A stretch of 64,000 bases of DNA from Kiritimatiellia bacterium (GTDB taxonomy: Bacteria > Verrucomicrobiota > Kiritimatiellia > RFP12 > UBA1067), in contig JAZOQU010000022.1 of NCBI GenBank assembly GCA_045656225.1, positions 4,732 to 68,731 on the forward strand, in the 5' to 3' direction. Shown in pieces: positions 1-64,000 of this stretch. The translations under genes and the position numbers were made by a program. How positions within the stretch are numbered: the stretch's first letter is position 1; every line of letters begins with the position of its first letter. The notes beneath the pieces were generated by a model that made no database searches, was not told the origin of the DNA, and was given only the letters and a program-made list of their open reading frames with translations.

Positions 1-107
1 CCATACCGACGATGACCTGGATATTCTTGTTGGCGCTGTCGCGCATATCCATAGCCTTCTGCTTCTCTTCGCGCATCTTGCGCAAATCATCAAGAGTAAG
101 TTTAGCC
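1..107 (-). CDS. NuoF-like / hydrogenase HndC-type NADH-binding subunit, N-terminal fragment (gene continues past the window start)
   Basis: Minus-strand ATG at 107 (MAKLTLDDLRKMREEKQKAMDMRDSANKNIQVIVGM...) sits 20 bp downstream of the nuoE-like gene and runs off the edge. Such an N-terminus typically precedes the thioredoxin-like 2Fe-2S segment of NuoF/HydB-like subunits. Partial, so low confidence. Confidence 0.4.
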
Positions 108-127
108 ATTTTTAAAACTCCTTTTTC

Positions 128-607
128 TTAGCCGCGCTCGCGGTAGATGTTGAGAATACGCGTAACGTCGCCGGTGACGACTTTACCATGAACTTCGCCG
201 TTGACGACGACGGCAGGCGCGAGACCGCAGCAACCGATGCAGCGGACGGCCTCGATCGAGAAAAGCCCGTCGGAAGTCGTAGCGTTTACGCCGACGCCGA
301 GCTGACGTTCGAATTCCTTGATGATGTCATCGCCGCCGCGGAGATAGCACGCGGTACCAAGGCAAACCTGAATATTGTACTTACCGGCCTTCTGAAGACG
401 GAAGAAGTTATAGAATGTAATAACGCCGTAGACCTTGGCGAGCGGAACGCCGAGAATCTCACTCGTCTCGATCGCGATCTCGCGGGGAATATACCCGTAG
501 GTCTGCTGTACGCGGTGCAAAACCATGATAAGGTTACCCGGCTTTGCCTTCCATTCTTCGACGAACGCCCTGAGCTCAGGCGTCATCGTTTCGAGGTTTT
601 TGCTCAT
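128..607 (-). CDS. nuoE: NuoE-like 24-kDa thioredoxin-like [2Fe-2S] ferredoxin subunit (NADH dehydrogenase / hydrogenase HndA-type)
   Basis: 159 aa with four Cys in the NuoE pattern (CLGTAC ... CIGCCGLAP). Followed in the same direction by a NuoF-like start. Confidence 0.75.
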   Translation of the reverse strand: MSKNLETMTPELRAFVEEWKAKPGNLIMVLHRVQQTYGYIPREIAIETSEILGVPLAKVYGVITFYNFFRLQKAGKYNIQVCLGTACYLRGGDDIIKEFERQLGVGVNATTSDGLFSIEAVRCIGCCGLAPAVVVNGEVHGKVVTGDVTRILNIYRERG

Positions 608-778
608 TAGTATTGTCCTTTATTGATTAAATCTAAAAATAGCGATAACGAATTAACTATTTTATATTATCTCATAGTACACACAAGTTAGGCAAGACTA
701 AATTTGGAGTTTTTTGAGATCATTTTATTGATAAATAGGCGTACTATATAAAAACCTGCTAATCAAAAACCATTCCGC

Positions 779-1648
779 TCATTTTTTCACATCTTCAAGA
801 TTGACAAAAACGGCATCATGATCTGAGATTTTACGGGAAGAAACAATCTGCGCCTGAAATTCCGGGGATATCCGCAAACCTCTTATAAAAATGTAATCGA
901 GCGCTGTTCCGCCCCACTTACCTCTTTTAGGGTAGGTTATTCTTTTCTCCGGCGGAAGAAATTCAAGCGGCGTAACGAAACCAGCCTCCGCAAGAATCTC
1001 AAAAATCGTATCCTTCTTGAAATCCTCGGACCATTTGTCCGCATTCAGATCACCCGCTATAATTACAGGAACATTCTTTCGACCGCGACGGGGACGCTCC
1101 TGTTCGACGAGTTGCTCTATCGCGCGGCTTCTTTTAGCGCGATTCAGGCGGGCAGTCTTTTCGTTTGTCTGACCGTAATTGGACTTCAAATGAACCGAAT
1201 AGACCTCGGTCGTGACAGAACCAGGGAATACGACCGTAGCATGCGCATAGCCGCGCGGAGGCGTTTCGGCTTTATAATTCTTCCACTTGGACCAATTGGC
1301 CGCGACGACAGGGAGCGTAGTCAAAATCGCATCCTGCTGCATATCGAAGCGGTCGCGCCTGCGGTAGGCCGTTATAACGGCGCAAGTGAGATTCGTTCTG
1401 CCGATGGCCGCGACAAGCTCATTTACGACTTTGGGCCCGCGCATCTCGTTGAGACAGATGATTACATCGTTCGTCCCGTAGGGATCGACCTTCTTAAGCC
1501 CCTCGCGCAGCATCGCACCAGCTTCGGCGACAGTTCGAGCCTCGATATGGGGCGCCGCTCTGTGTTCTGCCCTTCCCGACGGGAACCATTTCCCGTTCCA
1601 CGAACCTACCGTCACGGCGGCGACGAGAAATGCAGAAGAAAAAGTCAT
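779..1648 (-). CDS. Endonuclease/exonuclease/phosphatase (EEP) family protein, secreted
   Basis: 289 aa with an N-terminal hydrophobic signal, EEP-like motifs ([15 protein letters not shown]), and a 4-bp overlap with cysE. Confidence 0.55.
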
Positions 1649-2391
1649 TCAATCGTTTTTATTACAGGCGCGGGAGGTTTGTTGTAAACGCGTGAAAAAG
1701 GCGGAACGGAATCCTTTATCCATACGTTACCGCCGATTTCAGAGTCGTGACCGATCGTGGTCTCGCCGCCGAGAATCGTGGCGTTTGCGTAGATAACGAC
1801 ATTGTCCTCAATGTTGGGATGACGCTTAAGGCCCTTTACCAGAGCGCCTGAACTGTCTTTCGCGAACGAAAGACCGCCGAGGGTAACGCCCTGGTAGATT
1901 CTAACGTTACGCCCTATAATCGTCGTCTCGCCGATAACGACGCCCGTACCGTGGTCGATAAAAAACCTCTCACCGATGGTTGCGCCGGGATGAATGTCGA
2001 TACCCGTTTTCGAATGGGCGATTTCAGACATTATACGCGGAATGACAGGAACGCCGAGTCTGTAAAGCTCATGGGCGATGCGGTGAACTGTAACCGCATA
2101 AAGTCCGGGATAGGCCATAACGACCTCCATACGGCTCGTCGCCGCCGGATCGCCGTCGTACGCCGCGTCAATATCGGTCTCGACAAGACGGCGGATCTCG
2201 CCTATACGACCGGCAAACTCGGCGGCGATCGCACCGGCGTCCGCATCGGGCATCAAAAGCGCAATTTCGCGCTCCAAGTCCCGCGCCACGTTCGCTGCGG
2301 CGTCTTTAGAGCCGAGCTCGCCGTAGACGCAAGGATGGAGAATCGCGAAGGCGCGTCTTAAAATAGCAGTTATGCGCTGGGGGAGAATCAT
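1645..2391 (-). CDS. cysE: Serine O-acetyltransferase (hexapeptide-repeat acyltransferase)
   Basis: [29 protein letters not shown] hexapeptide core typical of CysE; 4-bp overlaps with the neighbours on both sides. Confidence 0.7.
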
Positions 2392-4163
2392 TTACCCTTC
2401 CTCCTTATACGCGCGACTATCTGGGAAGCTCCGAGATTCTTAAATCCGAGAGCGAGAAGAATCTTGCCGAAGAAGTGGCGTGAAATCGCCTTAATCTCCT
2501 TTATTTCGATACCGTCGGCTTCACAGAGCGCCTTGAAATCCTTAAGCGTTATGCAGTGAATGTTCGGGGTGTCGTACCACTGGAACGGAAGCGCCTTCGA
2601 AACGGGAAGACGTCCGGCAAGTCCGAGAGTAAGACGAATGCGGTACGCCGCGAAATTCGGGAAGGAAACTATCGCTTCGCCCGCAATGCGAAGAGCCTCG
2701 TCGAGAAGACCGCGCGGATTCTTAACCTCCTGAAGCGTATCGGAGCATATCGCGACGTCATAATGATTATCTGGAATCACGGAAAGCCCTTCGTCGGCAT
2801 CTTCCCAGTACGACATGTGACCGTCGGCCAAGGTCTCCTTGAATTTGTCGATATCGATCTCAACACCATCGCCCACGACATTCTTATCTTCGCGCAGGAC
2901 GTTCAGCATCGATCCGTCGCCGCAGCCGATGTCGATAACCTTTGCACCAGGCTTAACCATATCGGTAACGCCTTTGTAGAGACGGCGCTGCCAGTTCATC
3001 ACCTTGGGTTTGCGCGGTCTTAAAAAGCCGCCGATAAGCCCAGAGAGATCGTCGATATCGGTCAAAAACGAATCATGGCCCGTACCCGCTTCAAGATGGC
3101 AGTACGTCACATCCTTTTTATTTTTAAGAAGCGATTCTGTAATTTCCTTTGACTGACGAACAGTGAAAAGTACGTCGTTCTCGTATGAAACGACGAGGCA
3201 CTTCGCCTGAACGCGCGCGCACGCCGCGTCCAAAGAGCCGTATCTGTCGCCCGCGTCAAAAAGATCCATCGAGCGCGTGATATGCAGATAACTGTTTGCG
3301 TCGAAACGCTTGACGAACTTCATCGCCTGATAATCGAGATAGCTCTCGATCTGAAAGTACGTCTTAAAAGCGGCATCACGCTTAGCACGCTCTTCGGCGG
3401 GAGCCTCGACGAAATTTTTCTGAAGCTCGCGGCGGAACTTCTCCTGGAGGAGATCGCACGAAAGGTACGTGATGTGGGCGAGCTGTCTGGCGCTCGCAAG
3501 GCCGATTTTAGGCCCTTTGCCGTCACCTTCAAGATAATAGTCGCCACCCTTCCACGCCGGATCGTCGGTTATGGACGCGCGGCCGACGACGTCAAAAGCG
3601 AGAGCCTGGGTATTTAAAGAGGCCGAAGTCGCGATTAGACAGGCTTTCTCCATCTCATCGGGGCAGCGAGTAATCCAATCCATCACCTGCATTCCGCCGA
3701 AACTGCCGCCTATCAGCGCGGCGAGTTTTTTAACGCCGAGCTGCTTAAGCAAAAGTCTGTACACGTCGACGGAATCGGAAAAAGAATATTGGGGGAACGA
3801 AGAACCGTAAGGCTTACCGGTATCGGGATTTATCGACATAGGGCCCGTAGTCCCGCTGCATCCGCCGAGAACATTCGCGCAGATTACATGATAATGATTC
3901 GTGTCGATCGCTCGACCGGGACCGATCATAAGCTCCCACCAGCCGCTCGGCTTCTCCTCGCCGGGACGGATGCCGGCGACATGCGCGTCTCCCGTAAGCG
4001 CATGACAAATAAAAATCGCATTGTCTTCACGAAGTGGCGCACCGCACTCTTCGTAGACGACTTCGATTTTTTTCAAAACACCGCCCGGCTCGAGCTTAAG
4101 CCCCCCTTGGGGAAGTTCGAGTTCTATCTTCTTTTGTTCGACTATTCCTACACTTTCATTCAT
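2388..4163 (-). CDS. metX: Homoserine O-acetyltransferase MetX fused to a MetW methyltransferase-like domain
   Basis: N-terminal ~380 aa match the MetX alpha/beta-hydrolase (GGSFGGMQ nucleophile elbow). C-terminal ~200 aa match MetW ([12 protein letters not shown] motif, ICSDTLQEV). Confidence 0.8.
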
Positions 4164-4219
4164 ATTAAAATGTTTTGCCTCATATTATACAACAATGTCG
4201 ACACCGAACGCAAACGTAA

Positions 4220-4981
4220 TCACCCCAAGCGAAAGTCACCGGTTGCAACACCGAAATCTAACGCTGCGCGGATGACGCTGAGAGCGAAAATCGCGGCGGT
4301 TTCGGCACGCAAAATCTGCGAACCGAACGAGACGGGACGCGCTATTTCAAGAAGCGCCGAAAGCTCTTCCGGCGTAAAATCGCCTTCGGGACCGATGTAG
4401 ACGGCGTAATCGGCGTTCGGACTTTTAGCCTTGGCCGACATTACCTCTTCTAAAAGATGCTTAGGCGGCGGAGTCATAAGAGCGCCTATGAAACAGTTCG
4501 TTTTCTTAACCAGTTCAAGCGACTCTTTAAAATCGGCTATATCGGCAATCTCAGGGACAAAAACGGCATCGGACTGGCGCGCAGCCTCCTCGACGATGCG
4601 CATCCATCGTTCGCGCTTAACCGGGCGCTCTGCCGCATCCACGCGAACGATCGTTCTCGCCGAAATTACAGGGACTATTCTGTCGACACCGAGTTCAGTC
4701 GCTTTTTCAAGAGTCCAATCCCATCGCGAACCCTTTGTAACGCAGGCGAAAAGCGTAACCGACGATGAAGAGGCCTTGGCATGCCGCGTCAAATCTCCCG
4801 CCGCCTCAAGCTCACGCAAGGAGGCGTTGTAGCGATAAACGCGCGTTAAGCCCTTTCCATCAAAAAGTTCTACCTCCTCACCGTTCTTTGGACGCAGAAC
4901 CTTCAGATGATTCGCCGCCTCGCGCGAGAGGACCGGCGAATCACACTTAAGGGTTTCACTGTCAGCAAGAAGCCTGTGCAT
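4220..4981 (-). CDS. rsmE: 16S rRNA (uracil1498-N3)-methyltransferase RsmE family
   Basis: 253 aa with an RsmE-like PUA plus SPOUT layout (LFACVTKGSRWDWTLEKATELGVDRIVPV). Confidence 0.7.
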   Translation of the reverse strand: MHRLLADSETLKCDSPVLSREAANHLKVLRPKNGEEVELFDGKGLTRVYRYNASLRELEAAGDLTRHAKASSSSVTLFACVTKGSRWDWTLEKATELGVDRIVPVISARTIVRVDAAERPVKRERWMRIVEEAARQSDAVFVPEIADIADFKESLELVKKTNCFIGALMTPPPKHLLEEVMSAKAKSPNADYAVYIGPEGDFTPEELSALLEIARPVSFGSQILRAETAAIFALSVIRAALDFGVATGDFRLG

Positions 4982-4989
4982 CGGAAATC

Positions 4990-6159
4990 CTAAAGCCCCT
5001 TCTTCGCGTACTTAAGGCCGATCTCAAGCCCGCGTAATTCCGCAAGCCCGATAAGTCGGCCGCCGTAGCTGTAGCCGCAATAGCACTTACGCGACTTGTC
5101 GATCTCGAGAAACCGCCCGTGATCGGGACGCACGACGATCTTTTCGCCGCGACGCTTCTCTTCTTTAAGAAACGCTTCGAAGAGCGCGGGGATATCGGTC
5201 TGTCCGACAAGGTGGCACTGCGACTCGTGGAAAACCTTGTCGTCTGTATATTCGAGATTGCGGAAGTGGCAGAAGTAGACGCGCCTGCCGAACTTCTTCA
5301 TAATCTCGACCGCGTCGTTCGCCTTATCTCCGCCGAGAGAGCCCGTGCAGAGCGTAAGACCCACGTGCTTCGACGGGCACTTTTTATACATCTCGGCGAT
5401 ATCCCCGGCGTTTGAAAGAATACGCGGCAGTCCGAAAATCGGATGAGGCGGATCGTCGGGATGGATGCACATATTTACGCCCGTCTCCTCGAGTACCGGA
5501 GAAATTTCGTTCAGGAACCAATACATGTTCTCGCGCAGTTTCTTATCGTCGATACCGTCGTAAGTCTTTAGCTGGGCGAGAAATTCCCCAGGCGTCAGAT
5601 CGTCCACTGTGCCGGGCAGGCCGCACAGGACGGAATCCGCGACGCGCTTGCGGCCCTTAGCGTCGAGCTTCGCCCATACCTTCTTCGCCTTCGAGCGCGT
5701 TTTGGCGTCGTACTCTTTCTCCGCGCCGGGGCGCTTAAGATAAAACATATCGAACGCGGCAAGTTCGTACTCGTTGTATTCAAGACATGTCGAACCGTCG
5801 GGAAGCGCGTACTCGAGATTGGAGCGAGTCCAGTCGAGAACCGGCATAAAGTTGTAGCACACGGTCTTGATGCCGCACTTGGCGAGATTGCGAAGAGTCT
5901 GTTTATAATTGGCGACGTACTTGAGATAATCGCCCGTATGCTTCTTGATATCCTCGTGGATCGGCACCGACTCGACGACAGACCATACCATCCCCGCCTT
6001 TTTAACCTTGTCGGCACGGGACTTGATCTCCTTTACGGGCCACACCTCGCCCGGCTTGCGCTCGTAAAGCGCAGCGACCACGTCCGTCACGCCCGCCTGG
6101 CGAATCTCCTTAAGAGTTATCGAGTCGCCGTCACCGTACCATCTCCAGCCTTGTTTCAT
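4990..6159 (-). CDS. uxuA: Mannonate dehydratase
   Basis: Near-collinear with E. coli UxuA from the N-terminus (MKQGWRWYGDGD..., WSVVESVPIHEDIKKHTG, CYNFMPVLDWTR, HPDDPPHPIFGLPRI). Confidence 0.9.
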   Translation of the reverse strand: MKQGWRWYGDGDSITLKEIRQAGVTDVVAALYERKPGEVWPVKEIKSRADKVKKAGMVWSVVESVPIHEDIKKHTGDYLKYVANYKQTLRNLAKCGIKTVCYNFMPVLDWTRSNLEYALPDGSTCLEYNEYELAAFDMFYLKRPGAEKEYDAKTRSKAKKVWAKLDAKGRKRVADSVLCGLPGTVDDLTPGEFLAQLKTYDGIDDKKLRENMYWFLNEISPVLEETGVNMCIHPDDPPHPIFGLPRILSNAGDIAEMYKKCPSKHVGLTLCTGSLGGDKANDAVEIMKKFGRRVYFCHFRNLEYTDDKVFHESQCHLVGQTDIPALFEAFLKEEKRRGEKIVVRPDHGRFLEIDKSRKCYCGYSYGGRLIGLAELRGLEIGLKYAKKGL

Positions 6160-6181
6160 ATTTATCTCTCCGTAATTGTTC

Positions 6182-7597
6182 TCAATTCATTATACGTTCA
6201 GACGCACCGGGAATTCCGAGAATCTTTCTGTATTTCGCAACTGTGCGCCTTGCTATAGAATACCCCTTTGATTTCAATAGAGACGAAATCCTGTCGTCAG
6301 AATGAGGTTTCTTACGATCCTCAGATTCCACTATCGCCTTCAATGCGTCAAAAACGGCATCCTTAGCAACCAAACCTCCATCGTTCGTCGCGCATCCTGA
6401 AACAAAAAAGCGTCTAAGTTCTATAGTTCCGCGCGGCGTTGAAACGTATTTGTTGTTTACCGTACGCGAAACTGTCGCCGCATGAACGCCTACAACATCA
6501 CCGATTTCCTGCATTGTCAAAGGCTTCAAACCTTTCAGACCCTTTTCAAAGAAATCGCTTTGAGCATCAAAAACGGCCTGTGCGATCGACGTAACGGTTT
6601 CCTCACGTTTCTTCAGCGCTTCGGCAAACTCGTTTACAGACGCTATTTTAGCACGCAAGTACTCTTTCGTTTCGGAGTCGGTCGCGGGATCTTCAAGCAT
6701 CTTGAGATAACGCGGCGAAATCCTTATTTCCGGCAGACTTCTCGCATCTACCCTCGCTGCCCAGCCATTAGCCGTCTTTACCGCATGAATCTCAGGATTC
6801 ACATAGGACACCCCCTTACCCGAACGCGAATACGCCCGCGCCGGACGGGGATCCAGGGTCCGCAAGGCAGAAAGCACATCGGCGTACCGTTCATGGGAAA
6901 TGCCGAGGGTTTTCTCGACATTTGCGAGGCGTCCTTCCGCAACATCCTTCAAAAGCCCATTCTCGAGGAGTTCGCGCACCTCATCCTGATATGGCGAGGA
7001 ATCAAGTTTATCAAGCTGGGCGAGAAGACATTCCTCAAAAGTCGTTGCGCCGCACCCGGGAGGGTCGAACGTCATTATCACGCCAAGAACTTCACGGATC
7101 TTCTCTTCATTTTCCCCGGTCACCATCATGATGTCCGGCATAGACCCGGAAAAATAACCGTCATCATTGAGTTCTCCGATTAAAATTTCCGCCAATTGAA
7201 AATCATCTTCTTTAAGCTCAGAGGTTTTTATCTGTGAACAAAGATGCTCCTCAAGGGTCTCTTCGCTCGTTCGCGACTCGAGAAATCTTTGACGCCGGTC
7301 CATAGCCTCGGCATCGGCTTCATAAAACGAATCCGGCGCGGAATCATCGTCTGGATAATCGTCTTCGCGGGCTCTCTCTCTATCGGCGGTTTCACGCTCC
7401 TTCTGGGAAACGGTATCCTTCTCAAGCGTGCGCTCGACATCGTCGATAACAGGGTTCGTTTCGAGTTCCCGGTTCAATTCGACGCGCAGTTCAGGAAGGC
7501 TCATCGCCAACATGTCAAGCCCGCGGAGCATCCGCGGCGCGAGAACCATAGACTGCGACTGGGACTGCCGCTGCGAACCGGATAATGTCTGAGGCAT
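6182..7597 (-). CDS. rpoN: RNA polymerase sigma-54 factor
   Basis: C-terminal RpoN box ARRTVAKYR, an HTH region and an acidic region II; 471 aa. Confidence 0.9.
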   Translation of the reverse strand: MPQTLSGSQRQSQSQSMVLAPRMLRGLDMLAMSLPELRVELNRELETNPVIDDVERTLEKDTVSQKERETADRERAREDDYPDDDSAPDSFYEADAEAMDRRQRFLESRTSEETLEEHLCSQIKTSELKEDDFQLAEILIGELNDDGYFSGSMPDIMMVTGENEEKIREVLGVIMTFDPPGCGATTFEECLLAQLDKLDSSPYQDEVRELLENGLLKDVAEGRLANVEKTLGISHERYADVLSALRTLDPRPARAYSRSGKGVSYVNPEIHAVKTANGWAARVDARSLPEIRISPRYLKMLEDPATDSETKEYLRAKIASVNEFAEALKKREETVTSIAQAVFDAQSDFFEKGLKGLKPLTMQEIGDVVGVHAATVSRTVNNKYVSTPRGTIELRRFFVSGCATNDGGLVAKDAVFDALKAIVESEDRKKPHSDDRISSLLKSKGYSIARRTVAKYRKILGIPGASERIMN

Positions 7598-9288
7598 TAC
7601 TGCTCCTCAGTAACGCGCATGATTTCCTTGACGCTCGTAACTCCGCGAAAAGCCTTAGACCAGCCGTCTTCACGAAGCGTCTTCATGCCTTTGGCCATGG
7701 AACGGTTGCGGATCTCCGTCGCGTTTTCACGACGGACGATCGCTCCCTCTATGTCTTCATCGACCTCGAGCACCTCGAATAAAGCGCGACGCCCCTTATA
7801 TCCCGTTCGCGAACAGGAATCACACCCTATGGGCTCGAAAACCGTATTCTTTTCGGGCGCGTAATCAAGAGTGTAATACTTCATGTCGAGAGGGACTTCC
7901 TTCATACACTTCGGGCAAAGACGGCGGCATAGACGCTGCCCCATGACGCCGGCAACGGCCGAAGCGATCAGAAACGGCTCAACACCCATGTCGATCAGAC
8001 GCGGGAAAGCGCCTGCCGCATCATTGGTATGCAATGTCGAAAACACCATGTGACCCGTAAGCGATGCGTTAATCGCGATTTCAGCGGTCTCGCGGTCACG
8101 GATTTCACCGACCATGATGATATCGGGATCCTGACGCAGAAACGCTCTCAGTGCGCGCGCGAACGTCATACCGATATCGGCCTGCATCTGAACCTGATTG
8201 ATACCGGCCATATGATATTCGATCGGGTCCTCGGCAGTCATGATTCTCACGTCGATCTTATTGACTTCGTGAAGGAATGAATAAAGCGATGTCGATTTAC
8301 CGGAACCGGTCGGTCCGGTGACCAGGAAAATCCCGTTCGGACGGCGGATAATCCTGTCGACTACGGCAAAATCACGATCATTGAATCCAAGGTCGGCCAT
8401 CTTGACGAAACTGCCGCTCTTGGCGAGAAGACGCAGAGAAATCGACTCGCCGTACGCGGCAGGCATGGTTGAAACGCGGATATCGATATCCTGTCCCGAA
8501 ATTCTGATGCCGATACGACCGTCCATCGGCAGACGCTTCTCGGCGATATCGAGATTGGCCATAACCTTGATACGCGAAATGATCGCCGCCTTCAACCTGT
8601 TCAACTGCGGCGGGACGTCTACCTTGTGAAGCATACCGTCGATTCTATAACGTATCCGAAGTTCGGTTTCCTGAGGTTCGATATGAATATCGGTCGCGCC
8701 TTGACGGTCGGCTTCAACGATGATCTGGTTCACAAAACGGACGATCGACGCTTCCTCGCCCATTTCATTGACGTCGATCTTGGTCATCGTGCTGAATTCA
8801 TCGTCGACGGAATAGCGGTCGTCGTCGATCATTTTTTCAATCGCATCGGCACCGACACCGTAATATTTTTTGACGGCTTTCTCAACCTCGTCCTTGGTAC
8901 ATAGCACCATTTTCATCGGACAGTTGGCGACAAGCCTCAATGAATCCGCCGGAGTCGTATCAAAAGGATCTGAAACGACAATCGTCATCGACTGGCCGTC
9001 GTAACGGTACGGTAAAACATTGTATTGATAAACGGCACTGGCAGGCACTTTAGTCAAAGCGTCCGCTGTAGGTTGATTATGCTCAAGATCGACCACCTCA
9101 AGACCAAGCGCGGAACCGAACGCCCCAAGAACATCGATTTCGCGGTGACCGCCGAACTTGACAGCGGCTTCGCAAAGTCCCATTTCAGGATTCTCAGTCC
9201 TGCCGGAAATAATGCGGGAAATCTGCTCATCGGAAAAAATCCCGGCAGATTTAAGAACAATGTTCGTTAGAGACAAACTTTCACTCAT
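7597..9288 (-). CDS. gspE: GspE/PilB-family secretion ATPase (type II secretion / type IV pilus assembly)
   Basis: N-terminal T2SE_Nter-like domain, Walker A GPTGSGKST, and a tetracysteine CxxC...CxxC motif. The stop overlaps the rpoN start by 1 bp. Confidence 0.8.
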   Translation of the reverse strand: MSESLSLTNIVLKSAGIFSDEQISRIISGRTENPEMGLCEAAVKFGGHREIDVLGAFGSALGLEVVDLEHNQPTADALTKVPASAVYQYNVLPYRYDGQSMTIVVSDPFDTTPADSLRLVANCPMKMVLCTKDEVEKAVKKYYGVGADAIEKMIDDDRYSVDDEFSTMTKIDVNEMGEEASIVRFVNQIIVEADRQGATDIHIEPQETELRIRYRIDGMLHKVDVPPQLNRLKAAIISRIKVMANLDIAEKRLPMDGRIGIRISGQDIDIRVSTMPAAYGESISLRLLAKSGSFVKMADLGFNDRDFAVVDRIIRRPNGIFLVTGPTGSGKSTSLYSFLHEVNKIDVRIMTAEDPIEYHMAGINQVQMQADIGMTFARALRAFLRQDPDIIMVGEIRDRETAEIAINASLTGHMVFSTLHTNDAAGAFPRLIDMGVEPFLIASAVAGVMGQRLCRRLCPKCMKEVPLDMKYYTLDYAPEKNTVFEPIGCDSCSRTGYKGRRALFEVLEVDEDIEGAIVRRENATEIRNRSMAKGMKTLREDGWSKAFRGVTSVKEIMRVTEEQ

Positions 9289-9337
9289 AGTTCTTTTATT
9301 TTACCAAAACATCCGTCTCGTCTCAATGGCAATTTAC

Positions 9338-11146
9338 CTATTCGTGAGGTGTTGCGACAACTTTGAAAAATTGGTCGGTGGCTTCGCGAGTATGCCATGA
9401 CTTTAGATCCTTTGAGCCCTTTATGCTGTAATTCCAAAGCGTCGTGTTTTCTGGAGAGGCGTTAATTACCGGCGCTCCGTTTTTATCCATTTTTATTACC
9501 GCCAAAAGATTCGTCTCGTTCGCATTGTCCGGATCGAGCCCCCGCGCATACGACTGAGAGACTGAGTATCCGTTGGCGGAAACATGATCGGCAAGAGCGT
9601 TATATGAACCGTAGAAATAATCGGTAAAGTAATTGCCGCCCTCCTGAATAGATAGATACCTATCAAGCCACGAAAACGGAACTATCGGCTCGCTGGTCGT
9701 AGTGTAATTATCCTTTTCTTTCTTAGTGTACACCTTGCAACAGAAATATATTCCGTCAACTGACAAATCTTCCCAATACCAGGTTCTATACGAAGAATTG
9801 ATATAGCTCTTACCTTCTTGATCAACAACCTTAGAAAGATAGCCTTCGTAATTCTCCATTACCGCTATCGGGTAATAATTTCCAGGCGTATTAATCTCAA
9901 CACATATCGCGAATGTCTCGCCAGCAAAAACGGAAATCTCCTTATCGAACGGAATTACCTCATAGCCGGCGTCGGTACAAGTCCCAGACTTCACTAAGGT
10001 TTTCGTTCCGCTAAGACTCGAATACCAAGATGAAATTGAAGCATTTGTAACAATATACGCCTTATAAGTCGTTCCCGGCGAAAGTGCGTAAAAACCGAAT
10101 GCATCGAGCGTTTCATCGGCTTTAGCCTTAAAGAAATTAGCTCCTGCGGCCATTGTACTTTGTTCATACCCGTAACTTTTAATATATCCGTAAGGATCAT
10201 GCTGATATACTCGAGCATAATCAGTACCTTTAGACAAGGATGTAAAAACCGCCGAACCGCTCGCCCCTAAAGATGTATCGTAGTAGGAAATATAGTTATA
10301 TCCGTTATCTGTTTTAGACGAATTCGCGCCCCAACTGTTCCGAATTATAAAAGCGCCGTTCCCCGGGGGAGTAATTTTAAAGTTCGACTTATCATAATTA
10401 TCATCCCACCCGACGATTGCAATGGCATGATTTAATACATATGCGCCTGAAGCAACATAATTCGCTCCATTGTAAAAATATGATGCGCCATTGCAATATT
10501 CATCTTTGTGAAAATATCCAGATGAAACTGGCCCGTATTTAAGAACAGCGCTTTTAATCGAATCAAGATCGGGTCTTAACGTAGTTTGAACCTTATCTAA
10601 ATATCCTAAGGCCGAAAGAAATACAATCTTGCGCGGAATGCGCACGCCGCGCTCGCGCCTGCTCTTACCGATATTAGGATACGGATCAAGCGCTTCGGAA
10701 ATTGGAGAATCTTCTCTTAAGAAAACGGCTGACGCCATTTCGTTATTTCCGCCGCCATCGTATCCGAAATCATAGCCGTTTAAGTTAGCTAAATTATTCT
10801 CCGATAAATCAGCATCGATACCCTCATCGCGCCTCATCTGATATTCGATTCCAGCCATCGCCGCGAATGTCCAGCACGTACCATACTTCCCCTGATTGCG
10901 TACGGGAGAAAGATAACTCGTGCCCGCCCCGTCAATATCGCGAAGATCGTACTTCGCTGGGAGCGATGTCGCAGCAGCTCTCATCATGCGCACATTCGAT
11001 GACGCGCTGCTCACCGTATTTGTAAAATGAGTCAACGCATTAGGGTGAGGTCTATAGCCAGCTCGGGGCGCATCAAAGGCAAAAGCCCCTCCTGCAAAGA
11101 GCATACTCACGAAAAAAGCGCTTTTAGCGGCATGATAAAATGTCAT
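9338..11146 (-). CDS. Secreted papain-like cysteine peptidase (C1 family) with a C-terminal extension
   Basis: Signal peptide, catalytic Cys motif NQGKYGTCWTFAA, His motif HAIAIVGWD, and Asn/Trp motif NSWG. Confidence 0.75.
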   Translation of the reverse strand: MTFYHAAKSAFFVSMLFAGGAFAFDAPRAGYRPHPNALTHFTNTVSSASSNVRMMRAAATSLPAKYDLRDIDGAGTSYLSPVRNQGKYGTCWTFAAMAGIEYQMRRDEGIDADLSENNLANLNGYDFGYDGGGNNEMASAVFLREDSPISEALDPYPNIGKSRRERGVRIPRKIVFLSALGYLDKVQTTLRPDLDSIKSAVLKYGPVSSGYFHKDEYCNGASYFYNGANYVASGAYVLNHAIAIVGWDDNYDKSNFKITPPGNGAFIIRNSWGANSSKTDNGYNYISYYDTSLGASGSAVFTSLSKGTDYARVYQHDPYGYIKSYGYEQSTMAAGANFFKAKADETLDAFGFYALSPGTTYKAYIVTNASISSWYSSLSGTKTLVKSGTCTDAGYEVIPFDKEISVFAGETFAICVEINTPGNYYPIAVMENYEGYLSKVVDQEGKSYINSSYRTWYWEDLSVDGIYFCCKVYTKKEKDNYTTTSEPIVPFSWLDRYLSIQEGGNYFTDYFYGSYNALADHVSANGYSVSQSYARGLDPDNANETNLLAVIKMDKNGAPVINASPENTTLWNYSIKGSKDLKSWHTREATDQFFKVVATPHE

Positions 11147-11254
11147 AAAATATCAACAACCTTAAAGTCTATTTGCTCAAATTATAACATATTTCCCAAT
11201 GACGAGATTCACAAACTGTCACAACAAGGGCAAATCTATTTTTTTAACCTATGG

Positions 11255-12757
11255 TTACTTCATGATGTCTCTTAAACGGTTTTTAAGCGAGATGACAAGT
11301 TGAGGATTTTTCGCGGCGATGTCGTTCTTCTCTCCCGGATCATCCGCGAGATTGAAAAGCTTTGGCGAACCCTTTTTAGGACAAATAAGCTTCCAGTCGC
11401 CAGACCTGAAGCCTACCGGCCCCCATCCGGGCTGTTCTACAAGCTCCTTGCGCCCGGCGGAAGCGCCGCCTATCATAACATCCTCAAGGTTTACCGAATC
11501 GGGCATTGATCCGTCCGGAACATCGACGCCGAGAATCGCCGCGAGAGTGCGCGAAATGTCAGTCTGCGATAAAAGCGCCGACGACACGCTCCCTGGCTTA
11601 ACCTGTCCCGGCCACGATACGATAAACGGTACGCGCGTTCCACCCTCGTAGCACCCGTATTTCGTGCCGCTGAACGGATGAGCAGGATTGATGCCATCCC
11701 AGGCAGCGCGGGCGCCGTCTTCATAACCGTCGGAAATCCGCGGACCGTTATCACTCGTGAAGATAAAAAGCGTATCGTCGTAGCCGTATTTCTCAAGACT
11801 CGCTCTTATCTGACCGAGCGCGTCATCCATCTCGACAATCTGATCGCCTCTTATTCCGAGATCGGTCTTTCCCTTAAAGCGCTTATGGGGATCGCGAGGC
11901 ACATGCACATCGCTTGTACAAAAATACAGAAACACATTTTCGCCCGCAGAGTCCCTTAAAAAGCAATCGGCCTGGCGGCATAACGTGTCGCTGATATCTT
12001 GATCATTCCAGCATGCGGACTTTCCGCCGCGCATGTGGCCGATGCGTGAAATGCCGTCGATTATCGTTTTATCGTGCTGCCGGTCACTCGGATGAGCCCA
12101 CGCCTTCAGCTGCTCAGGATTCGTCCGGGCCGTGATCTCTCCGTCCCATTTTTCAGGCGCATTGTCATACGATATCTCTATGGGATCTTTAGGATCCAGA
12201 CCGACAACCTCGCCGTTTCGGAGAAAAACGCAAGGCACCCTGTCAGCCGTAGCCGCGAGAATGAACGAATAATCAAAACCAACCTCGTTCGGACCGGGAC
12301 TGATTTTCTTATTCCAATCGGTAGGTTCATCGCCGCACCCTAAGCCAAGATGCCACTTGCCGATAACTCCGGTACGGTAGCCGGATCGGCGCATCATTTC
12401 AGGCAACGTCAGTTTACCTTCACCCGGAAGCGGGAGAATAAGTTTGGCGTCGCCGTCAAGAATCGTAGTACCTGGACGCCTGAAAGCGTATTCACCAGTC
12501 AACAGAGAATAACGGCTGGGTGTACAGACGGATGTCGGACTGTGAGCATCGGTAAACCGGCATCCCTCAGCGGCGAGTTTATCGAGATTCGGACACGGAA
12601 CACGTTTCTGTCCGTATGTTGACGTGTCGGCGTAACCGAGATCGTCCACATAGAAAACAACTACCGCTTTCGGCTTACGACGTCCGGAAACGGCACCGAA
12701 CGACGGCGCGACTGCAACAGCCGACAAAATCGCCAAAAACTCACGTCTATTAATCAT
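11255..12757 (-). CDS. Sulfatase (arylsulfatase family), TAT-exported
   Basis: Twin-arginine signal RREFL and sulfatase signature CTPSRYSLLTGEY (site of formylglycine modification). Confidence 0.85.
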   Translation of the reverse strand: MINRREFLAILSAVAVAPSFGAVSGRRKPKAVVVFYVDDLGYADTSTYGQKRVPCPNLDKLAAEGCRFTDAHSPTSVCTPSRYSLLTGEYAFRRPGTTILDGDAKLILPLPGEGKLTLPEMMRRSGYRTGVIGKWHLGLGCGDEPTDWNKKISPGPNEVGFDYSFILAATADRVPCVFLRNGEVVGLDPKDPIEISYDNAPEKWDGEITARTNPEQLKAWAHPSDRQHDKTIIDGISRIGHMRGGKSACWNDQDISDTLCRQADCFLRDSAGENVFLYFCTSDVHVPRDPHKRFKGKTDLGIRGDQIVEMDDALGQIRASLEKYGYDDTLFIFTSDNGPRISDGYEDGARAAWDGINPAHPFSGTKYGCYEGGTRVPFIVSWPGQVKPGSVSSALLSQTDISRTLAAILGVDVPDGSMPDSVNLEDVMIGGASAGRKELVEQPGWGPVGFRSGDWKLICPKKGSPKLFNLADDPGEKNDIAAKNPQLVISLKNRLRDIMK

Positions 12758-12853
12758 AAAAAAAGAGATATATGAAGGTTGAAGGTGAAGAATGGTGTTT
12801 TGTGTTTTTCTTTAATTGTGCAAGAGAGGCCTGTCACAGAAACAACCTCCCAG

Positions 12854-13960
12854 CTATCCCATAAGATATTTACCAATGAAAGGTATCTTACGTACGATAA
12901 GGCTTACAACTGACGATGAGATAAACGCTACTGCCGCTACTAAGATAACTGCGAGCGGCATCGGTAAAACGCCCTTGAAATACTCACTAACTGGCGCGAG
13001 CGCAATCATGTGGATTAAATACGTTCCATAGCTCGCCTCAGAGAGCGGTACAATCACGCGGCGATAGATCGCTCCATCTGCTGTAAACTTTCTTATAATC
13101 ATAAATAACCCTACGACGGCAGCTGTTACGCCTATTGAGCAATATTCAATGCTCATTTCAAGATCGACAGCCGTAGCGTATGGAGCGCGAACAGGAAAAT
13201 CCCATCCAGGAAGCCTAAAATAAAATCCACCGGCCATAATAGCGAAACCCGCGACGAAAAGCGGTAGCGCTACAGCTAATGTTTTGCTCCAGGATAGTTC
13301 GCCTACGAACTTGCGGAAATAAAGCGCGATTAACATATACCCGAAAAACCCACTCACATACTGGAATGCGCCAAACTCATTCCAAGGGCATTCACCCCAT
13401 AAATATGCTACCGATCCAAAAGACGGCTCTCCAACGAATGCTAACGATAAACGGCGAAGATATGGGAATAGAGTTGTAAATAACCATACGCAAATCCATC
13501 CGCTAATTTCGCGTCTACTCGCCCTTTCAGCCCAAGGCGAGAGAAGCGGCATTAAAAGATATAGACCAATCAGCATCGGCACAAACCAAAGATGGCCCGC
13601 AGCCATCGGAAAATTAAAAGCCACCTCCTTAATATTGCCGCTAAAATGCCATACATAAAAGAGCGACCAGATAATAAACGGTATTAAAATACGCGAAAAT
13701 CTACGGCTGAAAAACCGCCCGGTCTCAACCTTAAGAGGGAATAATAAATAACATGAAGCTATTACGAATAGCGGTACGCACGAGCGCGCAATACCTTCGA
13801 AGAGACAGACCCAAATCGCGTCAGATTTAGTCGCGATACTTAAATCACCATTGGAAAAATCAAGATAATACGGCTCGACCGCGTGAATCAGCATAACCAT
13901 AAAACAGGCTATAAGGCGAAGGTAATCTAAAAATACAATGCGATCCTTTAGTAACTTCAT
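12854..13960 (-). CDS. Acyltransferase family 3 integral membrane protein
   Basis: About 10 TM helices and the N-terminal motif FLDYLRLIACFMVMLIHA typical of acyltransferase_3. Confidence 0.65.
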   Translation of the reverse strand: MKLLKDRIVFLDYLRLIACFMVMLIHAVEPYYLDFSNGDLSIATKSDAIWVCLFEGIARSCVPLFVIASCYLLFPLKVETGRFFSRRFSRILIPFIIWSLFYVWHFSGNIKEVAFNFPMAAGHLWFVPMLIGLYLLMPLLSPWAERASRREISGWICVWLFTTLFPYLRRLSLAFVGEPSFGSVAYLWGECPWNEFGAFQYVSGFFGYMLIALYFRKFVGELSWSKTLAVALPLFVAGFAIMAGGFYFRLPGWDFPVRAPYATAVDLEMSIEYCSIGVTAAVVGLFMIIRKFTADGAIYRRVIVPLSEASYGTYLIHMIALAPVSEYFKGVLPMPLAVILVAAVAFISSSVVSLIVRKIPFIGKYLMG

Positions 13961-14089
13961 CTTTTTTCTCCTATCGTAAAATCAACACCTGACTATAAAA
14001 CAGCAATATTTTCAATCTAAACAGGAGGACTCATATTAAGAGCCCTCCCTGTAGATGCCTTAATGGATAGATATCTGACGATAAAACGC

Positions 14090-16174
14090 TTAGTCAGCCG
14101 TAAAGACATCGTCGAGCCATTCGCGGCGCATATTCTCAACGATGAAGTTGATATTGAGCATCTTCTCGCCGACGGCATCGTAAGTCTCGAGAACCTCGTC
14201 TTCGGTCATAGCCGGCTTAATCTTCTTAAGATACGGAGTAATCGAATCTACGAGGGGCTTAACCTTAGCGAGATAGAACTTCTGGTCACCGAGCTCGGGG
14301 TCGGACCACTTTTCGATATAACCGTTCTCGCGCGGTGAACAAGACGCGTTAAAGATGTTCCTACCCTTAATAAGGAGCTTACGCTTAATAACAGCCATAG
14401 CCGCCTTATCAAAGCCAGTAAACTTCATCTCAGCGAACGAGGAGCGCGAGTGAACGGTCGTCGAACCGCCGAGACTGTAACCGCCCTTCATCCAGTTGAT
14501 GAACTCGACATACCAAGCGGGTGTCTTATCGCTCGGGATCGAAGCGAAGACGAGTTCCCACGGGAATGTAATGAGCGAGGCTACGCCATCATCAAGATAT
14601 ACGGTATCGATTCTAATGTTGTTCCTGTTAGCGCGATGACCCGTAAAGTTATCGTACTGAGTTAAGAACGAAGCATCCATCTTACCACCTTCTTTAGGCG
14701 AGAACATAAGGCAGTGATAAGGTGAATCAATACCCGTAGCGACATAAGACTCAAATCCGGGAACGCCAGCGAAGCCGTTCTTAACATCATTAATATTATC
14801 GAGGAAGAGTCTCAAAATCATTCTTACGCCCTCACCGTCAGCATACGCGAAGAACTCGGTCGGGCGGAACTTAGCTCCATCATCAACCGTCATCTCGCGT
14901 CCAGTAAGCGCCGCGTCAGTTTCGATAAGGAACTTAAGATTGTCGCCGTACTTCAAATTAAGAAGACCCTTCTTAGCCTTGGCGTAAACGAGAGAGTCAA
15001 CTACGCTCTTAACGTCGCGCGGCGCATCCGCCCACCAAAAGCACTCCGTCTTAACCTGCTTACGCGCAGGAACGACCTTCTCACGCATAGCGAGAACTTT
15101 GCGAAGAGCCTTCTCGTTATGCTTCTTATTGAGCTGTTTAGCGACATCCGAAAGGAACTTCGCGTACTCTACCTTATCGCCCTTCTTATTGATCGACTCG
15201 AGATAATCCTCAGCGATGTCATCAGCATCAGAATAATCTTCGACCGCGTCAACTATCGCGACAAAGCGCTTCGCCTGAACTAAAGCGTTGTCAATGCGCT
15301 TTTGAGCGTGGGGATCCTTAACTGTAATGGGATTAGCGATAAATTCTTTAGCGAACTTATACGTGTAAGAGGCGAGATAGTCGTAATTCGCAGCATAACT
15401 AAAGAGCTGCTGGCTCGTAGGACGCCTCTTGTCAGTGCGCTTAATAAAGAATTCAATCAACTCCTTACGACCCTTAACCGTAGCCGTATAACCCTGGGGA
15501 TTCCAGGTAACGGCGAGATTATTAAATACGGCGAAAAGCGCGTCGGAATTGGGATTAAGCTTAAGGTTATCATCAAGCATCTTCTCAATCTTGGCGAACA
15601 TATCCTTACCGTACGTAGCGTTGCAGAATTTCACATAGTCCGCGGCAAGACCATAGCCATAACCGTGAGGAGCCTTAGCCTTGGCAAAAAGAGCGCTAAA
15701 ATAGGCTTCGTCCTTTTTAGGGGCGGGCTTAGCCGCTGGATCAGGCATCGGCTCAACGCTCGTAATGCGCTTAACCTCAGCGAGTTTCGCCGCGGCTAAA
15801 TCGCGATCAGCACCCTGGAGATTAAGATTCTTAATCGGATATTCCACGGCTGCGATCGCCGCGTTCACATCGCGCGTCGCTTCGAGATGACACCTCGCGA
15901 TCTGGCGGCAGATCTCGATCTTCTCTCTCGGAAGATAAATATCCTTCTGAAGTTCCTCTTCGAGCTTTTTTAGCGCGGCATCAATGTCGTTGTGCCAATA
16001 GTTGGCGAAGCCACCCTTGAAGTTCTTGCTTATAAGGGCGTCGGTAGACTTTTTAAGTGCCCACCAAGCTTCCTGGCTAGCCTTAACGGGATTGACCTTT
16101 TTAGGCGCGGGCGCGGGAGCTGCCACAACCGCAAGAGCCGTCAATACAGAAAATACAAACATCAACTTTTTCAT
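14090..16174 (-). CDS. Hypothetical secreted protein (694 aa)
   Basis: Long ORF with a good signal peptide (MKKLMFVFSVLTALAVVAAPAPAP). No recognisable catalytic motif. Confidence 0.5.
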   Translation of the reverse strand: MKKLMFVFSVLTALAVVAAPAPAPKKVNPVKASQEAWWALKKSTDALISKNFKGGFANYWHNDIDAALKKLEEELQKDIYLPREKIEICRQIARCHLEATRDVNAAIAAVEYPIKNLNLQGADRDLAAAKLAEVKRITSVEPMPDPAAKPAPKKDEAYFSALFAKAKAPHGYGYGLAADYVKFCNATYGKDMFAKIEKMLDDNLKLNPNSDALFAVFNNLAVTWNPQGYTATVKGRKELIEFFIKRTDKRRPTSQQLFSYAANYDYLASYTYKFAKEFIANPITVKDPHAQKRIDNALVQAKRFVAIVDAVEDYSDADDIAEDYLESINKKGDKVEYAKFLSDVAKQLNKKHNEKALRKVLAMREKVVPARKQVKTECFWWADAPRDVKSVVDSLVYAKAKKGLLNLKYGDNLKFLIETDAALTGREMTVDDGAKFRPTEFFAYADGEGVRMILRLFLDNINDVKNGFAGVPGFESYVATGIDSPYHCLMFSPKEGGKMDASFLTQYDNFTGHRANRNNIRIDTVYLDDGVASLITFPWELVFASIPSDKTPAWYVEFINWMKGGYSLGGSTTVHSRSSFAEMKFTGFDKAAMAVIKRKLLIKGRNIFNASCSPRENGYIEKWSDPELGDQKFYLAKVKPLVDSITPYLKKIKPAMTEDEVLETYDAVGEKMLNINFIVENMRREWLDDVFTAD

Positions 16175-16193
16175 TTTTCAAACTCCTTTATTC

Positions 16194-18026
16194 TTACTTA
16201 CCGAGGGCCTTGCGCATTTCCATAATATAGCGAATCATCTCAAGTCGAGCGAGATTTAAATCTACAGACTCGCGATTGAGCATCGCCAAATACATAAGCG
16301 ACTTCTTAGCCGTGATGCGCGCGTCAACATCGCCCTTCTCTAAGCACTCGTCAGCGAGCTGCTTAAGATACGTACCATAGCGGATATCGTCACAAGCTTC
16401 GCGGAAGCCCGCGTACTGAATCGTCTCCATAAGACCCTGAGAGTTGGCGTAAGTTACGACCATCGGGCGATAAAGAACCGCGTAAAGATCGTTAAAATTA
16501 CCGATCGCGAACTCATAGTTAAACGACATAGTAGCGCCATTAAGCCAGCCTAAAAGACCGTGCTGACGACGCGTGAACTGGGGGTTCTCGCTGCCAGTAT
16601 GCTGACAAGCGTAAAAGCCGAGGTAATCAGCACCGATTTCGCGCCAAGGACGCGTAGACTCGTACATATTGTCAGGGCGAGAGCCAATAGGCTGGAACGA
16701 ATAAGCGTATCCTCCCTTATAAAGCAATGCTCCGTGACCCGCGCAACCTAAATGAATACCATACTTCTCATATTCGCGGAACATTTCGCGGTGAGCCGTA
16801 ACGAAGGCAGTACCCTGTTCATCGCCGTGAGGACAAAGAATAGTCGCGCCAGGGAAGTGCTTAGAATAATACTCGTGACACTTTTTAGCGCCCTTCTTAG
16901 CGTCCATAACATTCTGCCAGCTCATGCGACCGCCGAAGTTAAGCGCGTACCAGGGGACGAGGGGACTACCCATAACCACGTCGAGAGGAAATCCGATTTC
17001 CTTAAGCATCGGAATGCACCACTCATTGCTGCCGTTAAAGTAGGGAGCGTGGAACATGGAGTGATCGTAGAGAGACTGAAGCTGCTGCTTAAAATACTTC
17101 ATAGCCTTTTCTTTATCACCACCTAAATTAGCGGTAATGCGACCTATAGACGGCATAGCGCCCATGCACGAATGAACGTACGAAACCTTAGGATTAAGGT
17201 AGCCCTTAGGGAACGGAAGCTCGAATGGAAGAACCTTAACAGCTAAGGGAACAGTGTGAAGGAGCTTACCCTTGCGAGTAACCTTAACTACGCCCTTGTA
17301 AACGCCAGGCTTTTGATCCTTGGCGGCCTTGATCGTAAGGAAGAACTGTTTAAAGGAATTCTTCTCGAGTTTTACCGGCTGAAGCTTATCGGCATCAACA
17401 AAGCCCTCGTCGTACTGATTAAACGATCCCGCGCCTGATTCAGCAGTACGAGGAGCCGTAATCCATAAGAACTTATCCTTGCCGTCATTGCGAACGCGCG
17501 CATAGTTGGCAGGCTCTTCGTCCTTTACGACCTTAATAAGATTTTCATCATGAAGAAGAAGCTCCGGGGTAAGCTTAAGACCAACGTCCTCGAAGTAACT
17601 GACCCAACCGTTGCCGTTCTGGAACCAAAGCTTAACGACGCGAAGATCATTCTCAAGCTTAAGATCTACGTCCAACTCTACATTTTCAAGATTCTTAAAT
17701 GAGAAAAGCTGGAATGAGCAAGCTTCAAATTCACCCTTGGCGAGAACAGTCTTAACGGTACCGTTGAACTGACCATCCTCAGGCCAAGTATCTTCTAAAC
17801 GCATAAGTTCGCTCATCGCGGGAACTGCGAAGTGAACGACATCACCCTCGCCCTTCATAGCCTTAATGCGCTCGGCATTAACCTTCTTAAGCTCCTCAGC
17901 GCGCTCACGCTGAGAATGCCAAACGGATCTATCGACTCTAACCTCGGAGTCGGCAAACGCCGCGCACACCGTCAACTGCATAAAAAGCGCCGAAAGTGCT
18001 ACAGTTTTCAACGAACTTACATTCAT
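16194..18026 (-). CDS. Hypothetical secreted protein, possibly glycoside-hydrolase-like
   Basis: 610 aa with a signal peptide. The function guess is weak. Confidence 0.45.
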   Translation of the reverse strand: MNVSSLKTVALSALFMQLTVCAAFADSEVRVDRSVWHSQRERAEELKKVNAERIKAMKGEGDVVHFAVPAMSELMRLEDTWPEDGQFNGTVKTVLAKGEFEACSFQLFSFKNLENVELDVDLKLENDLRVVKLWFQNGNGWVSYFEDVGLKLTPELLLHDENLIKVVKDEEPANYARVRNDGKDKFLWITAPRTAESGAGSFNQYDEGFVDADKLQPVKLEKNSFKQFFLTIKAAKDQKPGVYKGVVKVTRKGKLLHTVPLAVKVLPFELPFPKGYLNPKVSYVHSCMGAMPSIGRITANLGGDKEKAMKYFKQQLQSLYDHSMFHAPYFNGSNEWCIPMLKEIGFPLDVVMGSPLVPWYALNFGGRMSWQNVMDAKKGAKKCHEYYSKHFPGATILCPHGDEQGTAFVTAHREMFREYEKYGIHLGCAGHGALLYKGGYAYSFQPIGSRPDNMYESTRPWREIGADYLGFYACQHTGSENPQFTRRQHGLLGWLNGATMSFNYEFAIGNFNDLYAVLYRPMVVTYANSQGLMETIQYAGFREACDDIRYGTYLKQLADECLEKGDVDARITAKKSLMYLAMLNRESVDLNLARLEMIRYIMEMRKALGK

Positions 18027-18229
18027 ATGTTTTCCTTTAATTTCGAATATCTTTTCTCTATTTGTAATGATTTAACCGCCTTTAAAACCGACTAAATAAA
18101 AACGTCCGTTGATTTTACTATAAATCGGCGCTTAAATGCAATGAAATTCCTAAGATTTAATGTTTCAGTTGACTGCATGTCTGTGAATAAGATATACTTC
18201 TGTTGGAAAATATCGGCAGAATCGGCAAT

Positions 18230-18928
18230 ATGAAAAAGAACAGAATAAAAGCGGTCATTATTTTAAGCGGCGGTCAGGATTCCGCGATATGTCTTGCGCT
18301 TGCGGTAAAAAAATACGGAGCCGCAGCCGTAGCGGCAATCACCTTTGAATATTCTCAACGCCATGCCGTTGAGACGCAGTACGCTTCAAGACTTGCCAAA
18401 CATTTCAACATTGCCGAACATAAGATCGTCGTTCTTGATTTTTACCGCGAACTCACCACTAACGCCCTTATGACGCCCGGCGCTAAAATCACCCGCGCTA
18501 AAAACGCGAAATGCCCAACGACCGTTGTAGAGGGGAGAAACGCTTTTTTCCTCCTGGCCGCTGCCGTATGGGCCAAGAGCCTCGGTGCGACGATAATATA
18601 CACGGGGGTTTCCGAAGCGGATTTCTCGGGCTATCCCGACTGCCGCAATGACTTTATAAAGGCCCAGCAGAAATCCATGCGCCTTGCACTCGACTGGCCC
18701 GTAAAAATCGAGACGCCCTTCATGCGCAAAACCAAAGCCGAAGAATGGGCGATCGCCGACAAACTCGGAATTATAGACCTCGTCAAAAACGAAACGGTAA
18801 CATGCTACAACGGGGTTCCCGGCGAAGGGTGCAAAAAATGCCCCGCCTGCAAATTACGCAACCGGGGCCTTAAGGAATTTGAAAAGTCGCGCGCTCTTAC
18901 TTCAAAAGCGCGGCGCGGCCGAGGCTGA
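18230..18928 (+). CDS. queC: 7-cyano-7-deazaguanine synthase
   Basis: SGGQDS PP-loop motif and a C-terminal zinc motif CxxC...CKKCPAC. The ORF track starts at TTG 18203; the ATG at 18230 (MKKNR) is the likelier start. Confidence 0.85.
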   Translation: MKKNRIKAVIILSGGQDSAICLALAVKKYGAAAVAAITFEYSQRHAVETQYASRLAKHFNIAEHKIVVLDFYRELTTNALMTPGAKITRAKNAKCPTTVVEGRNAFFLLAAAVWAKSLGATIIYTGVSEADFSGYPDCRNDFIKAQQKSMRLALDWPVKIETPFMRKTKAEEWAIADKLGIIDLVKNETVTCYNGVPGEGCKKCPACKLRNRGLKEFEKSRALTSKARRGRG

Positions 18929-19499
18929 ACGCCTTCTTGTTGATTTCAAGAAGCTTGGCTTTAGGACCGGAGAGAAGTTCCTCCATGGCCTGAAACCACT
19001 GGCCCTCTTCAAACGGACAGTACACGGAAAGCGCACCCGCGATGACCATATTCATCGTCCGCGGATTGCCGACTTCCTCCGTCGCGATTTTCATCGCATC
19101 AAGAAGCTTCAGATCCGCGATGGCGCCCTTGACGCGCTCGTCGAGATTTTCAACATCTGACTGCTGTCCCGACGAAACCGTAACCGGAACGAGATACATG
19201 TCGTTGACGATAGCGCGACCGCCTTCAGCAAGCAAGGACGCGCAGCGAAGAGCCTCAAGCTTATCGAAGCTAACAAGGATGTCGGTCGTGCCCTGCTGGA
19301 TAATCGGAGAGGCGACGCTCTCGCCGAAACGCACCTGGCTGCTGACGCTGCCGCCGCGCTGGGCCATGCCGTGAATCTCGCTCTTTTTTACGTCCATACC
19401 GGCGATGGCGGCCGTCTTCGCGAGAATGTCCGCGGTTAGAATGATACCCTGACCGCCGACGCCCACCAATGAAACATTAACAGTCTTCATCTCAAACAC
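18897..19499 (-). CDS. iorB: Indolepyruvate/2-oxoacid:ferredoxin oxidoreductase beta/gamma-type subunit (IorB-like)
   Basis: VGVGGQGIILTADIL ... SEIHGMAQRGGSV matches the IorB/PorG family. No iorA is adjacent. Confidence 0.6.
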   Translation of the reverse strand: MFEMKTVNVSLVGVGGQGIILTADILAKTAAIAGMDVKKSEIHGMAQRGGSVSSQVRFGESVASPIIQQGTTDILVSFDKLEALRCASLLAEGGRAIVNDMYLVPVTVSSGQQSDVENLDERVKGAIADLKLLDAMKIATEEVGNPRTMNMVIAGALSVYCPFEEGQWFQAMEELLSGPKAKLLEINKKAFSLGRAALLK

Positions 19500-19707
19500 G
19501 CTCTACGGTGATTTCAGGATCGATTTCTCTAAGACCGACTTCGATGCCCTGCTTGAGAGTCATCATCGCGAACGGGCAGCTGCCGCAATGTCCCACGAGT
19601 TTAAGATAAACGGTCTTGCCTTCAATTTTAACGAGTTCGAGATCGCCGCCGTCCGCCTGAAGGCCAACGCGCAATTCATCAAGTTTCGCTTTTATCTGTT
19701 CTTCCAT
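19492..19707 (-). CDS. NifU-like (Nfu-type) Fe-S cluster domain protein
   Basis: 71 aa with the CGSCP motif of NifU C-terminal domains. 8-bp overlap with the iorB-like gene. Confidence 0.55.
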   Translation of the reverse strand: MEEQIKAKLDELRVGLQADGGDLELVKIEGKTVYLKLVGHCGSCPFAMMTLKQGIEVGLREIDPEITVERV

Positions 19708-19807
19708 TTCTTCTCCTTGAATAAAACCAATGACGGTTGATGTCGGTTATTATATCATTTTTTTAACATATAGGTATGTTGCAATTATTATTAATCGGCA
19801 TGGCAAA

Positions 19808-20611
19808 TCAATCGGTGAGACCATCAAGCGCATTTAAATCTATCACGCCTTCAAAAACTTTTTTAACGGGCCCGGTAAGCGTAACGCGCGAAAATTTACC
19901 GTCGTCGAAAATCCCATCGACGGTTAGATCGTAACCATGAACGGTTTTGACGTGAACGGGGAATACGAGCCCGTAATCCCGAACCCCGATCACGCAAGCC
20001 GATACGGCTCCTGTGCCGCATGCGCCGGTCTCGGCCTCCACTCCACGTTCATACGTCCTTATGTGCACGGAATTCGGCTTTTTATAGCAGACAAAATCCA
20101 CATTCGTTCCTGACGGAGCGAACTCATCACTCATTCTAATTGACATCCCTTCTCTCGCAATGTCCACCTTGGCGAGATTTTCAACCGGAACTATCTTATG
20201 AGGAACTCCGACAACGACAAAATCATTGCGGAAGTCTTTAGGTTCCGGCATCACTATCTTAACAAGATTGCCGTTGAGAACCTCCGCGTCTATCACACCT
20301 GCCGCCGTCTCAAAGCGCATGGAGTCACATCCGACGGCTCCCGTTTCACGGGCGAACGCCGCTATACATCTTGCTCCGTTGCCGCAAAGTTCAGCCTCTG
20401 TTCCGTCGGGATTAAAAAACATCATCCTGAAATCGTAAATCTCCGATTTCTGAAGAATTATCACTCCTTCACACCCTATGCCGACATGTTGCGACGCCAT
20501 CATCGCAATGCGGCGGTGATCGTGAACAGGAAACTTCTCATCACGGTCATCAATTAAAATAAAATCATTCCCGGCACCGTGCATCTTTGTGAATTTCACC
20601 ATATTCATCAC
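19808..20611 (-). CDS. dapF: Diaminopimelate epimerase
   Basis: FTKMHGAGNDFIL N-terminal motif and a second catalytic Cys region (GACGTGAVSA). Confidence 0.85.
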   Translation of the reverse strand: MMNMVKFTKMHGAGNDFILIDDRDEKFPVHDHRRIAMMASQHVGIGCEGVIILQKSEIYDFRMMFFNPDGTEAELCGNGARCIAAFARETGAVGCDSMRFETAAGVIDAEVLNGNLVKIVMPEPKDFRNDFVVVGVPHKIVPVENLAKVDIAREGMSIRMSDEFAPSGTNVDFVCYKKPNSVHIRTYERGVEAETGACGTGAVSACVIGVRDYGLVFPVHVKTVHGYDLTVDGIFDDGKFSRVTLTGPVKKVFEGVIDLNALDGLTD

Positions 20612-20636
20612 CCCTCCCGCAAAAGAATAAACATGC

Positions 20637-22796
20637 TTAAAGATTATTCAAAAGAAGTTCCATCCAGTTGATCTTCGCGGCTGGAAGCTCTTCACCCCTT
20701 GTCATCGTGACAAGATCGGCAAGAACCTGAAACGCCTCCTTTAAAACGACATCATTTTTCCTGTCTATTTTGGAGAACGGGGCTCCTTCTGCATTGTCTT
20801 CGTTCTTCCGCCGATCAATGGAACGGTCCTGTTTCATCATTTTCCGGCGGGCTTCAAATTCAAGCGGCACCTCCTTGCGGTTAAAAATATCCTCGGCGAT
20901 ATTTACGGAGCTGATGTGCTTTATGTAATCAGCATCAACCTTTGTACGCGTCTCTGACCGTTTCACAAGTTCTGGAATATATGTATTGAGGTTCCATATT
21001 CTGCGGTGCGGGGTCAGTTTAAGCTTCGAGAACGGCAATGCGTTCGGAAGCTTGTCCTCTCCTATATCAAGATGATCCAGGAACGACGGAAGATGTATGC
21101 TCGACTCGACCCCCCTGACCTGTGTGGAATATCCGTTGATCCTGTAGAATCTCGCCGTGGTAATCTTAATCGAACCGAAATTCTCGACATCGTTCCTGCG
21201 GCCGATTTCCATTAAAGTCTGCACGGTTCCCTTGCCGTGGGTGCGCACATCACCGAGAACGACCGCTCGTCCTGAATCTTTGAGAAAGCCGGAAACGATT
21301 TCCGAGGCCGAGGCGCTCGCCCTGTCAATAAGAACAACAACAGGTTTTTTAAAAGCCACGGGGTTGCCGTGCGGAATGGACAGCGGCATAGCGCCGGTTC
21401 TGTCCTGAATGAACACAACAGGGCTTGACGACGAGAAAAGCGCCGAAAGAACCACCGCCTCCTTTAAGCTGCCGCCTCCGTTTCCGCGCATATCAAGCAC
21501 AAGACCTTTGACATCTTCGGCATTGAATTCGGCGATATATTTCGCCACATCCTGCGCGCAGCTCAGAAAACCTTCGTCATCGGGATTCTTGTCCATGGTT
21601 CCGTAAAAACTCGGCAGGTAAACGTATCCAAGTTTCATTTCGCGGGAAGCTGCACTGACGCGCTCCACATGCCCTGTGGCGGCCTGTTCGTCAAGTTTTA
21701 TCTCGTCGCGCACAAGTTCGATCTTCTTGCGCGATGCGCCGGAGGGATCTCCGCGAGGAATGATTTCAAGTGAAACGCGAGTACCCTTTTCGCCGCGGAT
21801 CTTTCGTACGGTCTTGTTCATGGGCTGCCACATGATATCTTCCCATTCTCCGTCGCCCTGTCTTATCGAGACAATCTTATCGCCCTTCTTTATACGTCCG
21901 TCCACATCCATCGGGCCGCCCGGCATGACCTCGGAAATCTTTAGAGCTCCGTCATCCATCTGAAGTACCGCGCCGACACCGCAAAGCTTCAGATTCATGC
22001 CCATCTGAAAATCCTCTTCACTCATCGGAGAAAGATAATCGGTATGAGGATCATAGGCTCTGCAGGCGGCCGAAAGATAATACTGCAACACATTCTCCTC
22101 GTCGGGTTCGGTCATCGCACGATAATACTGAAGATATTTTTTCACAAGAGAAGCGCTTACCGTAAGCTCAGGTTCTCTGTAATCATCGTCGCCGGATTTC
22201 TCCGCGCCGGCAGGCACTTCCGTTCCGGGTTTGCCGCCGTCGCCGTTTTTCTTTGCGGCATTCTCCTCGGCATCGAGTTCTCTGGACAACGTCATTGCGA
22301 GATATTCGTTTTTTAATCTTTTGCGCCAAAGCTCCTCCGCCTCCTCCCGCGTTTCAGGCCAAGGCGCATCCTTGCGCTTCATGGAATAGGTTTCGTTTTT
22401 TGTAAAATCCCATTCGGCATTGGCAAGAAAGTTCGTAGCGAACTCAATACGTTCGGCAAGACGCTTCGAATAAAGCGCGTGAACCGTATATCCGAACGAC
22501 ACATCGGCCGCTTTCAATTCATCGTCGATGGTAAACATCCGCGATGAAAGTCTGTCTAAATCGGATTTCAGGAATATGGTGTGGTCAAAATCGTAAAATG
22601 TCACGAGATTCGTCCACGCCCTTTGAGACATAGCGTCGTTAAAAGGCTGATTCAGGACATGATAACGCGGAAGCATCGCGGCGACACGTCTGCCGATTTC
22701 GCCGTAATGGGGTCGGGGCTTCAGAATCCGGTCGCCGTACGATGAAAACGCCGCGAGCGAGACGGCTGTTAAAACACCAAAAACGCTTTTTTTCAT
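20637..22796 (-). CDS. prc: Tail-specific (C-terminal processing) protease, S41 family
   Basis: 719 aa with a signal peptide, a PDZ region, and an S41 region (GNGGGS, DRASASASE). Confidence 0.75.
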   Translation of the reverse strand: MKKSVFGVLTAVSLAAFSSYGDRILKPRPHYGEIGRRVAAMLPRYHVLNQPFNDAMSQRAWTNLVTFYDFDHTIFLKSDLDRLSSRMFTIDDELKAADVSFGYTVHALYSKRLAERIEFATNFLANAEWDFTKNETYSMKRKDAPWPETREEAEELWRKRLKNEYLAMTLSRELDAEENAAKKNGDGGKPGTEVPAGAEKSGDDDYREPELTVSASLVKKYLQYYRAMTEPDEENVLQYYLSAACRAYDPHTDYLSPMSEEDFQMGMNLKLCGVGAVLQMDDGALKISEVMPGGPMDVDGRIKKGDKIVSIRQGDGEWEDIMWQPMNKTVRKIRGEKGTRVSLEIIPRGDPSGASRKKIELVRDEIKLDEQAATGHVERVSAASREMKLGYVYLPSFYGTMDKNPDDEGFLSCAQDVAKYIAEFNAEDVKGLVLDMRGNGGGSLKEAVVLSALFSSSSPVVFIQDRTGAMPLSIPHGNPVAFKKPVVVLIDRASASASEIVSGFLKDSGRAVVLGDVRTHGKGTVQTLMEIGRRNDVENFGSIKITTARFYRINGYSTQVRGVESSIHLPSFLDHLDIGEDKLPNALPFSKLKLTPHRRIWNLNTYIPELVKRSETRTKVDADYIKHISSVNIAEDIFNRKEVPLEFEARRKMMKQDRSIDRRKNEDNAEGAPFSKIDRKNDVVLKEAFQVLADLVTMTRGEELPAAKINWMELLLNNL

Positions 22797-23470
22797 ATAT
22801 TGTTCTCCATAAGACTGACAAGTCGGCCTAATTCATCAGCGGCTATTACGATACGCTCGGTAGAGAAGGCTTTCACTATCTCCGATGAATTCATGATGAC
22901 GACACCGTTCAGTTCGGCCATGCGGGCAACAAAAGAATCGGATGCGAAGACAAGGAGCGGTGTCACAGCCCCCTTCCATCCGGATTTTTCAAGCGAAGAC
23001 TTGAGAATCGAAGCCTCCCGCTGCACCTGCAGCAGCGGCGAACGGTTCGGTTTTGCGCCGTTGACAAGTATACGGGAATCCTCTATCGTAACTCTTCCGC
23101 GCCAAAACTTGGTCTCTACAGCAAAAACGCCGGCAGGTCCCACGACGACATGATCGATATGAAGCGAGCCTGCGACAAAATCATTGAAAACATGATACTT
23201 GTCGGGAAGTGCGGAAAGAAGATGCGAAACCCGCTCCTCTCCTCTGGCGCCGACAAAATGACGCTCAATGCGCTTGAAGCCGTTAAACAACCCTATGCAT
23301 CCGGCCCCAAGCGACAGAAGAAGCATCGTCATGCCGGCTATATAATGACCCAATAACGCCGTCGCCACGGAAATTCCGACGACAAAAACGGCGGCAAAGA
23401 CCGGCAACAGTCCGACGAGCGTTCCCTTCACACGGGCCCATTCGCCCGCTATTCCGTGAATTTCAGCCAT
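22793..23470 (-). CDS. Membrane-anchored NERD (nuclease-related) domain protein
   Basis: Two N-terminal TM helices then a NERD-like core (VVGPAGVFAVETKFWRG). 4-bp overlaps with prc and dxs. Confidence 0.55.
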   Translation of the reverse strand: MAEIHGIAGEWARVKGTLVGLLPVFAAVFVVGISVATALLGHYIAGMTMLLLSLGAGCIGLFNGFKRIERHFVGARGEERVSHLLSALPDKYHVFNDFVAGSLHIDHVVVGPAGVFAVETKFWRGRVTIEDSRILVNGAKPNRSPLLQVQREASILKSSLEKSGWKGAVTPLLVFASDSFVARMAELNGVVIMNSSEIVKAFSTERIVIAADELGRLVSLMENNI

Positions 23471-25217
23471 TCATATTCTCCTTGGATATTCTTTTAAAGC
23501 CTGCGTTTTCAAGCCGTGAAGCAATCGATTCCACATCGAAGGAATACGCTTTTTCAAGACTCGCAACGTCACCGTGAGGTATAAATTCGTCCGGCCAGGC
23601 AAAAATGAAATCAGCACCGACCGTCTCTCCGAGACCGCCTAATGCAGAGCCGTTCTCTATAGTCGCAATCTTAATCCCCTTGGATTTGAGTTCGGCGATT
23701 CTGGCCTTGTCAAAAGGCTTGATATATCGGGCGTGAACCACTTCAGCTCCGAACATATCGCCCAACAGGGACGCTTTGACATATTCATCGCCTGTTGCGA
23801 AAATCGCAAGTTCGGCATTCGGCCGATCGGGACAGACCGCGACTTTCTCGGCAGCGACCCCGCGAGGGTACCGGATGATGGTGGGGCCCGAGCGTTCCAA
23901 AGCCTCGTCGAGCAGCGATTTGAAGTCCTCGGCATCGCGAGGCTGGCAGATTGCGAGATTAGGGATCGCCTTAAGCATTGATATATCGTAAAGGCCTTGA
24001 TGGGTAACACCATCGGCACCGACGAGTCCCGCACGGTCGACACAGAAGACAACGGGAAGATTCGCTATCGCGACATCGTGCATAACCTGATCTGCGGCAC
24101 GCTGCAGAAAAGTTGAATACACGGCGACAACCGGTCTCATTCCTCCCGCGGCAAGTCCAGCCGCGAACGACACCATGTGCCCCTCCGCTATACCGACATC
24201 GAAGAACCGATTCCTGAAACGCGAGGCAAATTCGGACAGCCCAGTACCTTCTGACATGCCGGCGGTAAGCGCCACTATACGCGGATCCTTCTCGGCAGAG
24301 GCGACAAGACAGGACCCGAACACATCGCTCCAGGTGCGGGACGATGCACGGGCTGATGTCTGATGCGATTTCGCCGCTTCGATATCGAACGGCCCGACTC
24401 CGTGCCAGTATGTCGGCGACTTTTCCGCAGGGGCGAACCCCTTGCCTTTCTTTGTGACGACATGCACGATGACACTGCGTTTATCCTCTTTGGCGACGGT
24501 AAACGCCGATTTAAGAGCCTGTATATCATGTCCGTCGACAGGTCCTATATATCTCAATCCGAACTGTTCGAAATAACGGTTGCCGAGAAAAAGCGATTTA
24601 AGACGGCTTTCAAAATTGTGGTAGACACTGCGGAGAAAAGTCAATTTCATCACATGCCCCGCCTTTTCGGCCGCGGCCTTGACGCGATTATACCTTACAC
24701 CCGAAATCAACCGTCCGAGGAAACGGGAAAAACTGCCGGTAGGCTTGGATATGCTCATCCCGTTGTCGTTGAGAACGAGAATCACCTTGGCGGTTGCAGC
24801 GCTGCAATTGTTCAAGGCCTCGAAACTGGTACCGTTTACAAGCGACGAATCTCCGACAACCGCGACGACATTCTCGGAAGAACCGCGAATGTCGCGAGCA
24901 GCGGCATAGCCTTCGGCGACGGAAAGCGCAACTCCCGCGTGTCCGGCAACAGCAGCATCGCAGGGAGACTCAGCGGGATTTGGAAAGCCGGACATCCCTC
25001 CGAAACGCCGGAGAGTGGAAAACGATTCGGATCGCCCCGTGAGAATCTTCCACGCATACGCCTGATGACCGACATCCCATACGATACGATCAACCTCAGG
25101 ATCGAACACTTCTGAAAGAGCGATTGCAATTTCAACGGCTCCGAGCGGAGACGCAAGATGACCGCCGTTCCTGGAAACGGTTTGAATGATTTTTTCACGT
25201 ATTTCGTCAGGCGTCAT
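23463..25217 (-). CDS. dxs: 1-deoxy-D-xylulose-5-phosphate synthase
   Basis: N-terminal GGHLASPLGAVEI ... DVGHQAYAWKILTGR (TPP-binding) and transketolase-like middle and C domains. Confidence 0.9.
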   Translation of the reverse strand: MTPDEIREKIIQTVSRNGGHLASPLGAVEIAIALSEVFDPEVDRIVWDVGHQAYAWKILTGRSESFSTLRRFGGMSGFPNPAESPCDAAVAGHAGVALSVAEGYAAARDIRGSSENVVAVVGDSSLVNGTSFEALNNCSAATAKVILVLNDNGMSISKPTGSFSRFLGRLISGVRYNRVKAAAEKAGHVMKLTFLRSVYHNFESRLKSLFLGNRYFEQFGLRYIGPVDGHDIQALKSAFTVAKEDKRSVIVHVVTKKGKGFAPAEKSPTYWHGVGPFDIEAAKSHQTSARASSRTWSDVFGSCLVASAEKDPRIVALTAGMSEGTGLSEFASRFRNRFFDVGIAEGHMVSFAAGLAAGGMRPVVAVYSTFLQRAADQVMHDVAIANLPVVFCVDRAGLVGADGVTHQGLYDISMLKAIPNLAICQPRDAEDFKSLLDEALERSGPTIIRYPRGVAAEKVAVCPDRPNAELAIFATGDEYVKASLLGDMFGAEVVHARYIKPFDKARIAELKSKGIKIATIENGSALGGLGETVGADFIFAWPDEFIPHGDVASLEKAYSFDVESIASRLENAGFKRISKENMNG

Positions 25218-26746
25218 TCCGGCAATCCATCCTTTCCATAACGGAGAAAAAGAAGAGTTGTCGCATTTTGTCCGAAACGCTCAATTCCGCCGACGTACGA
25301 ATACCGTGACTTCAGGATATTCCAGAATTCAACCTGTTCTTCCAAGGGACGCTCACCGCATACAGGCGGATCTATGGCGAACGTGTACCCCGAAAGCGCA
25401 GCTATCGGAATATCGGTCGTAAAAAGAAGCCTGCGCCATTCATCATCGCTCAAAATACTGAACGGTCCCATTTCAAGCCCTTCCGGCACCTTTCTCCCGG
25501 TCTCAACGGCAAGATAAACATCCTGAGTCAACAATTCCCTGCCGCCGGGATCAAGCCGTTCTATTTCTCGCGCCGCATCTCGAAGAAGCGCCATTTCGGA
25601 TTTTTCCTTAAGTACAGGCCAAAATCTGTCCTGTCCGTCGCACATCCATTCCTGAAGAAGTGGAGAACCGAATGAAACGGCAAAAGAAAGCCCCGCAACG
25701 AGCAAAACGGATTTGCGGGAATCGAAAACCGGACGGTTCGTCGAAAAAGAGAAAAATGCGGCAACAGACACTACGGCAGCGAGCCCCATAAGAGGAACCT
25801 GATAATCATCGTAAGGACATGGGGCCGTCATCTGGAGCGTGACGACAGCGAGAGCGCCGAAAAGCATTGCGGCGACGCCTGCACGTACATGACGGGGAGC
25901 ATTGCAAAGACACACCTTCATGCCGCCGAATAAAACAGCTGATCCGGCTATAACGAAAACAGGCAGATACCACCTTACAAGACGACTTATACTGCCGACG
26001 ACGAGAAAGAACGAAGAACCGCCTCTGGCCGTATGATACCGTTGAGCGGCAAGCAACCCCTCAAAAGCCCCGCTGTCGCAAAGAAAGACACCGTAAACTA
26101 CCATAAGTCCTGCAAGACCGCCCAAACCAAAAAACAGAAAACTCCATCTGAAGCTTGAGAAATTCAAGAGAAGAACCAATCCGCATACAGGAAGAAGAAG
26201 AAGAAGACTGATTCTTGCACCGGAGGCGAAAGCAAGCAAGACGGCGCTTAGAGCAATCATGGAATAACGGATCTTCGGGCTGTCTGACCTGAGAGCGCCA
26301 ACAAAATACCAGAACCCCAGCGAAATAAAAAGAGTTGCAAGCGCATATGTCTTAGGAATCGAGAGGTAATAAACATGATACAGATTGCACGCAAGAATAA
26401 GAAACACCGATAATCGCGCAACTTTTGATTTTTCAGGCGGAACAAGACAACCTGCAATCCGTGATGCGATGAAAATCCCCGCTACACCTATCAGCGCCGT
26501 AAAAATACGGGCACCCAACAAACCGGCCATATCCCATACAAACTTAAATGGCGAATAAACAACGGGAAGAAGAGGTCCTTGGGTGTAAAAAAAGTCCCGA
26601 TACGGCATCTTGCCTTCGGAAACAAGATTTGCCGCATAAAGATACCAGCCTTCGTCCTGATTCAACCCACCGAGCCAAACAGCAGCTCCGACAAGAACAA
26701 AACAGGCGAAAGTCGCTAAAAACCAATATTTTTTTAAAGATTCCAT
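25214..26746 (-). CDS. Polytopic membrane protein, putative GT-C-type glycosyltransferase
   Basis: 510 aa with at least 10 TM helices and a C-terminal soluble domain. Only a general resemblance to ArnT/PMT-like membrane glycosyltransferases. Confidence 0.35.
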   Translation of the reverse strand: MESLKKYWFLATFACFVLVGAAVWLGGLNQDEGWYLYAANLVSEGKMPYRDFFYTQGPLLPVVYSPFKFVWDMAGLLGARIFTALIGVAGIFIASRIAGCLVPPEKSKVARLSVFLILACNLYHVYYLSIPKTYALATLFISLGFWYFVGALRSDSPKIRYSMIALSAVLLAFASGARISLLLLLPVCGLVLLLNFSSFRWSFLFFGLGGLAGLMVVYGVFLCDSGAFEGLLAAQRYHTARGGSSFFLVVGSISRLVRWYLPVFVIAGSAVLFGGMKVCLCNAPRHVRAGVAAMLFGALAVVTLQMTAPCPYDDYQVPLMGLAAVVSVAAFFSFSTNRPVFDSRKSVLLVAGLSFAVSFGSPLLQEWMCDGQDRFWPVLKEKSEMALLRDAAREIERLDPGGRELLTQDVYLAVETGRKVPEGLEMGPFSILSDDEWRRLLFTTDIPIAALSGYTFAIDPPVCGERPLEEQVEFWNILKSRYSYVGGIERFGQNATTLLFLRYGKDGLPE

Positions 26747-26867
26747 CTTTATTCCTTAAAAGGAATATAATTATACCAAAATCATTGCAAATATGGGTAT
26801 TATTTTTGGATAAATAGTACTAAAAATTAAGATATCGCAGTGCGATTGCTACTACGCAGATTCAAGA

Positions 26868-27779
26868 CTAAAATGTCGCAGTAAGTGAAAGACCGCCAAC
26901 GAAATTCCAGGTCTTGTCTTCGCCCGCGCCCCACTCGCCGTTATACGCAGCAGCGGCTTCGCGCATTTTGCCGTCAAAGAGGTAATCGTAATATGCGACA
27001 TAAGCGCCAAGTGTGAGCCAGTCGTTGATCGCGTATTCGAGATCGACCTTGATCGTCGTATCCATTAAACCAGCGTGATCGAAGCCTTCGACTTTTTCAA
27101 GGTCGCCGAAGTAGCCCTTAGTTCTAAGAGAATTGCCGAAGCCCTGACCAATCGCAGGACGGAGAGTAAGTCCGTCACAGATTTCAAAGGTATGGCCAAG
27201 CTCGAAATTAACATACGTTCCATTATCAGCCATAATGTCACGCTCAAAAGCGAGCTTCGGCTCGAGCCAATGACCACCTAATGAAAGCTCAGCCGTAAAG
27301 TACTGGGTGTCGCCAACTTCGCCCTGATAACGCGGCAGATACTCGTACATATAGCCAACGTCTACCCCGAGAGTTCCGATTTTTTCGCCTAAGTCAAACT
27401 CGTGCGCGAGGCCGACAAACGCATCAAGAGTAGTGTACTTAAACCCGCGCTTGCCGTAACCGCCGCGCTTACCGTTACCATCGGTTACGTCAAAGATCGA
27501 CTCTACCCCGATATACGCCCAATCGAAAAATGTTGCAGTCGCACCGGGAGTGAAAATTGGATCCTTACCGTCGATTACACCGTATGTCATATAACGCGAA
27601 TCTAACGAAAACGAAACCTCCGTACTTACAATCGGCGTTTCATCAAATGACACCCCTTCTCCCGCCGCCCATGTAAATTTAGACGACTCAGTCTCAGACG
27701 CGAAAAGACCAAATGCCAACCCAGCCAAAAGTATGATACACATTGTTTTGATATTGTTCATTACTGCTCTATTGCTCAT
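26868..27779 (-). CDS. Outer-membrane beta-barrel protein (porin-like), unknown function
   Basis: Signal peptide, alternating amphipathic beta-strand pattern, C-terminal Phe (...LSLTATF). Confidence 0.5.
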   Translation of the reverse strand: MSNRAVMNNIKTMCIILLAGLAFGLFASETESSKFTWAAGEGVSFDETPIVSTEVSFSLDSRYMTYGVIDGKDPIFTPGATATFFDWAYIGVESIFDVTDGNGKRGGYGKRGFKYTTLDAFVGLAHEFDLGEKIGTLGVDVGYMYEYLPRYQGEVGDTQYFTAELSLGGHWLEPKLAFERDIMADNGTYVNFELGHTFEICDGLTLRPAIGQGFGNSLRTKGYFGDLEKVEGFDHAGLMDTTIKVDLEYAINDWLTLGAYVAYYDYLFDGKMREAAAAYNGEWGAGEDKTWNFVGGLSLTATF

Positions 27780-27869
27780 TGCTGTTTTTCCTTATATTAT
27801 TTTCGTTTAAAACTTTGCTTGAGCTAACTTCAACTCTACATTTCTTTTTCTCAACATTCCACTCATTCG

Positions 27870-27946
27870 CTAACGACTAACCACTAACAACTAATCACTA
27901 ACTCCTAGCCCCTAACTCCTGACTACTGCCCCCTAACCACTAAATC
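27870..27946. repeat. Tandem heptanucleotide array (CTAACNN)x11 on the plus strand
   Basis: Eleven consecutive 7-mers: ctaacga ctaacca ctaacaa ctaatca ctaactc ctagccc ctaactc ctgacta ctgcccc ctaacca ctaaatc. It lies between the feoB stop and the outer-membrane-protein gene start. Confidence 0.8.
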
Positions 27947-30219
27947 ATATCAACTCTATGCTTCTTACCGTAAAGCCAGAACCCTCCGAACATCGCTACG
28001 AGAATGCTCGTTCCGATAATAAGCCACATTCCGCTGCCACTGACCATTACTGCGTGGTAGATCGTCGCGACGCTCCAACCGAGCAATGTTAAGTAACCTA
28101 CAAAAATCGTTCCATAGAGCTTACCGATTTCGCGGAATACTACACCAGTCGCTGCTAAGCACGGGATATAGAGTAAGACAAAGAGAAGGAACGAATACAT
28201 CTGATGAACGCCCTTGGGGAAATGACGCTTAAGCGAATCTATCGCCGCAGAATTTTCAGGCTCTTCGGTAGACGCTTCCTCTTCGGCACCAGATAGCCCA
28301 AGAGGATCAACAAGACCTTCCCAGACACCGGAAAGGTTCTCAGGTATCGAAGCGAACGCTTCCTTAAGTCCGCCGACAAGAGAATATTCATCCTCTTCTT
28401 CTGTCTCGTTATGATTCGCATCATCTTGACCGTAAAGCCCCTTCATTGTGCCGATAACCGATTCCTTAGCGAAAAGCCCGGTGAAGATCGAAACGCTCGC
28501 TGGCCAATTATCCTTCTCAACGCCAATCGGCTCAAATACGGGCGTAATCGACTTACCTACGACAGAGAGGAGCGACTCCTTTTTATCCTCGTGGCCGATT
28601 GACCCGTCGGTGCCGACCGTATTGAGGATACCGAGAACTAAAACCATCGGAACGATGAACTTACCCGCTCTCCAGATGAAGATTTTAAGCCGCTCCCACG
28701 TGTGAAGGAAGATGTGACGAGCACGCGGCAAATGATATGGGGGTAGCTCCATGATAAAGTGCGTAGGCTCGCCTTGGAAAAGCGTATGCTTAAGGATAAG
28801 ACCCGTTACAATACCAAGGACAATACCTGTAATATATATAAAGAAAACTAACTTACCGGGATTCTGCGGGAAGAACGCGGCAGCGAACAAGACCCAAATC
28901 GGGAGCTTAGCTCCGCAGCTCATAAACGGCGTCATAAAGACTGTTAAGAATCTGTCGCGCTTCGATTCTAAGGTGCGTGTAGCCATAATAGCGGGAACAG
29001 TGCACCCGAAACCGACGAGCATTGGAACGAAACTCTTGCCGGGCAGACCTATCCAACGCATAAAGCGATCCATAACGAACGCCGCGCGCGCCATATATCC
29101 CGAATCTTCAAGAATCGAAAGGCATAGGAACATAAATCCTACGGGCGGCAAAAACGTTCCGACGGTCTGAAGCGCAGTGCCGACACCGTTCGAAATAAGA
29201 GCGACGACCCATTCAGGAGCATTAACCATACCGAGTAAATGCGCGGTTCCGCTCACAAAGAGCGTATCGCCCGCAATATCAAAGAAATCGATAAACGCCC
29301 CTCCCACAATCTGGGTAATCCAAAATACGAGATACATCATCCCAAGAAAGATCGGAATGCCGAGAAAGCGGTTAATTACAATCTTATCAATCTTCTCTGA
29401 GAGAAATACCTTATCGGCTACTGTGCGCACTACATCCTTAACGAGACCTGCGATAATACCATAGCGAGTTTCGGCCAAGACTACGTCGGGCGGATCGCCG
29501 AGAACGTCGGTACAACGCTTAATCGCTCCGTCAATTACCTCGGGCGCCATGTCGCGATGGCGCTCTAACTGACGGCGAATTAGAGGATCGCCCTCAATCG
29601 CCTTCATCGCGACCCAACGCGCATCAACCTTATAATGTTCAGCCGTTTTAACCGAGGCTGAAGCTAAAATATCGACCTCCTGCTCAAGCTCATTAGGGAA
29701 CTCAACATGAATGCGCGGCAATTTAGGCGCGGCGATCGTCTCGTCGAGCATCGTGCGAAGGCGGGCAATATCGCGCGAATCCGTAGCGTTTACGCCGATT
29801 ACAGGAACGCCAAGATGCTTAGAAAGATGATCTAAATCTATAACCGTGCGGCGCTGGCGGGCGACATCCATCATCGTCACTACAATCACCATCGGTACCT
29901 TAAGCTCGCACATCAAAAGCGTAAGATACAAATTGCGCTCAATGGCGGTCGCGTCGATAATATTGATATAAAGTTCAGCTTCCTGCGAAAGGACGTATTC
30001 TAAACTCGCCTTTTCGTCTTCACTCGCGGCAGTAAGCGAATAAATGCCGGGAAGATCAACTATCTTAACCGCGCCGAACTTAGGAAGCGAAAACTCGCCT
30101 TCCTTTTTCTCAACCGTAACGCCAGGCCAGTTACCGATATGCTGATGAGAACCAGTTAATGCATTAAAAATCGTAGTTTTACCGCAATTAGGATTACCTA
30201 TTAAACCGATGGTCTTCAT
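27940..30219 (-). CDS. feoB: Ferrous iron transporter B
   Basis: N-terminal G-protein domain (GNPNCGKTTIFNALTG) followed by a polytopic membrane domain. Confidence 0.9.
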   Translation of the reverse strand: MKTIGLIGNPNCGKTTIFNALTGSHQHIGNWPGVTVEKKEGEFSLPKFGAVKIVDLPGIYSLTAASEDEKASLEYVLSQEAELYINIIDATAIERNLYLTLLMCELKVPMVIVVTMMDVARQRRTVIDLDHLSKHLGVPVIGVNATDSRDIARLRTMLDETIAAPKLPRIHVEFPNELEQEVDILASASVKTAEHYKVDARWVAMKAIEGDPLIRRQLERHRDMAPEVIDGAIKRCTDVLGDPPDVVLAETRYGIIAGLVKDVVRTVADKVFLSEKIDKIVINRFLGIPIFLGMMYLVFWITQIVGGAFIDFFDIAGDTLFVSGTAHLLGMVNAPEWVVALISNGVGTALQTVGTFLPPVGFMFLCLSILEDSGYMARAAFVMDRFMRWIGLPGKSFVPMLVGFGCTVPAIMATRTLESKRDRFLTVFMTPFMSCGAKLPIWVLFAAAFFPQNPGKLVFFIYITGIVLGIVTGLILKHTLFQGEPTHFIMELPPYHLPRARHIFLHTWERLKIFIWRAGKFIVPMVLVLGILNTVGTDGSIGHEDKKESLLSVVGKSITPVFEPIGVEKDNWPASVSIFTGLFAKESVIGTMKGLYGQDDANHNETEEEDEYSLVGGLKEAFASIPENLSGVWEGLVDPLGLSGAEEEASTEEPENSAAIDSLKRHFPKGVHQMYSFLLFVLLYIPCLAATGVVFREIGKLYGTIFVGYLTLLGWSVATIYHAVMVSGSGMWLIIGTSILVAMFGGFWLYGKKHRVDMI

Positions 30220-30470
30220 TTGCCGCTCCCCTTCTCAATCAAATTCACTTTAATTACGCTTACTTCATCACGTCTGAGAGAAAGATGAAATCCTCTAACC
30301 GCCAATTCAAATGGATCGCCGAGAGGAGCAACATTTATAATCTTAACCTTAACTCCACGAGTCATCCCTAAAGCGAGTAACTTGGCACGATAAGCGGCAT
30401 TACCGAGTTTATACCCTGTAATTTCGGCAATCTGCCCTTTCTTAAGTTGATCTAATGTCATTACGAACAC
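30216..30470 (-). CDS. feoA: Ferrous iron transport protein A
   Basis: 84-aa SH3-like FeoA domain immediately upstream of feoB with a 4-bp overlap. Confidence 0.8.
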   Translation of the reverse strand: MFVMTLDQLKKGQIAEITGYKLGNAAYRAKLLALGMTRGVKVKIINVAPLGDPFELAVRGFHLSLRRDEVSVIKVNLIEKGSGK

Positions 30471-30481
30471 TCTTTCTAAAT

Positions 30482-30512
30482 GTTAGATGCGGTAAAGTTT
30501 ACCAAATCTAAC
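30482..30512. promoter_or_regulatory. Nested palindrome in the feoAB upstream region (candidate metalloregulator operator)
   Basis: GTTAGAT gc GGTAAAGTTTACC aa ATCTAAC: a 7-bp outer inverted repeat enclosing a 13-bp inner palindrome, about 15–40 bp upstream of the feoA start. Confidence 0.4.
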
Positions 30513-30609
30513 TTTCAATGTCAACCGCGAATTTGACCGAAATAACCGCGCCTCTTCCCTTTTGATTTCATTCATTCTACGGTACAAAAGGTATGGATAT
30601 TTGGAGAAC

Positions 30610-31362
30610 CTATCCTAAAATGCTTTGAAGTACAAGAACAACAAGAAACCCGGCTATCAACGCGAATGTAGCGCCCTTCTCAAACCCGTGAGCGTGGGTT
30701 TCGGGAATAATTTCATCGCTGATGACATAAAGCATCGCGCCTCCCGCCGCCGCGAGAAGAAACGGCAGAACGCCTGTAAATACCGACACGAGCGCATAGC
30801 CCCCAAGGACAGAACAAATGCTTACAGCCCCTATGCCGAGTGAAATCGCGATTATGCGCGGAGATCTAACCCCGATAGCGAAAAGCGGCGCGACGATAAC
30901 GAACGCCTCGGGAATATTCTGAAGCGAAATCGCCATGGTTATTGTCATAACATCGCCGATATCGCCCGTACCGAAACTGACGCCGACCGCAAGCCCTTCA
31001 GGTATTTTATGGATCGCAAGCGCCGCAACAAAAAGCAGCGATTTACTGATCGAACCGTTTGAACTGTGTTTTTCAAATTCCACACCGGCAATTCTATGCA
31101 GATGCGGAATAAACCGGTCAAGAAGACTTATAACCGCCGCACCGGTAAGCGCACCTGTGACAGCGAGCAAAATCGATTGAAAATCAGGCGTAAACGCACC
31201 CGCCAAAAGGCCCACGGTAGCAGCCGCAAGCATTATGCCGGCCGAAAAGCCCATGACAATGTCGTTGAGCTTATGCGGAAGCACGCGAACTAAAAGCCCG
31301 CCAGCTACACCAATCGTCGTCGATAAGCCGACTGAAAAAAGAACTGTCAGTAATACCTTCAT
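30610..31362 (-). CDS. ZIP-family divalent metal transporter
   Basis: HKIPEGLAVGVSF ZIP signature helix and 8 TM segments. Confidence 0.8.
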   Translation of the reverse strand: MKVLLTVLFSVGLSTTIGVAGGLLVRVLPHKLNDIVMGFSAGIMLAAATVGLLAGAFTPDFQSILLAVTGALTGAAVISLLDRFIPHLHRIAGVEFEKHSSNGSISKSLLFVAALAIHKIPEGLAVGVSFGTGDIGDVMTITMAISLQNIPEAFVIVAPLFAIGVRSPRIIAISLGIGAVSICSVLGGYALVSVFTGVLPFLLAAAGGAMLYVISDEIIPETHAHGFEKGATFALIAGFLVVLVLQSILG

Positions 31363-31369
31363 TTAATGA

Positions 31370-32206
31370 TCAAGTTCTTTTAAAAGCGTCAGATTCGATT
31401 TCAAAAAGCCATTCATCTCTGCAGACATCGGCTACAATCGCGCGCGAATGCCGGCGCGGATATTCACTGTGCGCTTCAAGCCACCGCTCCCAATTCTCGC
31501 GATAGCGCTCTTCCTTCAAATAAACAAGCGCCCCGGAAACATCCTTAAGAGACATGCCGCGAGAGCGGTAAATCGCATCAACCGCATTCATCGTGCAGTT
31601 TATTTGAGCGTCAATATCGCCGATATGAGCCACCTCATGACTATCAGGCTTAATCGAGGCCGTTCCCGAAACGATGACGCGCTTCCACCCCGATGTGCGA
31701 ACCTCGGCTGCGCGCGAGAAACTCGAGCCATATTCCAGCGCGGGGCACTGTAACGGGCTCGGCAGCGCCTCGAATTCGACAGACCTTGGAAATTTCGGAG
31801 ATACCGCAAAAGCGCCGACCACAAGCTTTACACCAAGACCGTTCGTCCACCCGATTCCCGTCGAAGCGGGGACGTAGCGGTCGTAGACGCCGCGAGACGT
31901 AAAAAAAACGTTTCGCGCTCTATTAAAGTCTGCATACCAATCGAGAATATGATCGGCATAAATCCAAGTTCGTACAACATTTACAAATGTCATGCCCGCC
32001 TCAAATAATTCACTCTCAAGGCGCTCAAAAGCCGAAAGCGTCTGATCATACGGAGAAGAAACGGAATTACCCGGCGCAATTCCTTTCAAGAGAGCATAGC
32101 GCCCCCATTCATCCTCCGAGACGACGCCGTGCTCAAGCGAAGAGGCGTTAGACCCCGGAACAGCAAAATCTATTTCTGGAAAATCTGCCAACACTGATTT
32201 AAGCAT
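31370..32206 (-). CDS. RidA/YjgF-like protein (possibly tandem domains)
   Basis: Weak resemblance to the endoribonuclease L-PSP/RidA fold in two halves. Low-confidence family call. Confidence 0.35.
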   Translation of the reverse strand: MLKSVLADFPEIDFAVPGSNASSLEHGVVSEDEWGRYALLKGIAPGNSVSSPYDQTLSAFERLESELFEAGMTFVNVVRTWIYADHILDWYADFNRARNVFFTSRGVYDRYVPASTGIGWTNGLGVKLVVGAFAVSPKFPRSVEFEALPSPLQCPALEYGSSFSRAAEVRTSGWKRVIVSGTASIKPDSHEVAHIGDIDAQINCTMNAVDAIYRSRGMSLKDVSGALVYLKEERYRENWERWLEAHSEYPRRHSRAIVADVCRDEWLFEIESDAFKRT

Positions 32207-32318
32207 CCTTTGTATAACTTAATTTCATTTCTAATTTTAACAAATACCCACTCCAAAAACAAGTGACATAACTGGAATATCCATAGATGCAACAAGAATA
32301 ATTTGATACAATTACGGT

Positions 32319-34691
32319 ATGAAAAAAATCTCATTTATCAATAAATCCGTCCTTACCTTTTTAGCAGGATGCTCCTTTGTCTCCTTAAACGCCGCGGCCG
32401 AAGAATGGCCCGTAGTAAAACACTTCGATTCTGAACACACTTTGCGCGTCGCTCTTCCGATGGGCGGCATCGGTACAGGGGCTATCTCGCTCTCCGGGCG
32501 CGGCGAAATCGTCGACTGGGAAATCATGAACAGGCCCAACAAGACGATGAGCGAACTTGAGCGCCAAGCCGACTCGCGGACCTTCTTTGCCATCCGCGTT
32601 AAGGGTAAAACCCATGAATCGGTAACAATGCTCGCGGGCCCTCTTCATCCAACCGAACTTTACGCGGACGAAGGTAATAGCGTTCCTCAGGCGGGTCTGC
32701 CGCGCTTCAGAAACGCGACTTTCGATGGGGCTTTCCCGTTCGGAACAGTTTATTTAAGCGACAAAGACCTGCCGGTAAAAGTAAATATCAAAGGCTTCTC
32801 GCCCTTTGTTCCCGGCGACAGCGCGGCAAGTTCGCTCCCCGTCGCATCGCTCGAATATGAAGTGGAAAATCTCTCTGACGAACCGCTCGAAGTTTCCATC
32901 GCCGCGTTCGTAAGAAACACTGTCGGCAACGACGGTAAAATGACCGGCTTTACATGGCGCCGTCTTACACGCACAAGCGGAGAGAAAGACAATAGAACAG
33001 TCTACTTCGACGAGGCGGGGCTTAAAGGCGTCATGTGCCTTTCTGACGGCGTTGAGACTAATTCGACGGCGTGGGGAACATTCGCGCTCTCCACCCCCGA
33101 AACCAAAGCAGACATCTCTTACAAAACAAAATGCGCCGAAAACAGCTGGCGCAGAACAATCCTCGAATTTTGGGACGATCTCTCAGACGACGGAAATCTT
33201 AAGACGATAGATAACGAAGAGAAGACGACACCCCACGGCGCTCTTTGCGTAAAGAAGTCCTTAAACGCCAAATCAAAGGACTCCTTCCGCTTCGCCTTTA
33301 CATGGAACTTCCCCAACCGTCAGGCTTGGGAGGACGATAAAACGATCGTCGGAAACTGGTACTCTAAACACTACATCGACGCGAAAGACGCCGCGCTTAA
33401 AATCGTCCCGCGACTTAAAGACCTTGAAAAGCGCTCACTTGCTTTTACGCGTAAAATCATCGCGCTTGATGCGCCTGACGTGATTAAGGAGGCCGCGCTC
33501 TCCAATCTCGCCGTATTAAAGAGCCAAACCGTCTTTCGCATCCCGAGCGGCCACTTTATGGGTTGGGAAGGCTCGTTCCATCACGAGGGCTCCTGCCACG
33601 GAAGCTGCACGCACGTCTGGAATTACGAGAACGCCGTAGCATGTCTCTTTCCCGATCTTGCGCGTTCGATGCGCGATGTTGAATTCAATTATTCGATGAA
33701 TCCTAAAACAGGAGCGATGGACTTTAGAACGCCCCTTCCGCTCGGCTCTGAACTTAAGGGCGCTGTAGCAGCCGACGGTCAGATGGGAACGATCATGAAA
33801 GTCTACCGCGATTGGAAAATAAGCGGAGACGACGAGTGGCTGAAATCAATTTGGCCGAAGGTAAGAAAAGCGCTCGAATTCGCATGGTGCGGCGAGGGAG
33901 TCCACAAATGGGATAAAGAATGGCAAACGGTCGGGTGGGACGCTAAAAAATCTGGCCTTATGGACGGCGAACAGCACAACACGATGGACGTAAACTACTA
34001 TGGTCCCAATTCTCAGATGGGCTTTTGGTACTTAGGCGCTCTCAGAGCGGCCGAAGAAATGGCGAAAGCGACGCGCGATAATGATTTTGCAGCCGAATGC
34101 CGCGCCATTTTCGAGAAAGGCTCCAAACGCATTGACGAAGAACTCTTTAACGGAGAGTATTACGAACAGAGAATCCCCGAGGGACGCGGAGAACTGAGAT
34201 ACCAGCTCGGCAAATGCTGTCTCGTCGATCAGCTCGTCGGTCAGCAGATGGCCCACCTTTGGGATTTAGGCGATCTCGCGAAAAAGGACAACCTTAAAAC
34301 CACGTGCCGTTCAATCATGAAGTATAACTTCCTGGCCGACTTTACGCATCACTTCAACAATATGCGCTCATACTGCGTCGGCGACGAGGCGGGTCTTCTT
34401 ATGGGCAGCTGGCCCCGCGGTCGCGAGAAGATACCCTTCCCCTATTTCGGCGAAGTCATGACAGGCTTTGAATATGTCGCCGCCGCCGAAATGATATTCC
34501 AAGGCTTTGACAAAGATGCGCTTACAGTAATAAAGGCTATTCGCGATCGTCACGAAGGTCTTAAGCGCAATCCCTTCAACGAGCCTGAATGCGGCCACAA
34601 CTACGCGCGTTCCATGGCAAGCTGGAACTGCCTCATAGCATGGCTTAAGATGCACGGCGGCGATGTTAATGAGATCATCTGCCGCCGTTGA
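32319..34691 (+). CDS. GH116-family beta-glucosidase (GBA2-type glucosylceramidase-like), secreted
   Basis: Signal peptide, GBA2-type N-terminal domain motif GGIGTGAISLSGRGEIVDWEIMNRP, and a C-terminal (alpha/alpha)6 catalytic domain. Confidence 0.8.
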   Translation: MKKISFINKSVLTFLAGCSFVSLNAAAEEWPVVKHFDSEHTLRVALPMGGIGTGAISLSGRGEIVDWEIMNRPNKTMSELERQADSRTFFAIRVKGKTHESVTMLAGPLHPTELYADEGNSVPQAGLPRFRNATFDGAFPFGTVYLSDKDLPVKVNIKGFSPFVPGDSAASSLPVASLEYEVENLSDEPLEVSIAAFVRNTVGNDGKMTGFTWRRLTRTSGEKDNRTVYFDEAGLKGVMCLSDGVETNSTAWGTFALSTPETKADISYKTKCAENSWRRTILEFWDDLSDDGNLKTIDNEEKTTPHGALCVKKSLNAKSKDSFRFAFTWNFPNRQAWEDDKTIVGNWYSKHYIDAKDAALKIVPRLKDLEKRSLAFTRKIIALDAPDVIKEAALSNLAVLKSQTVFRIPSGHFMGWEGSFHHEGSCHGSCTHVWNYENAVACLFPDLARSMRDVEFNYSMNPKTGAMDFRTPLPLGSELKGAVAADGQMGTIMKVYRDWKISGDDEWLKSIWPKVRKALEFAWCGEGVHKWDKEWQTVGWDAKKSGLMDGEQHNTMDVNYYGPNSQMGFWYLGALRAAEEMAKATRDNDFAAECRAIFEKGSKRIDEELFNGEYYEQRIPEGRGELRYQLGKCCLVDQLVGQQMAHLWDLGDLAKKDNLKTTCRSIMKYNFLADFTHHFNNMRSYCVGDEAGLLMGSWPRGREKIPFPYFGEVMTGFEYVAAAEMIFQGFDKDALTVIKAIRDRHEGLKRNPFNEPECGHNYARSMASWNCLIAWLKMHGGDVNEIICRR

Positions 34692-34702
34692 AAATAAAAC
34701 TA

Positions 34703-35368
34703 TTAATCCTCTTTCTTCGAAATGCGGCGCTCGATCCCCTCGCGAGGTTCGGCTTCCGGCGGAATTTTAAGAGGTTCTAAATCGTATTCTGGAATATCGA
34801 GCGACTTCCACGCCGCGCTGTAGACGGGGAGGCCCTGCGAGCGGAACATCGTCTCAAACTCCGTCCATACCTCTTTAGGCCGCGGCATCGGATCGACGCG
34901 CTCAAAGCGCTTATCGAGCGAAAAACATTCGCATACGGTCTCGAAATATTCCTTATGGTCGGTCGCGAACTCGAGTTTACCGCCGACCTCAAGACGCTTC
35001 CAGAGCGCGTTTAAAAAGAGCGGCCCAAAAAGCCTATGCGAATGATGCTTTTTCTTAGGCCACGGATCGGGGAAGAAAACATATACCGTTCGCGCGTGGT
35101 GATCGGGCAGAAGATAGTGGAAGGTATAGAGAGCTTCCAACCTTAAAACGCGCGCGTTCGTAAGCCCGCCCCTTTTGCACTTCCCGGCGAAAAGTCTCAC
35201 GCGCTCAAGCATACGCTCGATACCGAGAAAATCACAATCTGGATTCTCCTTCGCGCGCTTCGCCAAAAACTGCCCTTTACCGCAACCGACCTCAATTTCC
35301 AAAGGTCGATCAAGATTTATGTCTAAAGGCTTACAGGGATCGGTAACGGTTATGATATGATCTGTCAT
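34703..35368 (-). CDS. trmB: tRNA (guanine46-N7)-methyltransferase
   Basis: EVGCGKGQFL SAM motif and YVFFPDPWPKK motif. Confidence 0.85.
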   Translation of the reverse strand: MTDHIITVTDPCKPLDINLDRPLEIEVGCGKGQFLAKRAKENPDCDFLGIERMLERVRLFAGKCKRGGLTNARVLRLEALYTFHYLLPDHHARTVYVFFPDPWPKKKHHSHRLFGPLFLNALWKRLEVGGKLEFATDHKEYFETVCECFSLDKRFERVDPMPRPKEVWTEFETMFRSQGLPVYSAAWKSLDIPEYDLEPLKIPPEAEPREGIERRISKKED

Positions 35369-35841
35369 TTGAAAAATAGAAGATAAATAGTCCAGTTAAT
35401 CGCGAGCGAATAAAGATTGGCGAAGAAGTCGTCAATCACAATCCCGAACCCACCGTGAAACGCCTGAAGCTGGCGCGCAGGCGGCGGCTTAACGATATCG
35501 ACAAGGCGGATTACCGCGAAGAAAACCGCCATCGCCGTCCAAGGGAGCTCAAGAATCGGAATCCCTATGAGAGCGATCGGATAAAGCATCCATTCATCGG
35601 CTGTTATGCGCCCGTCGTCCTTTACGCCGAGCGACTTCTCGGCAACATCGCAAAAACCGACAGCCGAGAGCGTAAGCCCAAGACAAGCGACAATTTGCCA
35701 AGTAAGCCCAAGGTGCGCGAGCGCATACGCGAGCGCGACACCTGGCAGACTACCGAACGTTCCGGGAGCGAACGGAACGAAAAGCCCGATCCCAAAACCT
35801 GTCGCTACGAAAAGGCAGAATTTCTCAGCGAGCGATCTCAT
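35365..35841 (-). CDS. pgpA: Phosphatidylglycerophosphatase A
   Basis: GFGIGLFVPFAPGTFGSLPG motif; 158 aa; 4-bp overlaps on both sides. Confidence 0.8.
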   Translation of the reverse strand: MRSLAEKFCLFVATGFGIGLFVPFAPGTFGSLPGVALAYALAHLGLTWQIVACLGLTLSAVGFCDVAEKSLGVKDDGRITADEWMLYPIALIGIPILELPWTAMAVFFAVIRLVDIVKPPPARQLQAFHGGFGIVIDDFFANLYSLAINWTIYLLFFK

Positions 35842-36656
35842 TTCGACGAGACGCCCATCTTATAGCCGTTGAAGCGATGCGTATTATAGAGCTTCTGCTT
35901 CTCGTCGACGGGTAGACCGAGCGACTTGCGAATCGCGAGGAAGTCCTTAACGCTCTTAGGCCCGACCTGATTGAGCTTAGCGCCATGGCCGCTCGCAAGA
36001 AGAAGAACCTGGCAGTAGGAGTCTGCGTTCTCTGCAAACCATTCGGCCTCTTCAATGTCGCGCGCACCGCAGACGATACCGTGATTTTCCATAAAGACGA
36101 CATTCGACTTTTTGGACATCTTAGCGACGTTCGCTGCGACCTCGTCAGTTCCAGGCGTTCCGTACGGAGCGAGAGGAATCTGATTAAAGAAAATATCAGC
36201 CTCGGGATTGATGCCGTTCGGCGGAACCTGACCCGCGAAAAGAAACGCGTTGCAGTGCGGAGGATGGCAGTGAACGCAGGCATCCCAGCCGGCGGTTTTC
36301 ATCATCGCGATGTGAACCTTGACCTCGCTCGTGCGCGGACGGTAGCCGCAGAGCTGCCCGGCGTTCATGTCGACAAGGCAGATATCCTCTTCCTTCATGA
36401 AGCCCTTGCAGCACAAGGTGGGCGAGCAGAGAACGAGATCCTCGCCGACGCGGACGGAGAGATTGCCGCCGTTGCCGTCGGTGAAGCCGCGCGCATAGAT
36501 GCGGCGACCCATCTCGCACATGTCGGCCTTAACCTTGCGGATAGCGGGCGAGTTGAAGAACTTGTCGAGCTCCTTGCGCGTTTTAGGCTGGGGACCGTTT
36601 TTCCAGTCGTAAGCGCGATTAACGAGCGGGGGATTGATATAAAGTTTTTTATCCAT
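35838..36656 (-). CDS. Class II aldolase/adducin-family protein (possibly rhamnulose-1-phosphate or fuculose-phosphate aldolase)
   Basis: GNLSVR, HCHPPH and ENHG motifs of class II aldolases. Located in the rha gene neighbourhood. Confidence 0.65.
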   Translation of the reverse strand: MDKKLYINPPLVNRAYDWKNGPQPKTRKELDKFFNSPAIRKVKADMCEMGRRIYARGFTDGNGGNLSVRVGEDLVLCSPTLCCKGFMKEEDICLVDMNAGQLCGYRPRTSEVKVHIAMMKTAGWDACVHCHPPHCNAFLFAGQVPPNGINPEADIFFNQIPLAPYGTPGTDEVAANVAKMSKKSNVVFMENHGIVCGARDIEEAEWFAENADSYCQVLLLASGHGAKLNQVGPKSVKDFLAIRKSLGLPVDEKQKLYNTHRFNGYKMGVSSK

Positions 36657-36661
36657 TTTTC

Positions 36662-37459
36662 TTAACCTCTCTGTCGTAAAACTTCGTAAAGCGTGATCGC
36701 CGTAGCGACACCGGCGTTAAGCGATTCAAATCCGCCCGGCATCGGGAGCTCGGCGATGAAATCGCAGTTCTCTCTTACAAGGCGCGAAATGCCGTTACCC
36801 TCGGCGCCGACGACGAGACCGGTTCTGCCGCGAAAATCTATGTCTGTATATGTTTTCGCGTCCTCGCCCCAATCAAGCCCCGTAAACCAGACGCCCGCGT
36901 CCTTCAGGTCCTGCATCGCGCGAACGAGATTCACAACGTGAGCGACCTTGACGTATTCGGTGCCACCGGCTGAAGCGCGGGCTACCGCGGGCGTAATGCC
37001 GCAGGCTCTATCTTCGGGAATGATTACGCCCGTTACGCCGACGGCGCTCGCGGTGCGCAAAATCGAACCGACATTCTGAGGATCTTCAAGATGATCGAGA
37101 ACGATTACCGTCGCATTTTCGTCGGCTTCAACCGCCGCGAGAATTTCCTCAAAACCGACATAAGGATAACCCGTCGTTTTTAAGGCGACTCCCTGATGAT
37201 GCCCAAAGCGCGTAAGCTTATCGAGCTGATTGCGCTCCATCGTGCGGATCACGAGACGACGCGCTTTAGCTTCGTCGCGGATTCGCTGGAGCTGATCGTC
37301 CTCATCGGGAAACGCGGGAGGGAGAATAATCTCGTTCGCCGTGCGGCGCCCCGCGGCGAGCGCCTCTTCGACAGGATTGCGCCCGTAAATCCACTCGCCC
37401 CCCGTAAGCATTTCGCGGGGGCCTTTGGCGTGGTGACGTGTATTTTGATAATTACCCAT
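36662..37459 (-). CDS. rlmB: 23S rRNA 2'-O-methyltransferase (SpoU/TrmH family, RlmB-like)
   Basis: SPOUT motifs GAEGNGIS ... LNAGVATAI. Confidence 0.75.
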   Translation of the reverse strand: MGNYQNTRHHAKGPREMLTGGEWIYGRNPVEEALAAGRRTANEIILPPAFPDEDDQLQRIRDEAKARRLVIRTMERNQLDKLTRFGHHQGVALKTTGYPYVGFEEILAAVEADENATVIVLDHLEDPQNVGSILRTASAVGVTGVIIPEDRACGITPAVARASAGGTEYVKVAHVVNLVRAMQDLKDAGVWFTGLDWGEDAKTYTDIDFRGRTGLVVGAEGNGISRLVRENCDFIAELPMPGGFESLNAGVATAITLYEVLRQRG

Positions 37460-37462
37460 AGT

Positions 37463-38698
37463 TTAGCGCTTAAGAAGAACGTCCTTTTCGTATTTCTGAA
37501 CGAGCTTAAACCACTCTTCACCTGCGGGAACGCCCATGCGCTTGCAGAACTCTTCCCAGACGGCTTCGAACGGATAGTTCTTATACTCCTCCTGGAGAAC
37601 GAGCTGGGCCGTAAATTCGCCAGCGTCCTGAAGAGCCTTAAGCTGGGCGTTAGGAGTGAGCATAGCCTTCATAAGCTCCTTCTGCATATTACGCATACCG
37701 AGAACCCACGCGGCGACGCGGCAGATCGACGCGTCGAAATAGTCGAGAGCGATGATAAAGTTCTCAGGTCCCATTCTCACGATTTCACGTGCGGCCGCGG
37801 CGAGATCGTCATTCTGACGCAGAACATGATCGGAATCCCAACGGACGGGACGCGAAATGTGAAACGCAACCTTACCGAAGAACATTAAGAACGAGCTGAT
37901 CTTATCGGCGACATTCTCGCTGATATGGAAGTGGCCCATATCGAGAAGCGCGAGAATCTTGCGGCTCTGGGCGTAGCCCATAACGAACTCGTGGGAGTTT
38001 ACCGTATAGCTCTCAACGCCGATACCGAAAAGCTTCGATTCGAGAGTAGGAATAACAGCCTTCTTATCGTACTTCGTCTTGAAAATCTTATCGAGAGAAT
38101 CAGCCATTCTCTGACGCGGACCTAAACGATCGGAAGGATCATCCTTAAAGCCGTCGGGCGCCCAGAAGTTGATGACAGAGGGCGACTTAAGTTCCTTACC
38201 GAAATACTCGGCGATCTTAAGGCACTGAATACCGTGCTTAACCCAGAACTTGCGGATCTCAGGATCGGTCGCCGCGAGGGTAAGTCCGTCGACAACATTG
38301 CCGTGAGAGAAGAACGTCGGGTTAAAGTCGAGGCCTACTCCGCGCTTTTTAGCCCACGCGACCCAGGGCTTAAACTGCTCGATCGAAAGCTGATCGCGAT
38401 CGACAACTTTATCCTTATGAATACCGTAGCACGCATGGAGATTAAGGCGATGCTTACCGGGAATAAGCGACATCGCGAAATCAACGTCGGCCATAAGCTG
38501 TTCGGGAGTCGTAGCCTTACCGGGATAGTTACCTGTCGTCTGAATACCGTTCGACGCGCCGCCGACAGATTCAAAACCGGTTACATCATCGCCCTGCCAG
38601 CAATGCATCGAAATCGGAATTTTAGAAAGCTGCGCGATCACCTTCTCGGTATCAACACCAATCTTAGCATATTTCTTTTTAGCTTGTGCGTAACTCAT
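37463..38698 (-). CDS. rhaA: L-rhamnose isomerase
   Basis: N-terminus collinear with E. coli RhaA (PISMHCWQGDDVTGFE ... TGNYPGKA). Confidence 0.85.
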   Translation of the reverse strand: MSYAQAKKKYAKIGVDTEKVIAQLSKIPISMHCWQGDDVTGFESVGGASNGIQTTGNYPGKATTPEQLMADVDFAMSLIPGKHRLNLHACYGIHKDKVVDRDQLSIEQFKPWVAWAKKRGVGLDFNPTFFSHGNVVDGLTLAATDPEIRKFWVKHGIQCLKIAEYFGKELKSPSVINFWAPDGFKDDPSDRLGPRQRMADSLDKIFKTKYDKKAVIPTLESKLFGIGVESYTVNSHEFVMGYAQSRKILALLDMGHFHISENVADKISSFLMFFGKVAFHISRPVRWDSDHVLRQNDDLAAAAREIVRMGPENFIIALDYFDASICRVAAWVLGMRNMQKELMKAMLTPNAQLKALQDAGEFTAQLVLQEEYKNYPFEAVWEEFCKRMGVPAGEEWFKLVQKYEKDVLLKR

Positions 38699-38723
38699 CT
38701 TGAGGTTCCTTTCTTAAAATTTA

Positions 38724-39746
38724 TTAAAGACTTTTAGCGACGACGGCAATCGCGATCGAAGACGCGAGGGTCGCGAGTCCCAGCCCGAGCGCCGTCTTCG
38801 TTTTAGCGCCCGTCCCCCTCCATTCGCCGAGCATAACGCCCAGAAGCGAAGAGAAAAGAACGCAGCTACCCATAACTACCGCGAACGAAATATACGCCAT
38901 ATCACCCATCGCAGGCTCGCCTACCTTCTGACAGGCGAACTGCATCGCCCAGATTACGCCTGCAAGCGCGGCGAAAATCCAGTTAACAGGTTTAAACGAA
39001 AGATAATCGCCGAAGGAGCGGTTCTTAAAATTCTGCCAGAGACACCACGCGGCGTTTACCGCGAAGCCTCCCCAAAGAACGACAACAAGAACGCTCATAC
39101 CGACCCACTTTGCATCAGTCCCCATCTCCTTTGCCGCCATCTCCATAGCGCCGCCCGACTGAAGACCGAAGTTCATGCCCGCCGAAGCGATACCGCTAAA
39201 GAGCGCGACTATCATGCCCTTTTTGAAATTAAATTCGGCGACGGCTTTCTTTTTAGCCTCTTCATCGAGTTCGCCTTCTTTAAGCTTACCAGCTAAGCCA
39301 ACAAGAACAATACCCAAGAGAGAGACGATAACCGAAACGAGCGTAACGACAGCAGGCGTATCCTTAACGAGATCGGCGGCCTTACCGGTAACAATCGGTG
39401 GAATTAAAGTACCCGTCGCCGAGCAAAGCCCGCACCCGATCGCTAGCCCGAGCCCGATACCGAGATAGCGGATCATAAGCCCCCACGTTAAACCACCGAC
39501 ACCCCAGAGCGCGCCGAAACCGAAACACGCCGCGAGAGTCTTGGGCTCGGCGCTGGAGATAACGCCAAAAAGATCGTTATTCGTGGTAAGCGCTAGCGCG
39601 AGCGGAAAAACGATCAACCCCGCAATCGCATAAACGAACCATCCCGATTCGTACTTCCAACCTTTAACGCCTCTAAAAGGAAGCGCGAAAACCGCCCCCG
39701 CCAAACCGCCGAGAGCACAAACAAGCGTACCAAGTGTAATATTCAT
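38724..39746 (-). CDS. rhaT: L-rhamnose-proton symporter
   Basis: 10-TM RhaT-like protein (N-terminal VFALPFRGVKGWKYE). Confidence 0.8.
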   Translation of the reverse strand: MNITLGTLVCALGGLAGAVFALPFRGVKGWKYESGWFVYAIAGLIVFPLALALTTNNDLFGVISSAEPKTLAACFGFGALWGVGGLTWGLMIRYLGIGLGLAIGCGLCSATGTLIPPIVTGKAADLVKDTPAVVTLVSVIVSLLGIVLVGLAGKLKEGELDEEAKKKAVAEFNFKKGMIVALFSGIASAGMNFGLQSGGAMEMAAKEMGTDAKWVGMSVLVVVLWGGFAVNAAWCLWQNFKNRSFGDYLSFKPVNWIFAALAGVIWAMQFACQKVGEPAMGDMAYISFAVVMGSCVLFSSLLGVMLGEWRGTGAKTKTALGLGLATLASSIAIAVVAKSL

Positions 39747-39788
39747 AATTGCTTATATTATATCAAAAATGCTTTAAGATTTCCGCAC

Positions 39789-40508
39789 TCAGTCGAGAGA
39801 GAGGAATTCTTTAGCCCGCTTAACTGCCGCGTCATCGGCCGGTAGAACACCTTCAAGCGGATACCTTAAGCCGAGATTGCGCCATTTTTCAACGCCGAAA
39901 TCGTGATAAGGTAGCACCTCTACACGCTCGACGTTTTTAAGGGAGCTGATAAACTCGCCCATCTTCTTAAGGTCGTCCTCGCCGTCAGTCAAGCCTGGAA
40001 CGATCACGCGCCTAATCCAAGTCGAAACACCCTTTTCCGACAGATAACGGGCGAAATCTAAAATCTGCGAATTGTCCGCGCCGGTAACTTCACGATGAAG
40101 TAAAGGATCAAAAGCCTTGATATCCAATAAAACCGTATCTGTCGCGGCGATCAAACGCTCAATCGCCGCGTCACCGCGCTTAAACGAACCGCCTGATGTA
40201 TCAAGACAAGTCGTGACCCCTTCTGCGTGGGCGAGCTCAAAAAGTTCAGCTACAAATTCCGCCTGCAAAAGCGGCTCTCCCCCCGAAAGCGTTATGCCGC
40301 CCTTTTCGCCCCAATAATCGCGGTAACGCAAGGCGCGCTTCAAAACTTCTTCGGGAGAAAATTCCATCGCAGGCTTTTCGTTCGCCCACGTATCGGGATT
40401 ATGGCAATATACGCATCGGAGCGGACAGCCGTGCAGAAATACGATAAAGCGTACTCCAGGGCCGTCCGCCGCGCCGAACGATTCAAAAGAATGAATCTTA
40501 CCTGTCAC
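39789..40508 (-). CDS. pflA: Pyruvate formate-lyase activating enzyme (radical SAM)
   Basis: [15 protein letters not shown] radical-SAM motif. Confidence 0.9.
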
Positions 40509-42760
40509 AAGCTCTTGTGGCAGGTGCGCCTGATCACGTCGAGCTGCTGCTCGCGCGTAAGATCGATGAACTTAACGGCGTAGCCGCTTACACGAATCGT
40601 AAAGTTAGCGTATTCGGGCTTTTCGGGATGCTCCATCGCGTCGATAAGCTTCTCCGTACCGAAAACGTTGACGTTAAGATGGTGAGCGCCGCGCGAGAAA
40701 TAACCGTCCATGATCGATACGAGCGTCGAAACGCGCGTTTCGGGATCGTTGCCTAGCGCAGAGGGATGAATCGTCTGGGTATTGGAAATACCGTCGAGCG
40801 CGTATTCATACGGAAGCTTAGCGACGGAATTGAGCGAGGCGAGAAGCCCGTTCTGCTCGGCGCCGTACGCAGGATTCGCGCCAGGAGCGAGCGGTTCGCC
40901 CGCTTTGCGACCGTCGGGCATCGAGCCCGTCGCCTTACCGTAAACGACGTTGGAGGTAATCGTAAGAATCGAGGTCGTCGGCATCGCGTTGCGATAAGTA
41001 TGATGGCTCTTAATCTTACGCATAAACTCCGTCAAGAGCCACTCGCCGATCGCATCGGCGCGCTCATCGTCGTTGCCGTAACGCGGGAAGTCGCCCTCAG
41101 TCTCGTAACCGACCGCGAGCCCCGTCTCATCGCGCACGACGCGCACTTTAGCGTACTTGATGGCCGAAAGGGAGTCGACCGCATGCGAGAATCCGGCGAT
41201 ACCGGTCGCGAACGAGCGCTTAACGTCAGTATCGATAAGCGCCATCTGAGACGCCTCGTAATTATAGCGGTCGTGCATAAAGTGGATGATGTTAAGCGTA
41301 TGGACATAGAGCCCAGCGAGCCAATCCATCATTCGCTCGTATGCGTGCAACACTTCGTTGTAATCAAGAACGTCGCCAGTTATAGGGCGAAACTCGGGGC
41401 CGACCTGTACGCGCGTCACTTCATCGACGCCACCGTTGATGGCGTAAAGAAGACACTTCGCGAGATTGGCGCGTGCGCCGAAGAACTGCATCTCCTTACC
41501 GGTCTGGGTAGCCGACACGCAGCAGCAGATGGCGTAGTCGTCGCTCCAGACGCGGCGCATCACCTCGTCGTTCTCGTACTGAACGCTGCTCGAATCGATC
41601 GAAACCTTAGCGGCGTAATCCTTAAACGCTTTCGGGAGACGCGGCGAATAAAGGACTGTGAGATTCGGTTCGGGCGAGGGACCCATCGTTTCGAGCGTAT
41701 GGAGAATGCGGAAGTCGGTCTTCGTTACCATACTGCGCCCATCGCCGCACATACCGGCGAGGTTGATCGTCGCCCAGACGGGATCTCCGCTAAAAAGCTC
41801 ATTGTACGCCGGAATTCGCGCGAACTTAACCATGCGGAACTTCATCACGAGGTGATCGATAAGCTCCTGAGCCTGAACCTCAGTAAGAACGCCGCGCTTA
41901 ATATCGCGCTCGATATAAATATCGAGGAACGTCGAAATGCGCCCGATCGACATCGCAGCACCGTTCTGAGTCTTAATTGCGGCGAGGTAACCGAAGTACG
42001 TCCACTGAACGGCCTCGCGCGCATTCGTCGCGGGACGCGAAATATCGTAGCCGTACGAAAGAGCCATCTCCTTCATCGCCTTAAGAGCGCGAATCTGGGC
42101 GGTAACCTCTTCGCGTCCGCGAATTACGTCTTCGGGCATGGAACCCGCGCCGACCATCGGCAAATCGTGTTCCTTCGCCGCGATAAGACGGTCGATACCA
42201 TAGAGAGCCACACGGCGATAATCGCCTACGATTCGCCCGCGACCGTACGAATCGGGAAGGCCCGTAATAATCTTATTTTTACGGGCTATGCGCATCTCAG
42301 GGGTGTACGCATCAAAAACGCCCTGATTGTGAGTCTTATGATACTCGGTAAAAATGCGGTGCAATTCCGGATTAGGCGTATAGCCGTAAGTGCGAAGAGC
42401 TTCTTCGGCGAGCTTTATACCACCATAAGGCATAAACGCACGCTTAAGAGGTTTATCAGTCTGAAGACCGACAACCTTTTCGAGATCCTTGTCGAGATAG
42501 CCGGGCGCATGCGAGGTAATCGACGAGACGATGTCGGTATCCATATCGAGGACGCCGCCCTTCGCGCGCTCCTCATGCTGAAGCTCCTGAAGCTTACCCC
42601 AAAGAACATTCGTCGCCTCTGTAGCATCGGCGAGAAAATCCGGTCCGCTCTCGTAAGGGGTATAGTTAAGACGTACAAAAACGGCTACGTCGATATCTTT
42701 TTGCCATTGGCCACCGACGAAACCGTCCCATCCAGGCTCATTGATTTCTTCTAAGTTCAT
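40505..42760 (-). CDS. pflB: Formate C-acetyltransferase (pyruvate formate-lyase)
   Basis: Glycyl-radical C-terminus RVSGYAV, typical PFL length. The start was moved to [14 protein letters not shown] (42760); the track's 42856 start adds 32 non-conserved residues across the leader. Confidence 0.9.
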
Positions 42761-43060
42761 ATCCACAACCTTATTTTGAAGAATAAAGCCCAGGCGAACG
42801 ACACACTCGAGTCCCCTCGACAGCGGTCCACGTGGTAAACTCCACTTCAGGCACACGCCCGTAATCGCCAGTCCCGCTTGAGAGATATTATATCATAAAA
42901 TCTATGATAATCCTACGTCCCGCCTCCGAGTTCTGCTCTCGGAGCTCCATCGCCGAGCCCCGTCCTTTTCGTCCTACACCGCACTCCCCGTCCTGACCTT
43001 GGCGCTCCTGCGCCAAGCCTATCCCTAACGCCCGTCCATCCTGCGCCGAGGCGAGAATGC
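42761..43060 (-). promoter_or_regulatory. pflB 5' leader and promoter region: long, structured, purine-rich on the coding strand
   Basis: A 300-bp gap. It has a TATAAT-like element (rc of gatattatatcat) and several 7-bp hairpins (CTCCGAG...CTCGGAG; TTGGCGC...GCGCCAA). Confidence 0.4.
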
Positions 43061-43061
43061 C

Positions 43062-43424
43062 TTATTGGCCGCGTTCTGCCCGATGAACAATCTCGCGCCA
43101 CAAGTTCTGAACCCATTGATCGTACTTACGAACAGGAATATTACTTTCCACTGGCAATATGGAAAAACTCTTTTCTCCATTCATGACAACATCAACCACG
43201 CAACGATTTTTTCGCTGAATAATCGTCAACCGATATGTCTTTTCGTCTGTTTTCTTGGGCAGCCATCTTCGCCTTTGCGCCGCAGAAACTATTGCTCGTT
43301 CCAACGAATATCCTTCCGCAACAAAAACTGGCACATCAACCACAGGCTCACCCACCCCAATCGCAACCGATTTGCATCCGGAAACTGCTGCGAGAAGACC
43401 TAATATTATAATAATCTTTTTCAT
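43062..43424 (-). CDS. Small lipoprotein, unknown function
   Basis: Lipobox MKKIIIILGLLAAVSGC; the gene is lower in GC than its left flank. Confidence 0.5.
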   Translation of the reverse strand: MKKIIIILGLLAAVSGCKSVAIGVGEPVVDVPVFVAEGYSLERAIVSAAQRRRWLPKKTDEKTYRLTIIQRKNRCVVDVVMNGEKSFSILPVESNIPVRKYDQWVQNLWREIVHRAERGQ

Positions 43425-43457
43425 TGTATTAAATTCCTTTCTTTATATCACAAATCG

Positions 43458-43560
43458 CCTTATAGGAAAAATAAACTATGTTATCATACCACAACACGCC
43501 TTATAAGGTCAATTAGAAGCCCATCTTTATAACTGTAGCCACTAAGAATCCAAAATCATA
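43458..43560. repeat. Direct repeat copy 1 (~100 bp) carrying two CCTTATAAGG-type palindromes
   Basis: Aligns with 44499..44600. The core ccttataaggNcaattagaaNcccatcNttataaNtgtagccactaagaatccaaaatcata is near-identical in both copies. Confidence 0.8.
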
Positions 43561-43628
43561 ATGCCCCAATATCATGTCTGCATTGGATGCAGCCCCTTAC
43601 CAGCGCTTTTATATAAATGCGGTGGTCG

Positions 43629-44108
43629 CTACAGCCTCTCAACTGCAGCGAAAACTTTTGCCGCGAGAGAGTCTGATAGCTGCCACATACCGACATTGCC
43701 GCGGCATGGGATGGGTTCGGGTAAGCGCCTTACGTTCGAGAGGTCCCACCAGAACCGATAGCCTTCATCCCATTTCTGCTTTGGCGTTGGCTTGGACTTA
43801 TAGACACCATCCTCCAACACTAGATTTAAGCCATCCCGCGCCTTGTAGTCACAAACTGCAATAATCTTACCAGGCCAATCCTTAACCTCGCGCCAAGAAG
43901 GAAGCTTCTCAAAATCCTCGTCCGAAAGCTCATGCGCAGCCATCGCCATAAACATCCCATATTGCTCCTTGCAAAACGACTTCGAACACGAAATCGCCAC
44001 CCGCCCTTCCCTCGGCTCTGGCATCATACTGCGATTCTCCGTCCGCTTGATTCCGTAAAGAATCATAATCGCATACGATCCAGTACAAGTAAAGGCGTTC
44101 ATAATCAA
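43629..44108 (-). CDS. ASCH-domain protein
   Basis: ASCH signature GxKxxExR present as GIKRTENR. About 70% amino-acid identity to the N-terminal half of the ASCH–RadC fusion at 49492..50319. Confidence 0.6.
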   Translation of the reverse strand: MIMNAFTCTGSYAIMILYGIKRTENRSMMPEPREGRVAISCSKSFCKEQYGMFMAMAAHELSDEDFEKLPSWREVKDWPGKIIAVCDYKARDGLNLVLEDGVYKSKPTPKQKWDEGYRFWWDLSNVRRLPEPIPCRGNVGMWQLSDSLAAKVFAAVERL

Positions 44109-44171
44109 GTATTCACAAAAACTGATTTAACATCTTTTAAAACACGTTCCGCTGTTCCGATTGCAAATCGA

Positions 44172-44492
44172 TCAGCAAGCTGCATAAGATCCCTTCTTAG
44201 TTTTACGCCCCGCCCTCTGCCGTTTCTTTTCAATATCTCTTCTCTTAAACAGTGATTCATCTATCTCAGGCGGTGCAATAGCCATAAGCCAATCCACCTT
44301 ACCGAGAGTACGGCAGTATGCAAGAAGCGAAAGAGTTGAAGAATTTTCCCCTAACTCAAGATTACGAATAGCCTTAAGCGACACGCCGCTCCTATCAGCA
44401 GCAGTTTGCTGTGATATATTAGCGGCAAGTCGCTGCGCCCTCAAGTTTTCACCCAGAACCTTGAGCATTTCTTCTTTTGTTCGATATATCAT
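44172..44492 (-). CDS. XRE-family helix-turn-helix transcriptional regulator
   Basis: Classic HTH_XRE: LRAQRLAANISQQTAADRSGVSLKAIRNLELGE. Immediately upstream of the ASCH gene. Confidence 0.6.
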   Translation of the reverse strand: MIYRTKEEMLKVLGENLRAQRLAANISQQTAADRSGVSLKAIRNLELGENSSTLSLLAYCRTLGKVDWLMAIAPPEIDESLFKRRDIEKKRQRAGRKTKKGSYAAC

Positions 44493-44498
44493 AAATCA

Positions 44499-44600
44499 TC
44501 TTATAAGGAAAATAAACAGCAATATTATAGCATAAGATTCCTTATAAGGCAATTAGAAACCCATCCTTATAATTGTAGCCACTAAGAATCCAAAATCATA
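44499..44600. repeat. Direct repeat copy 2 (~100 bp) carrying two CCTTATAAGG-type palindromes
   Basis: See copy 1. It lies directly upstream of the HTH gene start. Confidence 0.8.
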
Positions 44601-44848
44601 CAACTGCCCTGCGAGAGTTTTAAATTTCAACAAATCAAGCGTCGTTGTCCATAGTTTGCTTTCCTATGGCTTTAGCATAGACGACCTGGATGGATAGACG
44701 CTGAAATACTGTCTTGATTGCACATTAGAATTTTCCGCACAAGATTCTCATTTTCTCAAACGAAAGAAGATAACTCAAGATATTTGCCAGAAACACGAGA
44801 TTTTTGATTGCCTGCGCGGAGCTCGGCCCTAAGAAAGCACAAGATAAA

Positions 44849-44881
44849 AGTTGCAAAGTTGGTCAGACCTACTTTGCAACT
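44849..44881. repeat. 33-bp near-perfect palindrome AGTTGCAAAGT-tGGTCaGACCt-ACTTTGCAACT
   Basis: Inverted repeat read directly, with one mismatch pair. Homologous to the 45-bp palindrome at 45147..45191. Confidence 0.8.
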
Positions 44882-45146
44882 ATTATTACATCTAAGACTC
44901 CCATCACAACTTTGCCAATAGTGCAGCTGTACAATCTTACGATACGCTGTCCTTCGTGGAGAAGGCGAACTTGCGAATTGCGATTTTCGCTTTTTTGTGT
45001 TACACTACTCACCGTCTTAGGGAATTGGCCTTGCGACTTGTCGTATTGAGTCATCAAGCCCTGAGACATTTCTTTTGTTTCGGTTACATCGCAACAAACC
45101 TGACCATTTTCATTGTTTCACATTTAATCCGAGAATACAAATACGC

Positions 45147-45191
45147 ACCAAAAGTTGCAAAGTAGGTCTGACCTACTTTGCAACTTTTGGT
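45147..45191. repeat. 45-bp perfect palindrome (accaaaagttgcaaagtaggtc-t-gacctactttgcaacttttggt)
   Basis: 22-bp arms around a single central T, followed by TTATTT. Candidate bidirectional terminator, protein-binding site or MITE-like end. Confidence 0.8.
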
Positions 45192-45526
45192 TATTTCTTC
45201 GCTCCTCCGCATTTTGCGAAATCCGGCAAGCAAGGGATTGCGATAATCATTTACAAACAGGAAATTATCGGGATTTGCGCGACCGAAAAGCCCTCAGAGA
45301 TTGTGGATTGAGAAAGTTCGCAATCATACAATTACAATATCTTCTCAGCATTCGAAACAGAACTCTACCGCCGCATTTTGAGAAATGCGGCGGTAACTAC
45401 AGACAGCAGAATGCCGCGTAAATATGCCGCTGGACACAGTTTGCAAACTATGGATTAGCAGACGCTATTTAATAAGTCGGTGATGGTGGTGTCGAATGGC
45501 ATTGTAGCATACAATCATCTTTTAGT

Positions 45527-47533
45527 TCAATTGCCAAGCAGTCGCGAAAGCAGCGATCTTGACTTAAAGTCAATATCAAAGAAGTCTTTCGCCGCTGCCA
45601 AATCCATGATGACACTATCACGAGAACGTTTTGCACAAAGATTCTCCGGCAGCTCCTTCATCAATCGGTCAGCGTCCCAGTTTTCGCCAGCAACATATCG
45701 AAGTGTATTCATCCTCTTGTTTACTTCGAACGCATTGGGATTTGCTTGCCACGCCGTTTTAATTGTCTGTATGGCATATTTACCAGTGACCTTCTCACTG
45801 AAATAATCCTCCAAAGACAACTCCCGTATGAATGTAGGACAATTTGACAAATTTTCACTAAATATGGAACGCAAGATTACCGACGAAGCCTTAAGTATAT
45901 CTGGCGACTCTGATTCGGGGTTATCATCCTTGAGCGCCTCCATCAATTCAAGAACAGAATCAAGCATCCTACGAAGATACTCACGATAAAGCGCCGTTCC
46001 GATTTTTTGCTGAACAGATCGGACGATATTGCTTTTCATTACCTCCGTATTTGTAAGTCCAGCCTGAACGCGACAAATTACAGTTCGCCTTATAACTTCC
46101 TGTGCGACAGCCTTCACATCCTCATTTGCACTAATTACTACAGCGGGATAATTGAGAAGATGCTCAAGCGAACCGAAATCATCATTCTTAATCGTCTCAA
46201 TTGCGTGTTGATTAAACCTTGTATTAGTCAAATCGTCAACAATGATGGGCGCCCCTTGCACAGTACGTCGAAGCCCATCAATTGTCGTACGAGTAAACTC
46301 AGGCGCACTTATTTTCACCTTTTGTCCAATCATCATCTTAAGTAAGGTTTCCAGAAATGACGTCTTTCCAGCCTTAGACTGTCCATAGATGAGACCAAAC
46401 ACAGGATACGGAAGGGTTTTCTGATCATAACGCAAAGCTGTATCACGCATTACAGCCATAAAAGGCGAACAGAAGAACCAGTTCGCGAACTCGTAGTACC
46501 TATATTGCATCCCTTCGCAGTCACCATGGAATCTCTCAAAACCATTCATGTAACGAATAAAAAGTTCAACGTCAGATTTAATTTCATCTTGAGTAGGATG
46601 CAAATCAAGCGTAACACCATTAAGCAGCACACAACTCTTTTCAACATCAACGGCGAGCTGCGGATATTCACTCCTCAGTTCCTTCTCATGTTCGCTTTCC
46701 TTCACTTGCTGCCGTTTTACCTTCTGTATGACATCAGGCGTTACAAGAACTTTTCCTTTCCGCTTTTCTTCCTTTGAAATAGATATTGACGGCGCAATGC
46801 GTTTTGCCAAATTGCGAGTATCAAGAATAAAATTAACGTCCTCTTCCACATCCTTGACTGGCTCAATATAAATCGCCTTCTCAACCCTCGCAGTTTCAGC
46901 GATAGGTAATGCGTCTACATTCTCCGTGCTATCCGATATTTCAATAGCCTTTTTCGTTATAGTATCTACACTATCCTGTTTCAAATCCTCATAAGCCTCT
47001 TCAAACCGTTCGTATGCCTCCTGAGAATCAATATAACATATAATCTCTCTCTGTCGCCCGCCAAAAGCATTGAATGACATGTTTGCTGAACCGAATACAA
47101 CCCGAGCCCGTCCATCTTCCGCCTTGAGCAAATACAACTTTTCATGCGATAACCTTCTGCGCGCGACAAAAAGCCGCACATCACCACGCTCAACACGCGC
47201 AATCATCTTCTCCTTTGATGTAGAATCCGTCTTACGAATACGCTCCATTAACTTCGCCTGATAAGCCATTATCTCTTGAAGAGTATACGACATAACCTCT
47301 TCACATCCGAAAATAATTTCAGCGTCTTTGAACAAGTCAAGCAGTTGATATACAAAACCTATCCCCGATGAAAACGTAATTGCTTTGATTGAATTGAAAC
47401 CTGAAAAAAGTTCTTGCCACGTAATACTTTCTGAATAAACATAGTCCATCTTAACTACATCTATCTTGCTCATTCCACCATTTGACATCCCGTCAGATGA
47501 TGAAAATAAATCATCGCCAAAGTCTTTTGCCAT
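45527..47533 (-). CDS. Fused PLD-family nuclease and SF3-like P-loop NTPase (668 aa)
   Basis: N-terminal single HKD-type motif HEKLYLLKAEDGRARVVFGSANMS (HxK...D...GSxN). C-terminal Walker A GQSKAGKTS, Walker B IIVDDL, and a downstream VVISANE that resembles SF3-helicase motif C. Confidence 0.55.
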   Translation of the reverse strand: MAKDFGDDLFSSSDGMSNGGMSKIDVVKMDYVYSESITWQELFSGFNSIKAITFSSGIGFVYQLLDLFKDAEIIFGCEEVMSYTLQEIMAYQAKLMERIRKTDSTSKEKMIARVERGDVRLFVARRRLSHEKLYLLKAEDGRARVVFGSANMSFNAFGGRQREIICYIDSQEAYERFEEAYEDLKQDSVDTITKKAIEISDSTENVDALPIAETARVEKAIYIEPVKDVEEDVNFILDTRNLAKRIAPSISISKEEKRKGKVLVTPDVIQKVKRQQVKESEHEKELRSEYPQLAVDVEKSCVLLNGVTLDLHPTQDEIKSDVELFIRYMNGFERFHGDCEGMQYRYYEFANWFFCSPFMAVMRDTALRYDQKTLPYPVFGLIYGQSKAGKTSFLETLLKMMIGQKVKISAPEFTRTTIDGLRRTVQGAPIIVDDLTNTRFNQHAIETIKNDDFGSLEHLLNYPAVVISANEDVKAVAQEVIRRTVICRVQAGLTNTEVMKSNIVRSVQQKIGTALYREYLRRMLDSVLELMEALKDDNPESESPDILKASSVILRSIFSENLSNCPTFIRELSLEDYFSEKVTGKYAIQTIKTAWQANPNAFEVNKRMNTLRYVAGENWDADRLMKELPENLCAKRSRDSVIMDLAAAKDFFDIDFKSRSLLSRLLGN

Positions 47534-47662
47534 ACATCCTCCTTAAATTAAACTTTTGATGAAAATGTTGTAATCTCCATTTCTATTAGCTCAAACCGAG
47601 AAAGTAGGTCAGACATAACTTCTTAATTAAAAGTGTTAACATAAGCATCTTTACCTAATATC

Positions 47663-49465
47663 TCACAAAGCCTCATAATATTTCCTGATTTTTTCAGCCA
47701 TCATTTTACGACGCTTCGGCAAGAAGCACGTCTCAAAATCCTCAACACCCATCGTTATCACATCCTCTGGAACGCAATTCATTTCCATTGTCTGCTTCAC
47801 CATATCAATATCCGTCATTGATCCTATGACCGGACTCTTCGTTTCGCATTGCTTGAAAACACATCCGAAATACTCAGCGGGCGACTTTTTGCCGATTGCG
47901 ATGTTTATCGGAGTTTCTAAATAGGTGAAATTCGCCACCTGATTATACTGCGTAAACCGAAGCCCATTGTTCTTGAGGAATTCCTTCGGGAAAATATGGT
48001 GTACATCTCCATTATCAATAAGATTAGCAACCGCTGTTACCGAAAACAGGGACTGATCTCTAAAAAATACCTGTGCCGCCTTAAATACATTTAACGCAGG
48101 GCATTTAGCCGCCGACGTTTCCAGCTGTTGCACAATATTTACCGTCCAGAATGATTCCCCTAATTCTGCCGCTTCAATATCTGCAAGACACTTACGCACG
48201 CCTTTCTCTGCGATTGCGCGTAAATCTCGATCCATCTGAGATTCTGGAGACCCAGAATAACGCCCTGTCAATGTACTTAAGACGAACCACCTTCTGACAA
48301 ACGATTTAATTTCTGTAGCACCAACTTCTTTTGTCTCATTCAAGAGAAGATGCAATGTATAAGCGAAATCAAGCGACATTTGTGAGCGTAAGAGCTTAGA
48401 GGAAATAAACCCAGCCGACTCAATAGCCTCCACAAACTGCTTAAAATGATATTCCTTCACGAAGTTGTGAACACCAGACTCTAACTTGGCAAAGCTCTCC
48501 TGCATAATTTCGTCTTTAAAAGTACGATCCTTGAAATCACGTCCTGAAAGCAAACTGACAAGATCCTTCAATCTGCCGCGTCCGAACTTATGCATCATTG
48601 CCACTCGGAGCATATCACTATACTCAGGATCATAAATATCCTTGCGGTCATCCTTGAGCCATTTCATTTCGCCAGCATACGGCGTCGCCATAAACTCTAC
48701 ATCTTTCTCGACACTTGAATAGAACGCAGGATCAACCGCCAAATGACAAAAATAATCAATCGCCTTGCGCAAATCATTGCCTCCATAACGATTATCTGCC
48801 GCAATCTTCGACATTGCAAAATCAGCCTCATTAAGAATCTTACCTTGCGAATTTATGCGTACGAAAATCTCGGTAACCTCATCAATTCCAATATCCTGAC
48901 TAAGCTGAATTACGCCAATCTGACGCTGTTCAATGCGTAGCAACTCTCGAATCTTGGCATTTATCGCCTTGCGCTCCACGCCTAGGTTATCAGCAACATA
49001 CTGTTCTATAAATTCATAATCATCAAAATCCTTCTTAAAGAGAACGGAGATATCTGCAATCCAGCGCTTATCCTTTATATGAACCGGTGTCTGCACCTCA
49101 AAAGAAGGCTCTTCATCCGCCGCCCACGGATTAAATGCTATCTTGATCTGCTTAGATGAATAATCATCCCGCAAAACAGATCGCCCATCAATCGCCGTCA
49201 TAATAGCTGTGACGCGCTGCTGACCATCAATAAGAATCTTCTTCCCAAGCGACAACGATCCGTCCTTAAGCTTAACATCAGGATTTTGCCAGACAATAAT
49301 ATACCCTGCCGGATATCCACGATAAAGCGAATCTATCAAATCGCGGACCTGCGCACCGCTCCAAACAAACGGGCGCTGAATCTCCGGAATAGCAATCTCT
49401 CCATTCCTTACAAACCCAAGAATGTTCTCAATTGTCTTCTGCTCTATCGAATATTTCTCTGCCAT
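47663..49465 (-). CDS. GmrSD-family type IV restriction endonuclease (DUF262 plus DUF1524)
   Basis: N-terminal DUF262/ParB-like motif IPEIQRPFVWSGAQVRDLIDSLYRGYP. C-terminal DUF1524 His-Me finger motif DNGDVHHIFPKEF. 600 aa. Confidence 0.7.
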   Translation of the reverse strand: MAEKYSIEQKTIENILGFVRNGEIAIPEIQRPFVWSGAQVRDLIDSLYRGYPAGYIIVWQNPDVKLKDGSLSLGKKILIDGQQRVTAIMTAIDGRSVLRDDYSSKQIKIAFNPWAADEEPSFEVQTPVHIKDKRWIADISVLFKKDFDDYEFIEQYVADNLGVERKAINAKIRELLRIEQRQIGVIQLSQDIGIDEVTEIFVRINSQGKILNEADFAMSKIAADNRYGGNDLRKAIDYFCHLAVDPAFYSSVEKDVEFMATPYAGEMKWLKDDRKDIYDPEYSDMLRVAMMHKFGRGRLKDLVSLLSGRDFKDRTFKDEIMQESFAKLESGVHNFVKEYHFKQFVEAIESAGFISSKLLRSQMSLDFAYTLHLLLNETKEVGATEIKSFVRRWFVLSTLTGRYSGSPESQMDRDLRAIAEKGVRKCLADIEAAELGESFWTVNIVQQLETSAAKCPALNVFKAAQVFFRDQSLFSVTAVANLIDNGDVHHIFPKEFLKNNGLRFTQYNQVANFTYLETPINIAIGKKSPAEYFGCVFKQCETKSPVIGSMTDIDMVKQTMEMNCVPEDVITMGVEDFETCFLPKRRKMMAEKIRKYYEAL

Positions 49466-49491
49466 ATAAATTCTCCTTATTGCTTACGGTT

Positions 49492-50319
49492 TTAAAGTTT
49501 GTCCATCACTGACACATACCCTCGCCCTTCATCGCAATCAGGCGAACCAAGGATGAGGTGGTCAAGAAACTTGATACCAAGCAGTTGGGCGGCGGATTGC
49601 AATGCTTTAGTAATCTGCAAATCAGCCCTGCTCGGCGTAGGATTGCCGCTTGGATGATTGTGAGCGACGATGATTGCATCTGCCTGCGCCTTGAACGCCG
49701 CACGAAAGACTTCTCCCAAGTCCACGGTTGTTGTGCCTTGCGTGTGTCCGAGAGATACAAGCACAGGCAAACCAATCGGGCGACACTCCGCGTCAATCGG
49801 CAACACAAAGAAACCTTCCTGCTCACCCGCAATCGGAATTGCCACACGAAACAGCGGATAGGCGTCATCTGCCGTCTCAATGCGCGAGTTCAAAGCACAT
49901 TCAGCCGCAGACACTTTTGCCGCAAGATCGGACGGCATCTGCCACATGCCGACGTTGCCGCGGCAGGGAATCGGTTCGGGTAAACGCACAACGTTCAACA
50001 AATCCCACCAATACGGATAACCCTCGCCCCAAGATTCGGCTTTCTGCCTTTGCCGCGCCTTGTAGTCGCACACGCCAACAATCTTGCCCGGCCAGTTCTT
50101 CACCTCGCGCCACGCGGGCAGTTTCTCGAAATCCTCTGGCGACAGGCTCACCGACGCCCACGCGATGAACTGCCCGTACTCTTCTTTGCAAAACGACTTC
50201 GAACACGAAATCGCCGCCCGCCCCTCGCACGGCTCCGGCCACGCGCTGCGGTTCTCCGTGCGCTTGATTCCGTAAAGAATCAATATCGCGTATGCTCCAG
50301 TGCATGTAAAGGCGTTCAT
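49492..50319 (-). CDS. ASCH domain fused to a RadC-like JAB/MPN domain
   Basis: N-terminal ASCH (GIKRTENR) paralogous to 43629..44108. C-terminal JAMM-type motif VAHNHPSGNPTPSRADLQIT typical of RadC. Confidence 0.7.
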   Translation of the reverse strand: MNAFTCTGAYAILILYGIKRTENRSAWPEPCEGRAAISCSKSFCKEEYGQFIAWASVSLSPEDFEKLPAWREVKNWPGKIVGVCDYKARQRQKAESWGEGYPYWWDLLNVVRLPEPIPCRGNVGMWQMPSDLAAKVSAAECALNSRIETADDAYPLFRVAIPIAGEQEGFFVLPIDAECRPIGLPVLVSLGHTQGTTTVDLGEVFRAAFKAQADAIIVAHNHPSGNPTPSRADLQITKALQSAAQLLGIKFLDHLILGSPDCDEGRGYVSVMDKL

Positions 50320-50606
50320 AACTTACTTTGTGAGACTGCCGCGAATAATGGCAAATCAGTTTCTGAATCAACAAGTTCTATATTCTCGTTGTTCTCTCCA
50401 TAGAACTCAAATTTATGCTCGCGGCGAGAAATGCAAACGCCGCGTTTTTTCAATTCAACTGCAAACCACCGCCGTAATGACTGCGGCGTTGCTGCGAATT
50501 CATCAATAGAATCGAAATCTTCCCAACCGACATTTCCGTCAGCATCAGAAAATGGCTTGATTTTTAAAAGTTCATAGGTCATATTGACAGGACTTTTCAT
50601 TGACAT
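50316..50606 (-). CDS. Hypothetical protein (96 aa), first gene of the ASCH–JAB/GmrSD operon
   Basis: ATGA overlap with the downstream ASCH–RadC gene. No recognisable motif. Confidence 0.4.
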   Translation of the reverse strand: MSMKSPVNMTYELLKIKPFSDADGNVGWEDFDSIDEFAATPQSLRRWFAVELKKRGVCISRREHKFEFYGENNENIELVDSETDLPLFAAVSQSKL

Positions 50607-50780
50607 TCTGTTTTGATGCTATTCATCTCAGTTGTATAATTATCCTTACATAATTGGTATTCACAACGGAAGAAATCACTAGCACCATCATCATTCGTAT
50701 TCTTCATGAAGTGATAATTTTCCCCATGTCGTAAGCAAGATTAATCAACAGTTCTGTCGCCTTCACATAACAACACTTCA

Positions 50781-51779
50781 TTATCCCTTGAAAACATATT
50801 GACGATGATATTCCATGTATTTCTCTCTTTCATCATCTAATGGAAGTGCTTGAATATACGAACCCGTCTTGATATTACATTTAGCTTGGTTTGTGGGAGA
50901 TATCCAATTGGAGACTAACATACACTTCTTTTCATCAAAGGAAATAAACCCCTGATCAAACAAACGGTCATAAAGCGGAGATAATATGAATCCGTTTTTA
51001 GGATCAAATGCTTCATCGTCTTCTGATACAGAATATGGTTTTATATGACTCGCAACCAATAGTCTTTCATCAGAAATCTTGGTTATTGGACAATAGGGAC
51101 ACTCTTCCAAAAGTTTATCTCGATATCTCTTTTGGGCAACCGCATCACGATTACTTGTTTTTACAGATGTTTGTATCTCTTTCTCCTGTTTAGCGGCATT
51201 GTTATCACTAACAGAAGCTGTACCTTTCCCATAAGTAAACACTTGTGGAGTTAGCCCTCTTTGTTTTAATGCATCGAAATCCACGAAAAGTTTCCAGTAA
51301 TAACGAATCATCCCTTTGGGATCAGATAATCTCATAATAGAGATATAACTTATCAATGGAAGAGAAAGGGTTCTAAAAAGCTTGTATGCAAGATCATTGG
51401 AATTGATATATCCACGAGGTCCCGCAATTTGTGTTTGGACATGTACTTTAAATTCAATAATATCAGGCATCTTCAACAACGACCGAACACGCTCTTCCCA
51501 CAATTCGGGCATTTTGGATTTGCCTGCATAATTTTGAGTGGGGAACTTGTATTCCTTCTCGGCTGTCTGCATGTATTTCAATAAATCACTTTTCAAGAAA
51601 AAGCAATCTATAGTAGACGCGCCAAGAACGAACGAATGTAAATCAGATTTTGATCCGAAGTAGAATTTAGCCTCTCCGTTCCCTGTACCAAGTTTATTAG
51701 GTCCAAGAACATTGCAATCTGGAACTGTCAGAATGCGTGAGACATCTTGAAATTTATAAGTCTTTCCATCAATTCTCAT
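50781..51779 (-). CDS. HNH_2-type (His-Me finger) endonuclease, putative restriction enzyme partner of the adjacent methyltransferase
   Basis: C-terminal CPYCPITKISDERLLVASHIKPYS...NGFILSPLYDRLFDQGFISF, an ASHIKP...N...H-type HNH_2 core. 4-bp overlap with the methyltransferase stop. Confidence 0.6.
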   Translation of the reverse strand: MRIDGKTYKFQDVSRILTVPDCNVLGPNKLGTGNGEAKFYFGSKSDLHSFVLGASTIDCFFLKSDLLKYMQTAEKEYKFPTQNYAGKSKMPELWEERVRSLLKMPDIIEFKVHVQTQIAGPRGYINSNDLAYKLFRTLSLPLISYISIMRLSDPKGMIRYYWKLFVDFDALKQRGLTPQVFTYGKGTASVSDNNAAKQEKEIQTSVKTSNRDAVAQKRYRDKLLEECPYCPITKISDERLLVASHIKPYSVSEDDEAFDPKNGFILSPLYDRLFDQGFISFDEKKCMLVSNWISPTNQAKCNIKTGSYIQALPLDDEREKYMEYHRQYVFKG

Positions 51780-53848
51780 TTCTCGACCTCCTCCTTAAAC
51801 AATTCGGGAATAACATTTTTGATAGAGTCAAGTATCGCAACAAGCACATCAACGACAATAGCATTTCCTGCTTGCTGATACATTGGAGTGTCCGGAACAA
51901 CAATTTTAAAAGTATCGCTAAATCCCATCAGCCTGAGACATTCTCTCGGCGCTAATTTTCTAATTCTACCTTCCCTAGTTATGTAATTATCAACACCAGC
52001 TCTGTGCATTTTATGCATAGAGGTTAACAAAGGTCTTGCTATCTCCAAGTCAGTTTTGGGTCGAGAATAAAAGGTTTTAGTTCCTGTAGAAAGAACGTAC
52101 TTTCTCACCTTTTCAGAGAGAAAATATTTTTCAAGTTCAGGCATTCCAAAGCTCTTGGCAGTCTCTTCATCAACGAAAACAAAATCTCCGTGCCAATTAA
52201 ATTGCTGATTCTTCTTTTGACATAGCTGAACCTTGCCGTCAACTTGTGTATACCGCTTTGTAAGATTTCCCTCATCAAGAACAAATCGAACACCTTTTTC
52301 TGGAAGATAGTATTTACCTGGAACGACATCAAGTAAATAATCTTGCATCGTCGTTTTTAGTTTCTTCGGTGCTGGAAATTTGAAGCTTCCACCGATTTTT
52401 AAATCCTTACGAAACCCAACAACAAAAACACGTTCCCTATTTTGTGGTATTCCATAATCCTTAGAATTTAACACTTGATAATGCCAGTCATAACCTAAAT
52501 CTGTAAAAATCTTTGAAATAGTAGCCCATGTTTTTCCACCATCATTACTCAACAGTGCACGAACATTTTCATATATGAAACATTTTGGCTTAATTTCTGA
52601 TACTAAACGAGCATACTCATAAAACAATGTGCCACGAGTATCAGATAATCCCATCTGCTTGCCTACAAGACTAAACGATTGGCATGGGCTTCCTCCAACA
52701 AAGAGATCGACTTCATTTTTGTATGGCGCCCCCTCAAGAAATGTAACATTCCAATGAAATCTATCATCTGTAACCGGGTAATTCGCCATATATGATTGGC
52801 GAACCTTATTTCGAGGAAGCATTGGTCGATAAAGCATATCGACTAACTTCTTTCTTTCTTGCCAATCCTTTTCCGATTCCCAACCAACTCTAAATTTGTA
52901 AAATCCAATTGCTTCATGAAGCATTTGAACGCGGTCTTTTAACTCACGCTCAGGTCGCTTACTCATAGCTGGCGCACCGTCTAACAATGCCTGAATATTA
53001 TTGCGCTGATTTACAATCAACTCATAGGCCTGTTGAAGGCTTTCGCTGTTTGGCTTTAACTCGTCAATGCGCTCGCATAATTCCTTAAACGCCGCCACAC
53101 ATTCAGACCATTCTTTAGCACCACAAACAAAAGGAGTTTGGTCGCCATTATCACAAGCAAAAACAATTTCATGAGCGACATGAGTACGCAACAATGCTTG
53201 TTCAATAGCTCCTATCCCGCTAAAAACTGTCGCTAGTCTTAATTTTTCGCCTTTGGCTGATAACGCTTGTGCAACAACAGGCATTAAGCCATCGAAGAAA
53301 TCCAACTGTACTGGATTAAACGTTGTAGCTGAATGCCATTTCTTGAAATATGGTTTTAGTTTGTCAAAGATGTACGGCATTGACTTTCCGCCAGTTTTGG
53401 GGTAGGGCTTAGCGTAAAATGCCGCGTCAATCTTTACATTAGGACAACGCTGTGACGAAACAAAAACGTCTGCCGCGGAATCAGAAAGTGTCGCGGCAAA
53501 AGAAACCTTCTCTCCAAGTTCATATAGCGCGTATGCTGAACCATGCGCTTTATCTGCCGCGGCAACTTTATAACCATTTTCTTTGAGCCACGCGGCATCT
53601 ACAACTTCACGAAACTTTGCTTCGTAAGCTAAAGGAGTAAATCCATCAGCGATTAGAACGATTCGTGATATATTTTCATGAAACGCAACTTTCCCACAAG
53701 GCGGCAATGGAAGATTATAGAACTTCTTCTCCTTAATCCATTCCGCATTTTCCTTGCGAAAAGTCCCAACAAGAACAGCTGTATTAGCTTTATTTTCCCT
53801 TTTCTTTCCCATCTTCAATTCACTTTCTTTATCGCTCATATCATCCAC
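51776..53848 (-). CDS. DNA (cytosine-5)-methyltransferase with a ~200-aa N-terminal extension and a ~100-aa insertion between motifs I and IV
   Basis: Motif I ATVFSGIGA, IV GGSPCQSFS, VI ENVRALL, VIII QNRERVF, IX RKLAPRECLRLMGF, X GNAIVV. The likely true start is MSDKESELK at 53839, with AGGTGG 5 nt upstream. Confidence 0.85.
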   Translation of the reverse strand: MDDMSDKESELKMGKKRENKANTAVLVGTFRKENAEWIKEKKFYNLPLPPCGKVAFHENISRIVLIADGFTPLAYEAKFREVVDAAWLKENGYKVAAADKAHGSAYALYELGEKVSFAATLSDSAADVFVSSQRCPNVKIDAAFYAKPYPKTGGKSMPYIFDKLKPYFKKWHSATTFNPVQLDFFDGLMPVVAQALSAKGEKLRLATVFSGIGAIEQALLRTHVAHEIVFACDNGDQTPFVCGAKEWSECVAAFKELCERIDELKPNSESLQQAYELIVNQRNNIQALLDGAPAMSKRPERELKDRVQMLHEAIGFYKFRVGWESEKDWQERKKLVDMLYRPMLPRNKVRQSYMANYPVTDDRFHWNVTFLEGAPYKNEVDLFVGGSPCQSFSLVGKQMGLSDTRGTLFYEYARLVSEIKPKCFIYENVRALLSNDGGKTWATISKIFTDLGYDWHYQVLNSKDYGIPQNRERVFVVGFRKDLKIGGSFKFPAPKKLKTTMQDYLLDVVPGKYYLPEKGVRFVLDEGNLTKRYTQVDGKVQLCQKKNQQFNWHGDFVFVDEETAKSFGMPELEKYFLSEKVRKYVLSTGTKTFYSRPKTDLEIARPLLTSMHKMHRAGVDNYITREGRIRKLAPRECLRLMGFSDTFKIVVPDTPMYQQAGNAIVVDVLVAILDSIKNVIPELFKEEVEK
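53802..53841. repeat. 40-bp perfect direct repeat (copy 1) covering the methyltransferase start codon
   Basis: tttctttcccatcttcaattcactttctttatcgctcata is identical to 54965..55004 and encodes MSDKESELKMGKK on the minus strand. Confidence 0.85.
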
Positions 53849-53866
53849 CTATCATGCGCCCTGCCA

Positions 53867-55003
53867 TCAGTCGCATTTCCCTTTCTCAGAAAGACGATTT
53901 CGTGCAGCCTCTATCGCCAAACGGAACTTCGCCTCCAGCACCTTCTTCGGCGGCAATTCCGTCATATATGACGCGACCCTTATATTGCTACGCCCCAACT
54001 CCAACAATTCAACATGTTCCTCGTTCTTCCCAGCGCACAAAATTAATCCGATTGGCTTGTTTTCACCTTTGCACATCTCATTCTTCTCAAGCCATTTCAA
54101 ATACAACTCCATCTGACCTTTGTACTCAGCTTTAAAAGTATCTATTTTGAGGTCGATAGCCACAAGCCTGCGAAGACGCCTGTGGAAAAACAATAAATCA
54201 AGATAATAATCTTCGTTGTCCACGCTGATACGCTTCTGTTCTGCAAGAAACGCCATATCACCACCAAGCTCAAGTATAGCGTTCCTCATGTCTGCAACAA
54301 GAGCCTTCTCAAGTTCCTTCTCCGAAAAATTGCCGCGCAGCCCAAGAAAATCTAAAACATACGGATCTCGAAAGGCAAGGTCGGCAGACATCTTGCCTTC
54401 TTCACGCAGTGCTTCCAAATCCTTTTTTATAACTGCCTTAGGCTTTTTTGCTATTGCTGTACGTTCATACATCATCGAAGCGATGCGTCCTTGCAATGTA
54501 CGCGTCCCCCAATGTTCCGTTGCGCACATTTCAAGGTAGAACTGCCTCTTAAGAGAATCTGAAATGTAAGAGAGCGTCTTGATGTGCGTCCACGACAATT
54601 GTCTCCGCAATGCGGAGAGAATCTCATCCTCGCCGAAAGTCTCCGCGGCGCGGAGACAATGCCTCAACGTCTTCTCATCCCATCCACCCCCATGAAAAAG
54701 CATAAGACGAGATGCCAACCCCTTGACAACCTTCTTACCATACTCAGCGCGACCGCAACCGAGAATTTCTCTATTAATGCAGTTGCCAACATTCCAATTC
54801 AATTTGGTCAACTCAGTATTAACTCCAACAGCCACGCGCTCCCTTGCCGCTGTTATCAATGATGATATTTCGTTGAAGAGCCTGGTAATCGCATCATCTA
54901 CAAAATTGACACCTGATGATGATTGTCCTAAAACATCATTTTTCTCTTTAACTTCAGAACTCTTTTTCTTTCCCATCTTCAATTCACTTTCTTTATCGCT
55001 CAT
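53867..55003 (-). CDS. YhcG/DUF1016-family PDDEXK nuclease-like protein
   Basis: YhcG-like N-terminal motifs (LSWTHIKTL) and a C-terminal PDDEXK-like core (VAIDLKIDTFKAEYKGQMELYLKWL). Start set to MSDKESELK (55003); the track's 55048 start crosses the upstream HTH gene. Confidence 0.6.
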   Translation of the reverse strand: MSDKESELKMGKKKSSEVKEKNDVLGQSSSGVNFVDDAITRLFNEISSLITAARERVAVGVNTELTKLNWNVGNCINREILGCGRAEYGKKVVKGLASRLMLFHGGGWDEKTLRHCLRAAETFGEDEILSALRRQLSWTHIKTLSYISDSLKRQFYLEMCATEHWGTRTLQGRIASMMYERTAIAKKPKAVIKKDLEALREEGKMSADLAFRDPYVLDFLGLRGNFSEKELEKALVADMRNAILELGGDMAFLAEQKRISVDNEDYYLDLLFFHRRLRRLVAIDLKIDTFKAEYKGQMELYLKWLEKNEMCKGENKPIGLILCAGKNEEHVELLELGRSNIRVASYMTELPPKKVLEAKFRLAIEAARNRLSEKGKCD

Positions 55004-55004
55004 A
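54965..55004. repeat. 40-bp perfect direct repeat (copy 2) covering the YhcG-like start codon
   Basis: See copy 1. Confidence 0.85.
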
Positions 55005-55013
55005 GTCTTCGCC

Positions 55014-55217
55014 TCATTCATGCACAACGTCCATAATATCGCCAACATTGCAATTTAGCACCTTGCATATTCTCGTCATCAGATCAAACGAGATATACTC
55101 ATCTTTAGATAACTTTGCAAAGGTAGACGAAGACGCGCCGACAGCTATTCGCAGATCTGTCCGCGTCATTTCTTTATCTATAAGAAGCTTCCACAATTTC
55201 TTATACGAAACACCCAT
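55014..55217 (-). CDS. Small HTH (XRE-like) DNA-binding protein, candidate R–M controller (C-protein-like)
   Basis: 67 aa from MGVSYKKLWKLLIDKEMTRTDLRIAVGASSSTFAKLSK. AGGAG RBS 7 nt upstream. Extended -10 element TGgTATAAT about 35 bp upstream. Confidence 0.55.
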   Translation of the reverse strand: MGVSYKKLWKLLIDKEMTRTDLRIAVGASSSTFAKLSKDEYISFDLMTRICKVLNCNVGDIMDVVHE

Positions 55218-55344
55218 ACCATCTCCTAATTGACGTGTAATATTATACCAAATCACATCCTAAACATACAAATATAACCTTTGACTTTTCAAAGGTGGAC
55301 AGATATGAAAAAACTGCATTTTATACCTTATTTCATACCCAAAC

Positions 55345-55400
55345 AGTGCGCATCTCTCACTTGAAAAGTGCGCACTTCTCGACCAAGAGGTGCACACTTC
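55345..55400. promoter_or_regulatory. Three direct repeats (a)GTGCGCAcTTC phased at 22 bp
   Basis: agtgcgcatctc at 55345, agtgcgcacttc at 55367, ggtgcacacttc at 55389. They lie between small ORF copy 1 and the HTH promoter. Confidence 0.6.
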
Positions 55401-55457
55401 TTTTCTTGGAGCTTACGACACCCCATCAACCGCTTTGCGCAATCGCCGCTTGTCGGA

Positions 55458-55619
55458 TTACGCTTTCAGCAGCGCAAGAATACCGCATAAAATGATTATC
55501 CCGAGAAACCACACAACACACTCGAGGCACGACTGCGTGCCGTCGCATGAATCATCCGGTCCGGAAGGCATCCTTAAGCCTCTCTCAAACTCCTCTTTAA
55601 ATTTTTCCCATCTAGTCAT
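55458..55619 (-). CDS. Small tail-anchored Cys-rich membrane protein (53 aa), copy 1; below the ORF-track size cutoff
   Basis: MTRWEKFKEEFERGLRMPSGPDDSCDGTQSCLECVVWFLGIIILCGILALLKA, with RBS AAGGTGA 4 nt upstream. Lies inside a ~180-bp repeat (55444..55627). Confidence 0.45.
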   Translation of the reverse strand: MTRWEKFKEEFERGLRMPSGPDDSCDGTQSCLECVVWFLGIIILCGILALLKA

Positions 55620-55758
55620 AATCACCTTTTATCATAAAATATAAACCACACCTACCCCAATCCTGTTAATCCTGTCAAAAAAACTTTATCCACAAATCTG
55701 CACATATCGACACAAATCAATTTGTGGAAATTTGTGACGATTTGTGGACTCCAACTCC

Positions 55759-56160
55759 CTACCCGAACAACTTCTCAACCAGCTCTCTATCCGCAGGACA
55801 AAAATCAATATCGCGCATTTGATCTACCGTTACCCAGCGAATCTCCTGATGTTCCAATGCTTGCGGCACAGCCCCATTTTTCGGATTACATTCGATCAAT
55901 GTAAGACGAATTGTCTTTTCGGGATATTCATGCACAACAGAATCGATAATTCGCTCGTTTTCAATCTCTAGCGCCAGCTCTTCAAGACACTCTCGCTTAA
56001 GCGCCTTTTCAGAAGTTTCGCCAGGCTCGATCTTCCCACCCATAAACTCCCATAATCCACCCTGCGACTTATGCGCCGGCCGCTGCCCGATAAGATACTT
56101 ATCACCATCTTTGATGATGGCTCCAACAACCTCTATCACATTATCATTATACATTTTCAA
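55759..56160 (-). CDS. NUDIX hydrolase (MutT-like)
   Basis: Nudix box GGKIEPGETSEKALKRECLEELAL. Confidence 0.8.
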   Translation of the reverse strand: MKMYNDNVIEVVGAIIKDGDKYLIGQRPAHKSQGGLWEFMGGKIEPGETSEKALKRECLEELALEIENERIIDSVVHEYPEKTIRLTLIECNPKNGAVPQALEHQEIRWVTVDQMRDIDFCPADRELVEKLFG

Positions 56161-56182
56161 TTATCGCAAAACTTTTTTGTTA

Positions 56183-56917
56183 TTATAACGCATCTATCGC
56201 ATCCCGAGCAGTCGCATTTCTTCGCGCATCAATTCGCTTAGCTTTTTCAGCATCCAACTCAGCCTGCTCTTTTTTTGCCTGCGCATATCCCAAAGAATCA
56301 ACTAGAGAAACAGAACTATTACCATAACTACCAAGAACAGAAATCCTCCTTATTCTATCTCGGTACGTTCCATCCAATTCACACCTAAAAACCATATTAG
56401 ATTTCTTTACCATTTCCGCATCGAATTTCTTCTCAATTGCTTTCTTGGCTAAAATCGGCAATTCGTTGACTTCTGAAGATTTCGGCAACGGAAATGCGTC
56501 TTGCATCGCTTTATCCTTGATCAAAAACTTACTAGTTATAGCGCACGCCACAATCTTATAGACAAGATGCGTTTTCGGGGTTACACACACGTAATAAACG
56601 TTATAGCCGAGAAATTGTTTTTCAGGAATAAAATAAATCTTCGATTCCGCTGACAAATCAGATGGAACATCCTCTATTTTTTCCGCAATTTTCTTACCGA
56701 AAAGTCCGTTAAATTGATTATACAACCGATTCGATATTAATGAATTTTTAGACTGAGAAGCTCTTTGTCCACCCCTATTTTCTGATATACGCTGGCTTCT
56801 TCTTGTCAGTTTTGGGCTATCCATTGTATAAGAACTAGCCCTTACATCAAAGCAACATATGGACATAGAAGTTATGATAGTTGATAAGATCAATGTTCTT
56901 ATATAATCAACCTTCAT
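56183..56917 (-). CDS. Hypothetical secreted protein (244 aa), AT-rich gene
   Basis: Signal-peptide-like N-terminus. Upstream promoter with TGgTATAAT extended -10 at about 57075. Confidence 0.45.
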   Translation of the reverse strand: MKVDYIRTLILSTIITSMSICCFDVRASSYTMDSPKLTRRSQRISENRGGQRASQSKNSLISNRLYNQFNGLFGKKIAEKIEDVPSDLSAESKIYFIPEKQFLGYNVYYVCVTPKTHLVYKIVACAITSKFLIKDKAMQDAFPLPKSSEVNELPILAKKAIEKKFDAEMVKKSNMVFRCELDGTYRDRIRRISVLGSYGNSSVSLVDSLGYAQAKKEQAELDAEKAKRIDARRNATARDAIDAL

Positions 56918-57126
56918 TTTTATTCTAACCTTTTTTATTATTGCGCTATTTCTGCCGATTATGATAATTTTCCAGATTTCCGTATTAGGAGCGTTAATGC
57001 GCTTTTTAGTTCTCTACGCGAGCTCCTTTCCACGCGGCAACAAGGCATTTCACCGCCTCGTCTATATGCCAATATTATACCAAATCCCATACCCCAAAAA
57101 AACACTTTGATAATAGCTATTCTCTC

Positions 57127-57148
57127 CTTCACATATTGCAATATGTGA
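57127..57148. promoter_or_regulatory. 22-bp perfect palindrome ttcacatattgcaatatgtgaa upstream of the 56183..56917 promoter
   Basis: Read directly. About 40–60 bp upstream of the extended -10 element. Confidence 0.6.
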
Positions 57149-57292
57149 AATAAACCTCGATGAACAGCCCCTCGGCTATTCTGAGACAGGATCAACAGGA
57201 TTGGAATTGCAGTATTTTCAACCACGAAATACACGAAAACTAACGGGGACAATCCCCTCGGCAATTACCCAGAATAATGGTTTATTTTACTT

Positions 57293-58615
57293 TCACGCCT
57301 TGCAATCTAAACACCCTAAAACGCGCATTGATTCGTTGCGCGCGTCAACGAGATAGATTTTATATGTATCTCCCCCTGGCGCGACCTTAACGACAACATG
57401 CACACCAAAACGCGTCGCCTCAGGTATGCCGCTAAAACGCCCTTCCTTTTCAAATCTCGTCTTGCGCGAGATCGGATAAATAGTCGGTATGACAATCGGC
57501 AGCTTATCGTTATGCATTTCACGCGACATCATACGCGAAAGCGTTTCTGGCGCTACTTGTCCCGGGCACCAAATGCACGAGATGTAATTCTGCGCCTGGA
57601 CGGCGCGAACAAAACCCTCGCTCATTGCGTCCGCACATCCGTGATGATTCGCCTTGCATACGCTGACACGCCCAGCGAGACGCCCAACAACTCCTTCATA
57701 ATCGACAGACGACCCATCCTCGCGTTTCAAGACTCCGCTCAAATCGCCGCCGGCGAAGTACCCAAACTTGCCGTAACGCACAACAAAAGCGAGAGAACGG
57801 ACATTTTCATTGACGACATCTCCGCCAGTAGCCTTCTCGTGAGCGGACAAATAATCGCAGGATCCTTTTTCGCCATCCCAGGCGACACCGTTCGCGCACA
57901 GATTGCGAACGGAAAAAACACCTCTGAACCTGGAAGCGTCGTTCCGCAACATCTCAATCTGATTCAATGCACCAATTTTGAAAGGCTCGACGACAAGCCC
58001 TTTCTTCGATTCGCGCTCGAACCAAGGCTTCACGGCAGCGCTGAAGCTCAGCCAATCGTTAGACTTAAACTGTCCCTGTCTGGGATACTGATGATCAAAA
58101 TACCGCCTGAACGAAAAATCCTGCGCCACGCTCACTATGCCATTTCCGGAAAGTCCATCCGGATATTTGCGATAGCGAAAGTGAGCTCCGGGAGTTTTTT
58201 CACGATCAATGGGGCCCGTCCCGGTATGGTCGGCATGCCAATGCGAAAAAACGAGATAATCAATCGTCTTCTCGGGATAAACGCGCTGAATATACCGACT
58301 GACCCATTCTCCCCCAATCCTGTCTGAAGACGGGAGAAGCGGAATTTCACCCAAATCGCGCGGACGGTAAAAATCACCTACATCATTCAGCATCGAAGTT
58401 CCGTCGGGGAATCGGTAAAAACAGTTCTCGCCGCAACCCGTATAAATAAAATGGAGTTCCAGCTCACCAGGTTTCCACTCCGGCAAAACAGATCCCGTTT
58501 CCGGCGATTCAACAGCTCGAGCGAGCCATGGAGGCAAAGTCCCGCATGCCATTGCAACTCCGGCGAACGACGTTTTCAAAAATTCTCTTCTGTTCATAAT
58601 ATTTCTTCTCTCCAA
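57293..58615 (-). CDS. TAT-exported MBL-fold metallo-hydrolase
   Basis: Twin-arginine signal NRREFLKTSFAG and metallo-beta-lactamase motif HWHADHTG. Confidence 0.75.
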   Translation of the reverse strand: MERRNIMNRREFLKTSFAGVAMACGTLPPWLARAVESPETGSVLPEWKPGELELHFIYTGCGENCFYRFPDGTSMLNDVGDFYRPRDLGEIPLLPSSDRIGGEWVSRYIQRVYPEKTIDYLVFSHWHADHTGTGPIDREKTPGAHFRYRKYPDGLSGNGIVSVAQDFSFRRYFDHQYPRQGQFKSNDWLSFSAAVKPWFERESKKGLVVEPFKIGALNQIEMLRNDASRFRGVFSVRNLCANGVAWDGEKGSCDYLSAHEKATGGDVVNENVRSLAFVVRYGKFGYFAGGDLSGVLKREDGSSVDYEGVVGRLAGRVSVCKANHHGCADAMSEGFVRAVQAQNYISCIWCPGQVAPETLSRMMSREMHNDKLPIVIPTIYPISRKTRFEKEGRFSGIPEATRFGVHVVVKVAPGGDTYKIYLVDARNESMRVLGCLDCKA

Positions 58616-58659
58616 ATCTTCTAATCTCCAAGCAACGAAAGTATCAGCCGCTTGTCGGA

Positions 58660-58821
58660 TTACGCTTTAAGCAGAGCAAGAACAACGCACAAAACGATTA
58701 TCCCGAGAAACCACACGACACACTCAATGCACGACTGCGGGCCGTCGCATGAATCATCCGGTCCGGAAGGCATCCTTAAGCCTCTGTCAAACTCCTCTTT
58801 AAATTTTTCCCATCTAGTCAT
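58660..58821 (-). CDS. Small tail-anchored Cys-rich membrane protein (53 aa), copy 2
   Basis: MTRWEKFKEEFDRGLRMPSGPDDSCDGPQSCIECVVWFLGIIVLCVVLALLKA, with RBS GGTGA. Lies inside repeat 58644..58827, 30 bp downstream of the GH gene stop. Confidence 0.45.
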   Translation of the reverse strand: MTRWEKFKEEFDRGLRMPSGPDDSCDGPQSCIECVVWFLGIIVLCVVLALLKA

Positions 58822-58850
58822 AATCACCATCGCTCCACACTTGCAGAAAT

Positions 58851-60956
58851 TTATCTTATGTATTTTCTTATGTATTTCAGGGTTACAGGCCCGATAAGTC
58901 CAGAAGGTCGAACACGATATTTAGCGGCATCAAGCGGCAGATAATTACTGCCGACCATATTTATGTCATTAAAAATTTTCCACTTAACGCCCGTCATGTC
59001 ATTCCAACGCAGACGGTTCGCTCCAAGATTCGTAACTTCGACTTCAAGAACATTATCCGTAGCTTTCAAATTAGCGATAAAGCTAAGGTATTTGTAAGGC
59101 GGCATAAACCTGACGCCGATATCCCGCCCATTCAATTTAACGCGGGCGATTTCGCAAACTTCACCAAGATCCACATAAATAACAGTGCGGCCCCACTTAA
59201 GTTCGCCTCGCCGATGCTCATCAACATCGAATTTTGCGGTATATCGCATCGTTCCCGAAAAAGCTTCATCCCACTTATGCCAGGACTCGAGCGATGAGAG
59301 TTTTCTTGCCTCCGGCATAACCGGACCGCCGCAAACAGGTTCAACCTTCCACTCGCCGATTTCAATTTCAAGGCTCCGTTCAACCGCGTTCGTCAACACT
59401 CTCGTGCGAATATTCGCCGCGTCGGCGATAAAAAGCGAGTGACCAGGCTCAATGTCAACTCTAAGCTCCCTTCTTCTGATACTGCCATCAAGAGGATTCA
59501 TGATTACAAAGGCCTCTTCGGGCTCAGACGAATCATGCTCAATACGAACTGGATTGACTCCCTGATTGACGACGAAATACATGGTATGTCCGTTCCTCTT
59601 CCAACGCGTCGCCGAAAGTCCACTCTTGGGATCGAACGGACTCTTTCGCGCCTTAAGAGGTTTTGAAACAAGTGCGGGATCAATGACTTCGGCATATTTT
59701 TCTCCGAGTCCTTGCGCGAGCATACGCCGTGAAATATAATCAAAAAAGTACCCTTCAGCATACAGTTTTTTAGCGACCTTGCCGATCGGTTCGCCATAAA
59801 ACCACTCACGTCCGTGAACACTCATTTGCCTGACTTCATTAGGCTTTTTCTTGCGGAACGAATCAGGATCCCACACAATAGCAAGATCATTGTCGCTCTC
59901 CCATGTCTGAAAAATCGACTGACAGCGCGTAATGTAATCGTTAAGCGCCTTCACTTCGCGCCAGATAGGATTTCGAGGATTCATCTCCAACGATGCGTAA
60001 AAGCACCACCCCGGCCAAGGCGCATCGACAGGCGAATAATTAAGCCCGTGATAAAATACATGATTGACACCTGCGAGAAAAAGTCTGTCGATAAACTCCT
60101 TTATTTCCCGAGGCCGCTCGCAAAAATGCTCATCGATCCATGTGCAGCTTTCCGCAGAGACTAGACGCGTACCTTTAACGTGCGCGACCGAAGAGGCGAA
60201 TTTAGAAATGAGAATATCGCGATCGCCCTTGCCGAACATTTCAGTTTCGGGAATATCCGCCAAAGCGTAAAAGTCGAGCCAGTTCGACGGCGCACCATGC
60301 GCCTCATTACGCGTTATATAACCGTTTCTACGACACCAATCTGTCCATACGCTAAACGTCGCAAGCTGAAGTTCGTCTATATCGCCTCCGTTTTTAGGAC
60401 GAGCGTTGTAATACTCGTAGCTGTCATGATAGAATGCGCGGGGCTTTTCAGCTGAACCGTTGAGGCCGAACGCGGCCTCGAAGCGCTCGACGTGATTCGA
60501 CATTGCCCCCGGCGAAAACGGGTCGATCATATAGCCCTCGCCGCCGAGACCGGCGCGCTTTACCTTCATCTTTGAACTCGCGGCATCCGACTCCGTCACC
60601 CACGGCCCTCCGAAACACCATCCCGCTCCCATAGTAAGATCGACATTAAGATCGTATTTGCGAGCAGTCCTTACGGCCATGTTCCACGCGTCGATCCATT
60701 CGGGCGAAAGAAGCGAACGATACTGTTTCTCATACCCTTTGACGCCGTATATTGGAATTACATGAAAACCGCCAAATCCTTTATCAGCCAATTCGCGACA
60801 CTGATATTCAATGCCTTCTTGATCGACAGCCGAACCCATCCACCAGTTGTAAACCCAAGGCTTCATCTCCTGAGTAGGCTCAGGCCACCTAAACACATCG
60901 CCAAAGCTCGCGGCAACAACACCCAAACAACTAAAAATTAAATATACCCTTTTCAT
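58851..60956 (-). CDS. Secreted glycoside hydrolase, possibly GH106-like alpha-L-rhamnosidase
   Basis: Signal peptide from MKRVYLIFSCLGVVAASFG (start moved to 60956). The family guess rests on general resemblance and the rha gene context. Low confidence on family. Confidence 0.5.
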   Translation of the reverse strand: MKRVYLIFSCLGVVAASFGDVFRWPEPTQEMKPWVYNWWMGSAVDQEGIEYQCRELADKGFGGFHVIPIYGVKGYEKQYRSLLSPEWIDAWNMAVRTARKYDLNVDLTMGAGWCFGGPWVTESDAASSKMKVKRAGLGGEGYMIDPFSPGAMSNHVERFEAAFGLNGSAEKPRAFYHDSYEYYNARPKNGGDIDELQLATFSVWTDWCRRNGYITRNEAHGAPSNWLDFYALADIPETEMFGKGDRDILISKFASSVAHVKGTRLVSAESCTWIDEHFCERPREIKEFIDRLFLAGVNHVFYHGLNYSPVDAPWPGWCFYASLEMNPRNPIWREVKALNDYITRCQSIFQTWESDNDLAIVWDPDSFRKKKPNEVRQMSVHGREWFYGEPIGKVAKKLYAEGYFFDYISRRMLAQGLGEKYAEVIDPALVSKPLKARKSPFDPKSGLSATRWKRNGHTMYFVVNQGVNPVRIEHDSSEPEEAFVIMNPLDGSIRRRELRVDIEPGHSLFIADAANIRTRVLTNAVERSLEIEIGEWKVEPVCGGPVMPEARKLSSLESWHKWDEAFSGTMRYTAKFDVDEHRRGELKWGRTVIYVDLGEVCEIARVKLNGRDIGVRFMPPYKYLSFIANLKATDNVLEVEVTNLGANRLRWNDMTGVKWKIFNDINMVGSNYLPLDAAKYRVRPSGLIGPVTLKYIRKYIR

Positions 60957-60957
60957 A

Positions 60958-62601
60958 TTAAAACTCCCTGATTTCAAGAGGCTTAAGTTCCACTGTTTTT
61001 TCATAGTAAGGCAGCCGATCTATCGGAACATTCTTTAATTTCAGCGTTACAGGCCCTGCATGGATCTGACCGAGATCGTCCCGCCAATTTCCAGGAGGTA
61101 AGCGCACCGTTCGCGAATCGCTCTGCGAGAGAACGGGGGCAACTATCAAATCGCCACCCAAGCACCATTGGTCGCGAATCTCTTCAAAGCCGTTACCGGG
61201 AAACGCATATTCCATGTGCGCAGCGATTGGCTCTCCAGTTTTAGCCGACGACTTAGCTAACGCAAGTATCTTATCGGCGTACTTAGAGCGTATTTTCGCC
61301 GCCTTCGAAATCGCATCTAGATACTTTTTATCTTCTTGCCTTGTCATCACGCGCCATGGATTAAGCGAGAATTGCATCATAGGCATAAGCGCCTGCATTT
61401 GAGCCGAACGCGCGATAACCTTGAAATTAACTTTCTTTATCGCATCGCCGTGAAAGACCATCCACTGCCCGCCACCGATCATATCGGGACAACAAAACGG
61501 ATATCCCATCACGCCACATGCAAGGATGTCGCTTACGCACTGCTTAAGATCGTGCCAGCCGTTCCCCTTATCCTGAAGACGCTGAGCGAGCGGACGACCC
61601 GCCAACTGCCACACCGTGCGATATTCATTCAAGGAATAGCGAAGACCGAATTCGCCATAAGCCTTTGATTGACCGTGAGCCGTAGAGCCTTCAGGAGTAT
61701 GGGCCTTAAATTTAAACGCATAAGCCGACATATCACCGGCATCGAACTTAAAGCCGTCAACACCGTATTCTTTTTGAAGAAAATCCAATTTGCCTGCAAA
61801 CCACTTTTGTCCCATCGGGCTTGAAAAATCAACACATGCGGATTGTCCGTTCCACCAATGGAAAACGGCAAGATTGCCCCATTTATCGCGAATGCACCCG
61901 CACCCGTCTTTCGTCCAAAGTTCCTGGCGTATCTCCCAGGTATCTAAACCTACATAAGGACAAACCCAAAGCATCACCTTAAATCCCATTTTATGAAGTT
62001 TATCACACATCGCTTTAGGATCGGGAAAGCGCTTGAAGTTAAAATCCCAAACGCCGTATGCGTGCTGCCACGTATCATCAACCATAAGAACACCTGGTTT
62101 GAAGCCGTTTTTCACGATTGATTCGGCGTATGCAAGGATATCCTTCTGATTCTGATTGTAGGTCAATTCAACCCAAGTATTCCATTGAGGGGCCGTAAAA
62201 AGAAGTTCGTCCGGCATTTTTCCGTCGGCAGGGAAAAAGCGTTTTGACGCTTCGCGAAATGCTCCGCGCAATGTCGTATCCTCAGAACTCCCCATAACGA
62301 ACTTACCGCTTCCATTATCCTTCGCTTTGAATACGCCGTTAGTGAACTCAAAAGAAAAAGGTTCATCGTTCCACAACCACCGTCCCTTTGAGGAAAGCAA
62401 CAAGCCAGAAGTCTGATTATACGAATTATTATTTATCAAATTATCCTTAAAAGGCTTTTCCGCCGAGTATGGCATCGACCTTCCTTTAAAAGAATGACCT
62501 CCCCACCAATACTCGTTCTCCAATAGCTTGAATTCCGTTTGATCTCCCGAGGCGATTAACGCCATAAAAGACAATGCGATTACAGAAGATTTCTTAATCA
62601 T
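60958..62601 (-). CDS. Secreted TIM-barrel glycoside hydrolase, GH31-like
   Basis: Signal peptide. GVDGFKFDAGD resembles the GH31 nucleophile motif GVDxFKxDFGE. Also VLMVDDTWQ. Confidence 0.5.
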   Translation of the reverse strand: MIKKSSVIALSFMALIASGDQTEFKLLENEYWWGGHSFKGRSMPYSAEKPFKDNLINNNSYNQTSGLLLSSKGRWLWNDEPFSFEFTNGVFKAKDNGSGKFVMGSSEDTTLRGAFREASKRFFPADGKMPDELLFTAPQWNTWVELTYNQNQKDILAYAESIVKNGFKPGVLMVDDTWQHAYGVWDFNFKRFPDPKAMCDKLHKMGFKVMLWVCPYVGLDTWEIRQELWTKDGCGCIRDKWGNLAVFHWWNGQSACVDFSSPMGQKWFAGKLDFLQKEYGVDGFKFDAGDMSAYAFKFKAHTPEGSTAHGQSKAYGEFGLRYSLNEYRTVWQLAGRPLAQRLQDKGNGWHDLKQCVSDILACGVMGYPFCCPDMIGGGQWMVFHGDAIKKVNFKVIARSAQMQALMPMMQFSLNPWRVMTRQEDKKYLDAISKAAKIRSKYADKILALAKSSAKTGEPIAAHMEYAFPGNGFEEIRDQWCLGGDLIVAPVLSQSDSRTVRLPPGNWRDDLGQIHAGPVTLKLKNVPIDRLPYYEKTVELKPLEIREF

Positions 62602-62616
62602 TTTTCCCTTTCTAAA

Positions 62617-64000
62617 TCAATCAACCGTTTTATTAAGAACCTTGTCGGACTCTTCTCGAATCTCTGTAAAATATGACGCTTTTTTCCATAATGCCTTTTT
62701 GGCATCGAAAAGTTTTACAACCTTATCAAGTTCGTCATCACATTTACCCTCAGCACGAAGAAGTTTATATTTCTCTGCCGCCTCCAAGCCGTTTTGCAAC
62801 ATCAAGAGACGAATCGAGGGTGAGCCGTCCGGATAAACAAGAAAAGTGTCACCGGCAAAAAGCCCGGCGTAATCCGCATTCTCTATTGGCTTGGGCGGCC
62901 ATGAATTGTACGCCCAGCGAAGTAGCCCATCAAGCCCGGCAACCGCAGGATAAAGCCCAAGCCAATACCCTTCATCGGGCGAGGAAAATACAAAAGTATT
63001 GGGCGACAAGGGACTGTTGCAAACGTAAAACGTCGTCTTTAGCCCCTTTGCCTTACGAGTGGCAACATCTTCAAAAAACCTCTTTGAAACATGTTCCATA
63101 CTCTGCGAATAAACGTCCGGCTCAATTCCAACAAACGCATCGAAAGCGCGATTGCCCGCAAGCTTCAATCTAAGCCCAGGCGCTACACGGCGAACAAGCT
63201 CAGCCGCCGCTTTCGTCTCTTCGGGGCTGCGCTCATCGAGAGCGACCGTCGTTTTTTCAAACCATCCTTTATCTTTCAGATGCTTGGCAAAATCTTCAAG
63301 AAACGGCGACCAGTATTCTTCATATTCCTTTGACCCGGGTTTTGCCCGCATAGAGTGATGTTTGCCGTCTGGCGTTTCCCACCAGATACGCCCTCCATCC
63401 CACGGACAAATTGAATAACACGCGATTTCCGGCCCAATTCCGCACGAGAGAGCGAATGCAACATACTCGTCAAAAATCGTGTAATCAAATTTCCAGCTCC
63501 CGTCATCCATCTTGATGTGACGCACCATCGTGTCGTATGCATCAGTGCATTGGCGACTCCATGGGTATCGTACTATCGTTGTCGTAATCACCTTTTGACC
63601 AAGAGAAGCAAGCTCACACCAAAAAGGACGCATCGCCTCATAATGCTCCTTTGAAAACGGTTTCGTATTGCTCGTTCTTGCTATCGCCCACGGATGTTGC
63701 CAGATATCAAGATGGTAGGTTCGCTTCGAAACAGGTGTTATTGTTCGATTTAAAACTTTTACGCGAAGGTCTCCAAACTTATAAACGCCCGATTTTATCT
63801 TCCGCGGCACATTCACTTGGACAACACGAGCGGTTGCAGCATTGTCACCCCAAACGACACGATCAAGAGCATTGGAAAATGTCTTTCGCCAGATTTTAGG
63901 AGCCTGGCTGTACTGAACGCCTTTAAGGGCGCCAACTTTTATCTGAAACCCGTTGCGATCCCGACCAACCTTCTCTCCGTCAGGAAGAAACGCATTGACC
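62617..64000 (-). CDS. Hypothetical protein, possibly glycoside-hydrolase-associated; 5'-partial (continues beyond the window end)
   Basis: The track starts at GTG 63816, but the reading frame stays open upstream to position 64000 (...FQIKVGALKGVQYSQAPKIWRKTFSNALDRVVWGDNAATARVVQVNVPRK...), so the true start is outside the window. Confidence 0.5.
   Translation of the reverse strand, partial: VNAFLPDGEKVGRDRNGFQIKVGALKGVQYSQAPKIWRKTFSNALDRVVWGDNAATARVVQVNVPRKIKSGVYKFGDLRVKVLNRTITPVSKRTYHLDIWQHPWAIARTSNTKPFSKEHYEAMRPFWCELASLGQKVITTTIVRYPWSRQCTDAYDTMVRHIKMDDGSWKFDYTIFDEYVAFALSCGIGPEIACYSICPWDGGRIWWETPDGKHHSMRAKPGSKEYEEYWSPFLEDFAKHLKDKGWFEKTTVALDERSPEETKAAAELVRRVAPGLRLKLAGNRAFDAFVGIEPDVYSQSMEHVSKRFFEDVATRKAKGLKTTFYVCNSPLSPNTFVFSSPDEGYWLGLYPAVAGLDGLLRWAYNSWPPKPIENADYAGLFAGDTFLVYPDGSPSIRLLMLQNGLEAAEKYKLLRAEGKCDDELDKVVKLFDAKKALWKKASYFTEIREESDKVLNKTVD

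Follow-up and report, generated by a model that had tools for sequence, protein, structure and literature searches.

A predicted PLD nuclease–AAA+ ATPase fusion as a candidate single-gene defence system beside an exchangeable GmrSD gene in Kiritimatiellia

A 668-residue protein encoded in a Kiritimatiellia genome combines an N-terminal nuclease domain of the phospholipase D (PLD) type with a C-terminal AAA+ ATPase. This PLD-AAA+ fusion represents a real, widespread family in bacterial defence islands. We consider it probable that the protein is a self-contained, ATP-driven defence nuclease and that the adjoining GmrSD-type gene functions independently of it. The genomic context of the family suggests the defence role, and the predicted domain structure the likely mode of action.

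Locus and gene layout

The window, i.e. the whole stretch of DNA that was analysed, comprises 64,000 nucleotides of contig JAZOQU010000022.1. Both open reading frames, their common direction and the 129-bp gap between them are as given in a preliminary description of this DNA (Table 1). Within the spacer a strong ribosome-binding site (AAGGAGG, 47538-47544) precedes the PLD-AAA+ gene and the promoter/terminator scan revealed no terminator-like site, so that the two genes may be co-transcribed in the window. Further upstream lies a RadC-like gene, which in the closest relatives, the loci L001 and L002, is conserved directly ahead of the PLD-AAA+ gene. An HNH_2 endonuclease gene (50781-51779) is directly paired with a C5 methyltransferase gene (51776-53848) about 4 kb upstream of the PLD-AAA+ gene. 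Neither an integrase nor a tRNA was found in the island of the window.

Table 1. Positions in the window of the genes, protein regions and signals discussed in the text.
Feature	Position	Strand	Basis
PLD-AAA+ gene, 668 aa, ATG start	45527..47533	(-)	ORF list; Pfam RE_NgoFVII; PF27394 Aq_aa27 on homologues
PLD (Nuc/BfiI/NgoAVII-type) endonuclease domain, ~aa 38-200	46934..47422	(-)	single HKD motif, aa 130-151, nt 47081-47146
Linker and helical N-tier ahead of the ATPase, ~aa 240-370	46424..46816	(-)	model secondary structure; within Foldseek alignment to Cch 5dgk_A
AAA+ ATPase core, ~aa 375-510	46004..46411	(-)	Walker A G384-T391 (nt 46361-46384), D433/D434, K449, N470, R483
C-terminal helical region and small alpha/beta domain, ~aa 514-655	45569..45994	(-)	model secondary structure
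Terminator-like hairpin, ~130 nt past the PLD-AAA+ stop codon	45365..45396	(-)	scan
Spacer between GmrSD and PLD-AAA+ genes, 129 bp	47534..47662	(-)	sequence; promoter/terminator scan
GmrSD/BrxU-family type IV restriction enzyme gene, 600 aa, ATG start	47663..49465	(-)	GmrSD_N, PADLOC and BrxU matches
ASCH-like and RadC/JAB gene, 275 aa	49492..50319	(-)	RadC 1.6e-27; L001/L002 synteny

Domain architecture of the two proteins

Pfam places the N-terminal part of the 668-residue protein in RE_NgoFVII (PF09565; score 36.8 bits, cut-off 23.8), while PLDc_2 stays slightly short of its threshold (26.1 against 27). The catalytic motif, HxK...GSxN, is present in a single copy per protein and lies within HEKLYLLKAEDGRARVVFGSANMS at residues 130-153 of the translation. 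In an alignment of 101 diverse homologues (23-90% identity) H130, K132, S149 and N151 are each retained in 100 sequences. The classical aspartate five residues after the lysine is not conserved, position 137 being K, S or E, and D140 occurs in 54 of the 101 sequences. The domain adopts a Nuc-like fold, with R.NgoAVII and BfiI among the top Foldseek matches. The match to R.NgoAVII (4rct) extends over only about 170 residues, those of the PLD domain, and the fold search detected no B3-like DNA-binding domain in the protein. The single-HKD PLD nuclease of the preliminary description is thus borne out by the Pfam score above cut-off, by structure prediction and by fold search, and the N-terminal domain is predicted to be an endonuclease of the Nuc/BfiI/NgoAVII/SauUSI type. 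Apart from the HKD motif, the other motifs quoted earlier are likewise all found in the translation (GQSKAGKTS at 384-392, IIVDDL at 430-435 and ISAN at 467-470); given the Pfam score and the conservation in the alignment, none of the motifs, the HKD motif included, is a chance match.

The AlphaFold model of the monomer (pLDDT 91.2, pTM 0.81) places the ATPase closest, among solved structures, to the self-loading hexameric helicases Cch of SCCmec (5dgk) and SaPIbov1 Rep (8tch), the Foldseek alignment to Cch 5dgk_A spanning 424 columns. SF3 helicases follow, with fold matches of 1e-4 to 6e-4 for JCV/SV40 LTag and of 2e-3 to 2e-2 for D5, B19V NS1 and Rep40. The family profile matches Cch over Walker A-B (E 0.0026) and shares with it a weak colinear second stretch in the C-terminal region, so that the ATPase and its flanking tiers resemble Cch/SaPI Rep2-type helicases in both fold and sequence. 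For the C-terminal 384 residues Pfam returns generic P-loop matches only (FtsK_SpoIIIE at 0.005, AAA_22 and others), and none of the SF3 families Pox_D5, D5_N, VirE, Parvo_NS1 and PPV_E1_C matches at E<=10. A compact span of Walker A, Walker B and motif C (Asn) together with an arginine finger is present and invariant or nearly so: K390, N470 and R483 are each found in 101 of 101 homologues, and at position 434 all of them have D or E. In this arrangement D433/D434 form Walker B, K449 lies in a conserved loop, N470 serves as sensor 1 and R483 as the arginine finger; K449, located between motifs B and C, may represent a B' motif. By analogy with the architecture described for Cch and Rep (PMC9371898), residues ~514-655 could possibly form a winged-helix-like DNA-binding tier. 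Of the SF3-like NTPase proposed earlier, the motif spacing stands, and profile, structure prediction and fold search confirm a P-loop NTPase of the SF3/MCM-like ring-helicase kind. The best match is to Cch/SaPIbov1 Rep. Those two proteins have been classed as SF6/MCM-like rather than SF3 (PMC9371898). As judged from the alignment, purifying selection acts strongly on the two catalytic centres throughout the family.

The neighbouring 600-residue protein had been described as a DUF262+DUF1524 enzyme. Its DUF262 part is clear: GmrSD_N (PF03235) matches at 7.4e-30, PADLOC HEC-05 at 2.6e-29 and BrxU (7p9k) aligns to the profile of the protein with an E-value of 7.6e-17, while the DGQQR motif (D80-G-Q-Q-R84) is invariant in 21 sequences. 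DUF1524 (GmrSD_C, PF07510) was not found on the protein itself at E<=10, and the precomputed domain annotation of 120 homologues does not contain it either. An invariant D487-x-H489-H490...N508...N512...N521 pattern is present and is colinear with 'DHIYPK...N...N' in the nuclease region at the C-terminus of BrxU (7p9k), a stretch that is not significant alone.

Family, distribution and database status

Searches retrieved 1,846 homologues of the PLD-AAA+ protein, nearly all 650-690 residues long. At 50% identity the family falls into at least 1,250 clusters when hits up to E<=1e-3 are taken and into 399 with E<=1e-30; most of the proteins are full length. Homologues occur in Kiritimatiellia, Clostridia, Lentisphaerae and Spirochaetota as well as on plasmids of Acetobacter, Komagataeibacter and Arcobacter. 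Since the Pfam family PF27394 ('Aq_aa27') covers the C-terminal part, the PLD-ATPase fusion is not new to databases. No paper describing the family and no experiment on any member was found in the literature. PADLOC-DB 2.0 gives only ZacB (1.1e-4, 92 residues of the PLD region) and mad8 (3.3e-4, ATPase region) and no significant full-length match to Azaca, Mokosh, MADS, Druantia or other systems; none of the described defence families is matched strongly.

The neighbourhoods are highly variable: at about 70 loci the genes immediately upstream belong to 69 Pfam families and those immediately downstream to 85. Commonest are genes of stand-alone defences, namely an SLFN-g3/DUF2075 helicase (PDC-S41; 7), SauUSI-like mREase_IV (6+5), NUDIX (5) and HsdM (3), and BrxL, NERD, Csm6 and Fic are further defence neighbours; about two thirds of the immediate neighbours are no recognisable defence genes.

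Proposed mechanism and alternative readings

The invariant R483 suggests ATP hydrolysis at subunit interfaces, and with an invariant arginine finger the protein should form a ring or another oligomer on DNA. By analogy with Cch and Rep, ATP-driven translocation or unwinding, which proceeds 3'->5' in those helicases, could gather the PLD domains. Because each chain carries one HKD motif, two chains must pair for one active site, presumably in the manner of Nuc, BfiI and SauUSI. Once paired, the domains would cut invading phage or plasmid DNA independently of metal ions via a phosphohistidine intermediate. As no methyltransferase is conserved nearby, an unmethylated site is a less likely trigger than a modification of the DNA or an intermediate of replication or entry. 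It counts against the defence reading that no mechanism of self/non-self discrimination is evident for the PLD-AAA+ protein, and an unregulated ATP-dependent nuclease would therefore be toxic. The GmrSD and PLD-AAA+ proteins would each act on their own.

A more specific reading, which we regard as possible but doubtful, takes the protein for a domesticated initiator-helicase of the Cch/SaPI-Rep type to which a PLD nuclease has been added and which loads itself as a ring on origins, forks or entering ends of invaders and shreds the DNA while translocating. If true, it would be the first defence nuclease with a hexameric replicative-type AAA+ motor instead of an SF1/SF2 motor, and replication itself would be sensed, not sequence or modification. 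A still weaker addition is that the interchangeable upstream GmrSD cassette might broaden or tune the target range of the PLD-AAA+ protein.

It is unlikely that the protein serves replication or mobilisation, the helicase unwinding an origin and the PLD domain nicking it covalently like an HUH-SF3 Rep. PLD chemistry does permit a covalent phosphohistidine-DNA intermediate, which such a role could use. In its favour, the ATPase is most closely related, in structure and in sequence, to the initiator-helicases of SCCmec and SaPI (PMC9371898), plasmid copies exist, some flanked by resolvases, and identities of 55-65% between phyla imply horizontal transfer. However, no conserved flanking element, integrase, primase, ssDNA-binding protein or origin-like partner was found in 80 loci, the neighbours differ almost everywhere and the island of the window is devoid of integrase and tRNA. 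Moreover, the Arcobacter plasmid already has its own Rep and DnaB, the gene is essentially missing from phages (0 of 50,697 genomes) and viral contigs (1 of 2.9 M), and by profile the PLD domain is nearest to restriction nucleases (RE_NgoFVII).

Quite improbable is the two-component module of the preliminary description, in which both proteins would be made from one operon and act together, GmrSD e.g. sensing a modification or making the first cut and the PLD-AAA+ protein degrading the DNA processively. The gene layout described above fits such an operon, and in the window, L083, L084-86 and L053 the PLD-AAA+ gene is immediately preceded by a co-directional GmrSD gene, the gaps measuring 82-135 bp. 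These GmrSDs represent three very divergent lineages with 24-30% identity to each other, and the total of 4-5 among ~75 loci is a raw count above zero. At L083 the PLD-AAA+ gene is 96% identical and the same slot holds a different GmrSD type (24% identity). Against the module, the gene-neighbourhood check on the homologues did not find consistent co-occurrence. Of 81 species-level loci, only 3 have a GmrSD homologue within 10 kb; such a gene directly precedes the PLD-AAA+ gene at 1 of 71 loci and directly follows it at 0 of 67. Upstream, the SLFN-g3 helicase occurs more often than GmrSD. In L001 and L002, the closest relatives, the 1,963-bp GmrSD segment (47536-49498 in the window) is missing altogether and the RadC-like gene abuts the PLD-AAA+ gene; relatives of the window GmrSD with 70-72% identity reside in islands without a PLD-AAA+ gene, and the plasmid copies of the latter stand alone. 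GmrSD-family enzymes, e.g. BrxU (7p9k), moreover act as single proteins. GmrSD is thus an interchangeable neighbour of the PLD-AAA+ gene and not a fixed partner: one slot upstream of nearly identical PLD genes is found in three states, empty, with GmrSD type A or with type B. The 600-residue protein is best read as a separate type IV enzyme of the GmrSD/BrxU type in this variable slot.

That the protein is an ATP-dependent type II enzyme of the NgoAVII/CglI kind, with R and N fused and the methyltransferase located in the island, is very unlikely: the best Pfam match (the NgoFVII PLD domain), the R.NgoAVII fold match and the C5 methyltransferase would fit, but this methyltransferase is paired with an HNH_2 endonuclease of its own, methyltransferases are not conserved nearby (HsdM-type in 3 of 67 loci, otherwise absent from the top families), the fold match covers the PLD domain only, without a B3-like domain, and the ATPase is a Cch-type AAA+; for the NgoAVII N subunit no structure was found.

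Relation to known systems

Returning to the self-contained nuclease, the 668-residue protein is best regarded as an addition to the known PLD nuclease-NTPase systems, with a different motor. Such systems include Azaca and Mokosh (bioRxiv 2025.07.10.664194), and single-gene defences are known in which N-terminal PLD nuclease domains are combined with varied C-terminal domains (PMC12191111). SauUSI, a type IV enzyme of Staphylococcus aureus (PDB 7clg), is an ATP-dependent PLD restriction enzyme. Its motor, however, is an SF2, RecA-type motor of monomeric tandem lobes, whereas the 668-residue protein has an AAA+ motor of the ring-helicase type that includes an arginine finger; the DUF3427 sensor of SauUSI is also absent. 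With NgoAVII/CglI and BfiI the protein shares the PLD Pfam family RE_NgoFVII and, as in the former, the NTPase would supply ATP dependence. NgoAVII/CglI, in contrast, possess a separate ATPase subunit, a B3-like domain on R and a cognate methyltransferase. In the 668-residue protein the NTPase is fused and no B3 domain was detected, and methyltransferases are not conserved near its gene. Azaca (ZacB), Mokosh and END resemble the protein in coupling or fusing a PLD nuclease effector to an NTPase or sensor in anti-phage defence, but the partner is an RNA helicase in Mokosh and an inactive EndoIII in END, none has a Cch-like AAA+ domain, and the ZacB match is far under family level. For Cch and SaPIbov1 Rep, finally, the sequence identity is only ~11%; they are initiator-helicases of mobile elements without a nuclease domain, encoded in conserved replication operons (PMC9371898), whereas the 668-residue protein has an N-terminal PLD domain and a defence-island context.

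Conclusions

The locus illustrates the swapping of defence-island cassettes at a single slot. The PLD-AAA+ family is frequent among Clostridia of gut and rumen, among Kiritimatiellia and on the plasmids of acetic-acid bacteria. If the prediction holds, it would constitute an immune nuclease that is encoded by a single gene, is very widespread and is not called by PADLOC-DB 2.0, and a function would be assigned to the Pfam family Aq_aa27. A distinct motor, a ring-forming AAA+ ATPase of mobile-element type, would then join the PLD nuclease-NTPase theme known from SauUSI, NgoAVII, Mokosh and Azaca.

Domain architecture and conservation

All motifs quoted for the 668-aa protein in the preliminary description were found, i.e. 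the PLD motif HEKLYLLKAEDGRARVVFGSANMS at residues 130-153, GQSKAGKTS at 384-392, IIVDDL at 430-435 and ISAN at 467-470. The PLD nuclease domain proposed there is likewise borne out. Residues 117-198 match RE_NgoFVII, a restriction-type PLD family (Pfam; 36.8 bits, cut-off 23.8), with PLDc_2 scoring slightly under its own cut-off, and the N-terminal domain (residues ~38-200) matches the folds of R.NgoAVII (Foldseek, 1.1e-5) and BfiI (1.1e-3). For the C-terminal half, the local Pfam copy yielded no family and only generic P-loop noise. The domain is already known to Pfam as Aq_aa27 (PF27394), a family newer than that copy, found as a precomputed match on every homologue and bearing a name that says nothing of function. 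NCBIfam and PHROGs gave no informative match for the 668-aa protein, a PDB sequence search with the single protein returned nothing useful, PADLOC matches were marginal (ZacB 1.1e-4, mad8 3.3e-4), and the exact protein is not recorded in the assembly index.

Structure prediction from 101 diverse homologues, a check named in the preliminary description, gave a confident model (pLDDT 91.2, pTM 0.81) whose fold matches agree with a PLD nuclease joined to a ring-helicase AAA+ domain. The C-terminal two thirds match Cch best (Foldseek, 1.1e-5 across 424 columns), followed by the SF3 helicases JCV and SV40 large T (1e-4 to 6e-4), poxvirus D5, B19V NS1 and AAV Rep40, with generic AAA+ proteins scoring more weakly; an earlier, low-quality model returned the same top matches. 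Cch is also the best match of the 101-sequence family profile among PDB sequences (E 0.0026), in an alignment spanning Walker A to Walker B (GQSKAGKTS...GAPIIVDDL versus GQSSTGKST...GIPIVFDEL). As AAA+ helicases of the MCM-like SF6 group, Cch and the SaPIbov1-type Rep form hexamers, are self-loading and work 3'->5', and other SaPI Reps and Cch2 belong to SF3; N-terminal, ATPase and C-terminal winged-helix tiers are common to the Cch/Rep helicases (PMC9371898). Sequence and model predict that the C-terminal domain is a Cch/Rep-like AAA+ module of the ring-helicase type. The 'SF3-like NTPase' of the preliminary description thus holds as a ring-helicase NTPase near SF3, but the label is not exact, since its nearest relatives, Cch and SaPIbov1 Rep, are placed in the MCM-like SF6 group (PMC9371898).

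Conservation was counted over 101 sequences with 23-90% identity to the 668-aa query. In the PLD domain, the catalytic residues H130, K132, S149 and N151 are each present in 100 of 101 sequences and E163 in 99. In the motor, K390 of Walker A, an acidic residue (D or E) at position 434 of Walker B, N470 (sensor 1/motif C) and R483, the arginine finger ahead of strand 5, occur in all 101, and K449, in the loop ahead of strand 4, in 99. The near-invariance of both active sites suggests that selection maintains both predicted activities.

One relative, P0226 (743 aa), carries an SPFH/Band-7 domain where the PLD domain would stand, on the common Aq_aa27 AAA+ C-terminal module, which suggests that the Aq_aa27 motor is joined to differing N-terminal effectors.

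Distribution and genomic neighbourhood

A word-indexed search retrieved 1,846 relatives, the best 120 of which are nearly all full length (658-683 aa). At E<=1e-3, 1,250 clusters came up when 1.84 billion representatives were searched exhaustively with a profile; the stricter E<=1e-30 left 399. Members are overwhelmingly 650-690 aa long and matched end to end. Among one-genome-per-species contigs, 147 stretches hold a relative of the PLD-AAA+ gene. The best 80 of these, at 55-90% identity, derive from Kiritimatiellia, many Clostridia (Oscillospiraceae, Lachnospiraceae, Christensenellales), Lentisphaerae, Spirochaetota and Desulfosporosinus, and such identity over such varied taxa indicates horizontal spread. 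Close relatives come from Kiritimatiellia metagenome-assembled genomes of rumen and gut. Distant full-length relatives (22-28% identity) reside on plasmids of Acetobacter, Komagataeibacter, Arcobacter and Athalassotoga, and haloarchaeal plasmids gave partial matches only, covering ~28-65% of the query; the plasmid relatives are annotated only as PLD-family, 'restriction endonuclease PLD domain-containing' or 'tyrosyl-DNA phosphodiesterase'. None of 50,697 phage genomes and one of 2.9 million viral contigs (L094, IMGVR_UViG_3300029573_000197, 8001-9902; 49% identity) carries a relative.

For the neighbourhood census, ORFs were called and then clustered in 80 loci plus the window; upstream sequence reaches 2.5 kb or more at 61 loci, and the immediate neighbours recorded are those of 120 aa or longer. 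The 71 upstream neighbours fall into 69 different Pfam families, including SLFN-g3/DUF2075 helicase (7), SauUSI-like PLD-helicase-DUF3427 (4-5), NUDIX (5), AraC-type HTH (4) and GmrSD_N (1). The 67 downstream neighbours fall into 85, including helicases (5), HsdM (3), NERD (2), Csm6 (2) and Fic (2), with no GmrSD. PADLOC matches in the neighbour sets comprise PDC-S41 (7), mREase_IV (6 upstream, 5 downstream), PDC-S07 (5), BrxL and type I methyltransferases; plasmid copies have no recognisable partner gene. The commonest upstream neighbour, the SLFN-g3/DUF2075 nuclease-helicase (PDC-S41), accounts for 7 of 71 (L006, L009, L011, L030, L055, L057 and L091, where its gene at 2962-5004 overlaps the start of the PLD gene at 5001-7016 by 4 bp) and was rejected as an obligate partner, being found in just ~10% of loci. 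A conserved pair with the RadC-like gene was rejected as a family-wide feature, as it is confined to the closest relatives (window, L001, L002).

The PLD-AAA+ gene is without a fixed partner, sited in defence islands and absent from phages. Fold, together with weak sequence similarity, places its motor inside the Cch/Rep2 helicase group or beside it as a close sister, yet the genomic context of that group is missing around the gene. A replication or nicking protein of a mobile element would be in keeping with the motor's ancestry and with covalent PLD chemistry; no conserved element surrounds the gene, however, and we consider this reading unlikely.

In several Oscillospiraceae loci (L027, L056, L060, L066 and others), the PLD-AAA+ gene stands between a NUDIX gene, whose end is 17-22 bp upstream, and the start of a MazG-like pyrophosphohydrolase gene 4-14 bp downstream, with SauUSI-like PLD-helicase-DUF3427 genes on the flanks. 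This arrangement could be a clade-specific operon or a single inherited island. A related NUDIX gene lies 8 kb upstream of the PLD-AAA+ gene in the window.

The low-GC island and the neighbouring GmrSD gene

Both genes lie in an island at ~43-57 kb of the window with a GC content of about 0.41-0.44, compared to 0.50-0.55 in the flanks, adjoined by pyruvate formate-lyase genes. It further holds two ASCH-like genes, an ASCH-RadC/JAB gene, an HTH gene, a NUDIX gene, a C5 methyltransferase paired with an HNH_2 endonuclease, and a YhcG/PDC-S02 nuclease. Coordinates, orientation and spacing of the gene pair proved as first described.

Features of the island and the slot between the RadC-like and PLD-AAA+ genes in related loci
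Feature	Position	Strand	Remarks
51-nt direct repeats	43510-43560 / 44550-44600		94% identical
ASCH-like gene	43629-44108		159 aa
HTH gene	44172-44492		106 aa
39-nt palindromic element (AAAAGTTGCAAAGTnGGTCnGACCTACTTTGCAAC...)	44846-44884, 45150-45188		two copies 3' of PLD-AAA+ gene
Terminator-like hairpin	45365-45396		after 668-aa gene
PLD-AAA+ gene	45527-47533	minus	668 aa; co-directional with GmrSD gene
Slot, window	47536-49498		1,963 bp
Ribosome-binding site AAGGAGG	47538-47544		strong; in GmrSD/PLD-AAA+ spacer
14-nt piece of palindromic element (GTCTGACCTACTTT)	47601-47614		in GmrSD/PLD-AAA+ spacer
GmrSD gene	47663-49465	minus	600 aa; 129 bp from PLD-AAA+ gene
RadC-like gene (ASCH-like + RadC/JAB)	49492-50319	minus	275 aa
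HNH_2 endonuclease gene	50781-51779
C5 methyltransferase gene	51776-53848		690 aa
41-nt direct repeat	53800-53840 / 54964-55004		perfect
NUDIX gene	55759-56160
Slot, L001	455-492
Slot, L002	2145-2259
Slot, L083	3322-5253

Several repeats mark the island. The 51-nt repeats enclose the ASCH-like and HTH genes as if these were an inserted cassette. Copies of the 41-nt repeat span the 5' ends of both the C5 methyltransferase and the YhcG/PDC-S02 gene, so that the two products share the N-terminal peptide MSDKESELKMGKK; the repeat could represent either a scar of recombination or a common translation-initiation cassette. In the C5 methyltransferase, the methylase domain begins only at about residue 350, the preceding 350 residues having no family match, and the HNH_2 endonuclease paired with it shows a weak likeness to phosphorothioate-dependent restriction enzymes (NF045808, 1.2e-6). 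The two ASCH-like paralogues, one stand-alone and the other fused to the RadC/JAB domain, share 78% nucleotide identity over 269 nt (43836-44104 / 50053-50321); their ASCH-like parts match no Pfam family, and both match PHROG 3193 (unknown function).

The 600-aa neighbour had been described as DUF262+DUF1524. DUF262 stands (GmrSD_N/DUF262, 7.4e-30; PADLOC candidate HEC-05, 2.6e-29); no DUF1524 profile match was obtained, yet the invariant residues D487, H489, H490, N508, N512 and N521 line up with the C-terminal DHIYPK...N...N region of BrxU. Together with the invariant DGQQR motif and the colinearity of the family profile with BrxU over the whole chain (7p9k, 7.6e-17), these residues assign the protein, as predicted from sequence, to the GmrSD/BrxU-type type IV enzymes; its C-terminal part would be a divergent His-Me nuclease. 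Members of the GmrSD/BrxU family work as single proteins.

The proposal that this enzyme and the PLD-NTPase form a two-component nuclease module does not survive comparison of the loci. Homologues of the window's GmrSD lie within +-10 kb of the PLD-AAA+ gene at only 3 of 81 loci (window, L013, L053). Nucleotide comparison is the most revealing line of evidence. In L001, the closest genome relative (82% nucleotide identity across the PLD gene), 36 bp separate the RadC-like gene's 3' end from the PLD gene that follows, and the window's slot with the entire GmrSD gene is absent, as it is from L002. The PLD gene of L001 and the GmrSD gene of the window share the preceding ribosome-binding context GGAGAATT-N-TATGGCA, which fits insertion of a cassette at the start of the downstream gene. 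The metagenomic contig L083 has a PLD gene with 96% DNA identity, and there the same slot carries another GmrSD (571 aa, 24% protein identity to that of the window), preceded by 101 nt left over from the 3' end of RadC. The slot is thus variable, being empty (L001, L002) or filled by GmrSD (window) or an unrelated GmrSD (L083). Conversely, GmrSD relatives with 70-72% identity to the window's are found in islands without a PLD-AAA+ gene, where they follow HNH_2 (L087) or RadC (L089 and L090). Each gene is found freely without the other, i.e. the co-occurrence implied by a module is not conserved. A scan detected no terminator-like hairpin in the 129-bp spacer, and the gene directly upstream is a co-oriented GmrSD, from one of three very divergent lineages and at a gap of 82-135 bp, in 4-5 of ~75 independent contexts by raw count (window, L083, L084-86/L013, L053), behind which may stand a loose functional affinity or a common insertion hot spot. 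Joint action of the two proteins is, in our assessment, quite improbable.

Proposed function

The 668-aa protein fuses a single-HKD PLD nuclease to a Cch-like AAA+ motor, with both active sites conserved. Genomic context and homology lead us to favour, with some reserve, a single-gene defence nuclease. With a single HKD motif per chain, an active site needs two chains, as in Nuc, BfiI and SauUSI. The invariant trans-acting arginine finger (R483) points to an ATPase that works as an oligomer, probably ring-shaped like Cch/Rep. A self-loading, ATP-fuelled ring or oligomer would form on invading DNA, move 3'->5' along it in the manner of Cch/Rep, and cut it via paired PLD domains, with cleavage presumably proceeding without metal ions through a phosphohistidine intermediate. 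As discrimination signal we favour either modification dependence, because SauUSI-like and GmrSD genes often keep company with the PLD-AAA+ gene, or recognition of replication or entry intermediates, because of the motor's ancestry. A type II restriction-modification system with the nearby C5 methyltransferase was rejected, as that enzyme already has a partner in its HNH endonuclease and homologues lack a conserved methyltransferase neighbour; this lack argues against classical type II/III logic and in favour of one of the two signals above, and a fused NgoAVII-type type II enzyme is very unlikely.

Functionally most alike, by prediction, are SauUSI and NgoAVII/CglI, both ATP-powered PLD nucleases. 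Compared to SauUSI, the motor is AAA+ rather than SF2 and DUF3427 is absent; compared to NgoAVII/CglI, no B3 domain was detected. END nucleases combine a PLD N-terminal domain with a variable C-terminal domain, a modular logic that suits the 668-aa protein, although it lacks their EndoIII-like domain (PMC12191111). It belongs in the 'nuclease-NTPase' class, whose PLD members are Azaca and Mokosh (bioRxiv 2025.07.10.664194). It is a member of none of these described families, and a literature search, while not proof of absence, found no paper on the PLD-AAA+ fusion or PF27394/aq_aa27.

In conclusion, the two-component claim, which made the locus look exceptional, does not stand, whereas the domain reading does. 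An ATP-dependent PLD defence nuclease with a ring-helicase AAA+ motor, as predicted here, would be a new twist on a known theme, and the PLD-AAA+ protein makes a candidate that is widespread, missing from the catalogues and distinctive in mechanism, with a function proposed from context and homology.

Follow-up and report, generated by a model that had tools for sequence, protein, structure and literature searches.

The closest described relatives of the protein analysed here come from two sides. Proteins of the TRIP4/ASC-1 and EOLA1 type hold an ASCH (PUA-like) domain, and the restriction–modification (R-M) contexts reported for ASCH domains comprise adenine methylases, type I systems, and tRNA endoRNases. 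On the other side, canonical RadC proteins (YicR/UPF0758) are encoded by housekeeping or competence genes and bear a DNA-repair-type HhH partner (PMC3239186) followed by a C-terminal JAB domain with the metal site E…HxHPSG…D. Few bacterial proteins lacking a known activity are as widespread as RadC, and no biochemical activity has ever been demonstrated for RadC-type JAB domains (PMC3239186, PMC5512222, PMC11981726).

Several other systems resemble the locus in their architecture. VcaM4I (EVE–HNH), TagI (SRA–HNH), and MspJI join an N-terminal PUA-fold domain to a hydrolase domain and are encoded by defence-island genes. Eukaryotic MPND/MYSM1-like proteins (PMC4738411, PMC9963953) also combine a predicted modified-base reader with a JAB/MPN metal hydrolase, although their reader is a RAMA domain, their JAB domain belongs to another clade, and they function in chromatin deubiquitination; homology to the protein described here is not implied. 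In C5 R-M systems of the Dcm–Vsr type, a conserved, specificity-independent third gene follows the methylase and the endonuclease, and type I hsdS shufflons, type I/III domain movement, and defence hotspots present conserved flanks, variable defence content, and repeated recombination.

The locus belongs to a Kiritimatiellia bacterium (GCA_045656225.1, contig JAZOQU010000022.1, positions 4,732–68,731, forward strand); this whole stretch of 64,000 nt is referred to as the window, and all features described below are on its minus strand. It was compared with ~170 related loci from gut metagenomes, belonging to Kiritimatiellia and Lentisphaeria. Its central protein shares the ASCH class with TRIP4/ASC-1 and EOLA1-type proteins, but escapes the Pfam ASCH model and is fused to RadC. 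It shares the JAB metal site with canonical RadC (Pfam, 96 bits), but holds ASCH instead of HhH and is found in R-M or toxin–antidote operons. The R-M contexts in this case are Type II cytosine-5 systems, accompanied in other loci by DUF3990 toxin pairs.

The ASCH–RadC fusion and its small upstream partner

The fusion gene (49492..50319) codes for 275 residues. Its RadC JAB domain (residues 148–259; 49543–49878) matches PF04002 with 96.3 bits against a curated cut-off of 22.1 (E 1.6e-27), in agreement with the RadC/JAB assignment of the initial annotation, and holds the HNHPSG sequence and the full JAMM metal site E…HxHx10D with the PSG serine, which are invariant or nearly so across 31 fused orthologues. 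The protein nevertheless scores below the NCBIfam RadC equivalog cut-offs (PRK00024/TIGR00608; 92.2 bits against 180, and 85.6 against 133.85). The N-terminal HhH (UPF0758_N) of canonical RadC is absent, and the ASCH domain (residues 1–145; 49885–50319) stands in its place. The fusion is a domain-swapped RadC, in which a TRIP4/EOLA-like ASCH domain replaces the HhH DNA-binding domain before an intact Zn-type JAB hydrolase domain. No recognised nuclease family (HNH, PD-(D/E)XK, GIY-YIG) was matched by the fusion in Pfam, NCBIfam, or PADLOC.

While the RadC half was readily recovered by Pfam, the ASCH half was not: neither of the two ASCH copies in the window matches PF04266, even at E=10, and searches of Pfam, NCBIfam, and PADLOC returned no match for the ASCH part, the standalone copy, or the small protein p96. 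A match to PF04266 at 8e-4 was obtained for one distant relative from the metagenome set. Because of this silence of the profile libraries, the ASCH assignment is based on fold and motif, and on these it holds. The ASCH part exhibits a PUA-like beta-barrel fold with ASCH topology, and both window copies carry the GxKxxExR signature as GIKRTENR, as had been noted initially. The motif is present in 104 of 120 ASCH homologues, with K19, E22, and R24 conserved in at least 90%, and these residues correspond to the pocket residues K21/E24/R26 of EOLA1 (bioRxiv 10.64898/2026.08.01.741249). The family is small, with 146 cluster representatives (E<1e-10) among 1.84 billion proteins. About 40% of its members consist of ASCH only, mostly without the N-domain described below, so that ASCH can work without RadC or such a tag.

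The GC content of the fusion (0.58 in the ASCH part, 0.53 in the RadC part) is host-like, whereas all its neighbours are AT-rich (0.37–0.43 for p96, GmrSD, the methylase, and the HNH endonuclease). A host-like GC content would also suit a resident gene located beside an insertion hotspot. Megablast of the island gave no match in E. coli genomes. Members of the ASCH family were absent from the IMG/VR viral contigs, thus giving no sign of a phage origin.

Immediately upstream lies a 96-residue open reading frame (50316–50606), whose stop overlaps the start of ASCH–RadC in an ATGA; the translational coupling proposed for the two genes thus holds. As indicated by its homologues, the most likely start of p96 is the ninth codon, giving 88 residues (50316..50582). 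Both genes travel as a unit: the pair from locus L080 exhibits 83% DNA identity, with homology extending from the start codon of p96 to near the stop of RadC, and the unit is also found with a DUF2971 gene downstream in place of GmrSD. However, p96 is not a general component of ASCH–RadC loci. Its family comprises only 12 homologues, and elsewhere its position holds unrelated small proteins or none.

A conserved frame for the exchange of whole cassettes

Across the ~170 loci compared, the near-constant context of ASCH–RadC is formed by its upstream genes. They follow the order N-domain (~200 residues)–C5 methylase, restriction endonuclease (REase), sometimes a small protein, and ASCH–RadC, with frequent stop/start overlaps; gaps range from -49 to +30 nt, and overlaps of 4 nt are frequent, in over 30 loci whose REases are unrelated. 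In the window, the methylase is a C5 cytosine DNA methyltransferase of 690 residues (51776..53848; Pfam DNA_methylase PF00145, 2.3e-67), the variable 'antidote' gene, and its stop is overlapped by 4 nt by the start of the variable 'toxin' gene, an HNH_2-type endonuclease of 332 residues (50781..51779; Pfam HNH_2 1.5e-10; PADLOC HNH 2.4e-22 and REase_II 7.7e-21). A C5 methyltransferase and an adjacent endonuclease in one predicted operon make this a predicted Type II cytosine-5 R-M system. Of 79 genome loci, 42 have a C5 methylase upstream of ASCH, and none has one downstream. Methylases in the frame are nearly all C5 (19 and 10 Pfam matches versus one N6_N4 methylase), while the endonuclease slot is occupied by more than 12 different families, among them MvaI/BcnI, EcoRII, EcoO109I, NgoBV, HpaII, NgoFVII, BsaWI, HNH_2, Bpu10I, NgoMIV, BglII, NotI, BsobI, and DUF4928.

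The N-terminal domain of the methylase (53252..53842) represents the 5' 'bookend' of the frame. The HMM of alignment A8 matches residues 16–132 of the window methylase (envelope 3–199, E 3.4e-10), and no match to the domain was found in Pfam or, by sequence, in the PDB; hhalign detected no relationship with ASCH (probability 0.1). Between the window and L052 the N-domains are 84% identical, compared to only 36% for the catalytic parts. Reciprocally, when metagenome loci were retrieved through the N-domain alone, those with enough downstream DNA held ASCH in 28 of 29 cases and RadC in 25 of 29, and none lacked both. Among the fused genes, 27 of 31 are preceded by the domain and the other four lack it, compared to 6 of 26 preceded by it among those with ASCH only (p 1.9e-6).

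The N-domain is not restricted to methylases, as it forms in-frame fusions with four unrelated protein families, always ending at the same LRVCEAAVQ motif. Among its top 120 matches, 35 are fused to DUF3791 and 30 to a C5 methylase, and in L169–L172 an N-domain–DUF3791 gene is followed by DUF3990 and, further on, by ASCH–RadC, with no methylase. DUF3990 is a toxin domain of the ADP-ribosyltransferase clan (PMC7955679, PMC4524185). The N-domain–SpoIIE chimera of L174 is not accompanied by ASCH–RadC. At the operon position of ASCH–RadC, four loci contain a Vsr homologue (L052, where Vsr overlaps the ASCH start, L056, L075, and L080). RadC as a non-homologous replacement of Vsr was also considered and dropped, since Vsr co-occurs with ASCH, and in L056 RadC and Vsr are neighbours within one operon and are therefore not interchangeable.

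The two ends of the frame vary together and independently of what they enclose. Over 1770 pairs, the pairwise identities of N-domain and ASCH are correlated (Spearman rho 0.54), while neither tracks the catalytic part of the methylase (rho 0.05 for the N-domain and 0.00 for ASCH), which indicates that the frame is conserved while the R-M cores within it are exchanged. An identity of at least 70% at both ends, around a core of less than 45%, was found in 70 pairs and the reverse in 27, and mosaics of frame and core are visible in DNA comparisons as well. Since the catalytic part of the methylase and the endonuclease are freely exchanged, the conserved ends frame a slot for swapping whole cassettes, either R-M or DUF3791/DUF3990 toxin–antidote pairs, and the N-domain and ASCH–RadC almost always co-occur and co-vary. 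An example is provided by L047 and L046: the former holds a 2.8-kb R-M insert exactly before the start codon of ASCH–RadC, which in the latter lies beside housekeeping genes without any cassette. Many loci are directly flanked by housekeeping genes, many contain tandem copies or fragments of ASCH or the N-domain, and no invertase or integrase was seen at them. The median identity of ASCH is 60%, often with undetectable DNA identity. Co-variation of N-domain and ASCH could also stem from shared vertical descent of two resident sequences instead of physical interaction.

As methylase core and endonuclease are both exchanged between the conserved ends, the locus shows how Type II specificity can change in one step, and this happens in abundant, little-studied gut bacteria. 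Most descriptions of such exchange concern type I and type III systems. Compared to these, the exchanged unit is here the whole Type II pair, with one breakpoint inside the methylase gene, after the N-domain.

Downstream genes and possible roles of ASCH–RadC

A second, looser slot downstream of ASCH–RadC gathers single-gene defences, of which GmrSD is the commonest, although not obligatory. In the window it is occupied by a GmrSD-family (DUF262) type IV-like nuclease of 600 residues (47663..49465), starting 26 nt past the stop of the fusion. This protein matches Pfam GmrSD_N (7.4e-30) and not GmrSD_C at E<=0.01, although a DVHHIFPKE…N motif is visible and relatives in L084 carry GmrSD_C. Of 54 fused loci, 15 (~12 non-redundant) contain a gene of this family in the 4.5 kb downstream, and GmrSD_N was matched by 3 of 75 and by 5 of 42 proteins encoded downstream. 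Such genes directly follow the fusion in nine loci including the window, about one in five, at spacings of -13 to +31 nt. These adjacent proteins represent several subtypes of 410–669 residues, and the GmrSD-like proteins of the window and L020 are 26% identical. In about three quarters of the fused loci that extend far enough downstream, GmrSD is absent from the first 4.5 kb, and NERD, DUF4268, KAP, AbiH, DUF2971, or plain housekeeping genes are found there instead. The second passenger in the window is a 668-residue protein (45527..47533) with an N-terminal NgoFVII-like PLD nuclease domain (Pfam RE_NgoFVII 3.1e-9, PLDc_2 8.2e-6), homologues of which are located downstream of ASCH–RadC in L005, L008, and L036. 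Strong terminator-like hairpins were found solely after this gene, promoter and terminator signals being otherwise close to the shuffled expectation.

In the initial annotation, p96, the ASCH–JAB fusion, and GmrSD had been joined into a three-gene, modification-sensing type IV module, where ASCH would read a modified base for GmrSD. The recurrence of GmrSD beside the fusion stands, and the presence of independent subtypes at one position points to repeated capture. However, most loci hold other genes downstream, p96 is replaced by unrelated proteins outside its few homologues, the p96–ASCH–RadC unit occurs without GmrSD, and GmrSD enzymes work as single proteins. Restriction genes do accompany the fusion across genomes, but the near-invariant ones lie upstream and GmrSD is found in a minority, so that this trio is not the conserved module and a joint function of its members is very unlikely. 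ASCH–RadC might otherwise be an accessory of m5C-DNA maintenance with a Vsr-like role, ASCH flipping out m5C, its deamination product, or the base of a trapped methylase–DNA adduct, and RadC nicking the DNA or removing the adduct. The prevalence of C5 methylases in the frame, the Vsr homologues sharing its operon position, and the DNA-repair-type HhH partner of canonical RadC would all agree with such a role. Nevertheless, Vsr is non-homologous to ASCH–RadC and co-occurs with it, even in the same operon, and ASCH–RadC is present in L046 without any cassette; a purely m5C-specific role was demoted once the same frame had been found around the methylase-free DUF3791/DUF3990 pairs, and is deemed unlikely. 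By analogy with the EVE–HNH and SRA–HNH enzymes, the fusion could itself be a type IV-like nuclease that depends on modification and pairs a PUA-like reader with a nuclease, covering phages whose modified cytosines let them escape the Type II enzyme. Despite the similar architecture, VcaM4I, TagI, and MspJI hold HNH or PD-(D/E)XK domains, whereas the fusion holds a JAB domain, belongs to a methylase operon, and is linked to a tag on the methylase. This proposal is quite unlikely. A functional tie could also be missing altogether, with ASCH–RadC and the N-domain being resident sequences that mark an insertion or recombination hotspot where cassettes gather by homologous recombination. This would explain the host-like GC content of ASCH–RadC amid AT-rich neighbours, the empty and filled sites of L046 and L047, the tandem copies and fragments, and the flanking housekeeping genes. 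Against it speak the in-frame fusions of the N-domain to four unrelated families with a constant end, the conservation of both ends as protein well beyond the need of DNA homology arms, and the recurrent translational coupling to unrelated upstream genes, and it appears unlikely as well.

The explanation that is tentatively preferred, although it falls short of being probable, is that ASCH–RadC forms the conserved final gene of a modular, lineage-specific operon of gut Kiritimatiellia and Lentisphaeria, where a domain-swapped RadC guards or regulates a toxin–antidote pair. This predicted operon consists of an N-domain–'antidote' gene (usually a C5 methylase), a 'toxin' gene (usually a Type II REase), an optional small protein, and ASCH–RadC, which is expected to act independently of the DNA specificity of the cassette. 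ASCH would bind a base that is flipped or modified, or else a nucleic-acid signal, and the JAB metal centre, partnered with the N-domain on the antidote protein, would hydrolyse a target that may be either nucleic acid or protein. Through such a partnership, ASCH–RadC would guard or regulate this pair instead of acting with GmrSD. Since ASCH domains may be readers, RNases, or amidohydrolases, the mechanistic half of this explanation, and with it the biochemical role proposed for ASCH–RadC, derives from the gene context. Counting against it are the lack of a demonstrated activity for RadC-type JAB domains, the ASCH-only members, the four fused loci without N-domain, the cassette-free L046, and L174 with no ASCH–RadC.

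A more specific, rather speculative possibility is that the N-domain and ASCH–RadC constitute a portable 'chassis', in which the N-domain provides a handle on any antidote. ASCH would sense a nucleic-acid or modified-base signal and the JAB centre would clip or inactivate the tagged antidote, freeing the toxin (REase or ADP-ribosyltransferase-type) as an abortive-infection response, while the conserved ends might double as recombination arms for the exchange of whole Type II R-M pairs. If true, this would be a new way to regulate and diversify restriction systems. More generally, should ASCH–RadC regulate the antidote, the restriction systems of these organisms would be coupled to a sensor, blurring the boundary between restriction and abortive infection. 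For RadC, the tight and repeated context offers an experimental handle, with the N-domain as a defined candidate partner and with cassettes that are likewise defined, namely R-M or the ADP-ribosyltransferase-type toxin pair.

The standalone ASCH paralogue

The second ASCH copy of the window (43629..44102, ~157 residues from the ATG) shares 68% protein identity (2e-75) and 78% DNA identity, with a 42-nt indel, with the fused one, close to the ~70% and ~80% first reported, and with a GC content of 0.51 it is indeed the less GC-rich of both. Next to it lies an XRE/HipB-like HTH gene (44172..44492) with a Pfam HTH_3 match. The initial annotation had taken this pairing as a sign of modular shuffling. 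In the close relative L010 (91–97% DNA identity), however, the XRE gene (97% amino acid identity) is followed by a 427-residue HipA kinase (Pfam HipA_C 4.4e-42) and then by ASCH. Positions 8776–9911 of L010 are missing from the window, a 1.14-kb deletion that takes out hipA and leaves the HTH gene alone, so that no HipA follows the HipB-like HTH gene in the window. The XRE–ASCH pairing is thus an artefact, the HTH gene being the remnant of a hipBA pair that is intact before ASCH in L010, and its proposed role as a regulator paired with ASCH was dropped; shuffling itself is real in the broad sense. The standalone copy belongs to a subtype that elsewhere comes after a separate RadC gene. It exhibits 95% DNA identity to L011, where a C5 methylase is followed by a canonical HhH–RadC of 249 residues and then by a separate ASCH gene, which shows the same pair in unfused form.

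Operon layout and the ASCH–RadC protein

Between 43 and 57 kb of the window, every gene lies on the reverse strand, in DNA of low GC content (0.38–0.44) that adjoins pflB and is 91–97% identical to the MAG contigs L010 and L011, pointing to Kiritimatiellia of animal guts. Transcription order starts with a YhcG/DUF1016 nuclease-like gene (53867–55048), followed by a C5 DNA methylase of 690 aa (51776–53848), an HNH_2 endonuclease whose start overlaps the methylase stop (50781–51779), the small ORF p96 (50316–50606), the 275-aa ASCH–RadC fusion (49492–50319), which shares an ATGA overlap with p96, a GmrSD_N protein of 600 aa located 26 nt further on (47663–49465), and a PLD-type protein of 668 aa (45527–47533). 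Next comes a non-coding gap of 1 kb, and beyond it lie an XRE HTH gene (44172–44492), a standalone ASCH-like gene (43629–44102), a lipoprotein gene, and finally pflB.

Both domains assigned to the fusion by the initial annotation were confirmed. The RadC part matches Pfam PF04002 (1.6e-27, aa 148–259), and its metal site, E…HNHPSG…(10)…D, is kept in 31 fused orthologues. The GIKRTENR motif of the ASCH part contributes K19/E22/R24, matching K21/E24/R26 of EOLA1, which form a catalytic pocket (bioRxiv 10.64898/2026.08.01.741249). The proposed paralogy of the two ASCH copies in the window (68% protein and 78% DNA identity) and the higher GC content of the fused gene (0.53–0.58 versus 0.37–0.43 in its neighbours) also hold.

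The suggested pairing of the standalone ASCH with the XRE HTH gene, on the other hand, has to be abandoned. In L010 the order is XRE, HipA, ASCH, and lipoprotein, and the 1.14 kb that would encode HipA is absent from the window; the XRE gene therefore represents what is left of HipB and no partner of ASCH. The standalone ASCH gene is 95% identical in DNA to that of L011, which comes after a C5 methylase and a full-length RadC.

A conserved frame with exchanged cores

A scan for the ASCH family in one genome per species yielded 79 loci, nearly all in MAGs of Kiritimatiellia, Lentisphaeria, and Victivallales and often several per genome; the viral contigs of IMG/VR had none. Of these genome loci, 31 carry an in-frame ASCH–RadC fusion, about six have a separate RadC gene immediately in front of ASCH (the canonical HhH plus RadC form in L011), and in 34 ASCH is on its own. 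Using the window proteins as tblastn queries, a C5 methylase was detected upstream of ASCH in 42 of the 79 loci and downstream in none. Gene maps reveal a tight array that runs from the methylase through a single variable gene, and in some loci a small ORF, to ASCH–RadC, with junctions mostly of -49 to +30 nt and common 4-nt overlaps. The variable position is taken by a Type II endonuclease from one of many unrelated families, including MvaI/BcnI, EcoRII, EcoO109I, NgoBV, HpaII, NgoFVII, BsaWI, HNH_2, DUF4928, and BsobI in the genome loci, and Bpu10I, DUF4928, EcoRII, BsaWI, HNH_2, EcoO109I, MvaI/BcnI, NgoMIV, BglII, NotI, and BsobI in an independent metagenome set.

Most of these methylases owe their length of 500–690 aa to an additional domain of about 200 aa at the N-terminus. 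This domain is clearly homologous from locus to locus (alignments A7 and A8), bears no relation to ASCH, and has no counterpart in Pfam or the PDB. The window methylase carries this N-domain (E 3.4e-10), which is 84% identical to that of locus L052, versus 36% for the catalytic parts. In the window methylase, about 178 aa separate motif I (FSGIGA, aa 209) from PCQ (aa 387; window 52686–53224), a spacing far above the usual one and common to L005. In the genome set, the N-domain precedes 27 of 31 fused genes versus 6 of 26 ASCH-only genes (p 1.9e-6). Reciprocally, the N-domain alone as query retrieved 80 metagenome loci; among the 29 that extend 4.5 kb or more beyond the start of the domain, ASCH lies downstream in 28 and RadC in 25, and none lacks both. 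The only clear exception to this link is a chimera in L174 (5001–6158), in which the N-domain and a portion of DUF3791 are joined to the C-terminus of a SpoIIE phosphatase; its neighbours are housekeeping genes, and ASCH–RadC is absent from the vicinity.

The genes between both ends are exchanged. Across 60 loci (1770 pairs, Spearman), N-domain identity correlates with ASCH identity (0.54), whereas the methylase catalytic part follows neither the N-domain (0.05) nor ASCH (0.00). Both ends are at least 70% identical with a core below 45% in 70 pairs, compared to 27 pairs with the reverse. Mosaics are also seen at the DNA level (L004/L080, L008/L083, and L065/L073, among others), and L046 and L047 share flanks of 95% identity, L047 differing by a 2.8-kb methylase–BsaWI pair inserted precisely into the interval that separates the upstream gene from the start codon of ASCH–RadC. 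A second copy or fragment of ASCH, oriented like the first and 1–6 kb away from it, occurs in the window and in L025, L027, L041, L050, L061, L065, L073, L080, and L176, the last also with a second N-domain, as would be expected if cassettes were stacked or exchanged through these sequences.

In one subfamily (L017, L025, L027, L041, and L175), an unannotated protein of 327–331 residues (cluster c14, zero Pfam matches) directly precedes ASCH–RadC, sometimes after only a bare 196-aa N-domain gene, which may represent a minimal form of the frame.

Optional neighbours and possible roles of ASCH–RadC

The initial annotation suggested that p96, ASCH–RadC, and GmrSD form a three-gene modification-sensing module. 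By tblastn, the window GmrSD matched only one of the 79 loci. An HMM derived from GmrSD-like genes at these loci, applied to the 54 fused ASCH–RadC genes with enough flanking DNA, placed such a gene within 4.5 kb downstream in 15 (about 12 non-redundant), and directly adjacent in nine, including the window. These genes encode proteins of 410–669 aa with low mutual identity. GmrSD_N is the most frequent single downstream family; the remaining positions hold NERD, DUF4268, KAP, AbiH, or PIN proteins, the PLD protein, or ordinary housekeeping genes. GmrSD is thus an optional cargo that recurs in a second and looser slot, and no defining member of the module; the near-constant partners of the fusion are the C5 methylase and endonuclease upstream.

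The p96 family comprises only 12 members, and small ORFs at its position in other loci are unrelated to it. The ATGA coupling to ASCH–RadC stands; the start is most likely the ninth codon, giving a product of 88 aa rather than 96. In L080, the p96–ASCH–RadC unit is 83% identical in DNA, with homology from the p96 start codon to near the RadC stop; upstream of it lie another methylase and an enzyme of the HpaII type, and downstream DUF2971 instead of GmrSD, against a three-gene unit.

A role for ASCH–RadC as an m5C maintenance enzyme would agree with the methylases of the frame, nearly all of which are cytosine-5 enzymes, and with Vsr homologues at the same operon position in four loci: L052 (9501–9989, overlapping the ASCH start), L056 (5452–5994, directly after a RadC-only gene), L075 (928–1365, inside the operon), and L080 (6100–6506, frameshifted, just before a second ASCH copy). 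The absence of Vsr matches in other loci is weak evidence. However, the N-domain is not restricted to methylases. Among its top 120 homologues, 35 are fused to DUF3791, 30 to a C5 methylase, and one to an N6/N4 methylase, all sharing the end motif LRVCEAAVQ. In L169–L172, L022, and L028, the order is N-domain–DUF3791, DUF3990, a 73-aa ORF, other genes, and ASCH–RadC. DUF3990 belongs to the ADP-ribosyltransferase clan and is found as an Rhs toxin tip (PMC7955679, PMC4524185). The N-domain thus tags the protective member, whichever toxin–antidote pair is present, with ASCH–RadC ending the operon, which argues against a role strictly tied to 5-methylcytosine chemistry.

The sequence comparisons show which domains are present, how the operon is laid out, a near-obligate association of the N-domain with ASCH–RadC, an exchange of cores between conserved ends, and that GmrSD is optional; these architectural conclusions are very likely. 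A guard or regulator mechanism for ASCH–RadC is predicted more tentatively, with somewhat less than even confidence; its rivals are a resident gene beside a hotspot, the m5C maintenance enzyme, a type IV-like nuclease that acts by itself, and the GmrSD module of the initial annotation. ASCH–RadC would act independently of cassette specificity: its ASCH domain may recognise a flipped or modified base, or another nucleic-acid signal, as generally predicted for bacterial ASCH domains of the TRIP4-like type that occur in R-M operons (PMC7641849), and its JAB centre would perform a hydrolysis involving the N-domain-tagged antidote. RadC has no activity described in the literature. Both ASCH domains within R-M operons and RadC proteins fused to DNA-binding modules have precedents; the replacement of HhH by ASCH, its link with a tagged antidote protein, and the swapping of complete Type II pairs between bookends appear to have no published description, and our literature search found no paper describing the fusion or the frame. 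This system, whose function is predicted and whose narrow taxonomic range limits its reach, is of interest to specialists in restriction and defence systems.

Repeats and other features of the window

The C5 methylase shares its first 13 codons (MSDKESELKMGKK) with the YhcG/DUF1016 gene in front of it, through a 41-nt exact direct repeat (53800–53840 and 54964–55004) that resembles a scar left by recombination or insertion at the cassette's 5' end. The PLD-type protein (45527–47533) holds an NgoFVII-like PLD nuclease in its N-terminal part and weak P-loop-like matches; homologues of 71–88% identity lie a few kb downstream of ASCH–RadC in L005, L008, and L036. The 1-kb gap after this gene contains a palindromic element of about 40 nt with 20-bp stems in two copies (44846–44884 and 45147–45191) and a further GC-rich hairpin (45365–45396), which could be terminators or a REP-like repeat.

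A 51-nt direct repeat of 94% identity (43510–43560 and 44550–44600) brackets the HipB remnant and the standalone ASCH; in the comparison with L010, its downstream copy lengthens to about 117 nt and corresponds to sequence in front of hipB. Another repeat, non-coding, dispersed, and 182 nt long, is present twice (55445–55626 and 58647–58828, 94% identical), and a larger intergenic block (55017–55675) is 94% identical to positions 1001–1658 of L011.

Follow-up and report, generated by a model that had tools for sequence, protein, structure and literature searches.

A probable defence operon of a Kiritimatiellia bacterium with two separable modules: a regulator-YhcG head and a putative C5-methyltransferase-HNH restriction pair joined at a repeated leader

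Organization of the locus

The four genes between positions 50781 and 55217 of the window, the 64,000-nucleotide stretch of DNA analysed here, are two units: a widespread head made of a regulator and YhcG, and an ordinary, uncharacterised restriction pair. The region probably constitutes one co-directional operon built from two separable modules, the HTH-YhcG head and a cargo consisting of a C5-methyltransferase and an HNH nuclease. All four ORFs, with predicted HTH_26, YhcG, C5-methyltransferase and HNH_2 domains (Pfam, PADLOC), are found on the minus strand (Table 1) where an earlier sequence-only reading had placed them. The ATGs at 55003 for YhcG and 53839 for the methyltransferase are more likely starts than those of the longer ORFs. 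The genes are co-directional, with intergenic gaps of 10 and 27 nt and without notable internal promoters or terminators. GC content is 37-40% in the methyltransferase and HNH genes, 45% in YhcG and ~50% in the flanking genome. The sequence-only reading had treated the region as a type II restriction-modification-like module, undecided on whether YhcG belongs to it, a description that holds for the methyltransferase-HNH pair and fails for the HTH and YhcG genes as parts of it.

Table 1. Coordinates of the genes, domains and sequence elements of the operon within the window.
Feature	Position	Strand	Basis
Perfect 8+8 palindrome ACCTTTGAaaagTCAAAGGT, immediately upstream of the -35	55277..55296	-	sequence, head comparison
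Promoter: -35 TTGTAT, 18-nt spacer, extended -10 TGGTATAAT	55242..55271	-	read from sequence
HTH_26 regulator, Cro/C1-type, 67 aa, first in operon	55014..55217	-	Pfam HTH_26, E 6.7e-18
Leader copy 1: ATG and 13 codons (MSDKESELKMGKK) of YhcG	54964..55004	-	41-nt repeat
YhcG/DUF1016 PD-(D/E)XK protein, 378 aa	53867..55003	-	Pfam, PADLOC PDC-S02
Inter-cassette junction: upstream-gene tail (..KGKCD*), then TGGCAGGGCGCATGATAGGTGGATGAT	53841..53886	-	comparison with L014
Leader copy 2: ATG and 13 codons of the methyltransferase	53800..53840	-	41-nt repeat
C5 cytosine DNA methyltransferase, 687 aa	51776..53839	-	Pfam, TIGR dcm
Methyltransferase N-terminal accessory domain, aa ~18-176	53312..53788	-	AlphaFold2
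Helical insertion of ~115 aa, aa ~232-343, between motif II and motif III/IV	52811..53146	-	AlphaFold2, homologues
HNH_2 endonuclease, 332 aa	50781..51779	-	Pfam, PADLOC, 6yex match
HNH protein, beta-rich N-terminal domain, aa 1-176, followed by a linker helix	51252-51779	-	
HNH domain, aa 227-332	50784-51101	-	

C5-methyltransferase and its extra domains

The methyltransferase matches the DNA_methylase family (PF00145, E 2.3e-67) over aa 350-677 only, as well as TIGR00675 (E 7e-70), and its best PDB match is M.HhaI (E 3.5e-43). Motifs I, IV, VI, VIII, IX and X, all claimed in the sequence-only reading, are present and in order as FSGIG (206), PCQ (385), ENV (424), QNRER (466), RECLRLMGF (632) and GNAIV (658), with FACDN at 227. 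Motifs I and IV are 179 aa apart, which puts the insertion between them at ~115 aa; its presence had been recognized correctly, and its size underestimated at ~100 aa. This insertion is composed of four to five helices (AlphaFold2 helices 244-353, pLDDT 78-96), is kept in all 120 listed homologues covering that region, and is missing from Acinetobacter plasmid methyltransferases that are 61% identical, suggesting that it is a trait of this methyltransferase lineage. Insertions of this kind being common in characterised enzymes had been named as an observation that would speak against the sequence-only reading; they were found to be common among uncharacterised homologues only.

The ~200-aa N-terminal region previously remarked upon is real, occupying ~200 aa upstream of motif I, adopting a fold in the AlphaFold2 model and recurring as a family. 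The domain within it is predicted to have an alpha/beta fold (pLDDT mostly 70-93) and has no Pfam or PDB match. Its family comprises 371 clusters, nine of ten sampled members being fused to C5-methyltransferases, and contig L016 carries the same domain on a different methyltransferase core. By these comparisons it appears to be a portable accessory domain almost exclusive to C5-methyltransferases. Because it is carried on cores of differing specificity, our best guess is that it serves in the engagement of non-specific or hemimethylated DNA, or in regulation.

HNH endonuclease and the putative restriction-modification pair

The HNH_2 profile (PF13391) matches aa 230-282 of the nuclease (E 1.5e-10, 41 bits against a cutoff of 21), and residues C227, C230, H245 and N262 are invariant in 52 homologues. 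PADLOC assigns the methyltransferase to MTase_II and the nuclease to REase_II/HNH. The reported overlap between the methyltransferase stop and the HNH start is confirmed as ATGA, with AAGGAGGAGG upstream, and a ribosome-binding site precedes the HNH start. Both the target-recognition region of the methyltransferase and the N-terminal domain of the HNH protein are highly conserved across the family.

An HNH_2 gene encoding 326-332 aa directly follows the methyltransferase of this lineage in all five homologue sets examined (three with 95%, 77% and 64% full-length identity; P0050 and P0065 with 77-78% over the core). The P0050 and P0065 methyltransferases are without the N-terminal domain, one of them having an HTH fused in its place. 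Contigs L004-L008 carry the pair alone between moxR and DUF58 genes, L029 has a Vsr gene after it, and in L006 and L008 a split HNH gene accompanies an intact methyltransferase, a state consistent with a toxic nuclease. As expected of Type II systems, methyltransferase and nuclease are conserved neighbours that move together, in the five homologue sets and in the window, and we read them as a putative autonomous Type II restriction-modification pair. The methyltransferase would mark host DNA at cytosine C5, and the translationally coupled HNH_2 endonuclease would cut unmethylated copies of the same site; in the latter protein the N-terminal domain would recognise the site, followed by the linker helix, and the HNH domain would dimerise.

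It is conceivable, at a very low probability, that the HNH protein is instead a modification-dependent (Type IV-like) nuclease and not the methylation-sensitive partner of the methyltransferase. Its HNH part and linker match VcaM4I (6yex, E 9e-27), the nearest relative of the HNH domain with a solved structure, Foldseek aligns 258-275 columns of the protein with VcaM4I and gives TagI as the next match, and the sensor-linker-HNH layout is that of NTP-independent modification-dependent endonucleases. However, the nuclease gene keeps its strict, translationally coupled place next to a C5-methyltransferase gene even where the sequences have diverged by more than 40%, and it is the nuclease gene that decays while the methyltransferase stays intact. 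The N-terminal domain, moreover, has no sequence match to EVE, SRA or PUA families and shows weak fold matches also to sequence-reading B3 pseudobarrels, UbaLAI, BfiI and LEC2 among them. The Type II pair remains the preferred reading.

The HTH-YhcG head

The small HTH protein is VanU-like, scoring under the family cutoff in a profile search, and its best PDB match is the VanU-like entry 3tyr (E 1.3e-19). The suggestion that it resembles a controller protein was not supported: neither PADLOC nor the PDB gave a C-protein match (not C.AhdI, C.Esp1396I or C.BclI), and the same protein fronts operons with differing cargo. An identical HTH sequence is indexed in 192 blocks of the collection. A role as a dedicated restriction-modification controller was considered and rejected, the next gene being YhcG or ORF6N and the cargo varying.

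The extended -10 promoter proposed for this gene is borne out, being read directly as TGGTATAAT at 55250-55242, with a weak -35 (TTGTAT) at 55271-55266. A generic scan left it unscored because the -35 matches at just three of six positions. The AGGAG ribosome-binding site serves the HTH gene by our reading of the sequence, and it is conserved together with the extended -10 in 12/12 heads compared. The palindrome ACCTTTGAaaagTCAAAGGT is identical or near-identical in 11 of these 12 heads, with one substitution in L043, and homology between the window and L001 begins exactly at it. It scores as a weak terminator and, in a comparison with C-boxes, stands singly upstream of the HTH -35 without a second box. 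The HTH protein may bind it as an operator, or it may act as an insulating terminator.

YhcG contains DUF1016_N (E 6e-35) and YhcG_C (E 3e-45) domains and a D..D-L-K motif, and corresponds to the PADLOC candidate defence gene PDC-S02 (E 4.6e-114). The papers retrieved name YhcG/DUF1016 proteins in surveys alone, with no published defence phenotype. A YhcG gene follows the identical HTH gene in 22 of 23 contigs read, starting 8 nt downstream, and the cargo behind this unit is unrelated from contig to contig, varied and of defence type. The exact YhcG of the window occurs in seven other contigs with two other cargoes, and three YhcG types with mutual identities of 26-33% fill the one slot. The head recurs, often with an identical HTH, before many differing defence operons in PVC gut bacteria (Kiritimatiellia, Lentisphaeria). 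The picture of a YhcG gene wedged between controller and methyltransferase is therefore reversed by the conservation of HTH-YhcG as a unit: YhcG appears to be the default partner of the HTH gene, and the many exchangeable cargoes that this head can carry, joined to it at a repeated leader, include the methyltransferase-HNH pair. The head module would consist of the palindrome, the extended -10 promoter, the 67-aa HTH_26 repressor-type regulator and the YhcG (DUF1016, PD-(D/E)XK) nuclease, with the HTH protein probably autoregulating the entire operon.

These observations also bear on the idea that all four genes make up a single restriction-modification system, with the HTH as its C protein and YhcG as its second nuclease. 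The compact arrangement of four co-directional genes described above would fit such a system, as would the direct adjacency of HTH, methyltransferase and HNH genes in L001, the fusion of a homologous HTH_26 to the methyltransferase in P0065, and the frequent embedding of DUF1016 genes in restriction-modification loci (PMC9881135). We nevertheless consider it improbable, since three of the five homologue sets have the methyltransferase-HNH pair without HTH or YhcG, most contigs have HTH-YhcG with non-restriction cargo, and the HTH matches no C-protein model or structure. Two modules are favoured over one system.

Leader repeat and mosaic structure

A perfect 41-nt direct repeat (53800-53840 = 54964-55004) spans the start codon and the 13 initial codons of YhcG as well as those of the methyltransferase. 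A degenerate 25-nt leader pattern has matches at these two known copies only, with none expected by chance. The repeat is absent from the sequence-only reading.

Comparison with related contigs divides the window at the second copy. Positions 53800-55447 are 98.6% identical to L050 and 53815-55442 are 94% identical to L009, homology ending at 53800 and 53815, respectively, whereas 50772-53850 is 88% identical to L001, whose homology begins at 53850 and whose HTH, methyltransferase and HNH genes are directly adjacent, without YhcG. From this pattern, the window appears to be a mosaic of one locus up to the leader and another from the leader on, with leader copy 2 as the apparent crossover zone.

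The adjacency of YhcG and the methyltransferase could in principle be an assembly chimera at the repeated leader that joins a head and a pair from different strains or loci. The join falls exactly at a repeat; one sample series yielded, at 98% identity, both contigs with the head (L049-L054) and contigs with the methyltransferase-HNH pair (L047, L048), none of L047-L054 spanning the junction. No independent contig across the YhcG-methyltransferase junction was found among the related contigs searched, and the exact methyltransferase of the window has no record in the collection searched. However, a repeat of ~41-50 nt is shorter than the final k-mers (k=141) of related assemblies, the island in the window has counterparts for its two flanks beside related islands, and leader-mediated arrangements with other cargo occur in many independent contigs, so that an artefact seems highly unlikely and a genuine mosaic is preferred.

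Related leaders lie directly 3' of the HTH gene in L001, L009, L037-L046 and L049-L054. Genes that begin in frame with the leader encode two YhcG types, two methyltransferases carrying the N-terminal domain, a 458-aa protein and three further C5-methyltransferases, and the leader/junction fronts at least eight unrelated genes elsewhere; a third YhcG type (L014) starts from its own start and not the leader. Truncated leader relics are also present among the loci read. The junction ahead of leader copy 2 is 97% identical to that of L014 despite differing neighbour genes, and is retained where the gene ahead of it is RloB-like or any of three YhcG types. Its TGGCAGGGCGCATGATAGGTGGATGAT segment contains a ribosome-binding site and resembles the HTH 3' end and spacer. 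An alignment of 12 junctions reveals a partial hairpin across the stop codon that is not shared by all copies. The modules would meet at a conserved ~90-nt junction in which the tail of the upstream gene is followed by a duplicate of the HTH 3' end, with a ribosome-binding site, and by the in-frame leader (MS[DS]K[EK]S..), which would give the following gene a ribosome-binding site, an ATG and its first 9-13 codons.

The junction has the look of a long target duplication in which the boundary between the HTH gene and the next gene was copied. Each copy of the repeat, with a perfect core of 41 nt and a length of ~50-75 nt when the diverged part is counted, aligns to one and the same stretch of L001 (7992-8040), giving direct repeats of more than 30 bp that are single-copy in an uninserted relative and without a mobility gene, the features set out for such duplications in PMC2853133. 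Judging from the mosaics, the junction would now act as a homology patch at which ordinary recombination swaps one cassette for another.

A dedicated, attC-like site for some site-specific recombinase, rather than a passive homology patch, is a further explanation that we hold unlikely. The ~90-nt conserved element at every cassette boundary, the promoterless cassettes all in the same orientation behind one promoter, the hairpin over the stop codon and the leader relics are what such a site might leave. Against this, no integrase or recombinase was identified in the window island or the loci read, the hairpin is not kept in all copies, breakpoints differ within the element, and no Rfam or attC-like match was obtained.

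With the homology patch preferred, a fuller reading that includes cassette exchange and roles for YhcG and the methyltransferase domain can be put forward tentatively, as a possibility we rate below even: the HTH-YhcG head and the partly coding ~90-nt junction/leader may be an integrase-free platform for defence-gene cassettes in gut bacteria of the PVC group. A gene recombining into the leader would gain both transcriptional control, through the promoter and regulator, and a translation start, through the ribosome-binding site and start codon. Recombination between junction copies would exchange, excise and re-insert cassettes, entire restriction-modification pairs among them. YhcG, the one near-constant gene, with three divergent alleles, might join in exchange or sensing, and the N-terminal domain of the methyltransferase would represent a new accessory module found specifically on 5mC methyltransferases.

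Significance

The restriction-modification pair adds a widespread, uncharacterised C5-methyltransferase and HNH family, ranging across Kiritimatiellia, Lentisphaeria, Fibrobacter, Bacteroidaceae and Clostridia metagenome bins. A ~160-aa domain outside Pfam, with 371 clusters found almost only on differing C5-methyltransferase cores, suggests that bacterial cytosine methylation involves an accessory function that is general and has gone unrecognised. The locus illustrates how a defence operon may be rebuilt: the regulator-nuclease head stays constant, and the repeated junction supplies the start of translation, letting unrelated defence genes swap in frame. If general, this would explain concretely, at the level of sequence, how defence islands turn over their cargo without integrases, and would make the leader/junction motif a search handle for new defence genes, such as a pair encoding 458-aa and 305-aa proteins.

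Comparison with known systems

The pair resembles Type II systems of a C5 methyltransferase and an HNH (beta-beta-alpha-Me) nuclease in its Dcm-family enzyme with all catalytic motifs, its adjacent coupled nuclease, its two-gene mobility, the decay of the nuclease gene and the Vsr association. None of the characterised systems is close, and the extra N-terminal domain and ~115-aa helical insertion set the present enzyme apart.

In C-protein systems such as PvuII, AhdI and Esp1396I, a small Cro/C1-type HTH gene stands first, behind a promoter with an adjacent palindrome; the C protein gene normally precedes the nuclease gene, and the C-box operators are paired. The operon studied here shares the leading HTH gene behind a promoter and adjacent palindrome. 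Unlike these systems, it shows no sequence match and a single palindrome in place of paired C-boxes, and its HTH also heads operons without restriction-modification genes, with YhcG as the usual neighbour. M.SsoII and M.EcoRII are C5 methyltransferases with regulatory N-terminal HTH regions, a design paralleled in the homologue P0065, where HTH_26 is fused to the methyltransferase core; by analogy, this fusion suggests that the HTH family may regulate the methyltransferase or the operon. In the window, by contrast, the HTH is encoded separately, and the N-terminus of the methyltransferase is formed by a different, non-HTH alpha/beta domain.

Integron arrays consist of promoterless cassettes of the same orientation served by a single promoter and separated by a conserved boundary element. 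Cassettes of the type seen in the window are likewise promoterless, in one orientation, behind a single promoter and conservatively bounded. Unlike that of integrons, the boundary is partly coding (upstream-gene tail and downstream-gene leader) and no attC-type folded structure is supported, in keeping with the integrase and Rfam or attC searches of the island and related loci described above.

VcaM4I is an EVE-HNH modification-dependent endonuclease encoded by a solitary gene and requiring 5mC or 5hmC (PMC7897488). The nuclease of the window shares its HNH_2 subfamily and its arrangement of N-domain, linker helix and HNH, but is locked to a 5mC methyltransferase and has no detectable EVE/PUA sequence signature. 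YhcG/DUF1016 genes lie within restriction-modification, BREX and inversion loci (PMC9881135; PMC1189080), and here too a PD-(D/E)XK YhcG gene is found within a defence operon beside a methyltransferase. In contrast to those loci, this YhcG is tied to one particular HTH regulator as its fixed partner at the operon head, and three divergent alleles share one slot.

Finally, Furuta, Abe and Kobayashi (2010) described restriction-modification genes inserted with long target duplication (PMC2853133). As in those insertions, the cassette lies between target-duplicating direct repeats of tens of bp, without a transposase or integrase. The duplicated target differs in being a gene start (ribosome-binding site, ATG and leader codons), so that one and the same leader is joined in frame to every cassette; it differs, too, in that the repeat recurs as a common junction for many unrelated cassettes.

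Organization of the Four-Gene Module

Comparison of the window with related loci (numbered L) demonstrates an operon architecture in which a conserved head, comprising a palindrome, an extended -10 promoter, a 67-aa HTH_26 regulator and a YhcG nuclease, fronts an autonomous cargo, together with a repeated inter-cassette junction and mosaic breakpoints. The four ORFs of the sequence-only reading were all recovered, tightly spaced on the minus strand, with matching domains. The methyltransferase stop and HNH start overlap, as that reading described; the overlap is ATGA, preceded by AAGGAGGAGG, and the extended -10 that it noted for the small HTH gene, TGGTATAAT, is directly legible in the sequence along with an AGGAG ribosome-binding site. 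A generic promoter and terminator scan returned sites no more numerous than in shuffled sequence, the palindrome excepted, and a Rfam search (E up to 1) over 43-57 kb gave nothing relevant and no RNA family match.

Features of the module and the surrounding island, in window coordinates
Feature	Position	Strand	Evidence or remark
HTH_26 protein, 67 aa	55217-55014	minus	Pfam E 6.7e-18
YhcG/DUF1016 protein	55003-53867	minus	DUF1016_N E 5.7e-35; YhcG_C E 2.8e-45; PADLOC PDC-S02 E 4.6e-114
C5 methyltransferase	53839-51776	minus	PF00145 E 2.3e-67; TIGR00675 E 7e-70
HNH_2 protein	51779-50781	minus	PF13391 E 1.5e-10; PADLOC HNH and REase_II E 1e-21 to 1e-22
Extended -10 of HTH gene	55250-55242
Leader repeat, 41 nt	53800-53840 = 54964-55004		perfect direct repeat
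96-aa ORF			downstream of HNH gene, same island
RadC/JAB protein with ASCH-like N-terminus	49492-50319		downstream of HNH gene
GmrSD-type protein	47663-49465		downstream of HNH gene
PLD (NgoFVII-like) and P-loop protein	45527-47533		downstream of HNH gene
Low-GC defence island	43500-55700		roughly 12 kb
51-nt direct repeat	43510-43560 and 44550-44600		94% identical
269-nt repeat	43836-44104 and 50053-50321		78% identical
182-nt direct repeat	55445-55626 and 58647-58828		94% identical

The HTH-YhcG Head

The HTH protein resembles VanU-like regulators (NCBIfam 84 bits, under the cutoff of 150; PDB 3tyr, E 1.3e-19), and no C protein was matched in NCBIfam, PADLOC or the PDB. The assembly collection indexes an identical 67-aa protein in 192 blocks; in 22 of the 23 contigs read a YhcG gene begins 8 nt after it, and in the remaining one an ORF6N gene takes its place. 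The slot after the HTH gene is filled by three YhcG types that are mutually only 26-33% identical. The palindrome ACCTTTGAaaagTCAAAGGT and a TTGTAT -35 are kept in 11 of the 12 heads compared, and the extended -10 and ribosome-binding site in all 12. Cargo differs from contig to contig, as do the chromosomal surroundings, and includes a 284-aa HNH, NUDIX and a PLD/helicase/DUF3427 protein in one case, DUF6119, two methyltransferases, AAA_5 and Fic in another, and a Dam-like methyltransferase, an AAA protein and two methyltransferases in a third.

These results bear on two claims of the sequence-only reading, whose interpretation is partly supported. Its controller-protein-like assignment is not supported, as identical HTH proteins head varied cargo, and neither is its view of YhcG as wedged between controller and methyltransferase; a model in which YhcG simply inserted into a C-M-R operon was rejected because the HTH-YhcG order is the commoner one. 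The exceptional loci L001-L003 carry HTH-methyltransferase-HNH without YhcG. In the methyltransferase homologue P0065 the enzyme is fused to a homologous HTH_26 domain; this HTH family can therefore serve restriction-modification (R-M) pairs, though it is not dedicated to them. In the L049-L053 heads the HTH gene call (5787-6011 in L049) is 74 aa long and runs into the YhcG start, with GACCGAGG in place of the stop-containing GAATGAGG that precedes the leader in the window, such that the HTH stop codon appears lost; the 67-aa form of the window ends 11 nt ahead of the YhcG ATG.

A Repeated Leader and a Mosaic Join

A feature absent from the sequence-only reading is a perfect 41-nt direct repeat that provides YhcG and the methyltransferase alike with their ATG and first 13 codons, MSDKESELKMGKK. 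A degenerate 25-nt pattern of this leader occurs in the 64 kb at these two positions and nowhere else, against an expectation of 0. Scans with the pattern gave three true and four chance matches in genome contigs and three true and three chance matches in metagenome contigs; the chance matches are an enterobacterial regulator starting MSDKESEM and others like it.

The two sides of the second leader have different relatives. Window positions 53800-55447, spanning the upstream region, HTH, leader, YhcG, junction and second leader, are 98.6% identical to L050 (5558-7205), and 53815-55442 are 94% identical to L009, while 50772-53850, covering leader, methyltransferase and HNH, are 88% identical to L001 (7992-11086). 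Head-side and pair-side tracts coincide only in about 50 nt around the second leader, and on these alignments the window is a mosaic joined within the leader. A rival reading is that the YhcG-methyltransferase join is an assembly chimera at the repeat: no independent contig spanning this junction was found, contigs L047 and L048, at 98% identity, bear out methyltransferase (part)-HNH-p96-RadC and nothing further, and a look-up of the exact methyltransferase sequence (687 aa; 690 aa) returned no record. We consider such an assembly artefact quite improbable.

The junction of about 90 nt consists, in order, of a tail encoding ..KKGKC[D/A/G]*, a ribosome-binding-site segment and the leader, and recurs behind all three YhcG types and behind a RloB-like gene; the tail appears native to YhcG type 3. 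The leader is in frame on two YhcG types, on two N-terminal-domain methyltransferases and three further C5-methyltransferases, and on a 458-aa protein. The remaining YhcG type (L014) uses its own start, and in L026, L037 and L049 the leader is reduced to a relic of 8-12 codons. An RNA hairpin spanning the YhcG stop was rejected as a conserved element, since it is not kept in L026 and has just 5 bp in others. The commonest cargo behind junction and leader is a conserved pair comprising the 458-aa protein, with no Pfam match, and a 305-aa protein with a C-terminal D..E-x-K-like motif (L009, 4525-6837; also L014 and L017), which makes the pair a candidate for a defence system not yet characterised.

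The Methyltransferase-HNH Pair

The R-M-type pairing is borne out, as an HNH_2 gene (326-332 aa) directly follows the methyltransferase in every genomic context read. The five homologue sets are P0001 (95% identical; L001-L003), P0005 (77%; L004-L008), P0038 (64%; L030-L033), P0050 (492 aa, lacking the N-terminal domain; L034-L036) and the HTH_26::methyltransferase fusion P0065 (L029), where a Vsr gene follows the pair. In L004-L008 the pair stands alone between moxR and DUF58 genes without HTH or YhcG, and in L006 and L008 an intact methyltransferase is accompanied by a broken HNH gene, consistent with the usual decay of a toxic restriction gene. Upstream of the P0038 pair (L030-L033, 2703-3956) lie a 174-aa DUF1016_N-only fragment and a Trypsin_2 gene; YhcG remnants therefore recur beside this R-M family, arranged differently.

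The full motif set attributed to the methyltransferase is present (FSGIG 206, PCQ 385, ENV 424, QNRER 466, RECLRLMGF 632 and GNAIV 658, with FACDN at 227), as is the extension of about 200 aa ahead of motif I. The enlarged spacing between motifs I and IV is also real, at 179 aa from FSGIG to PCQ, with an insertion of about 115 aa rather than the roughly 100 aa first estimated. This insertion follows motif II and so limits the PF00145 alignment to aa 350-677; an AlphaFold2 model folds it into four to five helices (aa 244-353, pLDDT 78-96). Homologues are plentiful in the homologue search, and the insertion is present in all 120 listed that span the region, including 486-565-aa forms starting at motif I and a 730-776-aa subfamily. 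It is missing from methyltransferases on Acinetobacter and Vitreoscilla plasmids, which share 61% identity over aa 326-687 and lie beside Vsr and LlaJI-type genes, which marks the insertion as a lineage trait. Within the insertion-bearing lineage the partner was an HNH_2 gene in every case examined, and the target-recognition region is strongly conserved across homologues.

The N-terminal domain of the methyltransferase is modelled by AlphaFold2 as an alpha/beta fold (strands 20-26, 40-45, 57-63, 70-81, 102-111 and 123-128, with helices between). Pfam scans of alignment members (E up to 5) and PDB profile searches (E up to 10) with this domain and that of the HNH protein gave only noise, and Foldseek of the full model against BFVD returned C5-methyltransferases only and nothing on the domain. 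Profile-profile comparison of the two N-terminal domains gave a probability of 0.2, and they are therefore taken as not homologous. A PD-(D/E)XK motif in the methyltransferase domain (D64..E73-A-K75) was rejected because it is not kept in homologues. A profile search of 1.84 billion representatives (E up to 1e-3) found the domain in 371 clusters, always N-terminal, and nine of ten sampled members are C5-methyltransferases with differing cores, several with uninterrupted PF00145 alignments and one a tandem methyltransferase. In L016 the domain (84% identical) and the same leader are fused to a Dcm-like core without the insertion, showing domain shuffling among R-M systems of different specificity; genes for an EcoRII-like 392-aa nuclease and Vsr follow it there (1761-4539). 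Some close homologues of the window enzyme wholly lack the domain. Given the differing cores, the L016 fusion and these domain-less homologues, it is a portable accessory, found almost only on C5-methyltransferases and not tied to one sequence specificity.

In the AlphaFold2 model of the HNH protein (pLDDT 85), a beta-rich N-terminal domain occupies aa 1-176 and is followed by a disordered stretch, a long helix at 195-226 and then the HNH domain. Among homologues in bins of Lentisphaeria, Evtepia and Bacteroidaceae, which are 50-92% identical over 100% of the length, C227, C230, H245, N262 and many polar residues of the N-terminal domain are invariant. VcaM4I is the top Foldseek match (E 3e-9, 258-275 aligned columns, TM 0.32) and TagI the second, with weak matches to the B3 pseudobarrel DNA readers LEC2, UbaLAI-N, BfiI and ARF1; the profile match to VcaM4I (PDB 6yex, E 9e-27) covers aa 196-328 only. 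VcaM4I is an EVE-linker-HNH modification-dependent enzyme (PMC7897488), and the window protein shares its N-domain-linker-HNH layout, although the N-terminal domain of the latter matches no Pfam or PDB family by sequence. This common layout would suit a nuclease that is itself modification-dependent rather than blocked by methylation, however its strict coupling to a 5mC methyltransferase makes such a role very unlikely. The methyltransferase and HNH protein would instead constitute a Type II system with a single conserved specificity.

The Surrounding Defence Island

The module lies in a low-GC island (about 43% vs about 50%) bordered by pflA and pflB genes on one side and a NUDIX gene on the other, with no tRNA gene or integrase at the island. 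The place occupied downstream of the HNH gene holds in L001 a Hachiman system (HamA and helicase), with a distal flank common to window positions 44196-45460. The 51-nt direct repeats enclose a 1-kb segment with genes for an ASCH-like protein of 159 aa and an HTH protein of 106 aa, which has the appearance of a further cassette in this island, delimited by long direct repeats. As the 269-nt repeat records, the ASCH-like gene is duplicated, one copy free-standing and one forming the RadC/JAB N-terminus. The 182-nt direct repeat carries a 55-56-aa small membrane-protein ORF (MIMTRWEKFKEEF...) and encloses 3.2 kb that code for a NUDIX protein, a secreted protein of 244 aa and an MBL-fold protein; it also adjoins the head in L014 and L049.

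Proposed Mechanism and Relation to Known Systems

The module would be expressed as a single transcript from the extended -10 promoter, with the HTH protein possibly regulating itself through the palindrome, and each cassette would be translated from the ribosome-binding site and leader ATG of its own junction copy. By methylating a cytosine, the methyltransferase would protect the site from the HNH enzyme. Exchange of cargo may come about through homologous recombination or gene conversion, with the copies of junction and leader as substrates, and may include circle excision and Campbell-type re-insertion; no recombinase was found in the window island or the related loci read.

The R-M pair itself is a further example of an already known kind of system, and it is the accessory domain of the methyltransferase and the cassette architecture of leader and junction that make the locus worth following up. 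Between the YhcG stop and the second ATG lies TGGCAGGGCGCATGATAGGTGGATGAT, which is similar to the 3' end of the HTH gene with its spacer, GGACGTTGTGCATGAATGAGGTGG...; the arrangement therefore has the same form as the insertion with long target duplication described for restriction-modification genes (PMC2853133).
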